Notes: generated from the letters alone by a model not told the origin. DNA of 64,000 nucleotides from Candidatus Latescibacterota bacterium (GCA_965116885.1 OZ220741.1:1600001-1664000), one strand, 5' to 3'; shown: positions 1 to 64,000, counted from the first letter of the stretch. Numbers and translations are program-made.

Positions 1-816
1 GAAAAGGCGCGGGAGTTGGTGGAATCCCATGGTATGAAGTTGAATAATATTTTTATGCCGTGCTGGGAGGAGATTGCGCTGGCAATGGAGGATCGAGATG
101 AGAAGATCGGTTTCTGGTGTCAGATGCTGGAGTCGCTGGGTAGGGCGGGGATTCCGTGTTTGGGCTGGAATTTCAAGCCGATGGGGAATTTTCGGACGCC
201 TTCCGATACGGGTCGCGGTGGGGTGAGATATAGTACGTTTGATTATGACTATTTTAGTCAGAATCGTCCAGAGCAATTCGATCCGCCTGTTTCCGAGGAG
301 ACGATGTGGGCAAATATGGAGGCTTTTTTGCAGGCGGTGATTCCCGTTTCAGAAAAGGCGGGGGTGCGTATGGCGCTGCATCCGGATGATCCGCCGATTC
401 CAGAGCCTCTGGGCGGTATTGCACAGATTTGTTCTTCGCTGGAGCAGTTCAGGCGCACGCTTTTTGAGATTGCGCCGGGCGCGCACAATGGGATGTTATT
501 TTGCCAGGGGTGTATGACGGAGTTGCTGGGTGAGGGTGTTTATGATGCGATTGCCGAGATGGCTTCGAATAATAAAATTGTGTGGGTGCATTTCCGCAAT
601 GTACGGGGCCAGTTGCCGCGGTTTGCGGAAGTTTTTATGGATGAAGGCGATATCGATATGAAGCGCGCGATGGCGGTTTATCGCGATAATGGGTTCAATG
701 GGCCGTATATGATGGACCATACGCCGAGTTTTGCCCATTCTGCATATACGCGATTGCACGGGAAGGCGTATGCGATTGGGTATATTCGCGCGTTGATCGA
801 TGATGTTTATGGGTGA
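1..816 (+). CDS. uxuA: Mannonate dehydratase family protein (5' truncated by window edge)
   Basis: Motifs MALHPDDPP, FCQGC, HFRNVRG, F.DEGD.DM, DHTP and AYAIGYIRAL; frame is open to position 1. Confidence 0.85.
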   Translation, partial: EKARELVESHGMKLNNIFMPCWEEIALAMEDRDEKIGFWCQMLESLGRAGIPCLGWNFKPMGNFRTPSDTGRGGVRYSTFDYDYFSQNRPEQFDPPVSEETMWANMEAFLQAVIPVSEKAGVRMALHPDDPPIPEPLGGIAQICSSLEQFRRTLFEIAPGAHNGMLFCQGCMTELLGEGVYDAIAEMASNNKIVWVHFRNVRGQLPRFAEVFMDEGDIDMKRAMAVYRDNGFNGPYMMDHTPSFAHSAYTRLHGKAYAIGYIRALIDDVYG

Positions 817-848
817 CTGCGGGCGATTTTTTGATCAAAGGATGATCT

Positions 849-3125
849 ATGTTTGGATTTTTGAAGCGGTATATGCACTGGTTGCACACGCGGTGGCCTT
901 CGGGCACGGTGGAGAAGTTGCCCGAGATGAATGAGGATGGGTCAACGGCGGTGCCCGGGCTTTATATTGTGGGGGATTTGACGGGGATTCCGCTGTTGAA
1001 GTTTTCGTCGGATACGGGGGCGCGGGCAGTGCAGACGATTGCGGATGATGCGGGGTTTGAGAGGCGGACGAATAGGGATGGGGTGCGCGATCTGGTGATT
1101 ATCGGTGGGGGGGTGTCGGGTATGGCGGCGGGTATTGAGGCGAGAAATCGGGGATTGGATTTTGTGCTGTTGGAGGCGTCAGAGCGGTTTTCTACGGTGG
1201 TGAATTTTCCGAAGGCGAAGCCGATTTACACGTATCCGACGGATATGGTTCCGGCAGGTGATTTGCAGTTTTCAGATCGGGCAGATGTGAAGGAGCGGTT
1301 GTTGGATGAGTTGGAGGAGCGGACCGCGGATATCGAGCCGGTGTTTGCGCGGGCGGAGTGCGTGCAGCGGGAGGGGGATGTGTTGCGGGTGGTGATTCCC
1401 GAGGGTGAGGATTTGCTGGCGCACCGGGTGATTGTGGCGATTGGGCGGTCGGGCAATTTTAGAAAGTTAAATGTGCGGGGCGAAGATCTGGATAAGGTGA
1501 TGAACCGGTTGCACGATCCCAAGGATTATGCGGATCAGGATGTGCTGGTGGTGGGTGGTGGTGATAGTGCGCTGGAGACGGCGATTGCAATTGCCGAGTC
1601 TGGTGGGCGGGTGACGCTGTCGTATCGGCGCGCGGAATTGAGCCGTCCCAAGCCCGAGAATGTGGAGAAGATTGAGGTGCTTTCTGGTGGGGAACACTTG
1701 CGAATGGCGCTGGCGAGTGAGGTGAAGGCGATTGGTGAGGATGAGGTGGTGCTTTCGACGGGTGAGGGTGATGAGGCAATGCCCAATGATGCGGTGTTTT
1801 CCATGATTGGGCGCGAGGCGCCGCTGGATTTTTTCAGGCGTTCAGGTGTGCCGATTAGAGGGGAATGGCGCGTGGGTACGTGGGTGTCTTTTGCGCTGGT
1901 TATGCTGGCGTGTGTGTTTGTGTATCACTGGAAGACGGGTGCGGGGATTCCGATTTACGAGTGGTTTAAGGGGGCAGAGCTGTTTCCGTTTAATTTGACG
2001 CCTGCAGAGGATAAGTCGGGTCTTTTCGGGACGGTGTGGACGTCGATGACGCAGCCGGGTTTTTATTATTCGCTGGCTTATTGTGCGTGTGTGGTGGGGT
2101 TTGGGATTCGCAGGATTAATCGACGGCAGACGCCTTATGTGACGGTGCAGACGGTGACGCTGATGGTTATTCAGTGTGTGCCCCTGTTTTTGTTGCCGTA
2201 CATTTTTTTGCCGTGGCTGGGGCACAATGGGTGGTTTTCCGATGGTGCTTTTTTAAAGCCTGTGGCGGATGCGTTGTTCCCGGCGACAGAGTGGGACGCT
2301 CACGGGCGGGAGTACTGGCGGAGTTTGGGTTTTATTCTGGCGTGGCCACTGTTTTTCTGGAATGTGTTTACGAGCCAGCCGCTGGGGTGGTGGTTGGGTA
2401 TCAGTCTGGTGCAGACTTTTGTGGTGATTCCTCTGATTATCTGGCGCTGGGGCAAGGGGGCTTATTGCGGGTGGATTTGTTCGTGCGGGGCACTGGCAGA
2501 GACGATGGGGGATATGCACCGGCAGAAGATGCCACACGGTCCTGTTTGGAATCGGATGAATATGGTGGGGCAGGTGATTTTGGTTCTGGCTTTTGTGCTT
2601 TTGGCGTTGCGGATTGCGGGCTGGTTGTTGCCTTATGATCACTGGGTGAATGCGGGATATATGGGTCTGTTTATGGGGAAGGATGTGAATTGGGGCGGTC
2701 TGATATTTCCGCTGACGTTTTTGAATTATCAGTGGTTTGTGGATTTGTTTTTGGCGGGTATTATTGGGGTGGGTTTTTACTGGCATTTTAGCGGGCGGAT
2801 GTGGTGCAGGTTTGCGTGCCCCCTCGCTGCGCTGATGCATGTCTATGCGCGGTTTTCGCGGTTTCGGATTTTTGCAGATAAGAAGAAGTGTATTTCGTGT
2901 AGTGTGTGTACGTCGGTGTGCCATCAGGGTATCGATGTGATGAATTTTGCGAATAAGGGTTTGCCTATGGAGGATCCGGAGTGCGTGCGGTGTTCGGCCT
3001 GTGTGCAGAGTTGTCCGACGGGTGTGTTGTCGTTTGGGCAGATCGATCCTGCGACGGGTGGAGTCGCCAGGATAGATGGACTGGCGGCGTCGCGAGTGGT
3101 GATGGCAGAGGAGGGGGAAGTGTGA
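849..3125 (+). CDS. FAD/NAD(P)-dependent oxidoreductase (TrxB/YpdA-like) fused to a membrane 4Fe-4S (NapH/MauN-like) ferredoxin domain
   Basis: GGGVSG and GGGDSA Rossmann motifs; multiple TM helices; CGWICSCG and WCRFACP; CISCSVCTSVC and CVRCSACVQSCP cluster motifs. Confidence 0.8.
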   Translation: MFGFLKRYMHWLHTRWPSGTVEKLPEMNEDGSTAVPGLYIVGDLTGIPLLKFSSDTGARAVQTIADDAGFERRTNRDGVRDLVIIGGGVSGMAAGIEARNRGLDFVLLEASERFSTVVNFPKAKPIYTYPTDMVPAGDLQFSDRADVKERLLDELEERTADIEPVFARAECVQREGDVLRVVIPEGEDLLAHRVIVAIGRSGNFRKLNVRGEDLDKVMNRLHDPKDYADQDVLVVGGGDSALETAIAIAESGGRVTLSYRRAELSRPKPENVEKIEVLSGGEHLRMALASEVKAIGEDEVVLSTGEGDEAMPNDAVFSMIGREAPLDFFRRSGVPIRGEWRVGTWVSFALVMLACVFVYHWKTGAGIPIYEWFKGAELFPFNLTPAEDKSGLFGTVWTSMTQPGFYYSLAYCACVVGFGIRRINRRQTPYVTVQTVTLMVIQCVPLFLLPYIFLPWLGHNGWFSDGAFLKPVADALFPATEWDAHGREYWRSLGFILAWPLFFWNVFTSQPLGWWLGISLVQTFVVIPLIIWRWGKGAYCGWICSCGALAETMGDMHRQKMPHGPVWNRMNMVGQVILVLAFVLLALRIAGWLLPYDHWVNAGYMGLFMGKDVNWGGLIFPLTFLNYQWFVDLFLAGIIGVGFYWHFSGRMWCRFACPLAALMHVYARFSRFRIFADKKKCISCSVCTSVCHQGIDVMNFANKGLPMEDPECVRCSACVQSCPTGVLSFGQIDPATGGVARIDGLAASRVVMAEEGEV

Positions 3126-3130
3126 AATAC

Positions 3131-3158
3131 GTAGGGGCGGTGCCCCCGTGCCCGCCCG
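3131..3158 (+). repeat. GTAG-type REP palindrome
   Basis: GTAGGGGCGGTGCCCCCGTGCCCGCCCG; relatives at 34045, 40983 and 41019. Confidence 0.7.
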
Positions 3159-3235
3159 TTTGTTATTTTGGTTAATATAGAGCCGGGGTTAATTTTAACA
3201 GGACTCTGTAGAGAGTTCAATTACAGGAGGGTATA

Positions 3236-3904
3236 ATGTTGAGCGTCATACGTTTGTTGTGTTTGGGGCTGGTGTCATCGCTTGTGATGGCGGATACGGG
3301 TTTTGCCGAGAAGTACCAGATTGATCGATCGCATTCGTCGGTCGGGTTTTCGATTCGGCACTTTGTGAGCCGCACGGCGGGCAGATTTAATCAGTTTAGT
3401 GGCACGATTGATTACGATCCTGCCGCGCCCGAGAAGATGATGATTGAAACGACGATTCAGGCGCGGAGTATTGATACGGGGAATGAGCGCCGCGATGGTC
3501 ATTTGCGCGGTGCAGATTTCTTTGAGGTGGAGACTTATCCGACGATTGCGTTTAAGAGTACGTCGGCTGTGAAGGAAGGGGAAAAAATTCTGGTGACGGG
3601 CGATTTGACGATGCACGGCGTGACGAAGAGTATTACGATGCCGGTGACGGTGCTCGGCATTGGTACGCATCCGCAGCGCGGCACACCTCTGGCTGGTTTT
3701 GAGACCGAATTGACGCTGTTGTGTTCGGATTTTGGCGTGAATAGCTGGGCGAATTTTGCCAATGTGCTGGGGGATGAGGTGCGCGTGAATATCACGATTG
3801 AAGCGGGTCCGCCGAGACAGGCTCGGGGTCAGCAGGGTCGTCGCGGTGGCGGCCGTGGTGGTGAAGGTGGTCGTGGTGGTGGCCGCGGCGGTGGCGGGAA
3901 TTGA
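3236..3904 (+). CDS. YceI-family periplasmic lipid/polyisoprenoid-binding protein with Gly/Arg-rich tail
   Basis: Signal peptide; YQIDRSHSSVGFSIRH, SIDTGNERRDGHLR, GDLTMHGVTK. Confidence 0.9.
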   Translation: MLSVIRLLCLGLVSSLVMADTGFAEKYQIDRSHSSVGFSIRHFVSRTAGRFNQFSGTIDYDPAAPEKMMIETTIQARSIDTGNERRDGHLRGADFFEVETYPTIAFKSTSAVKEGEKILVTGDLTMHGVTKSITMPVTVLGIGTHPQRGTPLAGFETELTLLCSDFGVNSWANFANVLGDEVRVNITIEAGPPRQARGQQGRRGGGRGGEGGRGGGRGGGGN

Positions 3905-3923
3905 GTTGCGTAGATTAAAAATT

Positions 3924-3959
3924 AAAAAAATCCCATCCTGTATTCAGGGTGGGATTTTT
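3924..3959. terminator. Bidirectional intrinsic terminator (copy 1 of a direct repeat)
   Basis: AAAAAAATCCCATCCTG-TATT-CAGGGTGGGATTTTT between convergent genes. Confidence 0.8.
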
Positions 3960-3992
3960 GTTTTGATTTCTCCATAGATGAGGTGCTAACGA

Positions 3993-4637
3993 TCATTGGG
4001 TGATGGTCAGGATCCAGTCGCGGATCAGGTCCAGGACTTCCGGCGAGATGGTTTCTTCGATTACACCGTACTCGCCAATTAGTCCTGTTTTTGCATGTTG
4101 AAACAGGTGGTTGAGGCCCGGTAGGCGGTGAATTGTGACGTTGCTGTTGTTCTCCAGCGCCGCGGCAATGGCGACGAGGTTTTGCCCGGCATCGACCTGG
4201 GTGTCCAATTCGCCGTTTAATGCGAGTACGGGAACGGAAATTTTTTCGAGTGCAGGGCGAGGGTCGTAAGCGAGCAAGTAGCGCATTCCAGGACTGATCG
4301 CTTGTTCAACCGCCATTCTCACCCGGGTTTCGTCCTGTTGTGCGCGGGGAACACCGTTGGTCTCGAATTGATGTCGTACGACTTCCTCGACCTTCTGACG
4401 CAATTCGGCTATGGCGTTGTCGGCAAAATCTGATGCTGTGGGGGGGTGCGGATGCGCTGTGGATCCACCGACGCCGGGGTCGTCAACCCGGAGTACGGCG
4501 ATGCCGGCTCGTGTCAGATGGTCGGCGATTATCAGGAAGGGTTTGTGACCGAATATTTCGCTGTCGCGGTTCTGCGGTCCGCTGCCCGAGATGAGTAATA
4601 CTGCTGGAAAGGGGCCTGTGCCCGAGGGGATGGTCAA
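3993..4637 (-). pseudogene. Alpha/beta hydrolase remnant (N-truncated, in-frame internal deletion removing the GxSxG nucleophile)
   Basis: Retains PAVLLISGSGPQNRD, LRVDDPGVGGS, ALNGELDTQV and GLNHLFQ but has no GHSEG segment. Confidence 0.7.
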
Positions 4638-4647
4638 TTCGAATCCA

Positions 4648-5625
4648 TCACCGCGTTGGGCTACTCAACATGATGCTGGTTCTGTCGTCTTTCCATCTAA
4701 GGCCTAATCGTGTATCTTCGGCCTGCTTCCAAGTGATATAGTTAGACGGATCCCTGCTATATGGCCTACCTGCTCCATACTTCAGATTGAATTCATCTTT
4801 GAACATCTGAAAGGCTTTTTTGTCTGGATCTTCTGCGATGCGATATGAGGCCCTACGCAACCTGTACGTGCCCACCTCATCTCGATAGAACGTATAAGAA
4901 AGATCAATATTCAAACCAGATAATGTGCCTGCATATCTCAAAGCCTTGTATTGGAAGTAGGAATCCGTCATTGTGCCTCTGCGTCCTGGAAGCAGTTTCC
5001 AATCTTCCGCTTTTTTTAATTCTTCCACTGTCATGCCCCAATGTACATTGTGCATTTGGAGCTTTTCTGTACCAGCAAAATTGGCGATGAGTTCGGTCGG
5101 TTTTGGCAATTCGGGAAGCTCTATTTCGACTTTTTCTCCCTTGATGGCCTTTTCAAGCATGCCAGATGAGAGTTCTGTTGGATGGAACGACGCGGCGATT
5201 ATGCCCTTTTGGTCGATCACAAATGTCCGTGGGATGCTCCTGATACCATAAGCTTTGAAGACTGACCGATCCGTGTCCAGTCCAATCCACGATTTCATTT
5301 CTTTCTTTTTTAGAAATGGTGCAACCACGTCTTCACCTTCATGGGTTACGGAAATAAATTGCACCGGCTTATCGCGAAATTCTTCGTTTAACTGGTTCAG
5401 ATGTGGGATTGCTGCCACACAGGGAGCGCACCATGTTGCCCAAAATTCCAGGACGACAACGTTGCCCTGTAATGCCGATAGACTTTTTTCACCTTCTGGT
5501 GCTTGTAGAAATTTTTCAATTCCCAATTCCGGCGCAGCCTGTCCAATCAGGCTCTCCTGCGCTATGACACTTGTAGCAAATATCTGAACAATGATTGCGA
5601 TTTTTAGTAGATGAGAGCGATACAT
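4648..5625 (-). CDS. Exported TlpA/redoxin-family disulfide reductase with C-terminal extra domain
   Basis: EFWATWCAPC CxxC motif; signal peptide; AAGGAG RBS before ATG at 5625. Confidence 0.85.
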   Translation of the reverse strand: MYRSHLLKIAIIVQIFATSVIAQESLIGQAAPELGIEKFLQAPEGEKSLSALQGNVVVLEFWATWCAPCVAAIPHLNQLNEEFRDKPVQFISVTHEGEDVVAPFLKKKEMKSWIGLDTDRSVFKAYGIRSIPRTFVIDQKGIIAASFHPTELSSGMLEKAIKGEKVEIELPELPKPTELIANFAGTEKLQMHNVHWGMTVEELKKAEDWKLLPGRRGTMTDSYFQYKALRYAGTLSGLNIDLSYTFYRDEVGTYRLRRASYRIAEDPDKKAFQMFKDEFNLKYGAGRPYSRDPSNYITWKQAEDTRLGLRWKDDRTSIMLSSPTR

Positions 5626-5739
5626 GGGGAGTCTCCTTTTCAAAATTTTGGGGAATAACACACACTCAACACTCACCAGTTCCAAAAAAATATAGGGAAT
5701 TAGATACTAAAAAGCGATAGGCTATTTGCTGGTAGAAAT

Positions 5740-5776
5740 AAAAAAATCCCATCCTGAGTTCAGGGTGGGATTTTTT
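5740..5776. terminator. Intrinsic terminator (copy 2 of the 3924 direct repeat)
   Basis: AAAAAAATCCCATCCTG-AGTT-CAGGGTGGGATTTTTT. Confidence 0.8.
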
Positions 5777-5799
5777 CCTTTGTCTCACAATCTTGTGTC

Positions 5800-7269
5800 T
5801 CACATCTCAGTGATTGTAACTCTTTTTTTGAATGTGTCGAGGTCAATTTTTTGGCTGGCGTAGGCGTCAATGTCGCGTTTGGCAACGCGGAAGAGGATGC
5901 GGTTGCGGTCAGGATGTTTACTAATCCCAGATGTTTTGTCTTTGTTAGTGTAGAAGATTTTGAAGTTGCTACCGCCGATGAGGTTGGTGTGAACGATGAT
6001 GGATTCCTCGGGTGATAAGCCGCGCAGGGTGGGACCATAGTCGGCGAGGGTTTCTATGATCGCGGTTTTGAATGCGTCGAGTCCGTCGCCTTGATCGGAT
6101 TCTTGTTTGTACCAATCGTTCCCAAATAGATTACCCTTTTGTGAGACGAGAAAGAGTGCGCCTATGTCTTTTTGGTAGAAGCCTATGCTTTTGGTGTCAC
6201 TCAAAAAGTGAAGATCCGTATTCTTTTTGAGAACATTGGACAAAATATCGGCCATGATGTCGATTGTTTTGTCGCGTGGGGGCTGCGGTTCATGCTCGCG
6301 AAAGGTGATTCGATCATAGAAGGTTTGTTCGTCAATTTTGCCACGGTTGTATGCTTCAATGTCGCGTTTGGTGACCGTGGCTTGAAAGAAGGTGCCATTG
6401 GAATTGGTAATTTTGAACATTATGTTTTTGGAAATTTCCTCCATCTGTGTTTTCATTCTCTCTATCTGTTTTTCGAACATTACGTTTTTAGAGATTTCTT
6501 CTATTTGTGTTTTGATTTTCTCCATTAATTTTTTGTGGGTTTCGTACGTTTTCTTCAAAGTTGCTATTTGTTTTTTAGAATTTTCCTCCATCAGTTTTTT
6601 CTGAATTTCCTCCATCTTTTTTTGGTGAGTTTCGTACGTTTTTTTTAAAGCCTCCATTTGTTTGTTAGAGTGTGAAAAACTAAAACTGTGGAAGTCGCGT
6701 TCTGCTGATTGCAAGAGAATGGTTACGCGATCATCATCTTTGAGTTGTCCAATAGCATTCCCATAAATGCTTAAAAATTCAGTGAGTTGTTTTTTTATGG
6801 CTTCATTTTGACTTTGAGAGGTATCTGGTCGTTTTTCGACCATAAAAAATTCAAAGATTTCTTCCTCTTCATTTTCACTGCTTTTGTCGTCTCTATTCTT
6901 CTGTATATGAAGAACTTCAGACTCGTCTAAAAAGTCCCATCGACTCTTAGCATTGTTTCTACTCTTCTGTATTTGCCAAACATCCTTGTCGGATATAGCA
7001 ATGTCAACATTTTCGGCACCAGTCGCATGCACTCGGACCTCGTATTTGTGGATCCCGCCGCTGGCGATGAGCAAGACGCCGTGATTTTTGATGTAAAGAC
7101 CGGTTGTGGAAACTTTTTTTTCGTCAAAAAATTGGTCGAGTATGCTTTCCTGAATGGAGAGGTCGCGTTTCATGCGTTTCCAGTCCATGTCGGCGAGGGC
7201 CGAAGTGCAAAAGGCAAAGAGAGCTATTCCCGTAAAGAGGAGGGTTTGCGCGGTTTTTATATGTCTCAT
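5800..7269 (-). CDS. Exported hypothetical protein with duplicated domain and coiled-coil insert
   Basis: Signal peptide; AAGGAG RBS; two copies of YG..(L)..V.KRDI.AY...KID..TF..R. Confidence 0.75.
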   Translation of the reverse strand: MRHIKTAQTLLFTGIALFAFCTSALADMDWKRMKRDLSIQESILDQFFDEKKVSTTGLYIKNHGVLLIASGGIHKYEVRVHATGAENVDIAISDKDVWQIQKSRNNAKSRWDFLDESEVLHIQKNRDDKSSENEEEEIFEFFMVEKRPDTSQSQNEAIKKQLTEFLSIYGNAIGQLKDDDRVTILLQSAERDFHSFSFSHSNKQMEALKKTYETHQKKMEEIQKKLMEENSKKQIATLKKTYETHKKLMEKIKTQIEEISKNVMFEKQIERMKTQMEEISKNIMFKITNSNGTFFQATVTKRDIEAYNRGKIDEQTFYDRITFREHEPQPPRDKTIDIMADILSNVLKKNTDLHFLSDTKSIGFYQKDIGALFLVSQKGNLFGNDWYKQESDQGDGLDAFKTAIIETLADYGPTLRGLSPEESIIVHTNLIGGSNFKIFYTNKDKTSGISKHPDRNRILFRVAKRDIDAYASQKIDLDTFKKRVTITEM

Positions 7270-7283
7270 TTTGATTTCTCCTT

Positions 7284-7640
7284 TTAGCGTTGTACAGGCG
7301 TGGGATGGGGCGAGATAAATATAGTATTTATATTCTCATTGGGTCTTAAAAGCAGGTCGCTTGTGGTGTAGATGGCTTTGTCAGCCGGGCGGAGAAGCAG
7401 GTCGCGGGCGTTGGGGTTATGGCGTTCTGAGATAAGAATTCTCACGCGCACGGAATCAGAGATTATTTTGGCTATGGAATCGAGTTGTGTGATATGGGGC
7501 ACTGATATTGTATCGGGTTGCGCGATCTTTATCCGTGTGTCCGATGATAGCGTTTTGTCAGATGCGTGAATATTCCAGACGAGGAATAGCAAGATCGGTG
7601 CTGTCATCAGTGCTGTGAGTTTTCCGATTTCGCGCTTCAT
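7284..7640 (-). CDS. Small exported or membrane-anchored hypothetical protein
   Basis: ATGA overlap with upstream anti-sigma gene; N-terminal hydrophobic helix; DLLLRP occurs twice. Confidence 0.6.
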   Translation of the reverse strand: MKREIGKLTALMTAPILLFLVWNIHASDKTLSSDTRIKIAQPDTISVPHITQLDSIAKIISDSVRVRILISERHNPNARDLLLRPADKAIYTTSDLLLRPNENINTIFISPHPTPVQR

Positions 7641-8392
7641 GGGGTTTTTCCTCTTGTGGGTATCGTGCGGTATGGTCCGTTTTGCACAGGTATCTCGTGA
7701 ACTTCAACTGCGTTGTCATAGAGGATGTTTTTAACAGGAGCTATCTGTCGCAAGATGTGGTCGTAGCGGGTTTCCTGTGTGTTGTAGAGGATCTGTAGCC
7801 CGCGGTCAATGCGCAGGAGGTCCTGTTGGCGCTGGGTTTCGAGTTCGCTTACGAGGCGGATGAATGTGTTGTTGATTTCATCGCGTTGCTGGTTTTGCGC
7901 TGCGTGGACGAGGCGATTGGTGTAGTCAATCATGTTTTGTTGGTGGATGATAAATTCGCCGAGGGTGATGGGGGCGTTTAATGTGGAGACTTCAGAGGTG
8001 TCGGTGATGGCGGTTTGTTCAGGCTGGTCGCTGGATCGCAGGCTAATAGAGGTGTGGAATGCGCCGTCTCGTATGGCAAATTCGATGTTGAGAAAGGTGA
8101 AGATGAGGATTGCGGCGATGGCTACGCCTGCAGTTGCCCAGGTTTTGGGGTATCGCGTGGGGAGCAGGTTTTGCCAGAGGGGTTGGCGTTCTTGTACGAA
8201 GACGAGGTCCAGGTTGGGTTTTTCGTCGCCCCAGGCATTGAGGATGCGGGATGTGCTGCCCAGTTTTTCAAGGGTTTGGCTGCATGATGGGCAGGTTTCG
8301 ATGTGTACTTTGAGGCGTTCACGCGCTTCTGGACGGATGTCTTCGTCGTAGAGATAGGCGATGAGTTGTTCGCGGGTGATGTCACAGTTCAT
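7637..8392 (-). CDS. Zinc-finger (zf-HC2) transmembrane anti-sigma factor
   Basis: MNC...HIETCPSC ZAS motif, one TM helix; overlaps the sigma factor stop. Confidence 0.85.
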   Translation of the reverse strand: MNCDITREQLIAYLYDEDIRPEARERLKVHIETCPSCSQTLEKLGSTSRILNAWGDEKPNLDLVFVQERQPLWQNLLPTRYPKTWATAGVAIAAILIFTFLNIEFAIRDGAFHTSISLRSSDQPEQTAITDTSEVSTLNAPITLGEFIIHQQNMIDYTNRLVHAAQNQQRDEINNTFIRLVSELETQRQQDLLRIDRGLQILYNTQETRYDHILRQIAPVKNILYDNAVEVHEIPVQNGPYRTIPTRGKTP

Positions 8393-8942
8393 AACGCACC
8401 ATGTCCTCGCTGATGTGCCAGCGGTCAAAAATTTTTTTGAGGGCAGAGAGGCCGTAATACATTCTGGATTTGACCGTGTTGATGGGCACTTTGAGTGTTT
8501 CGGCAATTTCGGTGAATTTTAGTCCCTGATATTCTTTCATGATGATGACGACGCGCTGTTCTTCGGGCAAGTTTTGCAGTGCGCGGTTGAGGAGATCCCG
8601 AACGCTTTGTTCGTGAACTATCGCGTCTGGGGGGTTTGTTGTGTCTGCAATAGGGGTGTCGAGTGTGTCGAGGGAGACGAGGCTGCGACGGCGGCCAGCG
8701 TCCCGGCAGGCGTTGAGCGCGATTTGATAGATCCACGAGGTAAATTTGTCGGGGTCGCGCAGGCGCCGCATGTTTTTGTACGCGCGGATAAAGGTTTGCT
8801 GGCACAGGTCGCGTGCGTCGTCTCGATTGCCCACATAGCGCAGGACGAAGTTGTAGATCGGACACTCCCAGCGTTTGACCAGGGTGTTAAAGGCCGCGAT
8901 TTGCCCGGCTCGGAACTGGGCAATCAATTCCGCATCATTCAT
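8382..8942 (-). CDS. ECF RNA polymerase sigma-70 factor
   Basis: Region 2 (DARDLCQQTFIRAY, FTSWIYQIALN) and region 4 (FTEIAETLKVPINTVKSR). Confidence 0.95.
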   Translation of the reverse strand: MNDAELIAQFRAGQIAAFNTLVKRWECPIYNFVLRYVGNRDDARDLCQQTFIRAYKNMRRLRDPDKFTSWIYQIALNACRDAGRRRSLVSLDTLDTPIADTTNPPDAIVHEQSVRDLLNRALQNLPEEQRVVIIMKEYQGLKFTEIAETLKVPINTVKSRMYYGLSALKKIFDRWHISEDMVRYEL

Positions 8943-8987
8943 TAAATGAGAGACCGTGTTGGAGGTTCTGTGTGGTATTCATCTTTC

Positions 8988-9016
8988 AAGACGTTTGGTT
9001 AAGGGAAAAAGTTTTA
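8988..9016 (-). promoter_or_regulatory. Putative ECF autoregulatory promoter TAAAAC-N17-CGTCTT
   Basis: AAC/CGTC bipartite motif ~45 bp upstream of the ECF gene, resembling SigW/SigM-type promoters. Confidence 0.55.
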
Positions 9017-9073
9017 ATGGTTGTTAAAATTTTTCATATTTTAAAGAAAAGTGTGTCATTGCGTTGAGGTGTT

Positions 9074-9129
9074 GTAGGGGTGGCTCCCGTCATCGCGGCA
9101 TGGTGTTGAGCCGCGATCCAGAAGGTTTT
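9074..9129 (+). repeat. Composite palindromic element (partial GTAG REP + GTCATCGCGGC..GCCGCGATCCAGAAGGTTTT)
   Basis: Near-identical copy at 12158-12198; inverted partial copy at 40963-40979. Confidence 0.7.
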
Positions 9130-9175
9130 GTTTGTCATTACACTAGCAATCCAGAAAGTTTCACAGAGGTATTAT

Positions 9176-12145
9176 ATGCAAATTCTAATTCTATTCATAG
9201 CTTTTGCGAGCACAGCGAGTTTTGCGGGCGCCAGTGAATTGAAGAACTATTTGTTCGATATGGGTGCTGCAGATTCAAAGGTGGCATCGGGCTATACGCG
9301 GGTGACGCCAGATGATGTCTATACAGCCGAGCGCGGGTATGGGTTTACCACGCGGGTTTCGGGCGCGATTGAAGTCGCGGAGGCGTTTTCCTGGTTTGGC
9401 ACATTGTTGACGGATGGTGTTGGTGGGCGTCATGGGCGTCGGGACTATGCGCGAGAGGGGCTGGTGTTTCGGGTGGATGTGCCAGCGGGGTATTATATGG
9501 CTGAGATCGGCGTGCCCGATGGTCCGGATGCGCGGTCGCTACAGGTTTATGTGAATGGCGTTTTTGCAGCGCGCACGCAGGATAGCCCGATGCGTCAGAG
9601 AGGGTGGGATCAAACGCCGCCGGAATTGTTGCGTTTTCCGGTGTCTGTGTCGGGAGATTCTGTGCTGATTCGCGTTGAGGGTGTGGGCAGTGGCCAGCTC
9701 TATGAGTCGCAGCGGGTGGGGCTGATGTCCGTGGCGTTGCGCCCCAGCTATCCCCATTTGTTTCAACGGGTGGGTGGTCGTTTAGAGGCGGTTGATCCCG
9801 TTTTTGCATTAGAACCCGATTTGCAACAGGGGATTGCCCGGTATGATCGCGGGGATTTTGAGGGTGCTGCGTCGGCTTTTCGAAAGGCGGATGTTGCACC
9901 CTTAGTGAAAGCTGAGCTTTTGTTGTCGATAGCAGGCCATGTGTCTTGTCCGAATCACCGAGATTTAATAGAGGAGGCGCTGGATTTATTAAAAAGAGAT
10001 ACTGATGTTCGCTCTCAAAATCGCGTGCGGGATGTTTTGACTTATTTAGAGGGTCTGGACCGGGTTGAAGCGCGCAATTGGAGTTGGGCGAGAGGAAAGT
10101 TTGGGATGGGTCAGAGTGCCCGCCTGTGGTATGCTCAAGTGCATCTTCGATTGGTTGCGAGCGATCCCGGAGATCCCCTGCGGTTTCGGGCGTTGTACGC
10201 TCTGGGTCAGGTGTATTTCGGGTATTTTATGGAGTTGCATGATGTGCGTTTTGTCGAGGCGTCGGATGAAATTTTTTTGCAGATTCGAGAGGCATTTCCA
10301 GAAGATCAGATGATTCGCATGTATTTGGGCGAGCGTTTCGCTTATGACGATCCCAGATATACCGAAGGCGCAGAAGATGCGCCGGTCTGGGCGGCCAAAC
10401 AGCGCGAAGCGCTCAAGCGGTTGCTCGATGTGATTCATTACTGGACGGATGAGCGGCAGGCTGAGAATGGCGAGATGGGTGGGCATTACGAAGATGATTG
10501 CGAGATGTTTCGGCATTGGCAGCCCGCTCTTTTTGCGGCAGATGATGTCCGCGCGATCAGAGCAATACGGCGTATGGCCGATGGGGTTTGGGATAGCGAT
10601 TTGATTGCGGATGGATATAGCAAGCGCGCGTATGACGTGGAGCATTCTTCAGAGTTGATTTCCGATACGCATCCGATTCTTCTGGCGGCGGAATACGGGA
10701 ATCCGGAGTATGTAGAACGCGCGATGGCAACGGCGCGGGTGATGCGCGATGTGTGGGTGGGTAAGACCGGGCAGGGCAATTTGCATTTTAGGTCAATGCG
10801 TATTGGGGCGTATGATGTGGATGAACGAGTGCCGTATAATGTGGATGTGCCTTATAATGCGCGGGCGGTGAAACCTATTCGCTGGTTGGCCTGGTACAAT
10901 CGACATCCAGAGGCTGTGCGTTTGATTTCGGAGTGGGGGAAAAGCTGGATTGATGCGATTGCGCGAGAGGCAGATGGAAAGCCCGCGGGGGTGATTCCGG
11001 CGGCGATTACGTTTCCAGAGAATAAGCTGAGCGGTCCGGGGGATACGTGGTATGATACGGGGATGGGGTGGCTTTATTCTTTTCCGAGCGCTTCGGGGAT
11101 GATTTACGATCATCTTTTGGCTGTTTGGTGGATTACGGGGGATGAGGTTTTTTTGCAGCCGCACCGCGATGGGCTGGCAATTCTGGAAAATCTGGATGAT
11201 TTACCGGCAGATGCCGAGGTGGGGTCTCGCGCCTGGGCTTTGCGCGAGGTGCTGAGTCCGCAACGCTTTTCGAGCTATCGGTTGCTTACGGGTGATGCGC
11301 GATACGATGCGCTGTTTCGAGAGGGTGGGTCAAGTTATTTGCGCTGGCGATTGACGGGAGATGTGTCGTATCTAATTTCGGGGTGTGAGAATAGTATTAA
11401 TAGTATGCGGATTAACCGCCCGTTTTTGACTTCAGAAGTTTATTTTACGGATCGCGTGTTTGTTCGCGGGGCTGAGCATTTGCTGGCGATGTACACAGGT
11501 GATGTGACCCGGGCAGGCGATTTTCCGAGTTTTGCGGTGACCTGGAAGAATACGGGTGCTGATTTTGCTGCGCTGGTGACAGAGAGTAGCGATAGGGCGC
11601 TTAGTGTGTTGGTTTATAATTTTGAGGCCGAGGAGAAAATCGTGGGTATGCGTCTGTGGCGTTTGAAGGATGGGGTTTATTCGGTTGTCGGCAAAGGGAT
11701 GGGGCACGCAGATGTTTTTCGGCGGGATGGGGTGCGTGTCCGACGGGGAACAGAGGTTGCGATTGATTTGCTCCCACGGCAGTTGATGCGGATTTCGATT
11801 GATCTTACAGGTGAGGTTCAAGAGGTGGCTGAGTATTTGACAGATGCTGGTATTTCCAGGCGCGATGTGGTGGTGGATGGCGATCGGGTGCGGGTTACGG
11901 TGCATAATATTGGCACTGTAGATGTTGAAAATTTGACGGTTGTTCTGTACGATGGTGAGAAGGCTCTGGGGCGCAGGGTAATTCAGAATTTGGAAGCACC
12001 TCTGGATTTGTTGCCGAGAACAAAGCAGGTCGCGTTTTCCATTGGTTCTGATATGCCGGATTCCATTACTGTGGTTCTGGATCCGGAGGAGAAGTTGGAA
12101 GAGATTACGCGGGTGAATAATCGGGTGACTGTGGCTGTGAAATAG
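9176..12145 (+). CDS. Large secreted protein: N-terminal galactose-binding-like beta-sandwich, central alpha-helical putative carbohydrate-active domain, C-terminal CARDB domain
   Basis: Signal peptide; FDMG...GYTRVT...Y..ERGYG N-terminus; VTVHNIG...LDPEEKLEEITRVNN CARDB signature. Confidence 0.65.
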   Translation: MQILILFIAFASTASFAGASELKNYLFDMGAADSKVASGYTRVTPDDVYTAERGYGFTTRVSGAIEVAEAFSWFGTLLTDGVGGRHGRRDYAREGLVFRVDVPAGYYMAEIGVPDGPDARSLQVYVNGVFAARTQDSPMRQRGWDQTPPELLRFPVSVSGDSVLIRVEGVGSGQLYESQRVGLMSVALRPSYPHLFQRVGGRLEAVDPVFALEPDLQQGIARYDRGDFEGAASAFRKADVAPLVKAELLLSIAGHVSCPNHRDLIEEALDLLKRDTDVRSQNRVRDVLTYLEGLDRVEARNWSWARGKFGMGQSARLWYAQVHLRLVASDPGDPLRFRALYALGQVYFGYFMELHDVRFVEASDEIFLQIREAFPEDQMIRMYLGERFAYDDPRYTEGAEDAPVWAAKQREALKRLLDVIHYWTDERQAENGEMGGHYEDDCEMFRHWQPALFAADDVRAIRAIRRMADGVWDSDLIADGYSKRAYDVEHSSELISDTHPILLAAEYGNPEYVERAMATARVMRDVWVGKTGQGNLHFRSMRIGAYDVDERVPYNVDVPYNARAVKPIRWLAWYNRHPEAVRLISEWGKSWIDAIAREADGKPAGVIPAAITFPENKLSGPGDTWYDTGMGWLYSFPSASGMIYDHLLAVWWITGDEVFLQPHRDGLAILENLDDLPADAEVGSRAWALREVLSPQRFSSYRLLTGDARYDALFREGGSSYLRWRLTGDVSYLISGCENSINSMRINRPFLTSEVYFTDRVFVRGAEHLLAMYTGDVTRAGDFPSFAVTWKNTGADFAALVTESSDRALSVLVYNFEAEEKIVGMRLWRLKDGVYSVVGKGMGHADVFRRDGVRVRRGTEVAIDLLPRQLMRISIDLTGEVQEVAEYLTDAGISRRDVVVDGDRVRVTVHNIGTVDVENLTVVLYDGEKALGRRVIQNLEAPLDLLPRTKQVAFSIGSDMPDSITVVLDPEEKLEEITRVNNRVTVAVK

Positions 12146-12157
12146 AAGGTCTTGGTT

Positions 12158-12198
12158 GTCATCGCGGCAATGTTTAAGCCGCGATCCAGAAGGTTTTT
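12158..12198 (+). repeat. Palindromic element, copy of 9089-9129
   Basis: GTCATCGCGGCAATGTTTAAGCCGCGATCCAGAAGGTTTTT. Confidence 0.75.
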
Positions 12199-12233
12199 GC
12201 CGTTGGTTTTGTTTGTTATCGCATGGAGAAATG

Positions 12234-12923
12234 ATGTCTTCAAGCGAGTTTGAGTTTTTCGGTTTTGCCCACATCGCTGCGATGGGCGTGATTATCGCTG
12301 TGCCGATTGTTTTGACGCTTGTTGTCAAGCGGGTCGATTCGACGAAGACGACCCAGGCGATTTGCTATGGATTTGCGGGGGTGATCGCGGTCAATGAGGT
12401 GCTGAATTGGAGCCATCGCATAGCGACGGTTGGGGTGCATGAGTTCGTGCGGGAGTATATGCCGTTGCATGTGTGTGGGATTACTGTTTTTGCGGTTGTG
12501 GTTACGCTCATTTTCCGGCGGCAGACGGCTTATGAGATTGCCTATTTCTGGGGGCTTGTGGGCGCGACGAATGCGGTTGTGACGCCTCAACTCGAGTTCG
12601 GCTATCCGCAGTATCGCTTTTTTCAATATTTTATCGCGCATGGCGGTATTGTGGCTGCTGCGCTGTTCGCCACATGGGGCCTGGATATGAGACCTACAGG
12701 CAGGTCGGTTTTGCGCGTTTTTGTTTTGCTGAATGTTCTGGCGATTGTTTTGGTCGGGGTCAATCTGATGCTGGGGAGCAATTATATGTTTCTCTGCCAG
12801 CCGCCTGATACACAATCGCCTTTTTTCTTTTTCCCCTGGCCGTGGTATCTCCTGTTCCTCGATGGCGTAGCACTGGTGTTATTTTACGTGCTTTTTATTC
12901 CTTTCTTGAGGAGAAAGGCATAA
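12234..12923 (+). CDS. TIGR02206/YwaF-like integral membrane protein
   Basis: MPLHVC, YFWG..GA..AVVTP, FFQYFIAHG, NYMFL, PWPWY. Confidence 0.85.
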   Translation: MSSSEFEFFGFAHIAAMGVIIAVPIVLTLVVKRVDSTKTTQAICYGFAGVIAVNEVLNWSHRIATVGVHEFVREYMPLHVCGITVFAVVVTLIFRRQTAYEIAYFWGLVGATNAVVTPQLEFGYPQYRFFQYFIAHGGIVAAALFATWGLDMRPTGRSVLRVFVLLNVLAIVLVGVNLMLGSNYMFLCQPPDTQSPFFFFPWPWYLLFLDGVALVLFYVLFIPFLRRKA

Positions 12924-12945
12924 AGGCCGATCCGTTGTCGATATA

Positions 12946-12978
12946 CAAAAAGCCACGCTCAACTTTGAGCATGGCTTT
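12946..12978. terminator. Bidirectional terminator
   Basis: AAAAAGCCACGCTCA-ACTT-TGAGCATGGCTTT. Confidence 0.6.
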
Positions 12979-12987
12979 AGAACAAGA

Positions 12988-13047
12988 CTATTCCCCGCTA
13001 AATTTGCCAGGATGCTTCACTCGTAAAAACTCCGGATACAGGCGCAT
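12988..13047 (-). pseudogene. Possible remnant of a PIN/VapC toxin (MRLY.. start only)
   Basis: ATG 2 nt after the antitoxin-like stop; MRLY resembles the PIN N-terminal strand MRLYLD, then the frame degenerates. Confidence 0.35.
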
Positions 13048-13049
13048 GA

Positions 13050-13298
13050 TCAATCATTCCAACTATCGCGTTCAGCTTTTAAATACGTATCTACTTGCTC
13101 GCGCACTGGAGGTGTATGACCACGGGCATTTTGTTTTTTATGAATGTCTGAAAGCACATCGCGCACAGGACGTTTTGAGACTTTTTCCAAAGATTTGACG
13201 ACAACATGTACCTTGCCTTTTGGTATTGGAATGTCCCTATTCAATGTTACTGTGCGGCCATCAATTAGTGTTCCGGTTGCTGTATATGTATCGTTCAT
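13050..13298 (-). CDS. Small antitoxin-like protein
   Basis: GAGGA RBS; beta-rich N-terminus GTLIDGRTVTL..GKVHVVV and C-terminal ..ERDSW, typical of PIN-associated antitoxins. Confidence 0.6.
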   Translation of the reverse strand: MNDTYTATGTLIDGRTVTLNRDIPIPKGKVHVVVKSLEKVSKRPVRDVLSDIHKKQNARGHTPPVREQVDTYLKAERDSWND

Positions 13299-13379
13299 AG
13301 CATTCGTTCCTCACCATGTAATCCAAAGTACATATCAACGATTTGGAATATACCCAAAGTTATGCTGAAATGCAATTCA

Positions 13380-16300
13380 ATGCAATACGCAAAATATCTG
13401 ATTCTTCTGATACTTGTGGGCGCGAGTGCGTGTTTTGCGGCGACGCCTTTTACGCCTCGTCATCCAGATCCTGTGCATGAGTCCTGGCGCTGGCGATCTT
13501 TTTCGGAATTGAAGGGGCAGGAGGTGTCGTGTTTGGCTCAGGATGGGGATGGCAATTTTTTATTTGGGACGGATGATGGTATTTATCGCTACGATGGGAT
13601 AAGTTGGCATCTCTTTCCGTTTGATGAGGGGATGGTTGGGGCGCAGATTAACGCGCTTTATACCTCTCGGGATGGAAGTGTTTATGTGGGGTCTGACCGG
13701 GGTATTAGTCGTTTCGAGAATGGGATATGGGAACGGGTTTTTCCATCTGAGGGAGGATGGAATACCTATAATTTTATGGAGGCACGAGACGGGAGCCTGT
13801 GGGCGGGTACGGAATGGGGTGCGCTCAGGTTGATGGTGGATGGGACAAGGTTGTATGTGGCTGCGGAAGATACAACAGGTGTTCGGGAGATGGTATCAGA
13901 TGCCGTAACTTTTGTTGCGGTTCCTTTTTCCGGGCAGAGGTTGATGGTTTATGATGTGTGTGAAGATTCCAACGGAGCGGTCTGGTTTGGGATGTACGAT
14001 GGCGATTTGATTCGGTTTGATTTTGCGTCGGGTTTTCAGCGTTTTAGTGAGGATGATGGGATTGATCAGGGTAAGTATCCGAGGATGTGTGTGACAAAGG
14101 ATGGCGTTGTTTGGGTAGTGTATGGCGATGAGAGCCAGCGCGTCAACCGGTTTGATGGCGAGAAGTGGGAGGCTCTCGAAGTTGGTGATCTGGGTCGCGA
14201 TCACCATTATACGTCTATTCTGGAAAGTCGAGATGGGACGCTCTGGATCGGCGGTAGTCGCTTGATTGCTTATAGGAATGGTATGTGGCGCGTTTATGAT
14301 TCGAAAGATATTGTGTCATTGCCTTTGCACCGTATGGAACTTTTCGAAGCGGCGGATGGCGCGCTCTGGATTATTGAAAGAGAACAGGAAGCTGCGCGTC
14401 TGGATCTGAGTGAGAATTACTTTCAGACTTATGACGGTCTTATTTTTCAGTGTGAGGCCGATGGGGCGCAGTGGTTTATCTCGGAAGATAACGGTGTTAT
14501 GCGTCGTGATGGGCAAGGGTGGACGCGGTTTGGTGTGGCGGACGGCTTGATGGATATGCCGAGTAAGCTGATTGTGACCCGAGATGGCGCGTTGTGGGCT
14601 GCGGGTAGTCACGAGCGTGTCGCCGCTACAGCGCGGTTGGATGGTTCTGAATGGGTTATGGAACGCCATCCTCAGCTTTCATGGCGTGTTGATCCGCGCG
14701 GGGTTTATGAGGCTTTTGACGGCACTTTGTGGTTTGCCGCGGCTGCGGATTGGTGGTTATATGATGGCTTTCTCGGTGGGGTGGTGGTTTTTGATGGGGC
14801 GAGTTGGATACATCATATTCCTCCGATGATGACGCGCTATGCTTATGGGATCGGGCAGAGTTCTGATGGTGTCTTGTGGTTTGGTGGGCGACTGTTCGGT
14901 TTTGACGGGATGCGGGAGGTGCAATTCACAGGCCCGGAGGAACTGACGAATGATTTTATCGATGCTGTCTATACTCAGGGGAACCTGTGGTTGGGGTCCC
15001 GAACTTATGGGGTGTTTCGGTATGATGGGACGGCGTGGCAGCAGTTCGATTATGGCGATGGGCTGGCGCATAATGAGGTGAGAAGTATTTTCCAGGATCG
15101 GGATGGCGCGGTTTGGGTGGGGACAGCAGAGGGTGTTAGCCGGTTTGATGGGCGCACATGGTTGCCACGGGCTTTACCTTCTGGACTTCCGCGCACAGAG
15201 TTTTATGATCCGATTCTCCAGTCTGGAGACGGGGCATTCTGGCTCAATTCTGTATCTGATGTAGATGCCTGGCTCAGACGGTCGGAACCACAGCGAGATG
15301 CAATATCTTATACTCTGCGTACGATCCGATATGTGCCAGAGACGGATCCACCTGAAACCCTGATGACCATTGTTCAGGAAGAGGTCTCTCAGGGCGGAAA
15401 GATAACTTTCGCGTGGACAGGGATAGACGCCTGGCGAAGTACGTTGCGCGAAGATTTGCAATACGCCCATCGTTTGGATGGCGGGGAGTGGTCGCCTTAT
15501 GGTGGGGATACGATCCTATCCTTTGAGGGGCTGGATGTAGGGACGCATACGGTTGAGGTTAAAGCGCGCGATCTGGCGTTTAACGAAGACCCTGTACCGT
15601 CGCTGGTGCAATTCAATGTTGTTCCGCTGGTGTGGCGCCGTCTGTGGTTTATTAGCCTGATTCTGGGGTTTGTGATCCTTACGGGTTATCTGATTTCACG
15701 GATTATTGTCAGGGATCGGAGGCTGCAGAAAGCGAATGAAGATCTTGCATCTGCGAACGAGACGCAACTCCTGCAGTCCGCGCGTCTGGTGTCGCTGGGG
15801 CAGATGGTTGCTGGTGTGGCGCACGAGCTTAATCAGCCGCTGACCGCTGTCGAGACAACTGCTGGGGATATTTCCCTGCGATTGATGGAGGGTATGCCGC
15901 TTGAGACGGACGAGTTGAGGAAGATGATGGAGGATGTTCGAGGTGTGGTCAATCGGATGGCGGGTACTGTTGATCATTTGCGCGTGTTTTCGCGCGATGT
16001 GTCCGAGGAGCCGCGCCAGGCGATGGATGTGAATGAGGTGATACAGAGTAGCTTGAAGTTGATGGGTTCGCAGCTTGAAAGGTACGGGATTGATCTGGTT
16101 CTGGATCTTTCTGGCGCGCTCCCAAAGGTCTGGGGACATTTGCATCCGCTCGAGCAGGTTGTTCTCAATTTGCTGTCAAATGCCCGGGATGCAGTGGATG
16201 AGCGAGCCGAGATGGAGGGGGTGGGGTATGATAAGCAGGTCCGGGTCCGAACGCGGGGTGAGAACGATGCGGTTGTTGTCGAGGTGGAGGATAATGGGGT

Positions 16301-16514
16301 TGGAATGGATGAGGCGATCCAGCAACGTCTTTTTGAGCCTTTTTTTTCGACTAAGGATGCCGACCGGGGTACGGGTTTGGGGTTGTCGATTATTTTTGCC
16401 ATTGTTCACAATCACGATGGAGAGATTACTGTGGAGAGTGAACAGGGCGTAGGCACGACGTTCAGGGTGATGTTGCCGGCGGTGGAGAGGGGCCTGCCCC
16501 CAGTTCCCCCCTAA
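13380..16514 (+). CDS. Sensor histidine kinase with periplasmic Reg_prop beta-propellers and Y_Y_Y domain
   Basis: DG.LW.GT repeats; YAHRLDG; TM helix; H-box VAHELNQPL; N, G1, F and G2 boxes. Confidence 0.9.
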   Translation: MQYAKYLILLILVGASACFAATPFTPRHPDPVHESWRWRSFSELKGQEVSCLAQDGDGNFLFGTDDGIYRYDGISWHLFPFDEGMVGAQINALYTSRDGSVYVGSDRGISRFENGIWERVFPSEGGWNTYNFMEARDGSLWAGTEWGALRLMVDGTRLYVAAEDTTGVREMVSDAVTFVAVPFSGQRLMVYDVCEDSNGAVWFGMYDGDLIRFDFASGFQRFSEDDGIDQGKYPRMCVTKDGVVWVVYGDESQRVNRFDGEKWEALEVGDLGRDHHYTSILESRDGTLWIGGSRLIAYRNGMWRVYDSKDIVSLPLHRMELFEAADGALWIIEREQEAARLDLSENYFQTYDGLIFQCEADGAQWFISEDNGVMRRDGQGWTRFGVADGLMDMPSKLIVTRDGALWAAGSHERVAATARLDGSEWVMERHPQLSWRVDPRGVYEAFDGTLWFAAAADWWLYDGFLGGVVVFDGASWIHHIPPMMTRYAYGIGQSSDGVLWFGGRLFGFDGMREVQFTGPEELTNDFIDAVYTQGNLWLGSRTYGVFRYDGTAWQQFDYGDGLAHNEVRSIFQDRDGAVWVGTAEGVSRFDGRTWLPRALPSGLPRTEFYDPILQSGDGAFWLNSVSDVDAWLRRSEPQRDAISYTLRTIRYVPETDPPETLMTIVQEEVSQGGKITFAWTGIDAWRSTLREDLQYAHRLDGGEWSPYGGDTILSFEGLDVGTHTVEVKARDLAFNEDPVPSLVQFNVVPLVWRRLWFISLILGFVILTGYLISRIIVRDRRLQKANEDLASANETQLLQSARLVSLGQMVAGVAHELNQPLTAVETTAGDISLRLMEGMPLETDELRKMMEDVRGVVNRMAGTVDHLRVFSRDVSEEPRQAMDVNEVIQSSLKLMGSQLERYGIDLVLDLSGALPKVWGHLHPLEQVVLNLLSNARDAVDERAEMEGVGYDKQVRVRTRGENDAVVVEVEDNGVGMDEAIQQRLFEPFFSTKDADRGTGLGLSIIFAIVHNHDGEITVESEQGVGTTFRVMLPAVERGLPPVPP

Positions 16515-18081
16515 AGGAACGGAATATGTCTCGTTCTTGCTCACCTACCGCGGGCTTCGATGCGCCAAAGCTCACATTAACCCCTCTGCTTTGAAGTGCT
16601 GGAATGTGTGTGTTGATTGATGTAGCATTTAACGGGTTATTTCTCACATAAACCCAATCCCCACTACCCAATCCCGTATTTGCGACCAGGGGCGTGAGGT
16701 CCGATATGCTGTTGTTGTAAAGAGACAGCTTTTCCAGACGGTTCAATCCTGAAAGGGATGTGATGTCCGATATGCTGTTGCTTTCAAGATCCAGCAATTT
16801 TAGACTATTCAATCCTGAAAGGGATGTGATGTCCGATATGCTGTTGCTGGAAAGAAACAGCCCTTCCAGACGGTTCAATCTCGAAAGGAGTGTGATGTCC
16901 GATACGCTGTTGCTTTCGAGAAACAGCCCTTCCAGATTGGTCAATCTTGAAAGGGGTGTGATGTCCGATATGCTGTTATTGGAAAGATACAGCCATTCCA
17001 GACGGTTCAATCCCAGAAGGGGTGTGATGTCCGATATGCTGTTGCTGGAAAGAGCCAGCCATTCCAGACGGTTCAATCTCGAAAGGGGTGTGATGTCCGA
17101 TATGCTGTTGTTGTAAAGAGACAGCTTTGTCAGGTTAATTGCAAACTCAAGTCCAGTCAGATCGCGAATATTATTGTTTGGTGCCTCAAGGCTCGTTAAG
17201 GCCACCAGGTCACCTCTGGTGATCGGAGTACCCTCCGCCTTGTTGAGACTATTCTCGATAACAGCGAGTAGATTCTCATCCGGAATGGCAACGATTGTTG
17301 CAACACCGCCAGAGGAAGATGCCTCTTTACCAAAGCTGTTGATAAAGATCAGAAAATCGGGAAACCCTATCTCGCTATTGCCATCCAGATCATACCTGGC
17401 GTCGTACGTCCCATCGCCACGACTTGTATCGAAGTGAGTTACAAACAGCAAAAAATCGGAAATATTAACCACACCATTCCCATTAAAATCACCCGTTAGC
17501 ACACTCGATGTCCCGATATCTGCCGATTTTGCAAAACTGATCACGAACCTGATTGGATCTTCTGGCGGAACGAGATGAGAAAGCGGACTCAGTGCCAGGT
17601 CTCTTACAGATTCGGGTAATGACGCCAATAATTCATCTAAGAGAAGCGGGCGTATAATATGCAGTGAATCCGCCGTAGCCGTGTACGTATAATTGAGTGG
17701 ATCTTCATTTTCGCGTGTTACGATGAGTTCATGGGTATCGGACATGACGGTGTAATTGCCTGTGTATTGGCTCGTATCGTGTACAGTGACCGTAAGCAGA
17801 ACCCATAATAACGCAGAGACATTGGCCACTGTCTTGTAGTTCGCTTGAATACTGCCATCTGAATCCAAAATCAGTGTGCCGTTGATCTCGCCTTCCACTG
17901 TAAGAGGCTTTACAGCTTCCACGAGCGCGGCCGGGACATAAGCGTTCAGTTCGACCTTGTGGGCTACCCAAGAACCGGTGAGATCCCCACCCTGAGGCCT
18001 GGGGGGTTCTGATAGAACACCCGCGTCTGCCTGCCCAAATGTTATGAGTGTCATCACGAGTAGAACACAGTTTCGCTGCAT
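16462..18081 (-). CDS. Secreted internalin-like LRR protein with dockerin/EF-hand module
   Basis: Signal peptide MQRNCVLLVM; GDFNGNGVVNISDFLLF...DLDGNSEIGFPDF; IPDENL cap; 22-aa LRRs. Confidence 0.9.
   Translation of the reverse strand: MQRNCVLLVMTLITFGQADAGVLSEPPRPQGGDLTGSWVAHKVELNAYVPAALVEAVKPLTVEGEINGTLILDSDGSIQANYKTVANVSALLWVLLTVTVHDTSQYTGNYTVMSDTHELIVTRENEDPLNYTYTATADSLHIIRPLLLDELLASLPESVRDLALSPLSHLVPPEDPIRFVISFAKSADIGTSSVLTGDFNGNGVVNISDFLLFVTHFDTSRGDGTYDARYDLDGNSEIGFPDFLIFINSFGKEASSSGGVATIVAIPDENLLAVIENSLNKAEGTPITRGDLVALTSLEAPNNNIRDLTGLEFAINLTKLSLYNNSISDITPLSRLNRLEWLALSSNSISDITPLLGLNRLEWLYLSNNSISDITPLSRLTNLEGLFLESNSVSDITLLSRLNRLEGLFLSSNSISDITSLSGLNSLKLLDLESNSISDITSLSGLNRLEKLSLYNNSISDLTPLVANTGLGSGDWVYVRNNPLNATSINTHIPALQSRGVNVSFGASKPAVGEQERDIFRSFRGELGAGPSPPPATSP
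16694..17155 (-). repeat. Tandem 66-bp coding repeats (about 7 LRR units)
   Basis: GTGATGTCCGATATGCTGTT recurs with few mismatches at 66-bp spacing (16694, 16760, 16826, 16892, 16958, 17024, 17090). Confidence 0.9.
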
Positions 18082-18222
18082 CTTAAACCGCCATTTTTTG
18101 ATCGCGGTACCAAAAAGTGACCTGTTCATTTTTCCTAATGCATGATCACTTTCCAAATTTACACAATTTTTTGCCGTCCCGTCAACTGTTTGAATATACC
18201 TCGCTGTACAAAGTTAAGATCG

Positions 18223-19749
18223 TTAGTTGTTCCTGGATGATTCAGCATAGGACACATACGCCGATCGCACGATTTCTTCGGACAGTTTGCCGCGGATGGC
18301 ATAATTGCGGCGACGTGCCCAGTATCTCGCCCACCGTTCGTCGCTGGCTATCCAATTATCCCAATAGAAGACGCCATTTACTATACCAGGATACTGCGCC
18401 ATGGTGTTGATTAATGCCTTGTAGATGTTGGCCTGCGTTTCTCGCCCGTCATCCAGCCCATTGTGGTTAGAGTCGGTAAATACGAATCGCCGGTTTTGCG
18501 CTGATGCATCACCTGGCCGTTCGGGTGTTTCAACCACATCCATAGCGCCGTATTCGGTAAATACAATGGGCCGGTCGGGGTTTGTGTTCGCAAGCGGAAT
18601 AAGCTGGTTTTGGAATATCTGCCTGTAACGCACCTGGAAACTTTCGACGCTCAGTACTGTTGACGGACGCGCGTCTGTCAGTGGAAACCACGCACTGATG
18701 CCTATGAGGTCGAGATCGAGGTCTGCCCATAGATGACCTGCGCCCGATCCCGGTCCGTAAAAGTGGGATGCTGCGAGTACGTCGTAGTGCATGTCATAGG
18801 TTAGCAGGCCACTGTACACGGCGCGCACACTTTCTACCATTGATCTGAGTTCTCGACCAAAATCATTGGTCATATAGCCTCCTGAACGCGTGCGAAAGAG
18901 CCGGTCAGTCTCCGTGCCCAATGAGTATAAACGCACGCCTTCGGCCTCTGCTATTCTGGCAAAATGTACCGCCTGTTGCGTATAGGTCGCCCAAAATTCG
19001 GCGACAAAACGCCGGTGATCCGGATGATCTGGACGCCAGGGCCAGTGTTGGGGGAGTATCACCCCATAGACATTCGAATTATCTGGCGGAACGCCGCGAG
19101 GTGCCGGGTCTCCGAGTTGCCACCTGCGTACCGGGCGTGCAGCGGTTTCTGCCTCATAGGCTTCGAATGCCAGGGTTAGATATACGTCTATTCCGTGATT
19201 TCTAAATTCTCGGATCAATTGTCTGAGTGCTTCATTTGAAAAAGTGCGAATATCTACATTTGATGCGTACACGCGTTCGACTGTGCTGTCCATGCTGTCG
19301 TCGTAATGCAGCGCGACGGAAAGGCCGATCCAGTTTACATGCAGGCTCTTTAGCCATTCGATATAGTCCATAGGTATGAGCGTTCCGATCCTTCCAGCGG
19401 CTTCCCATCTATCTACGACATCGCCAGTATCTCCCCAATTGCCCGCAGCATGAATGGCGCGTAGCGGAAATTTTATTATCGTGTCTATCGTCTGGGGCAC
19501 TGTTTTGCCAAAGTCGCTGGCAAAGATCAGAAAGTCTGAAAATGCAATCGCGCCATCGCCATCCAGGTCGAATCGGTCTTCATACGTCTCATCACCACGA
19601 CTTGTCCCGAAGTGTTCGACAAATAGCAAAAAGTCTGGAAGATCCACAACGCCGTTTCCGTCAAAGTCGGGGAGAGGGGTGTGTGATGCGTGCGCCCAGG
19701 TCCATAGACAGCTTGCCATGACTACAAGCGCGATACACAAACGCTTCAT
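18223..19749 (-). CDS. Secreted dockerin/EF-hand protein with GH113-like TIM-barrel glycoside hydrolase
   Basis: PDFDGNGVVDLPDFLLF module; SLGTET, DLIGISAWFPL, IVFTEYG, GVFYW clan-A-like motifs. Confidence 0.7.
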   Translation of the reverse strand: MKRLCIALVVMASCLWTWAHASHTPLPDFDGNGVVDLPDFLLFVEHFGTSRGDETYEDRFDLDGDGAIAFSDFLIFASDFGKTVPQTIDTIIKFPLRAIHAAGNWGDTGDVVDRWEAAGRIGTLIPMDYIEWLKSLHVNWIGLSVALHYDDSMDSTVERVYASNVDIRTFSNEALRQLIREFRNHGIDVYLTLAFEAYEAETAARPVRRWQLGDPAPRGVPPDNSNVYGVILPQHWPWRPDHPDHRRFVAEFWATYTQQAVHFARIAEAEGVRLYSLGTETDRLFRTRSGGYMTNDFGRELRSMVESVRAVYSGLLTYDMHYDVLAASHFYGPGSGAGHLWADLDLDLIGISAWFPLTDARPSTVLSVESFQVRYRQIFQNQLIPLANTNPDRPIVFTEYGAMDVVETPERPGDASAQNRRFVFTDSNHNGLDDGRETQANIYKALINTMAQYPGIVNGVFYWDNWIASDERWARYWARRRNYAIRGKLSEEIVRSAYVSYAESSRNN

Positions 19750-19960
19750 GCTGCGCCTTTCTGTGCATTGTTAAAAAGAACACGCGCCCAAAATATATTT
19801 TCAAGGGCGATAGGCAAGCGTATTTGACCTGTTCTATTGAGAAAAATCCAATGATTTAGAAATGGCCGTTGGGCTTTTTGTGTGGTTTATTCTCATTCTA
19901 TGTGCGGTATTGTATGCCATATCTCAATGTTAGAGAACGATTCATACTATTTTTCAGTTT

Positions 19961-20022
19961 TACAACAGTTTTGTTGACATTTATATTTTTACAACAGTTT
20001 TGTTTACAACAATCTTGTTGAA
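19961..20022. promoter_or_regulatory. Three CAAC-N6-GTTG-type palindromic operator-like sites
   Basis: TACAACAGTTTTGTTGAC, TACAACAGTTTTGTTTAC, TACAACAATCTTGTTGAA directly upstream of the ATPase operon. Confidence 0.65.
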
Positions 20023-20046
20023 TATTAAAAAAGAAAGAGAGGTCCC

Positions 20047-20356
20047 ATGAAATCATTCACCGGCCCCCCGGTCATCGGTGACAACTTTTTTGATCGCGAT
20101 CGCGAGTTGCAGATATTGGAAAGGCGGGTCCGTGACGGCAACCACATATTGCTGACAGGACAGCGGCGCATGGGAAAGACCAGTATAGCCCGAGAACTCG
20201 GGCGACGGCTTGAGGACAAGGGGTTGGGACCGCGATACCAGTGTAGAGTGTTTTCAACCGCGTCTGCTGAAGGACTGGTGGGCGTCGCGTTTCCGCAATC
20301 ACATATCTCTCGAAAAGCGCCGTTCTGAAGACGAATCACCGGGAGACGTACCATGA
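20047..20356 (+). pseudogene. P-loop ATPase remnant with large internal deletion
   Basis: N-terminal FFDRDREL...GQRRMGKTS (Walker A) joined out of frame to a C-terminal RLLKDWW...GDVP* whose TGA overlaps the next ATG. Confidence 0.8.
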
Positions 20357-22152
20357 ACGAATTATACAACATGTCGATCCGGAAGTTCAATCCGGGGACG
20401 CTCCAATCAGACGAGGAAGTGATTGAGCAGTTTGTGGTCAGGAAACGCGAACTCGATATCGCGCTTGAGGTGCTGCGCGGTAATATCGATTCACCATCGT
20501 GTCAGCATGTTCTGGTCGTTGCGCCTCGCGGTCTGGGAAAGACCATGCTCCTCGCGCGGATCGCGGCGGAGTTGAATACGGATGCCGAATTCTCCGAGTG
20601 TCTTTTGCCGGTTCGGTTTATGGAAGAGAGTCATGAGATATTCAATATCGCTGATTTTTGGCTCGAAACCTTGTTCCATCTTGCACGGGAAGGTGCCAGG
20701 CACGATCCCGTGCTCGCACGGGGACTGCGAGAGACATACGCCGACCTGGCTGATCGCTGGCTCGAGAAGGAACTCGCGAATCGCGTCCTTGCTGCTGTCC
20801 TGGACGCGGCGGATCGGCTGGGCAAGAAACTCGTTCTCATGGTCGAAAACCTGCAGACGCTCTACGAAGACGTAGATGAAGATTTCGGCTGGCAGCTACG
20901 CGGCACATTGCAAACGGAGCCTCAGATTATGTTGCTCACCACCGCTACGAGTCGTTTCAAAGGGCTGGACGACGCGGAGCAGCCGTTCTTTGAGCAGTTT
21001 CGAATACTGGATCTGGAACCTTTGAATACCGAAGAATGCCGTCGTTTGTGGCAGATCGTCAGCGACGACGAGGTGAGTGATCGCGAGATCAGGCCGCTTG
21101 AGATCCTGACTGGTGGGAATCCCCGTCTCCTGGTCATCATTGCCGAGTTCGCGCAGCATCAGTCATTGAGTCAGTTGATGGAAGAGCTTGTGACGCTGAT
21201 TGACGAGCATACCGAGTATTTCCGCGGTCACCTGGAGGTCTTGCCTAAGAGCGAACGCCGCGTGTACCTTTCGGTGATTGACCTTTGGCAGCCGTCGAGC
21301 GCGGGCGAGATTGCGGTGCGGGCGCGCATGGATGTTCGATACGTATCGACCATGCTCGGACGACTCGTCAACCGGGGTGCGGTCACTTTTAAGGGTACTG
21401 GTAGGAAGCGTCAGTACGAAGCCGTAGAACGCCTCTACAGCATCTATTACAAACTGAGACGCGAACGCGACGATAGGGCTTTGGTAGAAAACCTGATCAA
21501 TTTCATGGTAGCTTTCTACGGTATAGGAGAACTATACCAGATGTCCAGCAAGCTGATTTCGGAGACGACGATTATTCGCGAGGAAAATGACACTGAAGGG
21601 GAAATTGCAGCCTACAATGAGGTGATCAAGTGCTTTAGCGACCAACAGATAAATGTAGCCATCGCGTTGAGCTACAAGGGAATGAGAGAAGCCGAGATGG
21701 GGCGTGCAGCAGCAGCTTTACAAACCTGCAAAGAACTCGAACAAAGACTCGATACCTTGCCCAAAGACGGAAAAGCTTGGATTAGATGGCGAGCAATGGG
21801 TGTGCGGGCACTGGCACTGATGGTAAAGAAAAAGCGTCGGGCCGCCATGGATGCATTTCGCTCCGCGTATGCCGCGTTTCTTCCCAACAACGAAATCACC
21901 CTGCACGAGATGCAAAGAATTGTCCCCGGGTTGATAGCAAACGGTGCCCCGGAGCGAGATCTCATCGAGATCCTGTCCAGCGACAAGGAGAAAGCGGACG
22001 CGTTGGTGCCCCTCATTGTTGCCCTGCGAGAGCGTACCGGCGAGGTGGTTCGCGCACCTGTGGAAGTCCTTGAGGTCGCGAAGGATATTAACAAGAATAT
22101 TGACGCCGAAATGGCGAATTGCGATGGGGAACTGGCAGGTTTACATATCTGA
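20353..22152 (+). CDS. STAND-like P-loop ATPase + winged HTH + short TPR region (paralog 1)
   Basis: APRGLGKT Walker A, LMVENLQ Walker B, LTGGNPR, wHTH EIAVRARMDVRYVSTMLGRLV. Confidence 0.8.
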   Translation: MNELYNMSIRKFNPGTLQSDEEVIEQFVVRKRELDIALEVLRGNIDSPSCQHVLVVAPRGLGKTMLLARIAAELNTDAEFSECLLPVRFMEESHEIFNIADFWLETLFHLAREGARHDPVLARGLRETYADLADRWLEKELANRVLAAVLDAADRLGKKLVLMVENLQTLYEDVDEDFGWQLRGTLQTEPQIMLLTTATSRFKGLDDAEQPFFEQFRILDLEPLNTEECRRLWQIVSDDEVSDREIRPLEILTGGNPRLLVIIAEFAQHQSLSQLMEELVTLIDEHTEYFRGHLEVLPKSERRVYLSVIDLWQPSSAGEIAVRARMDVRYVSTMLGRLVNRGAVTFKGTGRKRQYEAVERLYSIYYKLRRERDDRALVENLINFMVAFYGIGELYQMSSKLISETTIIREENDTEGEIAAYNEVIKCFSDQQINVAIALSYKGMREAEMGRAAAALQTCKELEQRLDTLPKDGKAWIRWRAMGVRALALMVKKKRRAAMDAFRSAYAAFLPNNEITLHEMQRIVPGLIANGAPERDLIEILSSDKEKADALVPLIVALRERTGEVVRAPVEVLEVAKDINKNIDAEMANCDGELAGLHI

Positions 22153-22164
22153 AGTTCTTATAGG

Positions 22165-22203
22165 AAAAGCCCAACGGTTTGGAGAAGGCCGTTGGGCTTT
22201 TTT
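22165..22203. terminator. Bidirectional terminator (degenerate copy at ~19842-19880)
   Basis: AAAAGCCCAACGG-loop-CCGTTGGGCTTTTTT. Confidence 0.8.
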
Positions 22204-22259
22204 GTGTGGTTTTCTCTGGCTTCCGCCAGGGTCAAGGCCGATTTAAAACTCATTTTTCC

Positions 22260-22349
22260 CTACGTTCCATGTTCCATTGATAGGAGCGTTCCGACTCTTT
22301 GTAAAACCGCATCGCCGCGCTGTGGAACGCACTCGTCTGGCTTCACCAT
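22260..22349 (-). pseudogene. mazF: MazF toxin remnant (in-frame internal deletion)
   Basis: MVKPDECVPQRGDAV|LQRVGTLLSMEHGT: MazF-like N- and C-termini fused; overlaps the mazE stop. Confidence 0.75.
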
Positions 22350-22585
22350 ATTTCACCGCCTACAGCAGGTCCAGTATCTATTTCACCGTGTAAGTTGTGC
22401 TCGGTCACCTGGGATAGAAGGTCGTCCAATTTCAAGTCAGATGGCTTTACAGGTTCAATGACCAATTCCTTACCACGCAGCGATAATTCGACCGGCGAAT
22501 TGGGTTCAAGCCCGATCTGGACAGCGAGTGGTTTGGGAATACGCAGGGCCAAACTATTGCCCCATTTCTGCACACGGGTTTCCAT
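22343..22585 (-). CDS. mazE: AbrB/MazE/SpoVT-family antitoxin
   Basis: VQKWGNSLALRIPK...LDDLLSQVT..NLHGEIDTG.AVGGEIW; GAGGAG RBS. Confidence 0.92.
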   Translation of the reverse strand: METRVQKWGNSLALRIPKPLAVQIGLEPNSPVELSLRGKELVIEPVKPSDLKLDDLLSQVTEHNLHGEIDTGPAVGGEIW

Positions 22586-22727
22586 ATCTTCCTCCTCTAA
22601 ATAGTAGATACATTGAGACTTAGAACTTATCAAGGCCAATTTTGCATCCCTCACGAAGTGGCAATACAATACGCGATATTGCATGTCATATCCCATTGGT
22701 AGAGAATGACTTATATCGACTTCGCAC

Positions 22728-22836
22728 TTTTGTCCACAATTTGGTTGACAAAAACTTTTGGAATATTATTTTGTCAACTGTTTAGTTGACAAAAACTTTT
22801 GGAATATTATTTCGTCAACTGTTTAGTTGACAAAAA
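22728..22836. repeat. 41-bp tandem repeat carrying GTCAAC-TGTTTA-GTTGAC palindromes
   Basis: GTTGACAAAAA at 22744, 22785 and 22826; a first imperfect palindrome GTCCACAATTTGGTTGAC. Confidence 0.85.
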
Positions 22837-22862
22837 TTTAATGAATCATCAGGAGACGCGTA

Positions 22863-25322
22863 ATGAACAATTGTGATCGACCAATCCGCAAGTTCAATCC
22901 GGGGACGTTTCAGTCCGACGAGGAGGTGATTGAGCAGTTCGCGGTGAGGAAACACGAACTCGATACGGTGCTTGGGGTGCTGCGTAGGAATATCGGTTCA
23001 CCATCGTGTCAGCACGTTCTGGTGGTCGCGCCTCGGGGTCGGGGAAAGACGATGTTGCTCGCGCGCGTTTCGGCGGAACTGAATACTGACGAGGAACTCT
23101 TCAGGTGTTTTTTGCCGGTTCGGTTTATGGAGGAGAGTCACGAGATATTCGATCTCGCGGATTTTTGGCTGGAGACTTTGTTTTATCTTGCGCAGGAGAG
23201 TGTCAGATACGATTCCGCGCTCGCACAGGAGTTGCGAGAGGCGCACGCCGATCTGACCGATCACTGGGACGAGGCATCGCTCGCGGATCGCGCCCGTAAT
23301 ACTGTTCTGGACGCGGCGGATGGGTTGGGTAAAAAGCTCGTTCTTATGGTGGAAAATCTGCAGGCACTCTGCGAAGATGTGGATGACGATTTTGGCTGGC
23401 AGTTGCGCGGCGCGTTGGAATCCGAGCCTCGGATCGTGTTGCTCGCTACTGCGACGAGTCGCTTTGAGGGGTTGGAAAATGCAGCGGAGCCGTTTTTTGA
23501 GTTGTTCCGAATTGTCGATTTGGAACCGCTGAGCACTGAGGACTGCTGCCGTCTGTGGGAGGTGGTCAGTGGCGATGTGGTGACTGAGCGCGAGATCAGG
23601 CCGCTCGAGATCCTGACCGGTGGCAATCCCCGTCTTCTAATCATGGTTGCCGAGTTCGCGCAGCACAGGTCGTTGCGCCAGTTGATGGAAGAACTGGTGA
23701 CGCTGATTGACGAGCATACCGAGTATTTTCGCGGTTATCTGGAGGCTTTGCCCAGGAGCGAGCGTCGCGTGTATCTCGCGTTGATTGATTTTTGGCGACC
23801 ATCGAGTACGAGCGAGATCGCGGCACGGGCGCGTATGGGGGTTCGGCCCGTATCGACTATGCTCGGTCGGCTTGTCAGTCGGGGTGCGGTCGTCGTGGAG
23901 GGGACTGGCAGGAAGCGATTGTACGCCGCAGGGGAACCTCTCTATAGCATCTATTACAAGCTGCGGCGCGAGCGCGACGAGGCGACAGGTATGAGGCGTC
24001 TGATCCATTTCATGATGGCGTTTTACGGGATAGGCAAGTTGTACCAGATGTCTGGTCGGCTGAGTTTGGAGGCGGCAGAGTCAAAGGTTATTCGCGAGGG
24101 TATTGAGCGTGCGCTCGCCGAACAACCGGATGTTGAGGACAGTTTTTTACGCGTGGCAGGGTCGGCTGTCGAATATATATCGGATAAAGCGACGGCAAAT
24201 GCGCCATTCACAGCGGAACTGCGTTTAAAAGAGGAGATCCGAACGGCGCTCGATGAGAAAGAATTTGAAAGGGTTATCGAGATTGGTGACCATTTTATCG
24301 CTTCAGGAGGCGTGGATGTATCTCTGATGCCAGAGTCTCTGCTTGCCTACATCTTGCATATGAGGGCTATTGCTTATGAAAAATTGGAGAATTTCCAGGG
24401 GGTGGTCGCGGTTTGCGATGAGATGGTTGAGCGTTTCGACGACGCGAGCGACCATACACTTCAGGCGCGGATGGCTCGCGTATTGATCCACGGGGCAAGA
24501 GCGCGATATGAACTCGGAGAGTTGGGGTTGGTGATGTCGGCATATGAGGAGGTGATTGAGCGTTTTGGTGCCAGCGACGCGCCCGATTTCCAGTTTCCGG
24601 TCGCTCTGGCGCTGTTAAAAAAGGGAGATTTGCAAGTTCAACAGAGAGAGTTGGGGCTGGCGGTGTCTGTATATGAAGAGGTGATTGCCCGCTTTGGCGC
24701 CAGCGATGCATCGGGGATTCAGGTTTTGGTCGCCTGGGCGTTGTCCCAAAAGGGAGATTTGCAAGTTCAGCTAAGAGAGTTGGATTTGGCGATGTCAGCG
24801 TATGAAGAGGTGATCGAGCGTTTTGGTGCCAGCGATGTGCCAGCGATCCGGGTTCTGATCGCCTGGGCATTATCCCAAAAGGGTATGATACAAATTAAGG
24901 TGGAGCGTATGAAAGAAGCTATGCTCATAAGTGAAGAGCTTGAGGGAAGACTCGGTGCGTTGGCTGACGATGAGAAGGTGGTGTTTGTATGGCGAGCAAG
25001 GTATGTCCAGGCTTTGGCATTGCTGCTCAGGAACAGACTACGGATGGCTATGGATGTATTTCAGTCGGCGTATGCGGTGTTCTTACCTGACAACGAGACG
25101 ATGATGTATGAGATGCTACAACTCGTGCCCGATTTGATCGCAAACGGTGCCTCGGAGCCTGATCTTGTCGATATTCTCCTGTCCAGGGGGAAATCCGATG
25201 CGTTGGAACCGCTTATTGTTGCCTTACGACAGCGTTCCGGCGAGGTGGTTCGCGCGCCTGTGGAGGTTCTTGAGGTGGCGAGGGATATTAACAAGCGTAT
25301 TGAGTTTTTTCTAAATGCATGA
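22863..25322 (+). CDS. STAND-like P-loop ATPase + winged HTH + TPR repeats (paralog 2)
   Basis: APRGRGKT, LMVENLQ, LTGGNPR; 43-aa repeats; highly similar to 20353-22152. Confidence 0.85.
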   Translation: MNNCDRPIRKFNPGTFQSDEEVIEQFAVRKHELDTVLGVLRRNIGSPSCQHVLVVAPRGRGKTMLLARVSAELNTDEELFRCFLPVRFMEESHEIFDLADFWLETLFYLAQESVRYDSALAQELREAHADLTDHWDEASLADRARNTVLDAADGLGKKLVLMVENLQALCEDVDDDFGWQLRGALESEPRIVLLATATSRFEGLENAAEPFFELFRIVDLEPLSTEDCCRLWEVVSGDVVTEREIRPLEILTGGNPRLLIMVAEFAQHRSLRQLMEELVTLIDEHTEYFRGYLEALPRSERRVYLALIDFWRPSSTSEIAARARMGVRPVSTMLGRLVSRGAVVVEGTGRKRLYAAGEPLYSIYYKLRRERDEATGMRRLIHFMMAFYGIGKLYQMSGRLSLEAAESKVIREGIERALAEQPDVEDSFLRVAGSAVEYISDKATANAPFTAELRLKEEIRTALDEKEFERVIEIGDHFIASGGVDVSLMPESLLAYILHMRAIAYEKLENFQGVVAVCDEMVERFDDASDHTLQARMARVLIHGARARYELGELGLVMSAYEEVIERFGASDAPDFQFPVALALLKKGDLQVQQRELGLAVSVYEEVIARFGASDASGIQVLVAWALSQKGDLQVQLRELDLAMSAYEEVIERFGASDVPAIRVLIAWALSQKGMIQIKVERMKEAMLISEELEGRLGALADDEKVVFVWRARYVQALALLLRNRLRMAMDVFQSAYAVFLPDNETMMYEMLQLVPDLIANGASEPDLVDILLSRGKSDALEPLIVALRQRSGEVVRAPVEVLEVARDINKRIEFFLNA
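24519..24885 (+). repeat. 129-bp (43-aa) tandem TPR-like coding repeats
   Basis: EL.L..S.YEEVI.RFGASD units start at 24519, 24648 and 24777. Confidence 0.9.
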
Positions 25323-25391
25323 AAACATTAAAATTTAAAAAACATAATATGAATACGCGATCTTGCTTTTTGCCAATCCCGTTTTATTTTT

Positions 25392-26576
25392 TTAAAATGT
25401 GTCTCCCAATATGCGAATGAATAATGTGCCGCTAAATCGCACTTGTGCGCGTTTCAGTATTTCGATTTTTTGTTTTTTTTCTGTAAGTTCTTGTTCCATT
25501 CGCCTCAATTTAAGATAGTGAATTGGCGGATAAGTCCTTTTTGAGATTTCCAGTTTTTCACAAATTCTCAATATTTCCTCCGATAGATTTTTTTCGCGTT
25601 CTGATAAGTTTTGAAGGATGGGCTGAAGTCGAGAGATGTTCTCTTTTTGGGCAAATTGAAATTTCAATGACCGGGGGGCGATGGTGATGGCATTGGGGGT
25701 TTCGCGTCCGGGAGAGAATGTATCAGATGATTTGAGCTGTCCAGATACAAGACTGTTTTCGGGGATCTGATTTACCAGTTGCTCATAGGTTTCGTCTTTT
25801 AACTGGCGTATCTGTATTTTTACGGGGCGATCTGTTTCTCGCACGCGCACTTTGTCTGGTAAGATGGCGCCGTGCTCTCCGCATGTTTGAACCCGTCCGT
25901 TGACTATGATCCAGAACATGGCGGGTTTGGCGTCGAGGATTACACCTTCTCCGCGTACGTGCTCCCGCGTGTGTCGCCAGCGTCCTTCAAAGGTTAAGAT
26001 GGTTTCTGTGTCGGCTCTGCGATAATTTGCGTATGCAGCAGAGGGGGTGGCCATGAGGTATCTGAATGATTGCCAGATGCCTCCCATGTGCAATATGGGC
26101 AGAAATATCAGGAGCATAAGCAAAAGTCCGATTAACAGACAACCTTCTCCCGTAGATCCAGTTTTGATTCTGTATTTTGCGTTGCCGGGAAAGACACAGG
26201 GCGCTGAATAGGGATAAAACAGGGGTACACCGCTTTTGGTGGCGCAATCGGCGATTATATGGCTCATATAGCCCAGGATTAGGGCCGTGTAACACGGAAT
26301 TTGCCAGATGAGCAAGGGCCAGATCATAACCGATAGGGTGAGCAGGCAGAGCAACGAGTGTGTGATGGTGCGGTGTCCCCATTGCTTCTCGATGGGGATG
26401 GAGGCAAATGGGAGCACGCGACCGATATAACTGCGTGGGGAATCTATATCCGGGAGCACGCTGCCTATGATGGTGCCTGCGATAGCGGGGAGGTTGTGGT
26501 GAAGGGGCATGGAGAAGAAGGAAAAGGATCCCGCTACGGTGAGTAGTCCAAATGCAATATGTGTGGGAGCTGTCAT
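25392..26576 (-). CDS. YdjM/DUF457-like metal-dependent inner-membrane hydrolase with C-terminal extension
   Basis: TH, GSVLPDID, HRTITHSL, SHIIAD, GVPLFYP motifs. Confidence 0.85.
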   Translation of the reverse strand: MTAPTHIAFGLLTVAGSFSFFSMPLHHNLPAIAGTIIGSVLPDIDSPRSYIGRVLPFASIPIEKQWGHRTITHSLLCLLTLSVMIWPLLIWQIPCYTALILGYMSHIIADCATKSGVPLFYPYSAPCVFPGNAKYRIKTGSTGEGCLLIGLLLMLLIFLPILHMGGIWQSFRYLMATPSAAYANYRRADTETILTFEGRWRHTREHVRGEGVILDAKPAMFWIIVNGRVQTCGEHGAILPDKVRVRETDRPVKIQIRQLKDETYEQLVNQIPENSLVSGQLKSSDTFSPGRETPNAITIAPRSLKFQFAQKENISRLQPILQNLSEREKNLSEEILRICEKLEISKRTYPPIHYLKLRRMEQELTEKKQKIEILKRAQVRFSGTLFIRILGDTF

Positions 26577-26680
26577 CGTTTGAACCTGTACTTGAAGAAG
26601 CGAATGCCTGCGATTTTTTGTTTTGATGATTGGTGCATCATGAGAAATACCCTCTTGTGCAGGTTGGTGTTGCAGTGTTT

Positions 26681-27475
26681 TCAAGATTGATTTTTCCCGT
26701 TTGAACGCGCATCGCGTTTTGTGGTGGTCACATCGACGAGGGTGCCGGGGCGGACATATTTTCCCGCATTTAAAAAGAGACCCGTTACTTTGCACGTCCC
26801 GCTTTGTGGATCGATGATGGGGCTGATCCCGATAATGCGACCGGACAGGGCGCGTTTTCCGCCGGCAGTTGGCACGGCAGACAGCGGCATATTTATCTGG
26901 ATCGCGTTCAGCTTGTCTTCGGGCACAAACAGATGTACCTGAAGATCCCTGGGGTCGATGATCCGCGCGACCTCGGTGTAAGCCAGTATCCAGTCGCCCG
27001 GCTTTACATTGACCTCGACCACCATCCCGTTCTGGGGTGCGATGATTGTGGTTTTGTCCAGTTCTATGCGCGTGGTGACCCAGTTGCAGTGCGCGACCTC
27101 GGCATCAAAGCGGACATTTTCAAGCTGTTGGTCACTGATCAGCTTCTTTTTATGCAACACTTCCCATCGCGCTTGCAAGGTCTGAGCTTTCTTCAGTGCA
27201 ATTCGGGCCGCGGTTTCCTTCAGGCGCAGATCTCGGCGGGTTAATACCATGAGGGTATCCCCTTTGACGACCAGATCTCCCTCATCAAAGTTGACGTGCT
27301 GTATCCGCGCATTCAGGCCAGCATAGACGGTCGCCGACCGCGCAGGTACTAAAGGTGCCCGCAATATGAGTTCTTCTGCGCCAGCTCTTGTGGCAATGAG
27401 GATGAGGAACAGACCGCAGAGAAACAAAGCGTTGTGTCCTATAAGGCGAAGAGTTGCAAATGACTGGTGAACCAT
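26681..27475 (-). CDS. RND efflux periplasmic adaptor (membrane fusion protein)
   Basis: Lipoyl halves (FDEGDLVVKGDTL; IIAPQNGMV..GDW), alpha-hairpin, ISPIIDPQSGT, RPG. Confidence 0.85.
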   Translation of the reverse strand: MVHQSFATLRLIGHNALFLCGLFLILIATRAGAEELILRAPLVPARSATVYAGLNARIQHVNFDEGDLVVKGDTLMVLTRRDLRLKETAARIALKKAQTLQARWEVLHKKKLISDQQLENVRFDAEVAHCNWVTTRIELDKTTIIAPQNGMVVEVNVKPGDWILAYTEVARIIDPRDLQVHLFVPEDKLNAIQINMPLSAVPTAGGKRALSGRIIGISPIIDPQSGTCKVTGLFLNAGKYVRPGTLVDVTTTKRDARSNGKNQS

Positions 27476-27528
27476 GAGAAACGCCCTCCTGTGTGGGTTG
27501 GGATTGAAACTTCGTGCCCTTCATATAG

Positions 27529-27544
27529 CGCAAATACCGTGCCA
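27529..27544 (-). promoter_or_regulatory. Sigma54 (-24/-12) promoter
   Basis: TGGCACG-GTAT-TTGCG ~55 bp upstream of the adaptor ATG. Confidence 0.8.
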
Positions 27545-27621
27545 AAGTTTTCAAAAATCCCATAACTACTTGCAGGAGAGCGTGTTTTTAAAAAATGCCG
27601 CGAAAAGGACATGTGGGAAAC

Positions 27622-27658
27622 TGTTTCATATGACACAGTAAGTGTTTCATTTGAAACA
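27622..27658. promoter_or_regulatory. Two enhancer-like UAS palindromes (TGT-N10-ACA)
   Basis: TGTTTCATATGACACA and TGTTTCATTTGAAACA, 21 bp apart, ~80-115 bp upstream of the -24 box. Confidence 0.65.
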
Positions 27659-27681
27659 GGGGAATTACAGAGGAGAGTACA

Positions 27682-27713
27682 CAAAAAATGCCCTGAAGAA
27701 CACAGGGCATTTT
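27682..27713 (-). terminator. Intrinsic terminator downstream of pyrK / candidate sRNA
   Basis: AAAATGCCCTG-N7-CAGGGCATTTTTT on the minus strand. Confidence 0.75.
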
Positions 27714-27827
27714 GGAGGGTGATTATTGTAGGCATTCTTCAATTGCCTACAAGGCAGGTCTTAGAGTTTGATCACGGCAATGAGAATGCCCGTTATACAG
27801 CAAAAAGTCAATGGACTATGCCCGCTT

Positions 27828-28628
27828 TCACCACACAATTTCGTGGGCGTTGAGGACGGGTCCTTCGAGGCAGACGCAGCGATAGCGGCGGTCTTCGGTG
27901 GGGTAGGTTTTGTATTCGACTACGCATCCGACACAGGCGCCAAAACCGCAGGCCATGTGGTTTTCGAGGGAGGCAAAGCAGGGGGTGTTTAATTCGGCGG
28001 CGATATGGGCGACGCGCGCCATCATGGGATGGGGACCACAGGTGAGGATGGTGGTGTGGTTTGGGAGGGTGTGCTCGGCAATGAGTTCGGTGACAAAGCC
28101 GCGGTGTCCTGTGCTGCCGTCATCAGTGGCGATGTGGAGGGGTAGGTCGGCGGGTAAGAGCGCAGACATGTCGGGCAGGCGCGCGGCATTTGCTGCGCCC
28201 ATGAGGTAGATCATGTCGGGACGGCGGTCGGGGTGTTCCCACGCCAAAAATGCGAGGGGAACGAGGCCGACGCCACCGGCGACGAGGAGGATGCGTTTGG
28301 ATTTTGGAGGGTCGAAAGGACGACCCAGTGGTCCGCTGACGTCAAATTGGTCGCCGCATTGGGCATGGGATAAGCGCTCGGTGCCGGGTCCGATTACGTC
28401 GTAGATGAGGTCGAGCCACCCAGCTTTGCGATCTGCGCGCAATACGCTGAAGGGACGGCGGAGATATGGGGAGAGATTAGGATCAGTCAGGATTTGCAGG
28501 AATTGCGCGGGGCGAGAGGTGGTCGCGAGCCGGGGCGCATGCAGGCGCATGAGATATACGCCCTGTGCAATGGGATCATTTTTTTGTACAGTGGCAGGTT
28601 CGGAGATGAAGTTTGGGATTTCGGGCAT
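27828..28628 (-). CDS. pyrK: Dihydroorotate dehydrogenase electron transfer subunit
   Basis: LRRPFS, GPLG, AGGVG, CGP..MM, MACGFGACVGC, VCLEGPV. Confidence 0.93.
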   Translation of the reverse strand: MPEIPNFISEPATVQKNDPIAQGVYLMRLHAPRLATTSRPAQFLQILTDPNLSPYLRRPFSVLRADRKAGWLDLIYDVIGPGTERLSHAQCGDQFDVSGPLGRPFDPPKSKRILLVAGGVGLVPLAFLAWEHPDRRPDMIYLMGAANAARLPDMSALLPADLPLHIATDDGSTGHRGFVTELIAEHTLPNHTTILTCGPHPMMARVAHIAAELNTPCFASLENHMACGFGACVGCVVEYKTYPTEDRRYRCVCLEGPVLNAHEIVW

Positions 28629-28631
28629 TAT

Positions 28632-30725
28632 CTACTCTGGTGGTTCAAAATAGATGGATATGTTTATCCACATGTCGCGCGGCACGTCTTCGTGTATTCC
28701 AGGTTCAAAGGTGTATTGCTGTACGGCTTTTACTGCGGCGCTGTGAAATAATTCGGGTCCCGAGGTTACATGGACTTCGCCCACGCTGCCGTTTTTTAAG
28801 ATCAGCAAGCGCAGGATGACTGTGGTGGGTTTGCCATCGGCTCTGGCTTCTTCGGGGTATTCGGGCTCGATTTCTTCTACGACCTGAGGTTCTTCATCGG
28901 CATCTACGGCTTCCATGATACCGCCTCCGATAATGACATCGGGTTTGAAGGCGGGTTTTGGGGGAGGTGTTTTTTGTGTTCTAAGCTCTGATATATCAGT
29001 ATCTGTTATATCAGACCGCGTTGTGTCGGGCTGGGTATCCGACGGTTGCGTTTGGGTGGAATCTGCTGGCTCAGGCGGGGGGTCGAGAAATTTGCCCTTG
29101 AGTTTGTCGGTTGCAATTTTGCCGTATTGTGTCAGGGGATATCGCTCCTGCACTTGTTCGTAAATGGTTTTTGCCTGTTCGCGTTGGTCCAGATCGTTTT
29201 CATAGGTCCAGGCGAGGGCAAAAAGTGCCTGTGGCGCAAAGAGGCTGTTGGGATATTCGTCGGCTATTTGTCGATAGATGGGTGCAATATCCTGTGCGGG
29301 TGTGCCTTCCTGGATGCGTTTTTCAGCTTCGAGAAATCGCGTTTCAGCCTGGGCATCATCGTCGCGATTTTGATTGAGGCGCGTCCTGGCTTCAATGGTA
29401 TAAGGCGTGTTGGGATGTCGGTCGAGGAGCAGTTGGAATTGTTCGCGCGCTGCGGGTTCATTTTTCAGGCTGTCGGCATAAATAAGCCCGATGGCATAAT
29501 GCGCTTTGGGTGCGAGATCAGAACTGTCGGATAGGGTCAATACGCGCTGATAAATACTCAGGGCCGAATCGGGTTCGCCGAGATTAAAGAGGTATAGTTC
29601 AGCGAGATCAAAAAGCGGTCCCAATGCTTTTTGTGGGTCTTCGGCTTTTTCGATCTGACTTTGATAGCGTTCGAGTGCTACGAGGTCTTTTTGCCGTTGC
29701 AAAGCGAGTTTGCCCTCGTCTGAACTTCTATCTTCGCGAACGGCTTTTTCAAATAGTTCTTTGGCTTTTTCCAGGTTTTTACGCGATTTTTGTTCGATGA
29801 GGCCCAGGCGATAAAAAGCTTCTGCGCTGTATTCGCTACGGGGATATTTTTTTCCGACATCACTGTAAATTTCTTCCGCAGTTTCAACTTGATCTTTCAG
29901 TTGGTATATAAGCGCCTGTTTGAGGCGGATTTCGGCTTCGTAAATGCGAAGCCGTTTGATTTTTAATATTTTTTTATAGGTGTCCAATGCCTCGTCGTAT
30001 TTCTGCTGGCGCTCGAGGGTTTCGCCAATTTTGACGCGGGTTTCAAAATTTGTTCTGGTATCGGGTTTTGATTTTAGCACGTTTTTGTAGGCTTCAAGTG
30101 CTTCATCGTATCGGTTTAATTCGAGGAGGTTATTGCCCACGCCTTGCCAGGCCCGCGCGCGCAATTTGTGCTTTTTGTCGAGTGTTTCGAGTAGTGTCTT
30201 ATAGGATATAATCGCGTCTTCTCTATTGCCCTGCGAGGCCTCCATTTCCGCGAGTGCCAAATTTGATAGGCCGTACAACTCCGGATCGGTTTTTTTGTCG
30301 AAAAGAGAAAATGTAGTCCGCGCTTCATTGGTGCGATTCATTGCCCAGAGTGCGAGGCCCTGCCAGTAGCGCGTTTCGGGGATTAGTTCACTTTGTGGGA
30401 AGAGTTTTTGCAGTTCCTGAAATTTGGTCAGTGCTTCGGCGTAGTCTGCGCGCCAATAAGACGCTTTGCCGATGAGTAGCAGACTGTCGTCGAACCATTT
30501 GCTATCGGGAAAGTATTTGAGCACGATGGATGCTTTGACAATGGCCCGCTGGTAGAGCGCGCGATAGGTCGCAGGCGTTATTCGGCTGCCGGGATTTTCG
30601 GATTCGACGCGTTTTAGTTCGGCAATATTGTAATGTTGTTTGGCATTGTAAAAAGTGTTGTAGTACACACTTTTGCAAGCCAGACAGAGGAAGCAGATGG
30701 ACGCGATGTAGATGAGACGAGACAT
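28632..30725 (-). CDS. TPR-repeat lipoprotein with C-terminal TonB domain
   Basis: Lipobox-like CLAC; YYNTFYNAK N-terminus; many TPRs; Pro-rich linker; PEYPEEAR...AVKAVQQYTFEPG. Confidence 0.85.
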   Translation of the reverse strand: MSRLIYIASICFLCLACKSVYYNTFYNAKQHYNIAELKRVESENPGSRITPATYRALYQRAIVKASIVLKYFPDSKWFDDSLLLIGKASYWRADYAEALTKFQELQKLFPQSELIPETRYWQGLALWAMNRTNEARTTFSLFDKKTDPELYGLSNLALAEMEASQGNREDAIISYKTLLETLDKKHKLRARAWQGVGNNLLELNRYDEALEAYKNVLKSKPDTRTNFETRVKIGETLERQQKYDEALDTYKKILKIKRLRIYEAEIRLKQALIYQLKDQVETAEEIYSDVGKKYPRSEYSAEAFYRLGLIEQKSRKNLEKAKELFEKAVREDRSSDEGKLALQRQKDLVALERYQSQIEKAEDPQKALGPLFDLAELYLFNLGEPDSALSIYQRVLTLSDSSDLAPKAHYAIGLIYADSLKNEPAAREQFQLLLDRHPNTPYTIEARTRLNQNRDDDAQAETRFLEAEKRIQEGTPAQDIAPIYRQIADEYPNSLFAPQALFALAWTYENDLDQREQAKTIYEQVQERYPLTQYGKIATDKLKGKFLDPPPEPADSTQTQPSDTQPDTTRSDITDTDISELRTQKTPPPKPAFKPDVIIGGGIMEAVDADEEPQVVEEIEPEYPEEARADGKPTTVILRLLILKNGSVGEVHVTSGPELFHSAAVKAVQQYTFEPGIHEDVPRDMWINISIYFEPPE

Positions 30726-30730
30726 GGGAT

Positions 30731-32542
30731 TTAAGAAGTATGAAAGTCCTGGAGTGAACGGATGCGAATTGCGCTGTTGTTTTTGAGCGATTGGATGCCG
30801 GCAACAGCCGCCGCCGCGCCCGATAAGGTGGTTGTGTAGGGCAGGCCGTATTGAACGGCGGCCTTGCGAATTTCGGGGTCGGCGGCTTGAGATTGTTCTC
30901 CTGCGGGCGTGTTGATCATGAGAGAAATTTCGCCGTTTTTGATGGCGTCGAGGATATTTGGGCGCCCTTCCTGAATTTTGAAGATCAGGTTGCAGGCTAT
31001 GTTGTGGTTTTGGAGAAAGGCGCGAGTGCCTCGGGTGGCAATCAGGCGAAAATTCATGTCAGATAGTTGTTGGGCAATCGGTATAAGTCCTTCTTTGTCG
31101 TGGTCGTTGACGCTCAAAAATACGGTTCCGTCCTGGGGCAGGCGCACGCCTGCACCGAGTTGCGCTTTTTGAAAGCTGAGGCCAAAGTCGGTATCTATGC
31201 CCATGACTTCGCCCGTGGATTTCATTTCGGGACCGAGTACGGTGTCAACGCCGGGAAATTTGTTGAAGGGCAAGACTGCTTCTTTGACGGCAATGTGGTT
31301 GATGGGCACTTCTCGGGTAAACCCCTGTTCTTTGAGTGTGCGTCCGACCATTGCGCGGACAGCGACTTTTGCCAGGGGCACGCCGATGGCTTTGCTGACA
31401 AAGGGCACTGTGCGCGATGCTCTCGGGTTGACTTCTATAATAAATACGTCTTCGCCTTGAATGGCAAACTGAATGTTCATGAGGCCAACTACGTTGAGTG
31501 CTCTGGCCAGGGCGCGCGTGTGGCTTCGCAGCTCATTGAGGTTGGTGTCGGAGATCTGATATGGGGGCAAGACACAGGCGCTATCGCCAGAGTGAACGCC
31601 CGCGCTTTCGATGTGTTGCATGATGCCGCCGATGACGACTGCTGTTGGGTCTGCTACGGCATCGACATCAAATTCGTGTGCGTCTTCTAAGAACCGGTCG
31701 ATGAGGATGGGCCGTTCAGGAGAGGCTTCTATTGCATTGCGCATATAGGCGATGAGGGCTTCGCGGTCATATACGATTGCCATTGCGCGGCCTCCGAGTA
31801 CGTAAGAGGGACGCACGAGGACTGGATATCCGATTTGTTCGGCTATGGCGATTGCTTCGTCGGTGCTTACTGCGGTGCCGTTTTCGGGTTGTCGTATGCC
31901 CAGTTCTTTGATGAGTGCGCCAAAGCGCTTGCGGTCTTCGGCCAGGTCGATTGCGTCGGGCGATGTGCCGGCGATGTTGAGGCCCCCGCGTTCGAGGTCG
32001 CGCGCGAGGTTGAGCGGTGTTTGTCCGCCGAATTGAACAATGACGCCGTCGGGTTGTTCAATATCGGCAATGCTGAGTACGTCTTCGGCGGTGAGCGGTT
32101 CAAAGTAGAGTTTGTCAGATGTGTCGTAGTCGGTGGAGACGGTTTCGGGGTTGGAGTTGACCATGATGGTCTCAAACCCGTCTTCTTTGAGGGCATAGGA
32201 GGCGTGGCAACAACAATAGTCGAATTCAATGCCCTGTCCAATGCGATTGGGACCGCCGCCCAGGATCATGATTTTTTGGCGATCGGATCGGATGGCTTCG
32301 TTGTCTGTCTCATAGGTCGAATAGTGATACGGTGTATAGGCTTCAAATTCGGCGGCGCATGTATCTACGGTTTTGAATACGGGCGCGACGCCGAGTTCTT
32401 TTCGCAGGGCGCGAACAGTCCATTCGTCACTTTGCCACAGGTGTGCCAGTTGGCGGTCAGAGAAGCCGTGGCGTTTGGCTTTGAGCAGGTCTGCGCGAGA
32501 TATACGCGATTTTAAGGTATTGAGCGTGTGCTGTTTTGTCAT
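30731..32542 (-). CDS. carB: Carbamoyl-phosphate synthase large chain, C-terminal part
   Basis: GFSDRQLA, VDTCAAEF, GGPNRIGQGIEFDY, EVNPRASRT, EMKSTGEVM, MGS domain. Confidence 0.95.
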   Translation of the reverse strand: MTKQHTLNTLKSRISRADLLKAKRHGFSDRQLAHLWQSDEWTVRALRKELGVAPVFKTVDTCAAEFEAYTPYHYSTYETDNEAIRSDRQKIMILGGGPNRIGQGIEFDYCCCHASYALKEDGFETIMVNSNPETVSTDYDTSDKLYFEPLTAEDVLSIADIEQPDGVIVQFGGQTPLNLARDLERGGLNIAGTSPDAIDLAEDRKRFGALIKELGIRQPENGTAVSTDEAIAIAEQIGYPVLVRPSYVLGGRAMAIVYDREALIAYMRNAIEASPERPILIDRFLEDAHEFDVDAVADPTAVVIGGIMQHIESAGVHSGDSACVLPPYQISDTNLNELRSHTRALARALNVVGLMNIQFAIQGEDVFIIEVNPRASRTVPFVSKAIGVPLAKVAVRAMVGRTLKEQGFTREVPINHIAVKEAVLPFNKFPGVDTVLGPEMKSTGEVMGIDTDFGLSFQKAQLGAGVRLPQDGTVFLSVNDHDKEGLIPIAQQLSDMNFRLIATRGTRAFLQNHNIACNLIFKIQEGRPNILDAIKNGEISLMINTPAGEQSQAADPEIRKAAVQYGLPYTTTLSGAAAAVAGIQSLKNNSAIRIRSLQDFHTS

Positions 32543-32544
32543 GG

Positions 32545-33993
32545 TTAGTCCATTAGAGCGGCGAGTTCTTTTTCGACTTCGACGAGTTGTCGCATGTTGT
32601 CGAGAAAATAGGGATCAATTTTGGTGGCGTCGAATATTTCCTGTACGGATAATCCCGCGTCATAAGCCGTTTTGAGATAGGCCAATCGCTGCGAGTTGGG
32701 TTCGCGCAGGCCGCGTTCGAGGGCTTCGCGCGAGAGGGTGTTGGGATGGATGTCTTTGCCGTCGGCACCAAATCCCGCACGCCCGATTTCGAGAGAGCGC
32801 AAGCCTTTTTGCAGTGCTTCTTTAAACGTGCGACCTATGGCCATGGTTTCACCTACGGATTTCATTTGTGTGCCCAACAAATCATCGGTTTGGGGAAACT
32901 TTTCAAATGTCCAGCGCGGGATTTTGATAACGCAATAGTCGATGGTGGGTTCAAATGAGGCGGGCGTTTCGCGCGTGATGTCGTTTTGAATTTCGTCCAG
33001 GGTGTATCCAATGGCGAGTTTGGCGGCTATTTTGGCTATGGGAAAGCCCGTGGCTTTTGAGGCGAGTGCGGAACTGCGGGATACGCGGGGGTTCATTTCT
33101 ATGACGACGCGTCGGCCCGTGTTGGGATCTACTGCAAACTGAATGTTGGAGCCGCCGGTTTCTACACCAATTTCGCGGATACAGGCGATGGCGTCATCGC
33201 GCATTTCCTGATATTCTTTGTCGGTGAGCGTTTGCGCAGGTGCCACGGTGATGGAGTCGCCCGTGTGTACGCCCATGGGATCGAAGTTTTCTATGGAGCA
33301 GATGATGACGACGTTGTCGTTTTGATCGCGCATGACTTCGAGTTCAAATTCTTTCCAGCCGATGATGGACTCTTCTACGAGGATCTCTGTGGTGGGTGAT
33401 AGGCTGAGTCCGTGTGCCGCAGCGTGTCTGAATTCTTCGATGTTGTACGCGGTGCCAGCGCCTGTGCCGCCCAGGGTATAGGATGGGCGGATGATGGCAG
33501 GGAATCCGATTTCAGCCGTGATGTCGAGTGCTTCTTTGAGGGTGTAGGCAAATCGGCCTTTGGGGAAGTCGAGGCCGATTTTGTCCATGGCTTTTTGAAA
33601 GGCTTCGCGGTTTTCGGCTTTTTCAATGGCGTGTGGTTTTGCGCCGATCATTTCGACATCGAATTTTTCGAGTGTTCCCTGTTCGTGCAGGGCCATGGCG
33701 GTGTTGAGGCCCGTTTGTCCGCCCAGTGTTGGGAGGAGGGCGTCCGGGCGTTCTTTTTCGATGATGGCTGTGCATACTTCGGGTGTGACGGGTTCGACAT
33801 AAGTCTGGTCAGCCATTTCGGGGTCGGTCATGATGGTGGCGGGGTTGCTGTTGACCAGCACGACTTCGTATCCCTCTTCTTTTAGGGCTTTGCAGGCTTG
33901 TGTGCCGGAGTAGTCAAATTCACAGGCTTGTCCGATGACGATGGGACCAGAGCCGATGAGCATTATTTTTTTGAGGTCGGTTCGTTTGGGCAT
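32545..33993 (-). CDS. carB: Carbamoyl-phosphate synthase large chain, N-terminal part
   Basis: [47 protein letters not shown]. Confidence 0.95.
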
Positions 33994-34044
33994 TGAGAGC
34001 TTTCAGTAGTTAGCGGTTGGCAAAAGGAATATATCCTGTGATGT

Positions 34045-34071
34045 GTAGGGGACGGCCCCTGTGCCGTCCCG
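34045..34071 (+). repeat. GTAG-type REP palindrome
   Basis: GTAGGGGACGGCCCCTGTGCCGTCCCG; exact reverse complement at 40983-41009. Confidence 0.8.
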
Positions 34072-34079
34072 TGCGTTGA

Positions 34080-35648
34080 TCATGTGAGTTGCAAGTCGAA
34101 ACACGCTGTGCTGTTGCGTATGTGGTGAATGGCGGCGGCAAAGTTTTCGATGATGTCACTGGCGATGAGGCTTATATGTCCGGTTTTTTTTGCTGCGATA
34201 TCGGCGGCGAGGCCGTGGAGATAGACGGCTGTGCATGCGGCGTCTGAGGGATTGAGTCCTTGACCGATGAGCGCGGCTATGAGGCCCGTGAGTACATCTC
34301 CTGTGCCGCCGGTGGCCATTCCCGGGTTGCCGGTCGGGTTGATGTGCGTTTTGCCTTCTGGCGTTGCGACGATGGTTGGCGCGCCTTTCAGGACTGTGGT
34401 GGCTTCGACGTGGGAAGCGAATTTCAGGACCAGAGCTATGGGGTCGCGCTGTATTTCGGCGATGCTACATTCGGTCAGGCGCGCAAATTCCCCGATGTGC
34501 GGGGTGAGTACCAGGGGTGTCTCGCAGGCGCGGATCGCATCGAGGTCGCAGGCGAGGGCGTTGAGTGCGTCGGCGTCGATGACTGCGGGACAAACGCAGT
34601 CGCGCACGAGGCGGCGGACGAGTTCGGCGGTTTCTCGATGGGTGCCTAAGCCTGGGCCAATGGCGATGCTGTCGGCTGTGCGACATGCGCGTTGTATATC
34701 GCCCCGGGCGCGCAGGGACAGGCATCTGATTTTTTTGACTTCGGGTAGCGGGTGGGTCATTGCTTCGGTGACTTTGATTTCGAGTATGTCGTTGAGGCTT
34801 TTGGGTACGCCGAGTGTGACGAGGCCCGCGCCTCCTTTGAGTGCCGCGTTTGCCGAGAGTGCCGCCGCGCCTGTGAGTCCCACTGATCCGGCGAGGATAT
34901 ACACTCTGCCGCAATCTCCTTTGTGGGCGTCGGGTTCCCGGTGGGGCAGCAGGCGAGCGCAGCGGCGGTTGTCTATCAGGTAGGTGCTGATGCGCTCGGG
35001 CTCAATTGCCGAGGGGGGGATCCCGATGTCGATGAGGTGCAATTTACCGCATTTGGCGCGTCCGGGGTAAAAGAAGTGTCCAATGCGAGGCAGTGCAAAT
35101 GTGACTGTGCATGTTGCGGTTGCACAGAGTTCTTCGATTTTGCCTGTGTCGGCGTTGAGTCCAGAGGGTATATCTACGGCGACGATGGGGCATTTGACGC
35201 GGGTAAGTGCGTCTATGAGGTCGGCGTATATGCCGCGGGGAGGCCCTTGAATGCCCGTGCCCAATAGGGCGTCAACGGCGATGTCGGCATTGGTGAGCGC
35301 GTTTTGTACTGTTGCGATGCGGTCAACTGACTGCACAATGTCCGGGGGCAGTCGGTCGAGGTTGGTTTTGGCATCGCCTGTTATTTCGCTGGCGGATGTG
35401 GCTGTGAACACCTGGACTTTTGCACCACTTTGGGCAACTTGTCTGGCGATGACAAAGCCGTCGCCGCCGTTGTTGCCTTTGCCACAGAGGATGACGATGT
35501 GCCGGTTTTGGAGTCCGCCCAACAGGTTTTCTACAACTTGGGTTACACCCTGGCCGGCGGCTTCCATAAGTTCAATGCTCGGCACACCACTGTCAATTGC
35601 CCGACGGTCAATGGATGCCATCTGGGAGCCGGTGATAAGCTCAGTCAT
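34080..35648 (-). CDS. nnr: Bifunctional NAD(P)H-hydrate epimerase/dehydratase
   Basis: GKGNNGGDG, DALLGTG, DIPSG, HKGDCG, IDADAL, TPHIGEF, MATGGTGDVL. Confidence 0.95.
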   Translation of the reverse strand: MTELITGSQMASIDRRAIDSGVPSIELMEAAGQGVTQVVENLLGGLQNRHIVILCGKGNNGGDGFVIARQVAQSGAKVQVFTATSASEITGDAKTNLDRLPPDIVQSVDRIATVQNALTNADIAVDALLGTGIQGPPRGIYADLIDALTRVKCPIVAVDIPSGLNADTGKIEELCATATCTVTFALPRIGHFFYPGRAKCGKLHLIDIGIPPSAIEPERISTYLIDNRRCARLLPHREPDAHKGDCGRVYILAGSVGLTGAAALSANAALKGGAGLVTLGVPKSLNDILEIKVTEAMTHPLPEVKKIRCLSLRARGDIQRACRTADSIAIGPGLGTHRETAELVRRLVRDCVCPAVIDADALNALACDLDAIRACETPLVLTPHIGEFARLTECSIAEIQRDPIALVLKFASHVEATTVLKGAPTIVATPEGKTHINPTGNPGMATGGTGDVLTGLIAALIGQGLNPSDAACTAVYLHGLAADIAAKKTGHISLIASDIIENFAAAIHHIRNSTACFDLQLT

Positions 35649-35848
35649 AGGGGAGGGTGCGAGGTTAAGTGCGCGGTGTGAGATTCTCTAAGTCATGTTA
35701 CAAGTTTGTGCCTAAAAATACAGGAAGGGCACGGGCAACGCAAACCCTTTTTTGGTGGTTGCAAGCATCGGAGATTATTGGATATGTGGTTGCTAAATAA
35801 AAGAAAAACAAAGTTTAAGTGTGGTGTAGCTGAAGTGATACAAACCGC

Positions 35849-35877
35849 TTGACAGAGATGGGGCGCTTGTCTATACT
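35849..35877 (+). promoter_or_regulatory. Sigma70 promoter of the tRNA-gltX operon
   Basis: TTGACA-N17-TATACT. Confidence 0.85.
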
Positions 35878-35890
35878 TTTCGGATGATGC

Positions 35891-35978
35891 GGTGGGGTGC
35901 GAGAGCGGTCGAATCGGGCGGTCTTGAAAACCGTTGACCCTCACGGGTCCGTGGGTTCGAATCCCACCCCCACCGCCA
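35891..35978 (+). tRNA. tRNA-Ser (TGA)
   Basis: Acceptor stem GGTGGGG/CCCCACC, anticodon loop CTTGAAA, long variable arm, GTTCGAATC, G73-CCA. Confidence 0.95.
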
Positions 35979-36035
35979 TTATATCTTGCATTTATACACT
36001 TCCTTTGTTACTTTCTGCTGTTCGTTTTTGTTCGC

Positions 36036-36128
<93 letters not shown>

Positions 36129-36149
36129 ATATTCACAGGTCGATTTTCG

Positions 36150-37571
36150 ATGTCGGATACGGTTTTGCGTTTTGCGCCGTCTCCCACTGGTGGATTTCAC
36201 GTGGGGAATGCGCGAACGGCGATTTTTAATCATCTTTACGCGAAGCACTATAAGGCAAAGTTGTTGTTGCGCGTGGAAGATACAGATCGAGAGCGTTTTA
36301 CAGAGTCGTCTCTTCAGACGATTCTGGATGGTTTGAACTGGCTCGGTGTTGATTTTGACGCCGAGCCAGTGTTTCAGTCGCGCAATGCCGAGGCGCATAA
36401 GCAGGCCGCAGCGCGTCTGGTGGAGACGGGTCATGCGTATTACGGCTATGAGACAGCCGAGGAGCTTGATGCGATGCGCCGGCAGGCACAGGTCGAGAAG
36501 CGGCGCGTGCGCTATAATCGGGATTTGACACCGGAACAGCAGGCGGCTTATGAGGCCGAGGGGCGGCCACGGGTTGTGCGGTTTAAGGTGCCTGCGGGTG
36601 AGACGGTCTGGCACGATCGCATTCGGGGTGTGCAGCGGTGGGATAATGCCGAGGTTGAGGATTTTGTTTTGTTGCGGCCCGATGGGTCCCCTGTTTACAA
36701 TCTTGCGGTGGTGGTGGATGATCGCGATATGGGTGTGAATCTGGTGTTGCGGTCTGCGGACCATTTGTCGAATACGCCCAAGCAAATTATGCTGTTTCAG
36801 GCATTGTCGTGGATGGTGCCGGAGTATGGGCATTCGACGCTGATTTTGGGTCCCGATGGCAGCAAGTTGTCCAAGCGCCACGGCGCGACGACGATTTCGG
36901 AGTATCGAGAGCGGGGATTTTTGTCGGATGCGATGTTCAATTATCTCGCGCTGTTGGGATGGGCGCCCGGGGATGAGCGCGAGGTGTTTGCGCGAGATGA
37001 GTTGACCGAGGCGTTTTCTGTTGCGGGGTTGCTCAAGAGAGATGCGGTTTTCGATGAGAAGAAGCTGGTCTGGCTCAATGGCGAGCATATGCGTCTTCGT
37101 CCGGTGGATGCGGTTCTGGATGATGCGATACCGATTTGGGTTGCGGAGGGGTGGCTTACGGAGGCAGAGGCTTCTGCGCGGTGGGATGAGTTGATGAAGG
37201 TTGCGGCGTTGTTGCAGCCGCGGTTGCATACGCTTGAGGATTTGCAGCATACGGGTTATTTTTTTGTGGATCCGGATGTGTATGATGCAAAGACGGCTAA
37301 GAAGAACTGGAAGACGGATACGCCCGAGCGCGTTGCGTTGATGATTGAGCGTTTGGAGGAGCTGGATTCGTTCGGTGAAGGCGATATTGAGGGTGTGACG
37401 CGCACACTGTCTGGTGAACTGGGGATTTCGGCTTCCAGGCTGATTCATCCGACGCGTCTCGCGCTTTGCGGCGTTGGGTTTGGGCCGGGGTTGTTTGAAC
37501 TGATGGCTGTGCTCGGAAGGGAGACGTGTATTCGCCGACTGAAAAAGGCTCTGGAGGTTTTGGGTTCGTGA
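36150..37571 (+). CDS. gltX: Glutamate--tRNA ligase
   Basis: RFAPSPTG, HVGN (HIGH), RVEDTD, KLSKRHG (KMSKS). Confidence 0.97.
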   Translation: MSDTVLRFAPSPTGGFHVGNARTAIFNHLYAKHYKAKLLLRVEDTDRERFTESSLQTILDGLNWLGVDFDAEPVFQSRNAEAHKQAAARLVETGHAYYGYETAEELDAMRRQAQVEKRRVRYNRDLTPEQQAAYEAEGRPRVVRFKVPAGETVWHDRIRGVQRWDNAEVEDFVLLRPDGSPVYNLAVVVDDRDMGVNLVLRSADHLSNTPKQIMLFQALSWMVPEYGHSTLILGPDGSKLSKRHGATTISEYRERGFLSDAMFNYLALLGWAPGDEREVFARDELTEAFSVAGLLKRDAVFDEKKLVWLNGEHMRLRPVDAVLDDAIPIWVAEGWLTEAEASARWDELMKVAALLQPRLHTLEDLQHTGYFFVDPDVYDAKTAKKNWKTDTPERVALMIERLEELDSFGEGDIEGVTRTLSGELGISASRLIHPTRLALCGVGFGPGLFELMAVLGRETCIRRLKKALEVLGS

Positions 37572-37608
37572 TGGGGAGCGTCATCCCGAAATTTTAACTA
37601 TATATTTT

Positions 37609-37682
37609 TGCCCCCTCGTCTAATGGCAAGACATGCGGCTCTGGACCGTAGGATCGGGGTTCGAATCCCTGGGGGGCAACCA
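37609..37682 (+). tRNA. tRNA-Gln (CTG)
   Basis: U1-A72 acceptor pair, anticodon loop CTCTGGA, GTTCGAATC, CCA end. Confidence 0.95.
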
Positions 37683-37698
37683 ATTTTTTTAATAATAG

Positions 37699-37733
37699 AA
37701 TGCCCCAGCATCGTTGTGCTGGGGCATATTTTT
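37699..37733 (+). terminator. Intrinsic terminator after tRNA-Gln
   Basis: ATGCCCCAGCA-TCGTTG-TGCTGGGGCAT-ATTTTT. Confidence 0.8.
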
Positions 37734-37761
37734 GTCGTTCGATTCAAACTATATCAGGTGG

Positions 37762-38382
37762 TTATTCAGCTTCCAGAACTTCCGCATCCAGTTGATACCA
37801 GAACACCTCGCCAGATTCGATGAGACCATGTATCCGGTCATCACGGCGCAGACCGGCAACAGCGGGATAGGACCGATCACCTGTGAACCTGGTCAGAAAC
37901 GCAGCGTTGCGGCGCGCGCGCGTGGTATCTCGACCATTAACGGTGAAGGAGATTTCCACGGCGATATAGCACGTTGTGCCTTTCTGATCAGTAGCCTCTA
38001 TAATCAGGTCGGCACGTCGGAAGCTTCTCAATTCGTTTGTGGGAATGCCCGAAGTGTCAGCGCGGGCAATCAGTGCCCCGAGATCATCCTGGGTGAGGGT
38101 CTTTGTCCACTTGAGGCCCATGTCCCAGACAATGATAGGTGCCTCTCGAATCGCGACTTCTCGAGTGTGGTAATTCAGGCTCCATTTACTCAATAACTGA
38201 TATTCATCCATCCCAAATTTTCTATAAAAACGTAGTGCGTTATCAATTCTAAAAATCAGGTAACGATTCGTACATCTGTGCTGTATGAGTCGTCACTCCT
38301 GCTTCCGCAAGGCATCCGTCCAATCAGGATGATCGTCCAGGATGCGGATGAGGTCTTCTATCGTATGAATTGTGGTGTTCAC
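37762..38382 (-). pseudogene. Fragmented hypothetical gene with PD-(D/E)XK-like C-terminal domain
   Basis: N-terminal piece 38293-38382 (TIHTIEDLIRILDDHPDWTDALR, GAGGA RBS) separated from C-terminal piece 37762-38211 (ADLIIEA..YIAVEIS..D..RA). Confidence 0.6.
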
Positions 38383-38542
38383 AGGTTTTCCTCAATGGTC
38401 GTTTTATCCATTGTCCAATCAGCGGGATTGGGGAATAACTTGTCTAAGCCAAATCAATATACGGAAATTGAGTACCTGGGGCAATATAGCGTCTGTAAAT
38501 TTTTTCTGATATTATCTCAATGGATCATGTGGGCGTTGTTGC

Positions 38543-38665
38543 AAAAAAATGAGGGGACGGCAGGGAGGGATACCATTTACCTTGCCGCCCCCGAAGACCG
38601 GACCTGGAGTGAAGGGATATCTCGGCCCGGTCGTTGTGTTCATGGGGATTCGTATTAACGCTGAT
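38543..38665 (-). ncRNA. Candidate sRNA with two hairpins displaying UAUCCCU loops
   Basis: Hairpins at 38596-38632 and 38553-38591 followed by a U7 tract; ECF-like promoter upstream. Confidence 0.45.
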
Positions 38666-38859
38666 CGAACACTTAGACGGGCTGCAAACGCTTTTGGTGT
38701 CAAATTTTGAGGGAAAAAATGGATCCTGGTACAAAAATATGGAGGGGTATAAAAAAGCTGAGTATTTGTGGGATTTTTCACTAAATTATAATACCAGAAA
38801 TTCTCGTGTTATATGTGGCATGAATGATTTCTTTTTCACACTTCTCCTGGAGATTTCCT

Positions 38860-39201
38860 ATGATTTACGACATGCGAACCTACGATCTGAATCCCGGTGC
38901 TTTGCAAGCCTATATGGATGCGGTGCGCGAGGTGGCGCTTCCACTGCGCGAGGATTATGACATCAAACTCGCCGGGTGGTATTATACCGATATTGGGAAG
39001 TTAAATCGCGTGGTTCACATCTGGGCGTATCGCGATTATACCCATTTTGATCAGGCGCGGCAGGCTGTCCGCAGCGATCCCCGATGGGTCAATGAATATT
39101 TGCCTCGCGTCAAAGGGCTGGTCGCGCGCCAGCAAGATCAAATTATGCTGGCGTCTGATTTCTTCGAGGCCCGGGTTCCGGTTCTTTCGGAAGATACGTG
39201 A
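38860..39201 (+). CDS. NIPSNAP family protein
   Basis: MIYDMRTYDLNPG, GWYYTDIGKLNRVVHIWAY, DPRW. Confidence 0.92.
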   Translation: MIYDMRTYDLNPGALQAYMDAVREVALPLREDYDIKLAGWYYTDIGKLNRVVHIWAYRDYTHFDQARQAVRSDPRWVNEYLPRVKGLVARQQDQIMLASDFFEARVPVLSEDT

Positions 39202-39223
39202 TTCCATTTTATTCAGTCGTGAG

Positions 39224-39272
39224 AAAAAAAGAACGGGTAGAGAATATTACCATTCTCTACCCGTTGCTTTTT
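39224..39272. terminator. Bidirectional terminator
   Basis: AACGGGTAGAGAAT-loop-ATTCTCTACCCGTT flanked by A and T tracts. Confidence 0.8.
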
Positions 39273-39301
39273 GCCTGGGAGATTAATCAGGGTAGGCAAC
39301 G

Positions 39302-40255
39302 TCAGTCATCATCCTCGCTCGGGATGTTCAGGCGGAAGAGCACGGGGTGGTGATCCGAGTAGTATTGTGCAAATAGGCTCCCTTTATACGGGTCGCCGGG
39401 ATAGGTTTCGGAGCCTCGCCAGGTGCCGCGCATCTGGTCGATGAGGTCAATGACTTGAAAATCAAATGCCTCGTCTATCTCGTCTAACCTGGCCGGGCGA
39501 TACATGACGTGGTCATAGGGTTTGCTGCTTTTGGCCGCTGTGTTCGTTTTTCGGCATTCGTCGTTGAGCGAGATAAATCCCCGAGGGGTTACTGCTTTAA
39601 GCTCTGCGGCGTTTTCGATGTTCATGTCCCCTACGATGTAGAAGTCCTGTTCCTGTGCGTCGTGGCGGTCGATCCACTGGGCTATGCTCAAAAGTTCGGC
39701 TTTGCGTTCTTTTTTCTTATTTCCGCCGGGGGATAAATGGACGTTGATGACGACGAAGTCCATTTTGCCGTCTATAGTGCGGAAGCTGTGGGCGTGCGGT
39801 ACGCGGGGATATACGGGATGGGCAGAGCGGTCTTCTGCGAGGAATCCATTGGGCAGGTCATCGGCGATTTTCAGTTTGTCGGGTTTGTAAAAGACTACGG
39901 ACCATTCGGTGCTCGATCCTCTGTTGTGGATGTTTTCGCCTCTTCCCGTGTCTTCACAAGATAGGGAGAATTCAAAGCCCTGTGCGCTCATGGCGTCGAA
40001 GAAGGCATCGGCTTCGGGGTCTTCGCGATAGGATGTGCCATCGCAATATTGACCGTTATCAGGTGGGGATACGAGTTCCTGGACGACGACCATGTCGTAT
40101 TTTCCGACCAATTGGGCGAGTGCTTCGTTATCTTTCTTTTTGTATAGGCCGACGAATTTGATGTTGAAAGAACAGACGGTGATTTGTTCGTCAGAGACTT
40201 TTGGTTGGCAACCAAATAATAACAGCAGAGTGGAGAATAAAAGGTATCTTTTCAT
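39302..40255 (-). CDS. DNase I-like exo/endonuclease/phosphatase lipoprotein
   Basis: Lipobox LLFGC; SFNIK, VVQEL, NVHL, GDMN, YDH, SDHHPV. Confidence 0.9.
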   Translation of the reverse strand: MKRYLLFSTLLLLFGCQPKVSDEQITVCSFNIKFVGLYKKKDNEALAQLVGKYDMVVVQELVSPPDNGQYCDGTSYREDPEADAFFDAMSAQGFEFSLSCEDTGRGENIHNRGSSTEWSVVFYKPDKLKIADDLPNGFLAEDRSAHPVYPRVPHAHSFRTIDGKMDFVVINVHLSPGGNKKKERKAELLSIAQWIDRHDAQEQDFYIVGDMNIENAAELKAVTPRGFISLNDECRKTNTAAKSSKPYDHVMYRPARLDEIDEAFDFQVIDLIDQMRGTWRGSETYPGDPYKGSLFAQYYSDHHPVLFRLNIPSEDDD

Positions 40256-40402
40256 AGCTTTTCCTGTGTTGGGTACAATTCTTATCGCGGCTTTTTTAGA
40301 AATATAAATGTTGAGGGGTAAGAAAAATACTTGAAGTCCGCCTGAAATTTCTCGACCATGAGCGCGAGTAATCGTCTGGTCATTTTGGATAGGAGATGTA
40401 TT

Positions 40403-40960
40403 ATGAGCGATGGACAGATCATTTTTCAAGATATATTTGACGGCGCGCTCGATAGCAGCTGGTCGTGGTTGCGGGAACATCCCGATGATTGGCGGATTCG
40501 GGATGGCGGTCTGGAGATTTGCGTGCGTCCCGGTGTGAAGGATACGGTGCAAAATGCTTTGCTCAGATCTGCGCCAGATCGCGGTGAGGGGGCTTATGCC
40601 GTTGAGGTTACGATTACCAATCACAGCCAGCCGACACAGCAATACGAACAGGCGGGTATTACGTGGTATCACAATGGGGAGCCGGTGTTCAAAGAGGTCA
40701 AGGAACTCATTGACGGCGATCTGTACATTATTCCCGGGAAGCAGCCGATGCCAACGCAGAGTGTTCGTTTGCGTCTTGTTGTTACCGCGAGTACATGGGA
40801 AGCACAGTATCGCGCCGAGGGTGAGTCCGCGTTCCAGACTGCGGCTTCGGGTGAGCTGCCTCCGCCGGGTGATGATCAGGTGAGTATCCAGTGTTATAAT
40901 GGTCCGGAAGAAGGCGATCACTGGATACGTTTTTCGGATTTTTGTATTAAGAGGATTTAG
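40403..40960 (+). CDS. Concanavalin A-like (DUF1349 / beta-xylosidase C-terminal-like) protein
   Basis: W.WLRE, QQYEQAGI, FSDF motifs; AGGAG RBS. Confidence 0.7.
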   Translation: MSDGQIIFQDIFDGALDSSWSWLREHPDDWRIRDGGLEICVRPGVKDTVQNALLRSAPDRGEGAYAVEVTITNHSQPTQQYEQAGITWYHNGEPVFKEVKELIDGDLYIIPGKQPMPTQSVRLRLVVTASTWEAQYRAEGESAFQTAASGELPPPGDDQVSIQCYNGPEEGDHWIRFSDFCIKRI

Positions 40961-40962
40961 GT

Positions 40963-41046
40963 AAAACCTTCTGGATCGCAGACGGGACGGCACAGGGGCC
41001 GTCCCCTACGATGATTTTGTAGGGGCGACCCCCTGTGGTCGCCCGC
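40963..41046. repeat. Inverted REP doublet plus composite element
   Basis: AAAACCTTCTGGATCGC + reverse REP (40983-41009) + forward REP GTAGGGGCGACCCCCTGTGGTCGCCCG (41019-41046). Confidence 0.8.
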
Positions 41047-41049
41047 AAT

Positions 41050-41084
41050 AAAAAAGCACCATCTCAAAAGAGGTGGTGCTTTTT
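41050..41084 (-). terminator. Terminator of the csp gene
   Basis: AAAAAGCACCATCTC-AAAA-GAGGTGGTGCTTTTT. Confidence 0.85.
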
Positions 41085-41108
41085 GGTTAATTCTGAATTA
41101 ATTTCAGA

Positions 41109-41309
41109 TTATTGCTTGGTGACATTCGCCGCCTGGAGCCCTTTAGGACCCTGGGTAATGTCAAATTCGACCAAGTCACCTTCGGACAAAGACTTAAAGC
41201 CTTCGGCCTGGATCGCTGAGAAATGGACGAAAACATCTTCGCCGCCTTCTTGCTCGATAAAGCCGAATCCTTTGGCGTCGTTAAACCATTTAACTCTTCC
41301 TTCTGCCAA
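41109..41309 (-). CDS. Cold-shock protein (CspA family)
   Basis: [34 protein letters not shown]. Confidence 0.97.
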
Positions 41310-41473
41310 CGTACTTCACCACCTTTCTACATCGAAAATTGCACATCAGATCGAAAAAAAGGCAAGAATCAGAAGTTTCGATTCTTGCCATACCGTCTTT
41401 TCAGGCCGATTGTACAGGAAACAAAACAACACATTCGTAATACCTGGGCACAAATACCCATTATACAAAGGCA

Positions 41474-41502
41474 AAGATACCCTTTATCATCTCAGAAGTC
41501 AA
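41474..41502 (-). promoter_or_regulatory. Sigma70 promoter of csp
   Basis: TTGACT-N17-TATCTT, implying a ~160 nt 5' UTR. Confidence 0.6.
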
Positions 41503-41528
41503 CGTTTTTTCAGAAAAAAAGTTCCATC

Positions 41529-44500
41529 TTAAACTGTAGCCCCGGCGAGCATCATCTGTCCTTTTTCTGTGTACTGCGCCTTATCTTCTGGTGCTACGGT
41601 GCGCCAGATCAGGAATTGTTTGCGCAACGCGTTCATAAAATTCTTGTTGACCCGCCGCCATGACGAGGCATCGCCCGATAGCCGATCTATGGTCAATGTC
41701 ATAGTAAAAATATTGTGTTCACCTGTGGGTATCGCTTCAAAATGCACCTGCTGGCTCACGCCCAGATCATAAGGTGCCAACCAGATTGTTGTGTCAATTG
41801 TGTGTCCCTGTCCGGTCGCGGTTTCAGCTGAGCCGAGCCGCGCGCCATCTGTGTAAAATGTGCCCAGACTCTCACCTGCGTGTGCCTGGAAATAATCGAC
41901 GAGGAACACGGACAGGCCAAATACGTCTTTGCCGCCTACGGTAAATGGAAATTCAAAATGCCAGCGGTCGCCATCTGGATCGGGAAATTTCCATCGGCGC
42001 GTCACGTCGGGTACGGCCATCAGGGATGCCTGGCGTGCGGGATAGATTGACGAGAGCAAGACCACCAGCATGACCAGCATTGAGGATGTTACGGTCGAGA
42101 GTGCCGAATAATTTACGGTAAGCCCTTGTAAGGCATCTTGCCACAGTAAAATTTTGACGACACTCTGTCCCAAAAGATACCCGCCAACGGTTCCCAAAAC
42201 AGCGTAAACACAGGCCTCGGCAATAAACAAGAAGGCGATGTGTACAGGTGCTAATCCCACGGAAGAATAGATGCTGATTTCGCGGAAGCGTTCATACACC
42301 GATCCCATCATGGTATTGAGCACGATCAGCGCGGCGACCAAAATGGGGATAAACAAATTGGCCATGCCCTGCAAAGATGTATTGCCCAGGGAACTGTAAA
42401 CCGCGACGCGTATGCCGCCATCTGCTGTTGGAATGCCGGCGAATAATACCACTGATAACCGGGATAAAAAGGACTTGATCTCGGCTTCGACATCTACCTC
42501 TTCGTGAAATCGCACGGCTACGGACTGCAGTGGACTGCCCACATCGCGCAACAGGGCATAGGGTACGATCAAAATATCGTCGGGATCCAGATGCTCAAAT
42601 GGCATGGTCTCGACTTCGGGGCGCTCCAATCCCTGCCGTTCGCGGGTCTCGGTCTGGGACATGACGGTAATAAATTCGTCTTCGGTGACTTGAAAATCTG
42701 CCGGTGTCAGCGGTTCCTCATCCAGATCGACAAACAGGCGCATTTTCTCAGAATTGATCAGTCCAATTACTGTGAGTGGTTTGCCAAAGAGGCGGATGTA
42801 CGCCTTGCCGACATCTCGTTCTGTTATGCCCAGGGTCTCCGCTACTCGATCGGGCAAAATACAGGCAGACTCACCCGGTTGAAACCATCGTCCGATTCGC
42901 AGCAGGGTATCGATCTGGGTCACCTGGGCTTCTTCGGGTGACGCCCCCAGGATCCCCTGGACGCGCGAATTTTTCTCCCCATAACGCAATACGGCTTTTG
43001 ATTTTTTGTCTTCTCTTGTGGCAATATACCAGCTTCGGGGCGTTACGATGCCTCTGTCTTTGAAATTTATCCGCGCATAATCATAAGCCGTGTCTTCCAG
43101 CGGTCCCCAGAATTTGCTTCTGATCAGTATGCCGGGATACGCGCCTTTTGTATCGCGTTGAAGCTGGTGAAATTCCAATGCGGATTTGATAGAGGTAAAA
43201 GATAGCACGGTAAATGTCAGCAATACCAGGGTTGCAAATGTCAAATAGGTGCGTAGCTTGCGCTTTTTCATATTGGCAATGCCCAGTTGAAATGCCGCCA
43301 CTGATGCGCTGATCCGTCCTACATCGGTTTCGTGCAATAATACTTCGGCACTGCGGAGTCGCCGGATGTTCTCGTTGAATCGGCCCGATAAAATCGAGAT
43401 CACAAAAATCGCCAGTGCCAGAATTACAAAAGCCAGCAAAATTACAAAGGGATTGGAGAGGTCAAATGCGGGGTGTACCTGGGAGAGAAATATCCAGATG
43501 ATGACAAAGACCAGGCCGATCCCGCCGATTTGCATTCGAATATCGGAAAATGTAAAGATCAACCGCTCGAGGAAAAATGCACAGGGGATGACGAGTAGCA
43601 TGAAGAAAATCACGCCGCGGATCACATCGTTTTGCGTTGTTTTTACGTCTGGATATGCCCGCGATTCAATGCCCATGCCCGCGCGCGTGTGTTTTACAAA
43701 AGCATCCCATTGCTTTTCCTGCAGTGCGGTTTCTGCTTCGTCCAGATGTTGTTTTGCCTGCGCGTGCAATACTTCCAGTCGCTGGTTTTCGATTGAGTAC
43801 TGGCGCAGTTTTCGCATGCGCGACTCGTTCAACATCCACATATCTCGCGCTGCCTGATAGGGCGTGCGGATTAAGGATCCCGATGACAGGGTTTGAAATC
43901 CCTCGCCCCGGGCATCCCACTCGGTGTCTGCGCTTTTTGCGTTGAGCAACAAATAGCGCACGCCAATAGCGCCTGCGCGCATGGCTATTTTCACTTTTTC
44001 ACCCGGGGATGTATAGACTACGCCGACGGGTTCGTCTGGCCCAAATCCGATGTCATAACCGTATTCTTGCGGTGCGGTATTGCCCACGCCATAGACGCTG
44101 ATGTCGGACAAGGTGTTCAGATATCGGGGATCGACAGTGTCGTAGAAATCGGTTGCTACGCAGGGGAACAGGATGACGGTTTGTTTTGTGATCCACCAGT
44201 TCATGTTGAAATGGCCGCTGTAAATTTTGCCCTGCCGCCCCTGGTTGGGCGCGTACGTGATTTCGCCGCTGTGGGGATCGATATAGTACGCCCGCACGTG
44301 TACGCGGCGTTCAGCTACGCCCGGGATATAGTATTCGCCGTTTTCATCTGCGAGGTCGTAGTAAATGCGCCGCACGCCTTTGATCGATTTTTCCAGGCCC
44401 ATGCGCATGGCGGCTATTGCGCCTGGGCGCGATTTATCGGGTGTGATACTGCGCCGAGGGAAGGTGCGTACATATCCTTTGAGGCCGCGCATGCGGTCGG

Positions 44501-46055
44501 TGGGATCCAGTTTGTAATCGGGCAAAAATTCTTCGCTATTGAAGGATAGATCCAGCATGCCCGCGAGTACGCGAATCTGTTTGGTCAGGTTGGCGTAGTT
44601 TATATACTCGGCCCGGTCCAGAGGGGTATCTACGCGGAATCGCGCGTCGTTCACAGTTGTCAATGAGAGTGCCGGGGTGCCGGCATAGAGTACGACTTCG
44701 CTGTCGCTTTTGATATTTTCGCCGGGGATGTACATGTCCCAGGTCATGCCGCCTTTGGGGTTGATGCCATCGACCATGACGTCTTTTGATGGCACGCCCA
44801 TGCCTTCGGCAATGGCGGTTGCATAGCGTACAAAGGATTTGCTAAATGTGGCAAAAAATCGCGTGGAGAAGTAATTGACAGCGGTATTGACGCCAAATCC
44901 CGCTGTTTGGGTCGATACGCCTATTTCGTCTGTTTGGCTCGAGAGATCCAATCCGATGAACAGGTCGATGTCAATGGGTTCGGTCATGAGCGCGGCAAAG
45001 TGTTTTTCTTTGCGCGAGTGCCGGTTCAGAAAGTCGCAAATGCCCCGGAATCCCAGGTGGTGCGCGGACGATGCGAGGAAGAGTACAGTGTATTTTGGAC
45101 GATGTGCTTGAAAGTATTCTGCCAGGCGCATGAGTGCGACGATGCCACACGCCATTTCAGCGCCGGGTGCCTGTGCGGGTACGACAGACATGGCGTCGTA
45201 GTAGGCGTTGATGACGACGATTTTTTTCTTCATTACTGGATCTGATCCTTCGATCCAGCCCAATACGTTGGCTGCGTCGTCTTTCTTCCAGGGCATCCGG
45301 GATTCGAGTTGTACTTCTATTTCGCCCTGGTCTGCCAACAGAGTGCGTAACTTCTCACCGCGTTCGCGGTCGATCCAGAATCGCTCTATTGTGTTGGGTA
45401 CTTGCAAAAATTTTGTTTCGGCCTGTGTATAAGATGTGGTGTCTGGCGCGATGAAAATGATTTGTTGCGCGCCCAGAACAGCGGCGTTGAGCCATTTGTT
45501 CCAGGTGTTAAAGTTCAGTAGGACGACTGTGTTTTCTACATTTTTGCCGTCGTATGCCTTAAATTCGCCGTTGCCGCCGTCGATCAGGCGCGTCCGCACA
45601 CCGCCCGGTGGCAAGGTGGAGGTTTTCACGAGGTTGGGCCAGAGTCCGGAGAGCGGATACACTTCGCCGGAGGAGAGGATGGTTAATTGGCTGCCTTCAT
45701 CTACGGGGGAGGTTACGCCATAGGTTTCTGTTTCTACGTTTTTTAGATCCAGTGCCCGGAAGCGTTGTTCGATAAATTGCGCGGCGTCGTCGTGTCCTGG
45801 ATAGCCGGGTACGCGAGATTTATATTGGGTAAAGGTCGCCATTAATGCGCGTACTTCGGCTTCTGTAATTTCGCGTTTTACGCGGTCAGCTACGACTTCG
45901 GCACCCGGTACAGGGGCTGGTTCTACGGGTTCGGGGGGGTGTAATCCCAGCATATTGCGTAGCAAAGGGTCAACCGTACCGGGTCCTGAGATGACCGCGC
46001 CAAACCCAAATACAGCAACTCCGATTAATGCCAACCATCCGATGCGACGAGACAT
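41529..46055 (-). CDS. M28-peptidase-like/PA domain fused to FtsX/MacB-like permease
   Basis: SRVPGYPG, NVLGWIEG, AYYD; TM bundles; LGIANMKKRKLRT; ERFREISIYSSVGL..HIAFLFIAEA; YPARQAS. Confidence 0.85.
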   Translation of the reverse strand: MSRRIGWLALIGVAVFGFGAVISGPGTVDPLLRNMLGLHPPEPVEPAPVPGAEVVADRVKREITEAEVRALMATFTQYKSRVPGYPGHDDAAQFIEQRFRALDLKNVETETYGVTSPVDEGSQLTILSSGEVYPLSGLWPNLVKTSTLPPGGVRTRLIDGGNGEFKAYDGKNVENTVVLLNFNTWNKWLNAAVLGAQQIIFIAPDTTSYTQAETKFLQVPNTIERFWIDRERGEKLRTLLADQGEIEVQLESRMPWKKDDAANVLGWIEGSDPVMKKKIVVINAYYDAMSVVPAQAPGAEMACGIVALMRLAEYFQAHRPKYTVLFLASSAHHLGFRGICDFLNRHSRKEKHFAALMTEPIDIDLFIGLDLSSQTDEIGVSTQTAGFGVNTAVNYFSTRFFATFSKSFVRYATAIAEGMGVPSKDVMVDGINPKGGMTWDMYIPGENIKSDSEVVLYAGTPALSLTTVNDARFRVDTPLDRAEYINYANLTKQIRVLAGMLDLSFNSEEFLPDYKLDPTDRMRGLKGYVRTFPRRSITPDKSRPGAIAAMRMGLEKSIKGVRRIYYDLADENGEYYIPGVAERRVHVRAYYIDPHSGEITYAPNQGRQGKIYSGHFNMNWWITKQTVILFPCVATDFYDTVDPRYLNTLSDISVYGVGNTAPQEYGYDIGFGPDEPVGVVYTSPGEKVKIAMRAGAIGVRYLLLNAKSADTEWDARGEGFQTLSSGSLIRTPYQAARDMWMLNESRMRKLRQYSIENQRLEVLHAQAKQHLDEAETALQEKQWDAFVKHTRAGMGIESRAYPDVKTTQNDVIRGVIFFMLLVIPCAFFLERLIFTFSDIRMQIGGIGLVFVIIWIFLSQVHPAFDLSNPFVILLAFVILALAIFVISILSGRFNENIRRLRSAEVLLHETDVGRISASVAAFQLGIANMKKRKLRTYLTFATLVLLTFTVLSFTSIKSALEFHQLQRDTKGAYPGILIRSKFWGPLEDTAYDYARINFKDRGIVTPRSWYIATREDKKSKAVLRYGEKNSRVQGILGASPEEAQVTQIDTLLRIGRWFQPGESACILPDRVAETLGITERDVGKAYIRLFGKPLTVIGLINSEKMRLFVDLDEEPLTPADFQVTEDEFITVMSQTETRERQGLERPEVETMPFEHLDPDDILIVPYALLRDVGSPLQSVAVRFHEEVDVEAEIKSFLSRLSVVLFAGIPTADGGIRVAVYSSLGNTSLQGMANLFIPILVAALIVLNTMMGSVYERFREISIYSSVGLAPVHIAFLFIAEACVYAVLGTVGGYLLGQSVVKILLWQDALQGLTVNYSALSTVTSSMLVMLVVLLSSIYPARQASLMAVPDVTRRWKFPDPDGDRWHFEFPFTVGGKDVFGLSVFLVDYFQAHAGESLGTFYTDGARLGSAETATGQGHTIDTTIWLAPYDLGVSQQVHFEAIPTGEHNIFTMTLTIDRLSGDASSWRRVNKNFMNALRKQFLIWRTVAPEDKAQYTEKGQMMLAGATV

Positions 46056-46079
46056 GGAGGGTCCTTTCAAAGAAGAATT

Positions 46080-46316
46080 TTAGCGATCCGAACCAAGGCG
46101 CATTCGCGCATTGGGCAGCGTAATACCAACAAGACGTTTGTCGCGATAGTGGTAAATATTTCCATCATCTTCCATCACGCTGTCATTGGCACACTGGGGT
46201 TTTTCAAAGCTGAGATACAAGACATCAGCCCCTTCATCATAATCACTCCAAACTTGCGGATATGGCAAACGCAACAGTTCAGTAGCAAATGTCAGGTCAA
46301 TTGAGGACGTGTCCAT
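46080..46316 (-). CDS. DUF2283-like antitoxin
   Basis: YDEGADVLYLSF...LVGITL. Confidence 0.85.
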   Translation of the reverse strand: MDTSSIDLTFATELLRLPYPQVWSDYDEGADVLYLSFEKPQCANDSVMEDDGNIYHYRDKRLVGITLPNARMRLGSDR

Positions 46317-46639
46317 ATCGTAGTTCTCCTGCGCATAATTTTATCCGACCTCGAAGTTAAAAATGCTGTAATAATGAATCCATCTTCCTCATCGCGATAT
46401 ATGGCAATACAGGTTTTTTCAGTGATATTAGTTTCTGCATAATGTCGCAATGCAATTGTTGCTCCTAATTCTCCTGTGACCAGGCAATCAGGATCGGCAA
46501 CTGTTTCGAGCACCTTCTCCCGGTTTCCAACCATATAATCATGAGATTCGGTGATATGAACCCATTGCCTGTGGGTCAATCTTATCGTATGCCCGTTGAC
46601 AGAGGGTACAGTTGACAAAACAATATCTTCAAATGACAT
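46292..46639 (-). CDS. RelE/BECR-like toxin paired with DUF2283
   Basis: IRLT..QW.HI...H, ETVADPD, GFIITAF; overlaps the DUF2283 start. Confidence 0.7.
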   Translation of the reverse strand: MSFEDIVLSTVPSVNGHTIRLTHRQWVHITESHDYMVGNREKVLETVADPDCLVTGELGATIALRHYAETNITEKTCIAIYRDEEDGFIITAFLTSRSDKIMRRRTTIWTRPQLT

Positions 46640-46679
46640 AAAGCCAAATATATAGTATATCGTGCAGGGAATCAATCCT

Positions 46680-46868
46680 CTATTGTTCCATCATTCCTTC
46701 TATGGCCCTTTGGTTTCTATCTGAAAGAGATTCTTCTTCTCGCTTTGTTACGCGTTCAATGGCGTCTGTTACCGACTCGGTATTCGATTGGTCATGCGCC
46801 TCAAGCCCCCACAAGAGTTGCGGGAGTAAGAAGACGCAAAGTATCAACCAATGGTTCTTGCCAGTCAT
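46680..46868 (-). pseudogene. Remnant of a GWxTD-family paralog (5' end duplicate of 49327-51846)
   Basis: First 38 codons nearly identical to MTGKNHWLILC...TDAIE, then a short unrelated tail. Confidence 0.75.
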
Positions 46869-46880
46869 GTCATCCGCCTG
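46756..46880 (+). repeat. ~125-bp direct repeat of 51734-51858
   Basis: Near-identical (one substitution in the coding part). Confidence 0.92.
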
Positions 46881-46933
46881 AAAAAATGATAAATAATCAA
46901 ATTCAAGTCAGTGTGAAAATCAGAGAAGATCAT

Positions 46934-49231
46934 TTACTCTACAACGCGAAAATAAACGTATTTCCTATCTGTCTGATCTGTTAGCTTGTCCTTCGCTAGC
47001 ACCGTCAATTGGTAAATTCCTTCAGGCACCTGGGTCACATCGATCTGCAAATACGTAAAATCATCTTCTCGATTACCCTCGTAATTCGCTGTCACGGTGC
47101 GCGTCAGATCTCCATCTTTTGATCGTTCGATCTTCAAGCTCTCAGCAGCGATGTGGTGGACTTGACCTCCACTCGTATAAACCTTTGTCTCTCCCAACAT
47201 AAGGCTATCAGCAAACGCTCTGCTATTCACCTCGCTATCCTCTAATCGATCTGTCTGCAACCCCTGAGCTTCTGCTGTTTGTTCACTGCGCAGATCAATC
47301 TCTGTTTTACCCATCGTCTCAATTAGATCTTGAGAGGCGAACAAGGTCGGAGACAGGGTATCCACCTCTGGTTTGCCGATGGTGTAAGAAATTTCATACT
47401 GCGTGCTGCCAAAATCGTCGCGCTGGAGATCATACAGTTCCAGATAGATAAAGACCGATTCAGACGATGAAAATGTGCGAACTGGATTGGGGGTGATGTG
47501 CAGATCATCACGGCTTTCTGGCAATGCTTTCTTCGCTTGAATATCACTGCCGACGAGCAGATCACTCAGATGAAAGGTCTCCTTGTCATACACAAAGGAT
47601 TTCTCATCGCGTGCCACACCAATGAGGCCGGATGTTTGATCCAGCAATTCTACCGAAAAATGATAGCTGTCCTGGCGTAGGGATACCGTGCGTGAGATCA
47701 ACAGGTGATCGTTGCGATGTTGTGCAGCGGCGTTTGAGGCAGACTTCTGCGGCGGCAGAGCGAGGATCCTGGATTTGCGGTCGTTATACATATCATTCCA
47801 CTGCTGATCAAAGAAGAAGACACCATCCCAAAAACGCACCTTGCCCGTTCCAGGAATTTCTGTTAATCGGTCTTTTGGGATCATATAGCTGAGTTCGACT
47901 CGTATCCTGTTTTGTTCTTCAAAGGCAGCGATCTGATGGGGAAGGGTGTACTTTCGATTGAGATAGGGATCGACAAAGCGTTGGACTGTTTTTCGGAAGG
48001 TGTGATGCGAGGCTTCGTCGAAGTACCCCGGGTGAAAGCGGGCACCACCTTGTCCTACCTCAAAACCGCCACAGAAGCTCCAGCGATCACTGCCATTCCC
48101 GCAATATTCGATCTTAAATGTTTCGTAATACCAGGTTTCCATCATTCTATGAAATGCCCTATACGGGTCCCCTCCTACAGAAAAGAAAAAGGTTTTTCTA
48201 CGTCTATATCTTCCAAATTTGATATAGGTCTTCCCCATATCTGTCTGCCACCCTTCGACATTATCTGAAAATCGCCTGAATCGCAAATTCGCATACGCCA
48301 TGCGGCCAAAGTGTGCCATCTTTCTTTCGTTAAAATCAGACAAATAGAGTGGGTCCTGACGCTTCCAAAACATTTCGCGTTCCAATAGCGCATCGATCGT
48401 CTGCGTCGTATCGCGGGGTGCATGATCTTCTTCGGGCACAAGCAGGTCGATAGATTCAAGTAGCTCGCGTTCTTCAATACTCATCAAGTCAAGGGCGCGT
48501 TGATAGTATTCATGCGAGTCATTGAATTCGCCAATCTGATAGGCGGCAAGCCCACAGAACAAGAGTGCATTTTTGTCATCTGGATGTTGCGCGCGCAGAG
48601 CTTGCATCAAGGCGTGAAAGGCATCCCAGTATTTGTCCTCAAAGTAGAGTATGCCCAAAAAATAATAAGGTTGCTGATTGGTCCCATCTAACCGAATGCT
48701 TTTTCGCAAGACCTGAATTGCCTCTCGTTTCGCTTCCTGGGCAAAACCCCTGAAATCCCGGGTTTGAGAATTATCTTTTATTCTGAGAAATTCATACACC
48801 CAGAACATACCCAGCCCATTGAGGACATCCGTATTTTCTGGATGTTTTTCGATCACATTCTCGAATTGGTTCAATGCGCGTGACCGCAAGCCCTGTGCCC
48901 ACCAGATTTTTCCGCGTATCAGCCGATACTCAGTATCGTCGGGATCAATTGCGATTGCCTGCTGTATCATCCGCATTGCGCGCTGTCGGCCATTTACGCT
49001 GTGGTCCAGCAGATGCAGTTTGGCCAATTCATTATATGCAGGGGCATAATTTCTGTCTTTGGAAATAATCTCCTCGAAAGCTTTGATACTTTCCTTTTGA
49101 CTCACCTGACCAATTTGCTCCAGTGCATTCTGAAACAGCGCGTCTATTGCGGTTTCCCCTCTGGACGAGCCAGGTTCCAAAAGGCACGCCAACGCGATCA
49201 ATCCCAGGCGAATTGTAAATCGCTTCTTCAT
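46934..49231 (-). CDS. TPR + GWxTD domain protein
   Basis: Signal peptide, TPRs, FWKRQDP, EGWQTDMGKTYIKFG, C-terminal LSDL..YLELYDL beta domain. Confidence 0.9.
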   Translation of the reverse strand: MKKRFTIRLGLIALACLLEPGSSRGETAIDALFQNALEQIGQVSQKESIKAFEEIISKDRNYAPAYNELAKLHLLDHSVNGRQRAMRMIQQAIAIDPDDTEYRLIRGKIWWAQGLRSRALNQFENVIEKHPENTDVLNGLGMFWVYEFLRIKDNSQTRDFRGFAQEAKREAIQVLRKSIRLDGTNQQPYYFLGILYFEDKYWDAFHALMQALRAQHPDDKNALLFCGLAAYQIGEFNDSHEYYQRALDLMSIEERELLESIDLLVPEEDHAPRDTTQTIDALLEREMFWKRQDPLYLSDFNERKMAHFGRMAYANLRFRRFSDNVEGWQTDMGKTYIKFGRYRRRKTFFFSVGGDPYRAFHRMMETWYYETFKIEYCGNGSDRWSFCGGFEVGQGGARFHPGYFDEASHHTFRKTVQRFVDPYLNRKYTLPHQIAAFEEQNRIRVELSYMIPKDRLTEIPGTGKVRFWDGVFFFDQQWNDMYNDRKSRILALPPQKSASNAAAQHRNDHLLISRTVSLRQDSYHFSVELLDQTSGLIGVARDEKSFVYDKETFHLSDLLVGSDIQAKKALPESRDDLHITPNPVRTFSSSESVFIYLELYDLQRDDFGSTQYEISYTIGKPEVDTLSPTLFASQDLIETMGKTEIDLRSEQTAEAQGLQTDRLEDSEVNSRAFADSLMLGETKVYTSGGQVHHIAAESLKIERSKDGDLTRTVTANYEGNREDDFTYLQIDVTQVPEGIYQLTVLAKDKLTDQTDRKYVYFRVVE

Positions 49232-49293
49232 AGCACATCTCTTTCTTAGTCTCGAATAATTCTAAGAACCTGTTTTAAGGGGAAGACGTGAAC

Positions 49294-49324
49294 AAAAAAC
49301 CACGCTCAAAGGACGTGGTTTTTT
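49294..49324 (-). terminator. Intrinsic terminator
   Basis: AAAAAACCACG-N9-CGTGGTTTTTT. Confidence 0.75.
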
Positions 49325-49326
49325 GA

Positions 49327-51846
49327 TTAAGGTTCTGGCGGCACCTCGACATTGAACACAGCCTGTCGATTCACACGTCGTCCTGAATTTAAATCATCAA
49401 TGGCTACTTCCACCATTTTGAGACCAGGCTTCAGAGACTCTGTCTCCAATGCAAAGAAAACGGGTTCTTCTGTCGCATTCACAACCCGTTCATAGCTAAT
49501 CGTAAACTCCGGTTCTTTCGCGCCAGCAAACAACCGTCTCAATCCACCGATTACCACACTTGCTACCGCCTTGCTTCCAGACACATTTGGGCGAATTGTA
49601 TAGGTCACCCGATATTTCGCCTGACCAAACTCATCCAGCGTCAGGTTGTACACTTCGTAATACAGGTTTGCATCCTTATGGAGATTAAAACTCCTCGTAG
49701 GAGACGGTATCACCACAAGCTCACCTTTTGTAAACTTTGAGGTCTGTGAGATCTGTGAGATCTGTGAGATCTGTGAGGTATCAGATATATTATAGGCCAT
49801 TTCGATTTCACTAACGGCCAGGGAATCTTCAAATGTCGGGATTTCCACCTGCTGACGATACATACCCCACCGGCCAGATACGCGATCTGCTAACTTTACA
49901 CCCAGGGTATAATGACCAGGCGGAACATCCAGAGATGCCAATTCTACAAATAATCCTTTGTCTTGATTCTTTGCCACCTCACCTTCAAAGGCGAGCTCAT
50001 CCGTTTTGCGATAGATCGAGTCTCCTTTGGCATCAGCCAGAACAATGGTTCTTTCTACCGCCATACGAACAACTCGATCATCTACATTTTCTAAACGAAT
50101 TTGCTCTGGCGGAATGCCAAAATACACTTCCAGTGAAGAGCGTTCATTTTCTCCGCGAAAACTCACTGTATCATAATAAAATTCTAATAACTTAACACCT
50201 GGAGGAACATCAAAATACTCGGGCAACTCCGAAACTGTTTGCATGAGTTGGTATGAAGGAGAATTCAAAGAGGCATGCAGCCCCAAAGACGCATGCCAAA
50301 TCGTATTTGGTTGAAGCGGAAAATCCCAACTGCCACTCATATATCGATCAGTAAATACAAACTCCAATCCATCACCAATATTCAAATATACCCAGGATTC
50401 CCAGGGCACCCTGGTTGTCCCATCAGAAGAACGTTCAATCGGAGCAACAGGCTCAATACCCCATGATAATCCTGGAGGAATATTGAGATGCACTGTTCCA
50501 AAGGGCCCTTTAACTTCCCATAACCACTCGCTCAGAGGTACTTGATCTAAGCCAATTTTAATTTCCTCCCCAGCATCCTCATATTCAATCCGTTTCTGCG
50601 TGTCTAATTCGCGTGGATCTTCTACAGAAATACTTGGTTCGTACATCGATGGCGTTCCAGGTGTCCACGATTCACCAGGCAGCACCCGGGGCAATAAATA
50701 TCGGCTCTGTTCTTGTGCTTTATATCCGAAAGTGCGACCAAATAATTCATCTATTTTACGCATCTTAAAATTCTGAACGGCCACACTCGGTATCGAATTC
50801 TCACCTCCAGAACTGGACCTGTAATCAGGTTCTCCATACCGAATATAGACCTCACCGCGTCTATCCCACGGCTGATCCTTACGAGCAAAGAATGTACGCG
50901 CATACCACACACGTCGATAATGTTCCATACGTCGGGCATCTCCACCCAACATCAAAGCACCTTCGCGACTTTCCCAAAAGCGGGTTAAAAAATCTTCGCG
51001 CTCATCCCCAGATATGGATTCCAGTGCCTCCAGTTCAGCATCCGTAGCGATAAGCGATAGATCATTGTAATAGGCGCGTTCATCCTCAGAAACACCTTGC
51101 AAATATTCTTCAAACAGGATCAAACTACGCTCTGTATCACCTCGCGAAGCGTACCCCTGCGCTACCAATGGCATCCATCTCAAGTCATCCGAAAAACGCG
51201 CTTTTGCTTCAGCACTTATCTTCAGGACTTCATCGTAGCGATGATTTTCAAGATGTGATAATGTCAGGTGATAATATCCCATCGGATCATTTGGAAAGTG
51301 GGCGATGTATTGTTCGCAGTATTGTACTATCTCCTGCTTATAATTTAGGTGAGCTTGCTCGTACCATAAAATTAACTCGCGATATCCCGGGGCATAGTTT
51401 GGGTCCATTTCGATAACTCGGCGCAATGCTTTCTCTGTATCCTGGTTACCTAATTCTACGTGCAATAGCGCAATCTGCATTTGGGCTTCGAGATATGCAG
51501 GATCTACACCTAAAGCTTGACGAAAAGCTACAAATGCCTTTTGATCCATTCTTTCCATCATTACATAAACTTTTCCCAACCCGGTGTATGCCTCAGCCGA
51601 CTTTGCATATCGCACACCTTTGTCGAAAGCCTTCTTAGCATCCGTTAACCGCTCTTCACTTAGATATACATAACCGAGCTTTATCCAGACATCACCGTCT
51701 TTGGGGTTATCCTGTAAATGGGATGTAAGAACCTCAATGGCGTCTGTTACCGACTCGGCATTCGATTGGTCATGCGCCTCAAGCCCCCACAAGAGTTGCG
51801 GGAGTAAGAAGACGCAAAGTATCAACCAATGGTTCTTGCCAGTCAT
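49327..51846 (-). CDS. TPR + GWxTD-like domain protein
   Basis: EHYRRVWYARTFF, WDRRGEVYIRYGEPD, VPWESWVY, YYEVYNL. Confidence 0.9.
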   Translation of the reverse strand: MTGKNHWLILCVFLLPQLLWGLEAHDQSNAESVTDAIEVLTSHLQDNPKDGDVWIKLGYVYLSEERLTDAKKAFDKGVRYAKSAEAYTGLGKVYVMMERMDQKAFVAFRQALGVDPAYLEAQMQIALLHVELGNQDTEKALRRVIEMDPNYAPGYRELILWYEQAHLNYKQEIVQYCEQYIAHFPNDPMGYYHLTLSHLENHRYDEVLKISAEAKARFSDDLRWMPLVAQGYASRGDTERSLILFEEYLQGVSEDERAYYNDLSLIATDAELEALESISGDEREDFLTRFWESREGALMLGGDARRMEHYRRVWYARTFFARKDQPWDRRGEVYIRYGEPDYRSSSGGENSIPSVAVQNFKMRKIDELFGRTFGYKAQEQSRYLLPRVLPGESWTPGTPSMYEPSISVEDPRELDTQKRIEYEDAGEEIKIGLDQVPLSEWLWEVKGPFGTVHLNIPPGLSWGIEPVAPIERSSDGTTRVPWESWVYLNIGDGLEFVFTDRYMSGSWDFPLQPNTIWHASLGLHASLNSPSYQLMQTVSELPEYFDVPPGVKLLEFYYDTVSFRGENERSSLEVYFGIPPEQIRLENVDDRVVRMAVERTIVLADAKGDSIYRKTDELAFEGEVAKNQDKGLFVELASLDVPPGHYTLGVKLADRVSGRWGMYRQQVEIPTFEDSLAVSEIEMAYNISDTSQISQISQISQTSKFTKGELVVIPSPTRSFNLHKDANLYYEVYNLTLDEFGQAKYRVTYTIRPNVSGSKAVASVVIGGLRRLFAGAKEPEFTISYERVVNATEEPVFFALETESLKPGLKMVEVAIDDLNSGRRVNRQAVFNVEVPPEP
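49744..49778 (-). repeat. 9-bp coding microsatellite (SQI)n
   Basis: TCTGTGAGA x3 + TCTGTGAG. Confidence 0.85.
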
Positions 51847-51923
51847 GTCATCCTCCTGTTGACACACATTTGAATAATCAAATTCCTTACCCTTTATACA
51901 GTTTTATACAGCAATTGTTTCGT

Positions 51924-53909
51924 TCAATACCATTTGTGAACCGTATGTCCCTGGGGCATGAACCAGATCGCATCTACGATGAGGCCCAGTGCGGTTGACA
52001 GGACATAAGCCACGAGCATGCCGACGAAAAACGGTTTGGAGCGGCGGTAAAAAGGTGCCCCGCCGATGCGCAATAATGTGAATTTGATCAGCCAGGCGAC
52101 AAAGATGGTGAAGCTGGTGAGGCGGGCGAGTCCGGTGCCCGATAGGGCGAGGCCAATGGGATGCAGGGGCCACCAGGTGAATTGGTATCGCAGGAATAAC
52201 AGGGTGTACATGGCGAATGCGCCGATGAGAAAGAAATAGTAGTCGATCTCTTCCATCGGTTGCGGCGATACGATCGCGTTGACGGAATTTTGATATCCGC
52301 CTATGCCTGCGCGAATGATGAGCCAATTTGGCGAGAAATTGTACCCGCCAATGCGATAGCCCAGCCAGATTGTAAAGAGGGTGGATGAGACGATGCCGAC
52401 CACAAAAGCCACACAGAGGCCACCGAAGAGGGGGCGTTTGTTGCCGGTGATGAAGTCGGACAGGCGGTTGATGTGCGTGCCCACGGAGAAGGTAAATCCG
52501 CGGAAGTGATCGATGGCGACAGATGCCGGATAGATCAGGGCATGAGACGCCGCTGGTATGGCGCGGGCACCACCCATGAGAGCGGTTGTCAGTGTCCAGG
52601 CTCTGGATGGTGCCATGACGTAAATAAGTCCGGAATCGGCCAGGATTTTCGATACGGCACCATAGGTCAAGAACATGAATGGCAACAGGATGGCGATGAC
52701 TTTCCACGCCATGCCCGCTGCGGACAACCAGACCAGTGCGTAGGCGGTTGAGGCGGCGAGGCAGCAGAAGGCTGCGCGATAGGATATGAGTTCTCGGCTG
52801 TCGTCTATGTGCGCGTTTTTTGGATAAAGCGCTTTTTGAAATGCCTGTTTCAGATGCGCCCGCGCTATCCACACCCACCACAGAGATAGGGCGACAAATG
52901 CGCCCGTTGTTTGCCAGAGGTAGCGTTTGGAGGCGTAGTAGCGGTTAAAGGCCGGTATGCCGAGTTGATCGAGGATGCCGGATTCTACGATGAATACGAG
53001 ATCAAAGAGCCACATGCTGAACAATAATTCCAGGCTCGCAAAATACGAAAAGCATATTCCCACGGTGCTTACGAATACCCATTGCGGCGGAAAGTTCCTG
53101 CCAATGGGCACCCAGGTGCCGGCGGCGGTTGGAAATTTGGGCAGCGCGGGATGAAACCACGCGATGATGTTCCAGACGAATATCACGCCCACCACGCCAA
53201 ATCCAGTCCAGAACATCCGTCCCTGCATAAACTCGGGCAAATAGGTCCGTCCCGTGCCCGGCTGTGTGGTCAGTTCGACGATGGGCTCCATGGCGGGATA
53301 GACCAGTTTTTCGTGCTCTGCCCATTGTTTGCGCATGATGACCGAGGCACAAAAGCAGGCGAGTGCTATGGCACATACAAAGGTGAACCACCAGAAGAGG
53401 GGACCGATCCAGACGGACCAGGGCACGGGCGCACCGGCGGGCAAGCCGTCGTAGAACCAGTTCATTGCGCCGTCGCGATTGGATGGAATAATCCATTCGG
53501 GCAGGTGCGGGTGCAAAAACTCTGCCCACCGGTTTTCGGGCGAGGAAAAATAGTAGGGGGTTACGATGACGCCGACCAGATATCCGCTTACCCCGTATGT
53601 GGGACCGAGGGAACAGATAAAGCCCATTGAAAAGATCGCGAGCCATTCGCCCGGGGAAAAGGCAAAGGGTTTGCCAAAGTACCGCGCGAGCACACTGCAC
53701 ACAATCAGACACAATAGTGTGAGCATCAGGTTGCCCATGGGCATGTGGCTGTAGGCCATAAAGGAACTGTGCATGATATATCGCGCGACTGTTGCCAGTG
53801 CGTTGATTGCAATGACCAGCACAAGCCCAAAGATCAGCGATCGGACTGTGACTCCTTTGTTCGCAGGATCTGGCGAATCTGCGATTGGATATGTTCGTTC
53901 TGCGCTCAA
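51924..53909 (-). CDS. DUF6785/DUF6784-like polytopic membrane protein (OPT-like transporter candidate)
   Basis: TVRSLIFG, RKQWAEHEKLVYP, FSMWLF, WWPLHPIG; about 15 or more TM helices. Confidence 0.75.
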   Translation of the reverse strand: MSAERTYPIADSPDPANKGVTVRSLIFGLVLVIAINALATVARYIMHSSFMAYSHMPMGNLMLTLLCLIVCSVLARYFGKPFAFSPGEWLAIFSMGFICSLGPTYGVSGYLVGVIVTPYYFSSPENRWAEFLHPHLPEWIIPSNRDGAMNWFYDGLPAGAPVPWSVWIGPLFWWFTFVCAIALACFCASVIMRKQWAEHEKLVYPAMEPIVELTTQPGTGRTYLPEFMQGRMFWTGFGVVGVIFVWNIIAWFHPALPKFPTAAGTWVPIGRNFPPQWVFVSTVGICFSYFASLELLFSMWLFDLVFIVESGILDQLGIPAFNRYYASKRYLWQTTGAFVALSLWWVWIARAHLKQAFQKALYPKNAHIDDSRELISYRAAFCCLAASTAYALVWLSAAGMAWKVIAILLPFMFLTYGAVSKILADSGLIYVMAPSRAWTLTTALMGGARAIPAASHALIYPASVAIDHFRGFTFSVGTHINRLSDFITGNKRPLFGGLCVAFVVGIVSSTLFTIWLGYRIGGYNFSPNWLIIRAGIGGYQNSVNAIVSPQPMEEIDYYFFLIGAFAMYTLLFLRYQFTWWPLHPIGLALSGTGLARLTSFTIFVAWLIKFTLLRIGGAPFYRRSKPFFVGMLVAYVLSTALGLIVDAIWFMPQGHTVHKWY

Positions 53910-53919
53910 TTTTTAATTT

Positions 53920-56262
53920 TTACCTCTTACCGATTCTGAATATCCCCTCCCGAATAGCGGTCTGGGCGCTGTTGAGGTCTTTTACTGTCATGATTAACCG
54001 ATACCGCCCGGTTTCAATGCGGCCGATGTCCAGTTCGACGTAGTCGGCAGTCCAGAGGTCGCGCCCCGTTTGTTCGTATTGTACGGTGATCAGTTCCCCA
54101 TCTCTGCGCCGTATTCTGGGTTGCGAGGCGAGTTCGCGTCCTTTTTCCGGTGCTACGGCAAAGGCGACCTGGTAGCGCGTTTGCCCGAAGGTGTCTCGCG
54201 TCAGGTTGTAAATTTCAAAATAAACGAAGATGGGAGTCCCGAGAAAAAAGGTGCGGGATGGCGATGTTGTGATGCGCCATTTGTTGCGCGCAGTCGTGGT
54301 GTCGCTTTGGCTTTCGTTTGAGGAAGCCGGTTGTTCAATATGCTGTGCGATCTGTAGATCGCTGAGCATTAAACTGTCACCTGAAAAATCGTGCAGGCGC
54401 ACTTTTTCCCGATAATTGCCCAGGCGATTGGTGTTGACGCGCCACATTTGTACGGCGAGGTCATATTCGCCGGGGGATAGGGGGATGTCGATGCGGTCTC
54501 TGGCGATCAGGCTTTTTCCCCGGAGTCCAGGGGGTATGGGGATGCCTAAGTCTTCCCGCAGGCGTTTTGCTTCGCGGTTCTGGTCATCTACGAGGGCGAT
54601 GCGCCGCTCGATTACGACTGTGGTATCCGGGTCGCTGGACATTGCCACTTCGTCGATTGGGAGGCCGATGTTGATTTGCAGGTCTGTTTTGCCATTTTTT
54701 CCGCGGAATGACAGGGCCTCGTAGTAGAAGTTGAGGGGATCGAGGTCGGATGTGTCGTAGCGTTCGGGTTTTTTTGCCGCTGCTGCTGCGACTTGTGATG
54801 CAGGCGAGAAATCGTTCACCATTTGGAGGAATCTGAGCGGCGACCCGCGAGAAGCGACGTCATAAACATCTTCTCTGTCGATGGTCGGTACGGGGGCATA
54901 GCCGAAGATATTTGAGTGCATTTCGTCGGTGAATACGACTTCAATACCGTGGTTGATGTCGGGATAGATCCACACTTCCCAGGGTACGCTGGAGAAATCG
55001 TTTCCGGCTGTTACGGGTTTCCATCCGCGCAAGCCGAGGGTGCCGTCGTCTTCTTCGAGGGGGAGGTTGCTTTCGACATTTCGAAGCGCAATGCGGACGG
55101 GAAATACAGGTCCGGTGTAAGTCGCGGTTGTGCCGGGACGGCCGTAGAGTTGAAATGCCAGTTTTTCCTGGATGCGCTGCACGGGGATCGGTACGCTGGC
55201 ATTGGGCTCGCGCCAGGTTGAGCGGTAATCCGGCTCTCCGTATCGGATATAGACTTCGCCCCGCTGGTCAAAGGGGTATTTGTAACGCCCAAAGAAGGTT
55301 CGCGCGTGCCAGACGCGGCGGTAGTGTTCTGCGCGTCTCTGGCTTCCTCCGGTTGTGCCAAAAGGGTCTTTGCGGATCCAGAAGGCGTTCAGAAAGGCGT
55401 CTATATCTTCGTCTGAGATTGTGCGGTAGGATGCGATTTCTTCTGGCGTGGCGATCAGGGAAATGTCTTCATAGATTGCTTTTTCCCGTTGAGATAGGGT
55501 GCCCAGATATTTTTGAAATACGGATAGGGCGTCTTCATAGCGCCGCGAGGCCAGAAGTACTTGCGCCAATAGCGGAAGTCTTCGCGCATCGGTCATGCGC
55601 GAAGCGATCTCGGTTACGACGTTGTAGCGTTTTTCGGTCAAAAATTCAAGGGCAAATTCAAGTGCGGGCGTTTCGTCCTGTGCGCCATAGGACAGGTAGG
55701 TGTTGTAGTGGGATAGTGCCCGGGGGGTATCGCCTTTTTTGCGATAAAGACGCGCCAATAGCAGGTGGGCGGGACCATAGCGGGGATTGATTTGTAGTGC
55801 CTTGTTTGCCGCTTCTATTGCGTCTTTTTCTTTTCCGCGCGCCAGATGGGTTCTGCCGAGGACTTCGCGGCTTTCGGCGCGGTTGGAGTCGGCCTGGATC
55901 GCCTGTTTGAGATGGGAGGTCGCGCGTTTGAGTTTGTTGCGATATTCCAGTAGAACGCGTCCCAATCCGAGGTGGGCTTCCCCATGGTGCGGGTCGTTTT
56001 TCAGCGATCGCTCAAATGCGGCTTCTGCGCTGTCGGGCAGTTGTAGCCGAAGATAGAGATGGCCGATACGGGCGAGTAGCAGGGTGGAGTCCGCAGAACT
56101 GGGCACTGCTTCGTTTAATGTGTTGAGGGCTTCTCTGATCAGGGTTTTTCGCCCGAGAGCCTGAGCTTTGAGATATACGGCATCCAGGTCTGTGTCTTCG
56201 GCGGAGGCATGTCCGGCAATGCAGAAAAGTAGAAGGAAATGTACCCAATAGCGAATATTCAT
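53920..56262 (-). CDS. TPR + GWxTD-like domain protein
   Basis: FWIRKDP, EHYRRVW, FDQRGEVYIRYGEPD, YFEIYNL. Confidence 0.9.
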   Translation of the reverse strand: MNIRYWVHFLLLFCIAGHASAEDTDLDAVYLKAQALGRKTLIREALNTLNEAVPSSADSTLLLARIGHLYLRLQLPDSAEAAFERSLKNDPHHGEAHLGLGRVLLEYRNKLKRATSHLKQAIQADSNRAESREVLGRTHLARGKEKDAIEAANKALQINPRYGPAHLLLARLYRKKGDTPRALSHYNTYLSYGAQDETPALEFALEFLTEKRYNVVTEIASRMTDARRLPLLAQVLLASRRYEDALSVFQKYLGTLSQREKAIYEDISLIATPEEIASYRTISDEDIDAFLNAFWIRKDPFGTTGGSQRRAEHYRRVWHARTFFGRYKYPFDQRGEVYIRYGEPDYRSTWREPNASVPIPVQRIQEKLAFQLYGRPGTTATYTGPVFPVRIALRNVESNLPLEEDDGTLGLRGWKPVTAGNDFSSVPWEVWIYPDINHGIEVVFTDEMHSNIFGYAPVPTIDREDVYDVASRGSPLRFLQMVNDFSPASQVAAAAAKKPERYDTSDLDPLNFYYEALSFRGKNGKTDLQINIGLPIDEVAMSSDPDTTVVIERRIALVDDQNREAKRLREDLGIPIPPGLRGKSLIARDRIDIPLSPGEYDLAVQMWRVNTNRLGNYREKVRLHDFSGDSLMLSDLQIAQHIEQPASSNESQSDTTTARNKWRITTSPSRTFFLGTPIFVYFEIYNLTRDTFGQTRYQVAFAVAPEKGRELASQPRIRRRDGELITVQYEQTGRDLWTADYVELDIGRIETGRYRLIMTVKDLNSAQTAIREGIFRIGKR

Positions 56263-56269
56263 AATTGTC

Positions 56270-59200
56270 TCACTGTACTACAAAAAGGGCATTTTTAGAG
56301 GCGGTCTGTTCGCTGTTCAAATCGGTTATCACGACTTCCAGCGCGTAGCGTCCCGGTTCGCGGTCGCCCAATTCCAATTCGGTATAGACGGTTTCCAGGT
56401 CCATTGTTCCGACCTGTTCATATCCCATTAACACTTTTTCTCGTTTGCCGCCAAGCGTTCTCACCAGACGAGATACGGCACCGCCCACGCCTTTGCCTTT
56501 TGGCGCGATTGTGTATTCCACCTGGTATTTTGTCTGACCAAATTCATCGCGTTTCAGATTGTAGATTTCGTAATACACGAAAATGTTTTGTCCCTTCGGA
56601 TAGGTTCGCGTGGGCATGGGTACCACGTGTAACTCGCCTTTGCGGAATTTGTCCTGGGGTCCGCCTTCTGCAATGCGCCATGCGAGTTCCAGGTCGCTCA
56701 CTTTCATCGAGCGGGTCTGATATTTTTCCAGTTCAATTATTTGGCGATAACGCCCCTGCCGCCCGGACAGGCGGTCCTGTAGCTGTACTTCCAGCTTGTA
56801 ATATCCCGGTGGGGCGTTCAGGCGCACGACGTCGGGTACAAAGGCGCCCTGTATGCCGGTTTGATCGCCTTCATTGCGATATCGTACATCGCCGGTGCGT
56901 CGATACACGTCTCCGGTTTGTTCGTTTAAGAGGGATACGGTTCGCTCCACGACCAGTTCGGTAGTGTTGTTTTCGGCGAAGTACCGCCCCAGTGTCCGCG
57001 GGATTCCCGTATAGACTTCCAGCGCGCTCACGTCATTTTGGAGGCTCTGAAAATCTGCGAGGTCGTAATAGAATTCCAGGGGGTGGGTATTTTCTGGGGT
57101 TGCGTAATAATCCGGTGTTACCCGCGCGGCGAACTCGGTGACTCTGCGGGGATTGTACCGGTTCAGCAGGGCAAGTGTGCGGATGGGAATGTTGGGATCC
57201 AGGGGCGCGGGCGCGTAGTCGAAATTACCGTTCATTGCTTCGTCGGTGAAGGTTATTTCGATGCCGCCGTTCACATCGGTATAAATCCAGGTCTCCCAGC
57301 GCACCATAGAGGCGTCTTCCGGAACGGAGACCGCGTTGAAATCCGGCTGGAGATCAAAAAATCCACTCCCCATGTTCCCGGCGTTGACGACTGTATTTGC
57401 CAGCCGTTCAAAAGCACTGATGTCCTCTCCGGTCTGGTCATCGCCTGTTGCCTGTCCCGTACGCACGGTGCGCCGCTCTTCATCGCCTGACTCGAGTCCC
57501 TGTCGCTCCCGTTCCTGTGACTGTTCGATAGCCTGCTGCATGGATGCGTCCTCGATTTGCGCCCTGAGCGAGGTTGCGCCACTTAGTCTGGCTTGAAGTC
57601 CCCGCACGGGATATACCGGGCCAAAATAGGTCTGTTGCGCGGCTTCGCCACCAAATAGCGTTTGTGCCACGCGCTCTTTTACCCTTTGCACGGAGAGGCT
57701 TTGATCCAGATTCAGCATGTTGGACCGCGATCTGTAATCAGGTTCTCCGAAGCGGATATAGACTTCGCCGCGCCGGTCAAAGGGCTTTTTTTTCTCTGAG
57801 AAATTTGTCAGGGCATACCATACCCGTCTGTAGTGCTCCAGTTTGCGTTCGTTGGGTGCCGTGATCAAATTTGGATCTTTCAGTGCCCAGAACTGTCGCA
57901 AAAATGAGGAACGCGCCACGTCTGTGCCGAGGCTGTTGTATTCTTCGAGTTCTTCAACGGATGCGAGAAATTGGATGTCTTCGTATAGTGCGCGGTGTTG
58001 CGGGTCCAGGTGCGCCACATAGCGGGAGAAATAGGTTTGTGCCCAGTTTGGACGCTTCAGTTCCAAACACGCCTGCGCCAGGATGGGCAGGGATGTTATT
58101 TCTTCGGGGTACTGGCGGATGTGGTTTTCCAGCAATTGGACGATGCGATCGAAGTTTTTGCTTCGCAAATAGGCTCTTGAGAGCAGTTCTCTGCCTTCCG
58201 GGTCTTCGGGCGCGAGTGTTATATAGCGGGCATAGGCCATGGCCGCCTGTTCATAGTCTTCTTCCTGCTCTTCCCACCATTTGCCCAGCAGTTTGTAGGT
58301 CGGCGCGTAGGTCGGGTCCAGTGCGATGACGTGGTCGAGGTCGCGTTTGGTGTCGTATTCTTTGAGCTTATATCGCGTCTGCGCCATGTTGAAACGGGCA
58401 TCGCGGTGGGTATTGTATAGCTGCGATAGCCGTTCATCTGGAGGCCACCGCAAGGCTCTTCTGAAATAGCGGATGGCGTTGTACATGCCTTTGGGGCGAT
58501 TTTGAAAGACGAGTCCCAGTCCGTTGTACGCCTCGGATAGGCGGTGGTTGAGGTCTATGGCTCGTTCAAAAGCGTTTCGGGCGCGGTCGTAATCCTCTAT
58601 TTCTAAATAGGCATAGCCGAGGAGGCAATGGCCCAGTTCCATCTCGGGTGCGACATGGGTGAGTGCGGTTAGTATTGGTACGGCGAGGGTGTCGTTTTGC
58701 GATAGGAGGGTTTTGCCCATTTCTACGAGTGAATCTATCTGTGTTTTTCCAATGGGACGGTCCTGTACGCGATAGCTTTCGGTCTGTCGAACCAGTTCTA
58801 CGAGGCGGCCGGGGTAAAAATAGCTTACGACAATGGCTTCACCTGTAGCGGCATTGGGTCTGAAGAAATAGCTGATGGGCCGCGTGTTGTCCCGATCTGC
58901 GGGTGCGCGGAACAGGCGGGCGATGGTCTCGGGATCTGCCCGGGATTCCGCAGCAGCCCATTTTTGAAGCGCGGACAGTTGGTCGGGCATTTCTCCGCGG
59001 TGGTCGCGGCGATATGCGGTTAATAGTCTGGAGATTGCGGTGAGGTGGTCGCGGCAAACCCAGCGGGATCCGTTTTTTCGAATTTCTTGCGCGGCGGTTT
59101 GAAAGGTTTGCACATAGTCCTGCATGGGGGATTTGGATAGGCCGTTTTTCGCGGATTGTCTGGCCAATGTCTCAAAATGGCGCGCGGCTTGTTTGTAATA

Positions 59201-59803
59201 GGCAGAGGCTTGTTTGAACTCCCAGCGCGAGAGGCTCAGTTGCGCCAGGCGTGCGGCGTTGAAGCCCGATGTCAGGTTGGGCAGAGCGTTTTCACCCATA
59301 GCGGGGGCGGTCGGTTTTAATCCTTTTATCGCTTTTTCAGTGGTCCAGATAATGGATTCCATGTCCGGATCATCTATTATGAGGATATCGCGTCCCGATG
59401 ACGTCAGTTCCCAGTATCGGGATGGGGCGAGGGAGATGGTGTGTCCCCTGTGCAAGATGTCGCCGGGTGCGGGCAATAATAGGGGGATGGATTGGAAGAC
59501 GATGGTTCCGGTTTCTGTTTTTCCCAGTTGACCTGGTCGCCCGGGGAAAATGCCGAGACACTGTTCCCGTTCTGCACCATTGGTCCACAGTTCCGTCAGT
59601 GCGATGCCGCCCATTTCTCGAGAATAGGTCCACACCTGACTGGTCGCTCCGGTGCGGAGGATTAGATCCTCCTGAGCGTCTGCTGTGCTCCAGAGCACAA
59701 CAGCTATGAGTAATGCGTATCTGATTGGTAAAGTGAACACGGTATGTCTCCTGGCGAATTCTACGGAACGGGGTACAACTGGCCGATTCTCAGGCCAGTT
59801 CAT
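56270..59803 (-). CDS. Large TPR + GWxTD-like domain protein with extra N-terminal domains
   Basis: FWALKDP, EHYRRVWYA, FDRRGEVYIRFGEPD, YYEIYNL. Confidence 0.88.
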   Translation of the reverse strand: MNWPENRPVVPRSVEFARRHTVFTLPIRYALLIAVVLWSTADAQEDLILRTGATSQVWTYSREMGGIALTELWTNGAEREQCLGIFPGRPGQLGKTETGTIVFQSIPLLLPAPGDILHRGHTISLAPSRYWELTSSGRDILIIDDPDMESIIWTTEKAIKGLKPTAPAMGENALPNLTSGFNAARLAQLSLSRWEFKQASAYYKQAARHFETLARQSAKNGLSKSPMQDYVQTFQTAAQEIRKNGSRWVCRDHLTAISRLLTAYRRDHRGEMPDQLSALQKWAAAESRADPETIARLFRAPADRDNTRPISYFFRPNAATGEAIVVSYFYPGRLVELVRQTESYRVQDRPIGKTQIDSLVEMGKTLLSQNDTLAVPILTALTHVAPEMELGHCLLGYAYLEIEDYDRARNAFERAIDLNHRLSEAYNGLGLVFQNRPKGMYNAIRYFRRALRWPPDERLSQLYNTHRDARFNMAQTRYKLKEYDTKRDLDHVIALDPTYAPTYKLLGKWWEEQEEDYEQAAMAYARYITLAPEDPEGRELLSRAYLRSKNFDRIVQLLENHIRQYPEEITSLPILAQACLELKRPNWAQTYFSRYVAHLDPQHRALYEDIQFLASVEELEEYNSLGTDVARSSFLRQFWALKDPNLITAPNERKLEHYRRVWYALTNFSEKKKPFDRRGEVYIRFGEPDYRSRSNMLNLDQSLSVQRVKERVAQTLFGGEAAQQTYFGPVYPVRGLQARLSGATSLRAQIEDASMQQAIEQSQERERQGLESGDEERRTVRTGQATGDDQTGEDISAFERLANTVVNAGNMGSGFFDLQPDFNAVSVPEDASMVRWETWIYTDVNGGIEITFTDEAMNGNFDYAPAPLDPNIPIRTLALLNRYNPRRVTEFAARVTPDYYATPENTHPLEFYYDLADFQSLQNDVSALEVYTGIPRTLGRYFAENNTTELVVERTVSLLNEQTGDVYRRTGDVRYRNEGDQTGIQGAFVPDVVRLNAPPGYYKLEVQLQDRLSGRQGRYRQIIELEKYQTRSMKVSDLELAWRIAEGGPQDKFRKGELHVVPMPTRTYPKGQNIFVYYEIYNLKRDEFGQTKYQVEYTIAPKGKGVGGAVSRLVRTLGGKREKVLMGYEQVGTMDLETVYTELELGDREPGRYALEVVITDLNSEQTASKNALFVVQ

Positions 59804-59881
59804 CTACGAATCAACGAACCCCGCCCATCCTTCCAAAATCAGTGTGTATCGCCATTCGTCTATTCGTCTATTCGCGCTTTT

Positions 59882-61300
59882 TCAATGCAACTTTCGAAAA
59901 GCAGTCCAGCATACGCGCAGTAGCAAAAAGCCGTGCCGAAAGCGGTGGATCTGCGTGGTTCCGTACACCCGATCCCGATAGCGCACGGGTACTTCTACGA
60001 TTTTGCGAACGAGTTTGGACGCGCCGAGGAGGAGATCAAAATCTCCAAAGGGATCGAAGTCACATACGTCTCGACGCGTTCTGGCCAATTTTTTGTAGTC
60101 CGAGGCAAACAGGACTTTGGTGCCGCACAGGGTATCCAGAATGCGCTGTCCCAAAAGGCAGCTCAATATCCAGCCGAAAAATCGGTTGCCCAGAAGGTTC
60201 AGGAATCGCATGGCCTGTTGTTCCATGGGATATACGAGGCGAGATCCCACTGCGAGTTCGGCGCGGCCCGATACGAGAGCGTCGAAGAATTTGGGCAGTT
60301 CCTCTGGAGCGACGGTCAGATCGCCGTCCAGGATCATCAATATATCACCTCTGGCTGCGTCAAATCCCTGCCGCACAGCATCACCTTTGCCCGTTCCGGT
60401 TTGCCGGATCAGGCGGATGTCTGTTCCACTATATGCCGCCATGCATCGCTCGACTTCTTCGGCGGTGCCGTCTGTTGAATGTCCCACAACAAAGATTAGT
60501 TCTGTATGCGCTCCCATCGCAGGTGTGCGCGCAATTGCCGCTTCTACTGTGCCGCACTCGTTTTTGCAGGGGACTATGACCGAGCAAGTGACTGCGGATG
60601 CTTCCCGTGCGGGAAAGACGGGGCGAGCGACGAGTGTTTGTATGAGACACAGGCGTCTCAATCCCGGCACTCTTGCCAAAAGGCGATTGGCAAGATAGGC
60701 GATAAGGGGGACGCGGCGGGGCAAAAACAGACGGGTTTCCCGTCGAATTTTTTCAAAGCCCGATAGATAAAGTAAATTCTGAATGTCCCGGTGTGTCAAC
60801 CAGTTTTGCACGGGTTCGGGCATTTTTAAGCGGAATATTTCTCCGGTTTTTAGCACGGGTTTCCACAGGGGATTGTAGTGCGTGATCAGGACGCGGGAGC
60901 CGGGTAGTACGACTTTCCACAGTTCGCTGAATACGCGCTGGATGTCTGGCAGAAAACCCAGCAGGTCCGATAGGATGATCCACTCGAATCGCTCTCCTTC
61001 GGGCAAATTCTCGGCGCGTCCCACGCGAAATTCCAGATCGGGATATTTTTTGCGCGCGCGTTTTATCATTGGTTCGCTGAAGTCAATGCCGAGTCCCCGT
61101 CCCGGTTTCAGGCCCGCGAGCAGGTCGCCGGTGCCGCATCCTATGATCAGGACAGACGATCCTTCGGGCACAGCGCAGCGGCAAAATCGCAGGACTTCTT
61201 CGTGATAGGTGCGGTTGCGCCTGCGCCAACGGTCCCGGTTTTCGGCAGCTTTGTCGAAAAATTTCCGAATGGCACGGCTATCGGGAAGGGGATTTTTCAT
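59882..61300 (-). CDS. Bifunctional class I SAM methyltransferase / GT2 glycosyltransferase
   Basis: IGCGTG, GIDFS; VIVPCKNE, GKGDAVR, ILDGDL, DTLCGTK. Confidence 0.9.
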   Translation of the reverse strand: MKNPLPDSRAIRKFFDKAAENRDRWRRRNRTYHEEVLRFCRCAVPEGSSVLIIGCGTGDLLAGLKPGRGLGIDFSEPMIKRARKKYPDLEFRVGRAENLPEGERFEWIILSDLLGFLPDIQRVFSELWKVVLPGSRVLITHYNPLWKPVLKTGEIFRLKMPEPVQNWLTHRDIQNLLYLSGFEKIRRETRLFLPRRVPLIAYLANRLLARVPGLRRLCLIQTLVARPVFPAREASAVTCSVIVPCKNECGTVEAAIARTPAMGAHTELIFVVGHSTDGTAEEVERCMAAYSGTDIRLIRQTGTGKGDAVRQGFDAARGDILMILDGDLTVAPEELPKFFDALVSGRAELAVGSRLVYPMEQQAMRFLNLLGNRFFGWILSCLLGQRILDTLCGTKVLFASDYKKLARTRRDVCDFDPFGDFDLLLGASKLVRKIVEVPVRYRDRVYGTTQIHRFRHGFLLLRVCWTAFRKLH

Positions 61301-63128
61301 TGAGTATTTCCAATTCCCGCCGCGCCAGTTGCGCGACTTGCGGGTCACCTCGCCAGAGTTCTATAAAGCGCGTGTACGCCTGTATGGCTGCGGTTTTTTC
61401 GCCGTTGTCACGATGGGCTTTTCCCAGGTTGAAATACGCTTCAGCCCAATTTGGACGCAATGCAATGGCGCGGGCATAAGCGGTAGTGGCATGTGCGGGA
61501 TGGCCCAATTTTTCGCGGACCACGCCCAGGTTGTAGAAAATTTCTGCGTTGGTCGGGTCGAGTATAGCTGCTCGTTCAAAGGCCGAATGCGCGTCGGTTA
61601 TTTGTCCGGCCTGCATTGCTGCGAGTCCTTTGTTCATGTAGGCTTCGATGTAATCCGGTTCTATTTCTACTGCTTTTTGATACGCGGCTGTCGCGTTCTT
61701 AAAACGGGCTGTTGCGGCATAGAGATTTCCCAGGTTGTTATAGGTCAGGGCGCTTTTTTGCACTGATAGAGCATTTCTATAAGCTGTTTCGGCTTCGGAC
61801 ATCCTGCCGCGTTCGGATAGAGCGTCGCCCAGGGCGTGTTGCATTTTCGCGCTTTTGGGATACGCTGTTACTGCACTTTGATAAAGTGTTAAGTCGTCTC
61901 GCCATTCGGTGTTTCGGATAATGGTTCGGGTGCTATAGGCCACGAGGATGAGGGCGGCGAGGGCAAGGGTGCCCGTTTTTTGATGTTTTTCAAGGTGTTC
62001 AAATCCCAAACCGCACAGCGTGAATAAACCCAGGACTGGGATGTATAGAAATCGCTCTTGAAAGATGGCGTTGATCAATACGAGCGTTTGCGATACGGCT
62101 GAATAGGGTACAAAGAATAATGATAGAGCAAAAAATACGCAGGGCCAGCGCCAGCGAAAAGCACCTACCCATAATAGAAGACTTGCGATGCCGAGGATTA
62201 TGCCCGCTATTGCTTCGGGCGCGAGTATGGAGGTGGTGACGGGTATGGCATTGTAAGAGTAATCTACGGAAAGTTTGATGGGTAACAAAACGAGAACGAA
62301 ATATTTCCAGAGTAGTCCGACGGCTGTCAAGAGTCTGTAGTCGAGGGGTTGGTCTATGAGTGGGTTGTTGAGGACGAGTATATTTTCGGCTGAGAATCCC
62401 AGGCCGGCAGCGACTTTTCGCATGGTTAGATAGATGGCAAAAACCCCGATGAATCCGACCCAGCGCGCGCCGCGTTGCCACAGGAGATTGCGTATTCCTT
62501 TTGGGCGGGACAGGGCAAAGGTCAGATCGACGGCGATGACCAGTCCCAGTACGGTCAGTGCGCTTTCTTTGGAAAGCAAGGCGAGAAAGAACCCCGCGAG
62601 GGCTAACCCGTAATACTTTTCCGCGCTCCGGTTATGCCAGCAGATGTACAGGAACAGGGCGGATAGAGAAAACAGGCCGGCCAATAAATCTGCACGCCCA
62701 AATGTGATGCCGGCAACGACTTCGGCATGGATGGGATGTACGGCAAAGAGCAATCCGGCCAGGATCGCGCCCCGTTTTAGTCCCAGACTCAGGCAGAGGA
62801 GATAGGCGAGGAGGCTGTTAACCACGTGCAGGATTACGTTGGTGAGGTGAAATCGGAAGGGCCATATCCCTCCCAGGCCATCCAGCATAAAAGACAGGAC
62901 CGTCAGGGGGCGATATTGCCCGTTGACGTTGGCTTCACCCTCGTATCCGCCCCAGTAATGCGTGGTTAAAATGCCCCATACATCGGCTTCGCGAAGCAAT
63001 CGGTTGCGTTCGATCAGAAAGTGATCGTCATAGACCAATCCGTTGCCCAGGCTGTTTGCGAATACCAGAAAGGCCGCCAACCCCACCGCGATGAGAGGAT
63101 AGGTTTTTCCGCGTTGTTTTATAGGCAT
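61278..63128 (-). CDS. TMTC-like GT-C protein O-glycosyltransferase (DUF1736 + TPR)
   Basis: YDD, YRPL, FHLTNVILH, LFAVHPIHAEVV, SKE, LSVDY, ERFLYIP, RNTEW, C-terminal TPRs. Confidence 0.9.
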   Translation of the reverse strand: MPIKQRGKTYPLIAVGLAAFLVFANSLGNGLVYDDHFLIERNRLLREADVWGILTTHYWGGYEGEANVNGQYRPLTVLSFMLDGLGGIWPFRFHLTNVILHVVNSLLAYLLCLSLGLKRGAILAGLLFAVHPIHAEVVAGITFGRADLLAGLFSLSALFLYICWHNRSAEKYYGLALAGFFLALLSKESALTVLGLVIAVDLTFALSRPKGIRNLLWQRGARWVGFIGVFAIYLTMRKVAAGLGFSAENILVLNNPLIDQPLDYRLLTAVGLLWKYFVLVLLPIKLSVDYSYNAIPVTTSILAPEAIAGIILGIASLLLWVGAFRWRWPCVFFALSLFFVPYSAVSQTLVLINAIFQERFLYIPVLGLFTLCGLGFEHLEKHQKTGTLALAALILVAYSTRTIIRNTEWRDDLTLYQSAVTAYPKSAKMQHALGDALSERGRMSEAETAYRNALSVQKSALTYNNLGNLYAATARFKNATAAYQKAVEIEPDYIEAYMNKGLAAMQAGQITDAHSAFERAAILDPTNAEIFYNLGVVREKLGHPAHATTAYARAIALRPNWAEAYFNLGKAHRDNGEKTAAIQAYTRFIELWRGDPQVAQLARRELEILNEKSPSR

Positions 63129-63147
63129 TTTTTACACAGAATACAAA

Positions 63148-63182
63148 GGGCGATTGCCAGGGTGCAACCCCGGCAGTCGCCC
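63148..63182 (-). terminator. Hairpin downstream of the porV-like gene
   Basis: GGGCGATTGCC..GGCAGTCGCCC stem. Confidence 0.5.
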
Positions 63183-63230
63183 GAAAAATGTACAAACTAT
63201 GGTCATCGCAGAAACTGCGATAGCCGTTTG

Positions 63231-64000
63231 TTAGAACGTGCCGCCTATTGATATGCGCAACGGCGAGTCAAATAGCGCTACGCCGTCAATATCCTTCAGC
63301 AGCGAATAGGACACATCTATGGCGAATGTGCGCCCACCCACTGTCTGCTTGACGCCAGCGCCAAGGGCAAAGGACTCGAGGTCGTAATTCCACTTATAGC
63401 CCGCGCGCACAGCTACCATATTCTGGACCCAGAGTTCGGCTCCAAAGTGATAGCGTTGCTCGAAATCTACGGGGAATACGCTCTCGGCTGCCAATGTCAA
63501 ATAGGTCGGATCGCCTTTTTCGCCATAGACTTCGGCGGCCAGGCCCATGTTGTAGGTCAGGGGCATCAGGTAGGAGAATGCCTCTTCCTTGGATTTCTGG
63601 TCTGGGCCGAAGTTCTTGAACGACATGGCTACGCGCAGGCTTCTAAACCCGGTGTAGAAATGGCTGCCCAGGTCTATGGTAAATGTGCTGGTTTTTTGCG
63701 TGTAGAGTTTTTCCTGCACATAGTTGGCTTTGGCACTGAACGAGAATTTGTCCGTGAATTTTATGGCGTAGAGCAAGCCCACCGCCATGTAGTTCACATC
63801 GACAAACTGACCCGTCCCACTCGGCTGGAAGATGGTGGTTTCTTCGATGGGTTCAACCTGCTGTGTAATCAGGCTGATACCCAGAACTTCACCCCGAGAC
63901 GAGTGGGTGTTGAAGACGGCTGCCGCCGAATACAGTTCTGTGCCTGCCAGCCATTTGGTGTAGTTGGCCTGATAGGCAAATTTTTCCACATGGGTTAGCC
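63231..64000 (-). CDS. PorV/PorQ-family outer-membrane beta-barrel (5' truncated by window edge)
   Basis: W.AG, EETT...GTG, DLG..FYTGF.SLR.AMS.KNFG, RAGY, terminal Phe. Confidence 0.8.
   Translation of the reverse strand, partial: LTHVEKFAYQANYTKWLAGTELYSAAAVFNTHSSRGEVLGISLITQQVEPIEETTIFQPSGTGQFVDVNYMAVGLLYAIKFTDKFSFSAKANYVQEKLYTQKTSTFTIDLGSHFYTGFRSLRVAMSFKNFGPDQKSKEEAFSYLMPLTYNMGLAAEVYGEKGDPTYLTLAAESVFPVDFEQRYHFGAELWVQNMVAVRAGYKWNYDLESFALGAGVKQTVGGRTFAIDVSYSLLKDIDGVALFDSPLRISIGGTF

Follow-up and report, generated by a model that had tools for sequence, protein, structure and literature searches.

STAND/NLR-like proteins hold a central place in immunity in every domain of life, and the characterized bacterial ones carry an obvious killing domain. 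Avs (antiviral STAND) proteins such as Avs3 (8dgc), which have an N-terminal or fused effector, join a STAND NTPase to a winged helix and a C-terminal TPR-like sensor of variable length, and are spread horizontally. MalT, AfsR, GutR and the STAND-TPR protein 6mfv likewise link an NTPase switch to a helical-repeat sensor and give their output through DNA binding, and PMC13581612 names MalT, GutR and AfsR as STAND regulators outside immunity. The archaeal Arch_ATPase (PF01637) proteins PAB2304 (2qen) and SSO1545 (2fna) consist of an AAA+ core, a lid and a C-terminal winged helix; no function or operator is known for them, and they lack a coupled TPR sensor. Orc1/Cdc6 proteins, such as Aeropyrum Orc1 bound to DNA (2v1u), also place a winged helix after an AAA+ domain, and palindromic repeat sites lie beside their genes. 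In plants, sensor/helper NLR pairs are encoded as two neighbouring, related NTPases, of which only one has a large variable sensor.

Here we report a locus at positions 19842 to 25322 of a 64,000-nucleotide (nt) stretch of DNA, hereafter called the window, from the genome of a sponge symbiont, a Candidatus Latescibacterota bacterium (GCA_965116885.1 OZ220741.1:1600001-1664000). The locus had been annotated from its sequence as two close STAND/NLR-like paralogs, which is borne out by two open frames and by BLASTP identities far beyond chance (295/405, 73%, E = 0 over the N-terminal module). Beyond that first-pass annotation, we find here the eroded copy of a mobile cassette of two genes, equipped with a private operator, in which a STAND-like protein with TPR-like repeats (the sensor) is encoded together with a second ATPase (the partner). 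In the window the partner gene is destroyed, gene A is without most of its sensor region and an inserted mazEF module is without its toxin, leaving A and B as orphan sensors (Table 1).

Table 1. Features of the locus (positions in the window; aa, amino acids).
Feature	Position	Strand	Basis or content
Cassette promoter/operator	19951-20027	+	CAAC-N6-GTTG palindromes within 29-nt direct repeats
Partner AAA+ gene, 5′ remnant (93-aa ORF; residues 1-77 homologous; Walker A GQRRMGKTS kept)	20047-20328	+	Pfam AAA_16/ATPase_2, N-terminal part
Partner gene, 3′ remnant (+1 frame; residues 381-414)	20252-20356	+	Match to intact partner
Gene A, short STAND-like sensor, 599 aa	20353-22152	+	Open frame
Gene A layout			NTPase 25-~290; basic winged helix-turn-helix ~299-360; one 43-aa repeat 413-450; C-terminal helical cap
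Terminator-like hairpin after gene A	22163-22203	+	18-pair stem and T run
mazF stub, 29 codons	22260-22349	-	In-frame internal deletion of a 118-aa PemK/MazF gene
mazE antitoxin gene, 80 aa, intact	22343-22585	-	Pfam MazE_antitoxin 44.2 bits, 1.9e-11, against a cut-off of 24.7
Gene B promoter/operator	22728-22850	+	Three 41-nt repeats with TTGTCAAC-N6-GTTGACAA palindromes
Gene B, full-length STAND-like sensor, 819 aa	22863-25322	+	Open frame
Gene B layout			NTPase; basic winged helix-turn-helix; helical linker; four 43-aa TPR-like repeats (510-681); C-terminal helical cap

The C-terminal helical domain, already described as conserved, is 53% identical between A and B (92/172 aligned residues, 2e-41), and the paralogs differ mainly in the central TPR-like region, as had also been noted, with four 43-residue units in B against one in A. 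Gene A is missing about 220 residues relative to its 816-residue ortholog; the NTPase module of gene B is 91–95% identical to those of its orthologs. The motifs APRG.GKT (A57/B56), LMVENLQ (A162/B161) and GGNPR (A254/B253), the last pointed out before as common to both paralogs, are accompanied by TATSRF and, in the wing, by GRKR. Across a 56-sequence family alignment, P58, R59, G60, G62, K63, T64, E165, Q168, T253, G254, G255 and R258 are invariant, as are the Walker A (APRGxGKT) and Walker B (hhhhEN) motifs, and the T253-G254-G255-N-P-R258 stretch, which we take to be the GxP motif, is invariant or nearly so. The usual Walker A consensus is [AG]-x4-GK[ST]. Although both Walker motifs had been called atypical, this applies only to Walker B (E-N rather than D-D/E), because A-x4-G-K-T matches the consensus.

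In a structure model of gene A (pLDDT 78.6), a helical lid precedes a winged helix (helices 299–311, 317–324 and 328–340; strands 344–347 and 354–357), and the C-terminal repeat part is all-helical. The winged helix-turn-helix proposed earlier is thus seen in the model, and weakly by Pfam (TrmB, 16.6 and 17.8 bits against a cut-off of 25.6); in the family alignment its R323, R325, R329, R337 and R341 are invariant and its K352 and R353 nearly invariant. The NTPase, preceded by only about 25 residues, matches Pfam AAA_16 above the cut-off of 32.6 (40.5 and 32.7 bits), and the Pfam NACHT and nSTAND models stay below their cut-offs. The sensors have a P-loop NTPase with Walker A and B motifs, a helical domain with the GxP motif followed by a winged helix, and C-terminal superstructure-forming repeats, features of the STAND NTPase superfamily in a list that reportedly goes back to Leipe et al. 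2004. Foldseek searches with the gene A model returned Orc1 bound to DNA at the top (2v1u, 6.2e-8), Arch_ATPase proteins at ranks 2 (2qen) and 8 (2fna), Avs3 (8dgc, 8.8e-8) and 6mfv (2.5e-7), and also Apaf-1, CED-4, NRC3, NLRP7 and SAMD9; solved STANDs match at E values of 1e-7 to 1e-5, with Orc1/Cdc6 and Arch_ATPase proteins equal or better and TM-scores low throughout (0.2–0.3 on the query). Together with the AAA_16 match, this mixture of folds is consistent with the STAND/NLR-like architecture.

The sensors are set apart from each of these relatives. Membership in Orc1/Cdc6 is rejected by the NCBIfam orc1/cdc6 model TIGR02928 (12.3 bits against a cut-off of 181.3), and the sensor differs from that family in its TPR-like repeat tail, its STAND-type GxP motif and its bacterial hosts, and the cassette in consisting of two genes that occur in many chromosomal settings and show no trace of a replicon. 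An assignment to Avs/AVAST fails, with no effector and no PADLOC Avs match for A and B at E ≤ 0.1 or for two full-length relatives at E ≤ 0.01; unlike Avs, the sensor is without an N-terminal effector, and the cassette has a coupled second ATPase, a basic winged helix of the DNA-binding type and a private operator. An assignment to bNACHT fails as well (PF05729, 15.8 bits for gene A and 16.8 for the ortholog at locus L014, against a cut-off of 26.7). The cassette further differs from MalT, AfsR and GutR, having a partner ATPase but no conserved target operon and no LuxR or SARP domain (Pfam, E ≤ 0.1, in A and B). Plant sensor/helper NLR pairs, for all that NRC3 is among the fold matches of gene A, may serve as an analogy only, as the partner is Arch_ATPase-like and not NB-ARC. 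Profiles from Pfam, PADLOC and NCBIfam detected no nuclease, protease, SIR2 or TIR domain in the sensors or in the relatives searched, in agreement with the earlier remark that an obvious effector is lacking. No model in these three collections names the family: the 5,027 models of PADLOC-DB v2 gave nothing beyond P-loop noise (best, mad8 at 1.7e-6, over the P-loop region only), and we found no description of it in the literature searched, so that the family may so far be regarded as undescribed, as first proposed.

The decayed ATPase gene that the first-pass annotation saw coupled to gene A is real and a conserved operon mate: of 80 related loci, 65 have its N terminus upstream of the sensor and 59 have its tail there. 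The 5′ remnant in the window is 82% identical to residues 1–77 of the intact 414-residue partner at L014; codons ~78–380 are deleted, and the gene is frameshifted, the +1 frame of the 3′ remnant (20252–20353) matching residues 381–414. Its TGA stop codon (20354–20356) overlaps the gene A start as ATGA, the same 4-nt overlap that joins partner and sensor at L014. The same deleted arrangement is carried by a DNA contig of a sponge-metagenome run (X3), so the erosion is unlikely to be an assembly artefact, and the organism's own genome, a 98%-complete single contig, has no intact partner. Partner sequences align with a mean column identity of 78%, with GQRRMGKT and DELP invariant. The model of the intact partner (pLDDT 83.5, pTM 0.80) has the AAA+ core, lid and C-terminal winged helix of the Arch_ATPase proteins, and its best structural matches are 2qen and 2fna (ranks 1 and 2, E = 3.8e-10 and 4.0e-10, TM-scores 0.60–0.64 on the target), from which it differs in sequence (about 16% identity); Orc1/Cdc6, RuvB, TnsC and CED-4 rank lower. 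Pfam PF01637 scores the partners at L014 and L027 below its cut-off of 33.2 (30.3 and 24.2 bits), and precomputed PF01637 matches exist for most of the 120 partner homologs listed. In contrast to the archaeal proteins, the cassette has both a coupled TPR sensor and an operator.

The operator is private to the cassette. Its palindromes (19963–19976 and 20007–20020) lie at a sigma-70-like promoter (TTTACA-17-TATATT, 19959–19987), and the upstream region of gene B has a promoter of its own (TTGACA-16-TATTTT, 22745–22772) and TTGTCAAC-N6-GTTGACAA palindromes that are perfect at 22773–22790 and 22814–22831. All nine B-lineage copies examined have palindromes at −88 and −47, whether or not mazEF is present. 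Across cassettes, 56 of 64 upstream regions contain CAAC-N6-GTTG, with 125 sites in 10.4 kb, as opposed to 26 sites in the remaining 793 kb of these loci; a double site is present in 36 of the 64 regions and once elsewhere, upstream of a second cassette. Within the organism's own 5.56-Mb genome, the motif occurs only at this locus and at one single unrelated site.

The cassette is 65–80% identical across at least seven phyla, and among the candidates scored, sensor relatives number more than 4,335 and partner relatives more than 1,830. Flanking genes differ between loci, one synteny group excepted, and the tree of the NTPase module interleaves phyla (15 label changes against a minimum of 6), with all branches ≤0.33. 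Presence is patchy, in 52 of 168 genomes and 11 of 49 genera of the phylum, a count that includes diverged paralog families. Close family members come from metagenome-assembled genomes (MAGs) of phyla typical of sponges, and among the matches listed, DNA of the window occurs in 20 runs from 7 studies, 13 of these runs being labelled sponge metagenome; according to PMC8163846, defence genes are exchanged among sponge symbionts. Homologs 39–40% identical are encoded on conjugative plasmids of Sphingobium and Agrobacterium. No cassette copy was present in 50,697 phage records, and partner homologs were found neither in viral contigs, queried with two peptide patterns only, nor in plasmids.

The 87 family proteins compared have between 0 and 14 repeats each (median 4), and 13 of them, from other lineages as well, are of the short A-like form with 0–1 repeats. 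The repeats match Pfam TPR models weakly, and in gene B three 129-nt units are discernible in the DNA (24517–24903). Pairwise dN/dS is 0.11–0.20 in the NTPase module and 0.25–0.41 in the repeats, which are thus 2–3 times less constrained, and no pairwise value above 1 was seen in the repeats. The sensor array had been called diversifying: this stands as regards variable repeat number and relaxed constraint, but not as regards selection for change, as repeat dN/dS stays below 1. Against the five closest orthologs (L013_2, L011_2, L079_1 and L014_2 for B; L014_1 for A), dN/dS in the NTPase module is 0.11–0.16; A and B are under purifying selection and are therefore probably still used.

A defence role had been suggested, with the gene neighbourhood as a check. 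Among 114 dereplicated near neighbours (rough counts, from our own ORF calls and dereplication), 46 are annotated by Pfam, as 5 transposases or integrases, 5 toxin–antitoxin, 4 restriction–modification or helicase and 32 metabolic or other genes; 13 match PADLOC at 1e-8, about 7 of them credibly, in 6 loci. Linkage to defence islands is therefore weak for the close family. It is clearer for two independent plasmid homologs of 40% identity, the Sphingobium one adjoining Pycsar and AbiE, and the Agrobacterium one adjoining cyclases, ThiF and Tn3.

We tentatively read the locus, at slightly less than an even chance, as what erosion has left of a tandem copy of a two-gene module that moves horizontally, regulates itself and serves inside the cell as a sensor in conflict or defence, with no effector of its own. 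The two-ATPase cassette probably senses invaders or other conflict signals, and anti-phage or anti-mobile-element defence would be its most likely role. The intact cassette comprises a promoter with its −35 box within CAAC-N6-GTTG palindromes, a 414-residue Arch_ATPase/Orc1-like AAA+ protein with canonical Walker A and B motifs and a C-terminal winged helix, and a translationally coupled STAND-like protein. Given its E-N Walker B motif, the latter may stay nucleotide-bound and work as a switch, not as a fast hydrolase; its winged helix would bind DNA, likely the operator, and its array of 43-residue TPR-like repeats would be the ligand sensor. Capture of a ligand by the repeat solenoid could free the NTPase module to oligomerize, and the oligomer might then bind its own operator differently and engage the hydrolysis-competent partner as the executing subunit. 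The last idea may be wrong, because A and B are retained here without a partner.

A MalT/AfsR-like regulator, whose TPR-like repeats would bind a small molecule or protein specific to sponge life and whose NTPase and winged helix would switch genes with no immune role, seems unlikely to us. Such a regulator would explain the invariant or nearly invariant basic residues of the winged helix, the conserved palindromic operator overlapping the −35 box, the top fold match to DNA-bound Orc1 and the sponge-metagenome origin of matching DNA, and it has precedents in the non-immune STANDs introduced above. However, because the operator is private in the organism's own genome, its only visible target is the cassette itself, and because its neighbours change from locus to locus, the cassette has no regulated operon that moves along with it; LuxR and SARP domains are missing, a translationally coupled second ATPase is foreign to such regulators, and soil and sludge bacteria have distant homologs within defence islands on plasmids. 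A selfish addiction module, that is, a toxin–antitoxin-like ATPase pair whose loss harms the cell and which rides on mobile DNA, is very improbable. A self-contained, autoregulated and tightly coupled two-gene unit that spreads across phyla, often adjoins transposases and toxin–antitoxin genes, and frequently erodes or leaves orphan copies would fit it, but neither protein resembles a known toxin, both sensors are under purifying selection here although the partner is deleted, sensors persist without a partner at loci such as L012 and L079, and a large variable repeat sensor is unexpected of an addiction pair.

PMC8163846 reports an enrichment of TPR proteins in sponge symbionts and ascribes to them a presumed part in keeping up the association with the host. 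This, the provenance of the close members and of the matching DNA, and the LRR/dockerin proteins encoded by neighbouring genes in the window could point to a 'eukaryote-like' protein that acts on the sponge host, for example in avoiding being eaten. We consider that reading extremely unlikely, as the NTPase, the basic winged helix and the private DNA operator are cytoplasmic features, the polar N termini, read by eye, show no signal-peptide-like stretch, and relatives of 40% identity lie on Agrobacterium and Sphingobium plasmids. It is distinctly unlikely, too, that the locus is a dying relic with no present function in this genome. Three internal deletions (in the partner, the gene A sensor and mazF) and the loss of any intact partner from a nearly complete genome speak for decay, but A and B keep intact frames with a constrained NTPase module, B keeps its operator and its full length (819 residues against 818–819 in orthologs), short A-like forms recur elsewhere, and contigs from RNA libraries, which can contain DNA, cover parts of gene B.

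A bolder possibility, which we hold to be improbable, is that the TPR-repeat 'sensor' STAND and the Arch_ATPase-like 'helper' AAA+ protein form a new class of effector-less bacterial NLR-like immune system. Its output would be an ATP-driven action that the winged helices exert on DNA, such as a block to replication or transcription in the invader or the cell, and it would be common goods among at least seven sponge-dwelling phyla. If so, part of the TPR enrichment in sponge symbionts would reflect intracellular immune sensors and not host-interaction factors; in any case, cytoplasmic sensors may be among the 'eukaryote-like' TPR proteins counted in symbiont genomes. The pairing of a sensor STAND with a second ATPase and a private operator, in a family that runs to thousands and has no effector, points to an output mechanism that is still undescribed. 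Moreover, 65–80% identity across phyla makes gene sharing in a host-associated microbiome concrete and traceable. The locus also shows an order of module erosion, the helper being lost first and the orphan sensors kept, and can therefore guide which parts are needed for function.

The mazEF module reported between the paralogs is half preserved: mazE is intact (NCBIfam MazE, 8.8e-11, below cut-off), but mazF is a dead stub, the intact 118-residue PemK/MazF homolog being found at L006:8601-8957 (Pfam PemK, 1.4e-24). Copies of mazE 94–98% identical occur in 5 of the 80 related loci, and the link to the cassette is lineage-specific. A sequence similar to the terminator-like hairpin after gene A lies at 19831–19893, and the hairpin is a dispersed REP-like element in the genus.

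The two paralogous STAND/NLR-like sensor genes in the window, genes A and B, belong to an eroded copy of a large and mobile two-ATPase module, as yet without a name, which has its own private operator and lacks an effector. The intact module consists of a sensor gene, a second, Arch_ATPase-like AAA+ gene lying upstream of it (hereafter the partner) and a CAAC-N6-GTTG operator. As the first-pass annotation had proposed, A and B are close paralogs, with 295 of 405 positions identical in the N-terminal module (73%) and 92 of 172 across the last ~170 residues (53%). All of the motifs that it listed are found in A and B. Across 56 family sequences, APRGxGKT (Walker A), LMVENLQ (Walker B), TATSRF, LTGGNPR and GxGRKRxY in the wing are invariant or nearly so. 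Its description of both Walker motifs as atypical holds for Walker B, which has E-N at the place of the usual AAA+ D-E, but not for Walker A, which falls within the common consensus [AG]-x4-GK[ST]; Walker B alone is thus unusual. Both proteins match Pfam AAA_16 (40.5 bits for A and 32.7 bits for B, cut-off 32.6), and their winged-helix, TPR, NACHT and nSTAND matches are all under threshold. A PADLOC search of A and B returned nothing beyond P-loop noise, and an NCBIfam search nothing beyond sub-threshold P-loop matches.

Features of the window, with positions in nucleotides
Feature	Position	Strand	Remarks
LRR protein; GH113-like glycoside hydrolase	16462-18156; 18223-19749	-	both with dockerin-type Ca-binding repeats
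Hairpin/terminator-like repeats	19831-19893; 22163-22203; 25360-25399; ~27620-27800		recur at many unrelated sites in genomes of the same genus; small 85-95% matches in G074, G087 and G090
Partner 5′ remnant	20047-20328	+	93-codon ORF; first 77 residues of the second ATPase, including Walker A
Partner 3′ remnant	20252-20353, +1 frame	+	last 34 residues of the second ATPase
Gene A	20353-22152	+	599-aa open frame
mazF stub	22260-22349	-	29 codons after in-frame deletion
mazE	22343-22585	-	intact; between A and B; Pfam 44.2 bits (cut-off 24.7)
Gene B	22863-25322	+	819-aa open frame
Carbamoyl-phosphate synthase large subunit	30731-32542; 32545-33993	-	apparently split into two adjacent genes
1513-aa protein	41529-46070	-	M28 peptidase and MacB/FtsX-type permease domains; unusual fusion
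Very large TPR proteins (616-1177 aa)	46934-63128	-	flank DUF6785/DUF6784 membrane protein (51924-53909)

To define the intact unit, we analysed the best 80 loci from a genome scan that yielded 184 sensor relatives. The partner N-terminus was located by tblastn ~1.24 kb upstream of the sensor gene in 65 of the 80 loci, and the partner tail in 59. The intact partner is mostly 407-416 aa long and carries canonical GQRRMGKT and LLVIDELP motifs; at L014, the locus of the closest ortholog of gene A, the partner and sensor genes overlap by 4 nt. The stop codon of the partner remnant likewise overlaps the start codon of gene A as ATGA, and the decayed partner ATPase of the first-pass annotation is real. 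Comparison with the intact partners of relatives indicates that the window partner has lost codons ~78-380 and its frame. Neither an intact partner nor a third sensor copy was found in the genome itself (a single contig of 5.56 Mb, 98% complete), and a DNA contig from a sponge-metagenome run (X3) has the identical eroded arrangement. The mazEF module reported between A and B is only partly preserved: mazE stands, but mazF is a stub, where the related locus L006 retains a 118-aa PemK/MazF. As mazE was seen in only 5 of the 80 loci, we regard it as a local insertion outside the module proper.

Eight loci share the arrangement LRR/dockerin, GH113, partner, A, [mazFE], B, YdjM, and the A and B lineages arose by duplication within one Latescibacterota genus. 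A hairpin present twice, at 19831-19893 and at 22154-22217, was at first taken for what is left of the end of a third copy; this reading was dropped, as the hairpin is a short repeat dispersed in the genus, and the dispersed hairpins look like a REP- or MITE-like family.

CAAC-N6-GTTG palindromes precede the partner gene, or gene B if B is solitary, frequently in the double form CAAC-N6-GTTG-A-CAAC-N6-GTTG, which surrounds a -35 box (TTGACA). Of 64 such upstream regions, 56 contain the palindrome (125 sites within 10.4 kb), compared with 26 sites in the 793 kb that make up the rest of these loci. Doubled palindromes are present in 36 of the 64 upstream regions and once elsewhere, before the second, inverted cassette of locus L067. 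That locus (4646-11115) has two full cassettes in a tail-to-tail arrangement; the partner of the second is truncated, and a double operator precedes each cassette. In the genome of the window, the double form occurs upstream of the partner stub only, and the B-type palindrome upstream of B only, apart from one unrelated single site. A reading of the palindromes upstream of B as MazE operators is ruled out: all nine B-lineage copies carry them, at -88 and -47, and four of these have no adjoining mazEF. Present with or without mazEF, the palindromes therefore belong to the sensor gene. The winged helix of the sensor, in which five arginines are invariant and a K-R in the wing nearly so across the 56 sequences, has a basic character that would be compatible with DNA binding, and it fits as a candidate for the operator-binding protein.

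The structural model of the partner (pLDDT 83.5, pTM 0.80) matched the archaeal Arch_ATPase structures 2qen and 2fna best (E about 4e-10), followed by Orc1/Cdc6, RuvB, TnsC and CED-4. The gene A model (pLDDT 78.6, pTM 0.53) has four parts, namely an AAA+ core, a lid, a winged helix and a tail that is helical throughout, and matched DNA-bound Orc1 (6.2e-8), 2qen, Avs3 (8.8e-8), the STAND-TPR protein 6mfv (2.5e-7), Apaf-1, SAMD9, NLRP7, NRC3 and EfAvs5, with low TM-scores attributable to flexibly joined domains. Together with the AAA_16 match, these folds uphold the STAND/NLR-like ATPase-wHTH-TPR architecture. Within the STAND superfamily, the family lies at the Arch_ATPase/Orc1 edge, and it scores above threshold with no specific family model; because the module lacks the defining features of Avs, bNACHT, MalT-type and Orc1/Cdc6 proteins, it is placed outside all four. 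No effector domain was found in the sensor proteins, in agreement with the first-pass annotation. In the ESM Atlas, the C-terminal 170 residues of B matched TPR-like or unnamed clusters with scores of 0.89-0.90, near chance level, giving no effector lead and at most a weak resemblance to a helical-repeat cap.

Gene A is ~220 residues shorter than its closest ortholog, the 816-aa protein of L014, with which it shares 92% identity in the NTPase module, and gene B is equal in length to its orthologs (818-819 aa). A reading of gene A as broken was softened, since a profile of the 43-residue repeat unit, applied to 87 family proteins, detected 0-14 units per protein (median 4; one in A and four in B), and 13 of the 87 also have only 0-1, so that short forms like A recur. 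Moreover, the dN/dS of its NTPase module is 0.13 against the nearest ortholog. Pairwise values against orthologs are 0.11-0.20 for the NTPase module and 0.25-0.41 for the B repeats; these low values indicate that A and B are both retained by selection. The repeats are under weaker constraint than the NTPase module, and average dN/dS gives no sign of positive selection. The suggested diversifying sensor array is thus supported in its variable repeat number and looser constraint, but not in positive selection, all averages being below 1. In three metatranscriptome libraries (two studies), short contigs of 95-100% likeness map to the stub of the partner (19993-20345), to mazE (22418-22589) and to various stretches of B within 22857-25235; none covers the body of gene A (~20520-22150), although such contigs cannot show absence. 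As RNA libraries may contain DNA, we take this as a hint of expression of the partner stub, mazE and B.

The family is large and widely distributed. Of 8,000 candidates scored in a search of 5.8 billion proteins, more than 4,335 proved related to A. The 120 highest-ranking ones are 516-1,044 aa long and 61-99% identical over the part in common with A, and the only source name among them is 'tetratricopeptide repeat protein'. Partner relatives number 1,830 among 8,000 scored candidates, none of them named. In the phylum, matches at E <= 1e-30 are spread over 52 of 168 genomes (11 of 49 genera); they include diverged paralog families of 28-48% identity, which make the superfamily far wider than the close clade. 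Several genomes (G102, G103, G118, G122, G128, G133, G141 and G164-G167) each hold several paralog families of the sensor NTPase module, at ~47%, 37% and 30% identity. No account of this two-ATPase module was found among titles and abstracts or in passages of PMC13581612, which sorts STANDs into 589 clades; a word search of supplementary files of that paper for family-related names gave no match.

Outside the syntenic genus, flanking genes vary from locus to locus. A 77-row tree of the NTPase module, with very short branches (<=0.33), has the phyla interleaved: a Rhodobacteraceae row stands next to Gemmatimonadota, Binatia next to Paracoccaceae, and a Latescibacterota clade contains Gemmatimonadota. 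The tree requires 15 label changes (minimum 6, shuffled mean 36.2), a count based on submitter-assigned labels that paralogy can inflate. Even so, identities of 65-80% between phyla are hard to account for without transfer. The gene-less genomes of the same genus, G087 and G091, are not syntenic in the flanks at which the cassette insertion borders were sought. Window DNA is present in 20 of the 23 sequencing runs listed (13 labelled sponge metagenome, seven studies), and PMC8163846 reports, in general terms, that sponge symbionts laterally transfer defence and other enriched genes.

The first-pass annotation had seen a candidate undescribed defence or sensor system; the observation and architecture stand, and a function as a defence or conflict sensor is plausible, but the linkage to defence is weak for the close family. 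A crude ORF caller gave 979 ORFs, of which 477 of at least 90 aa remained after dereplication; 114 were near neighbours (at least 100 aa, at most two ORF positions from the sensor gene, one per blastp cluster). Pfam annotates 46 of the 114, as transposases or integrases (5), toxin-antitoxin (5), restriction-modification or helicase (4) and metabolic or other proteins (32). PADLOC at 1e-8 matches 13, of which ~7, in six loci, are credible: a HipA-like candidate, HKD-Snf2, a methyltransferase, a UvrD/GajB-like protein, a type I restriction enzyme with PDC-M45B, and an RT fragment. This exceeds the background defence proximity of 1.5% given in PMC13581612, but comprises single-model hits in related loci with no matched control, and we therefore grade the enrichment as weak. 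Plasmid copies in cultured bacteria are stronger hints: among nine plasmid records with sensor relatives (19-40% identity), a Sphingobium copy adjoins a Pycsar pair and AbiE, and an Agrobacterium copy two cyclase genes, ThiF and Tn3, both without the partner. No partner homologs were found in plasmids or, in a scan of two patterns, in viral contigs, and no sensor copies in phage records. Separately, one neighbour ORF (L063:8989-10821) joins a Druantia DruA-like N-terminal region to a DDE transposase domain (Pfam 2.3e-27 and 8e-16).

The wider window is no defence island. Besides the LRR/dockerin and GH113 genes, it has genes for a YdjM membrane protein, for carbamoyl-phosphate synthase and for NAD(P)HX repair, and it encodes many TPR proteins. 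The LRR and GH113-like genes, which keep synteny with the cassette in eight related loci of Latescibacterota, are typical of 'eukaryote-like' or polysaccharide-degrading symbiont genes. Almost all 2-kb bins of the window (1-64000) have a positive GC skew, which climbs to 0.39 at the left end.
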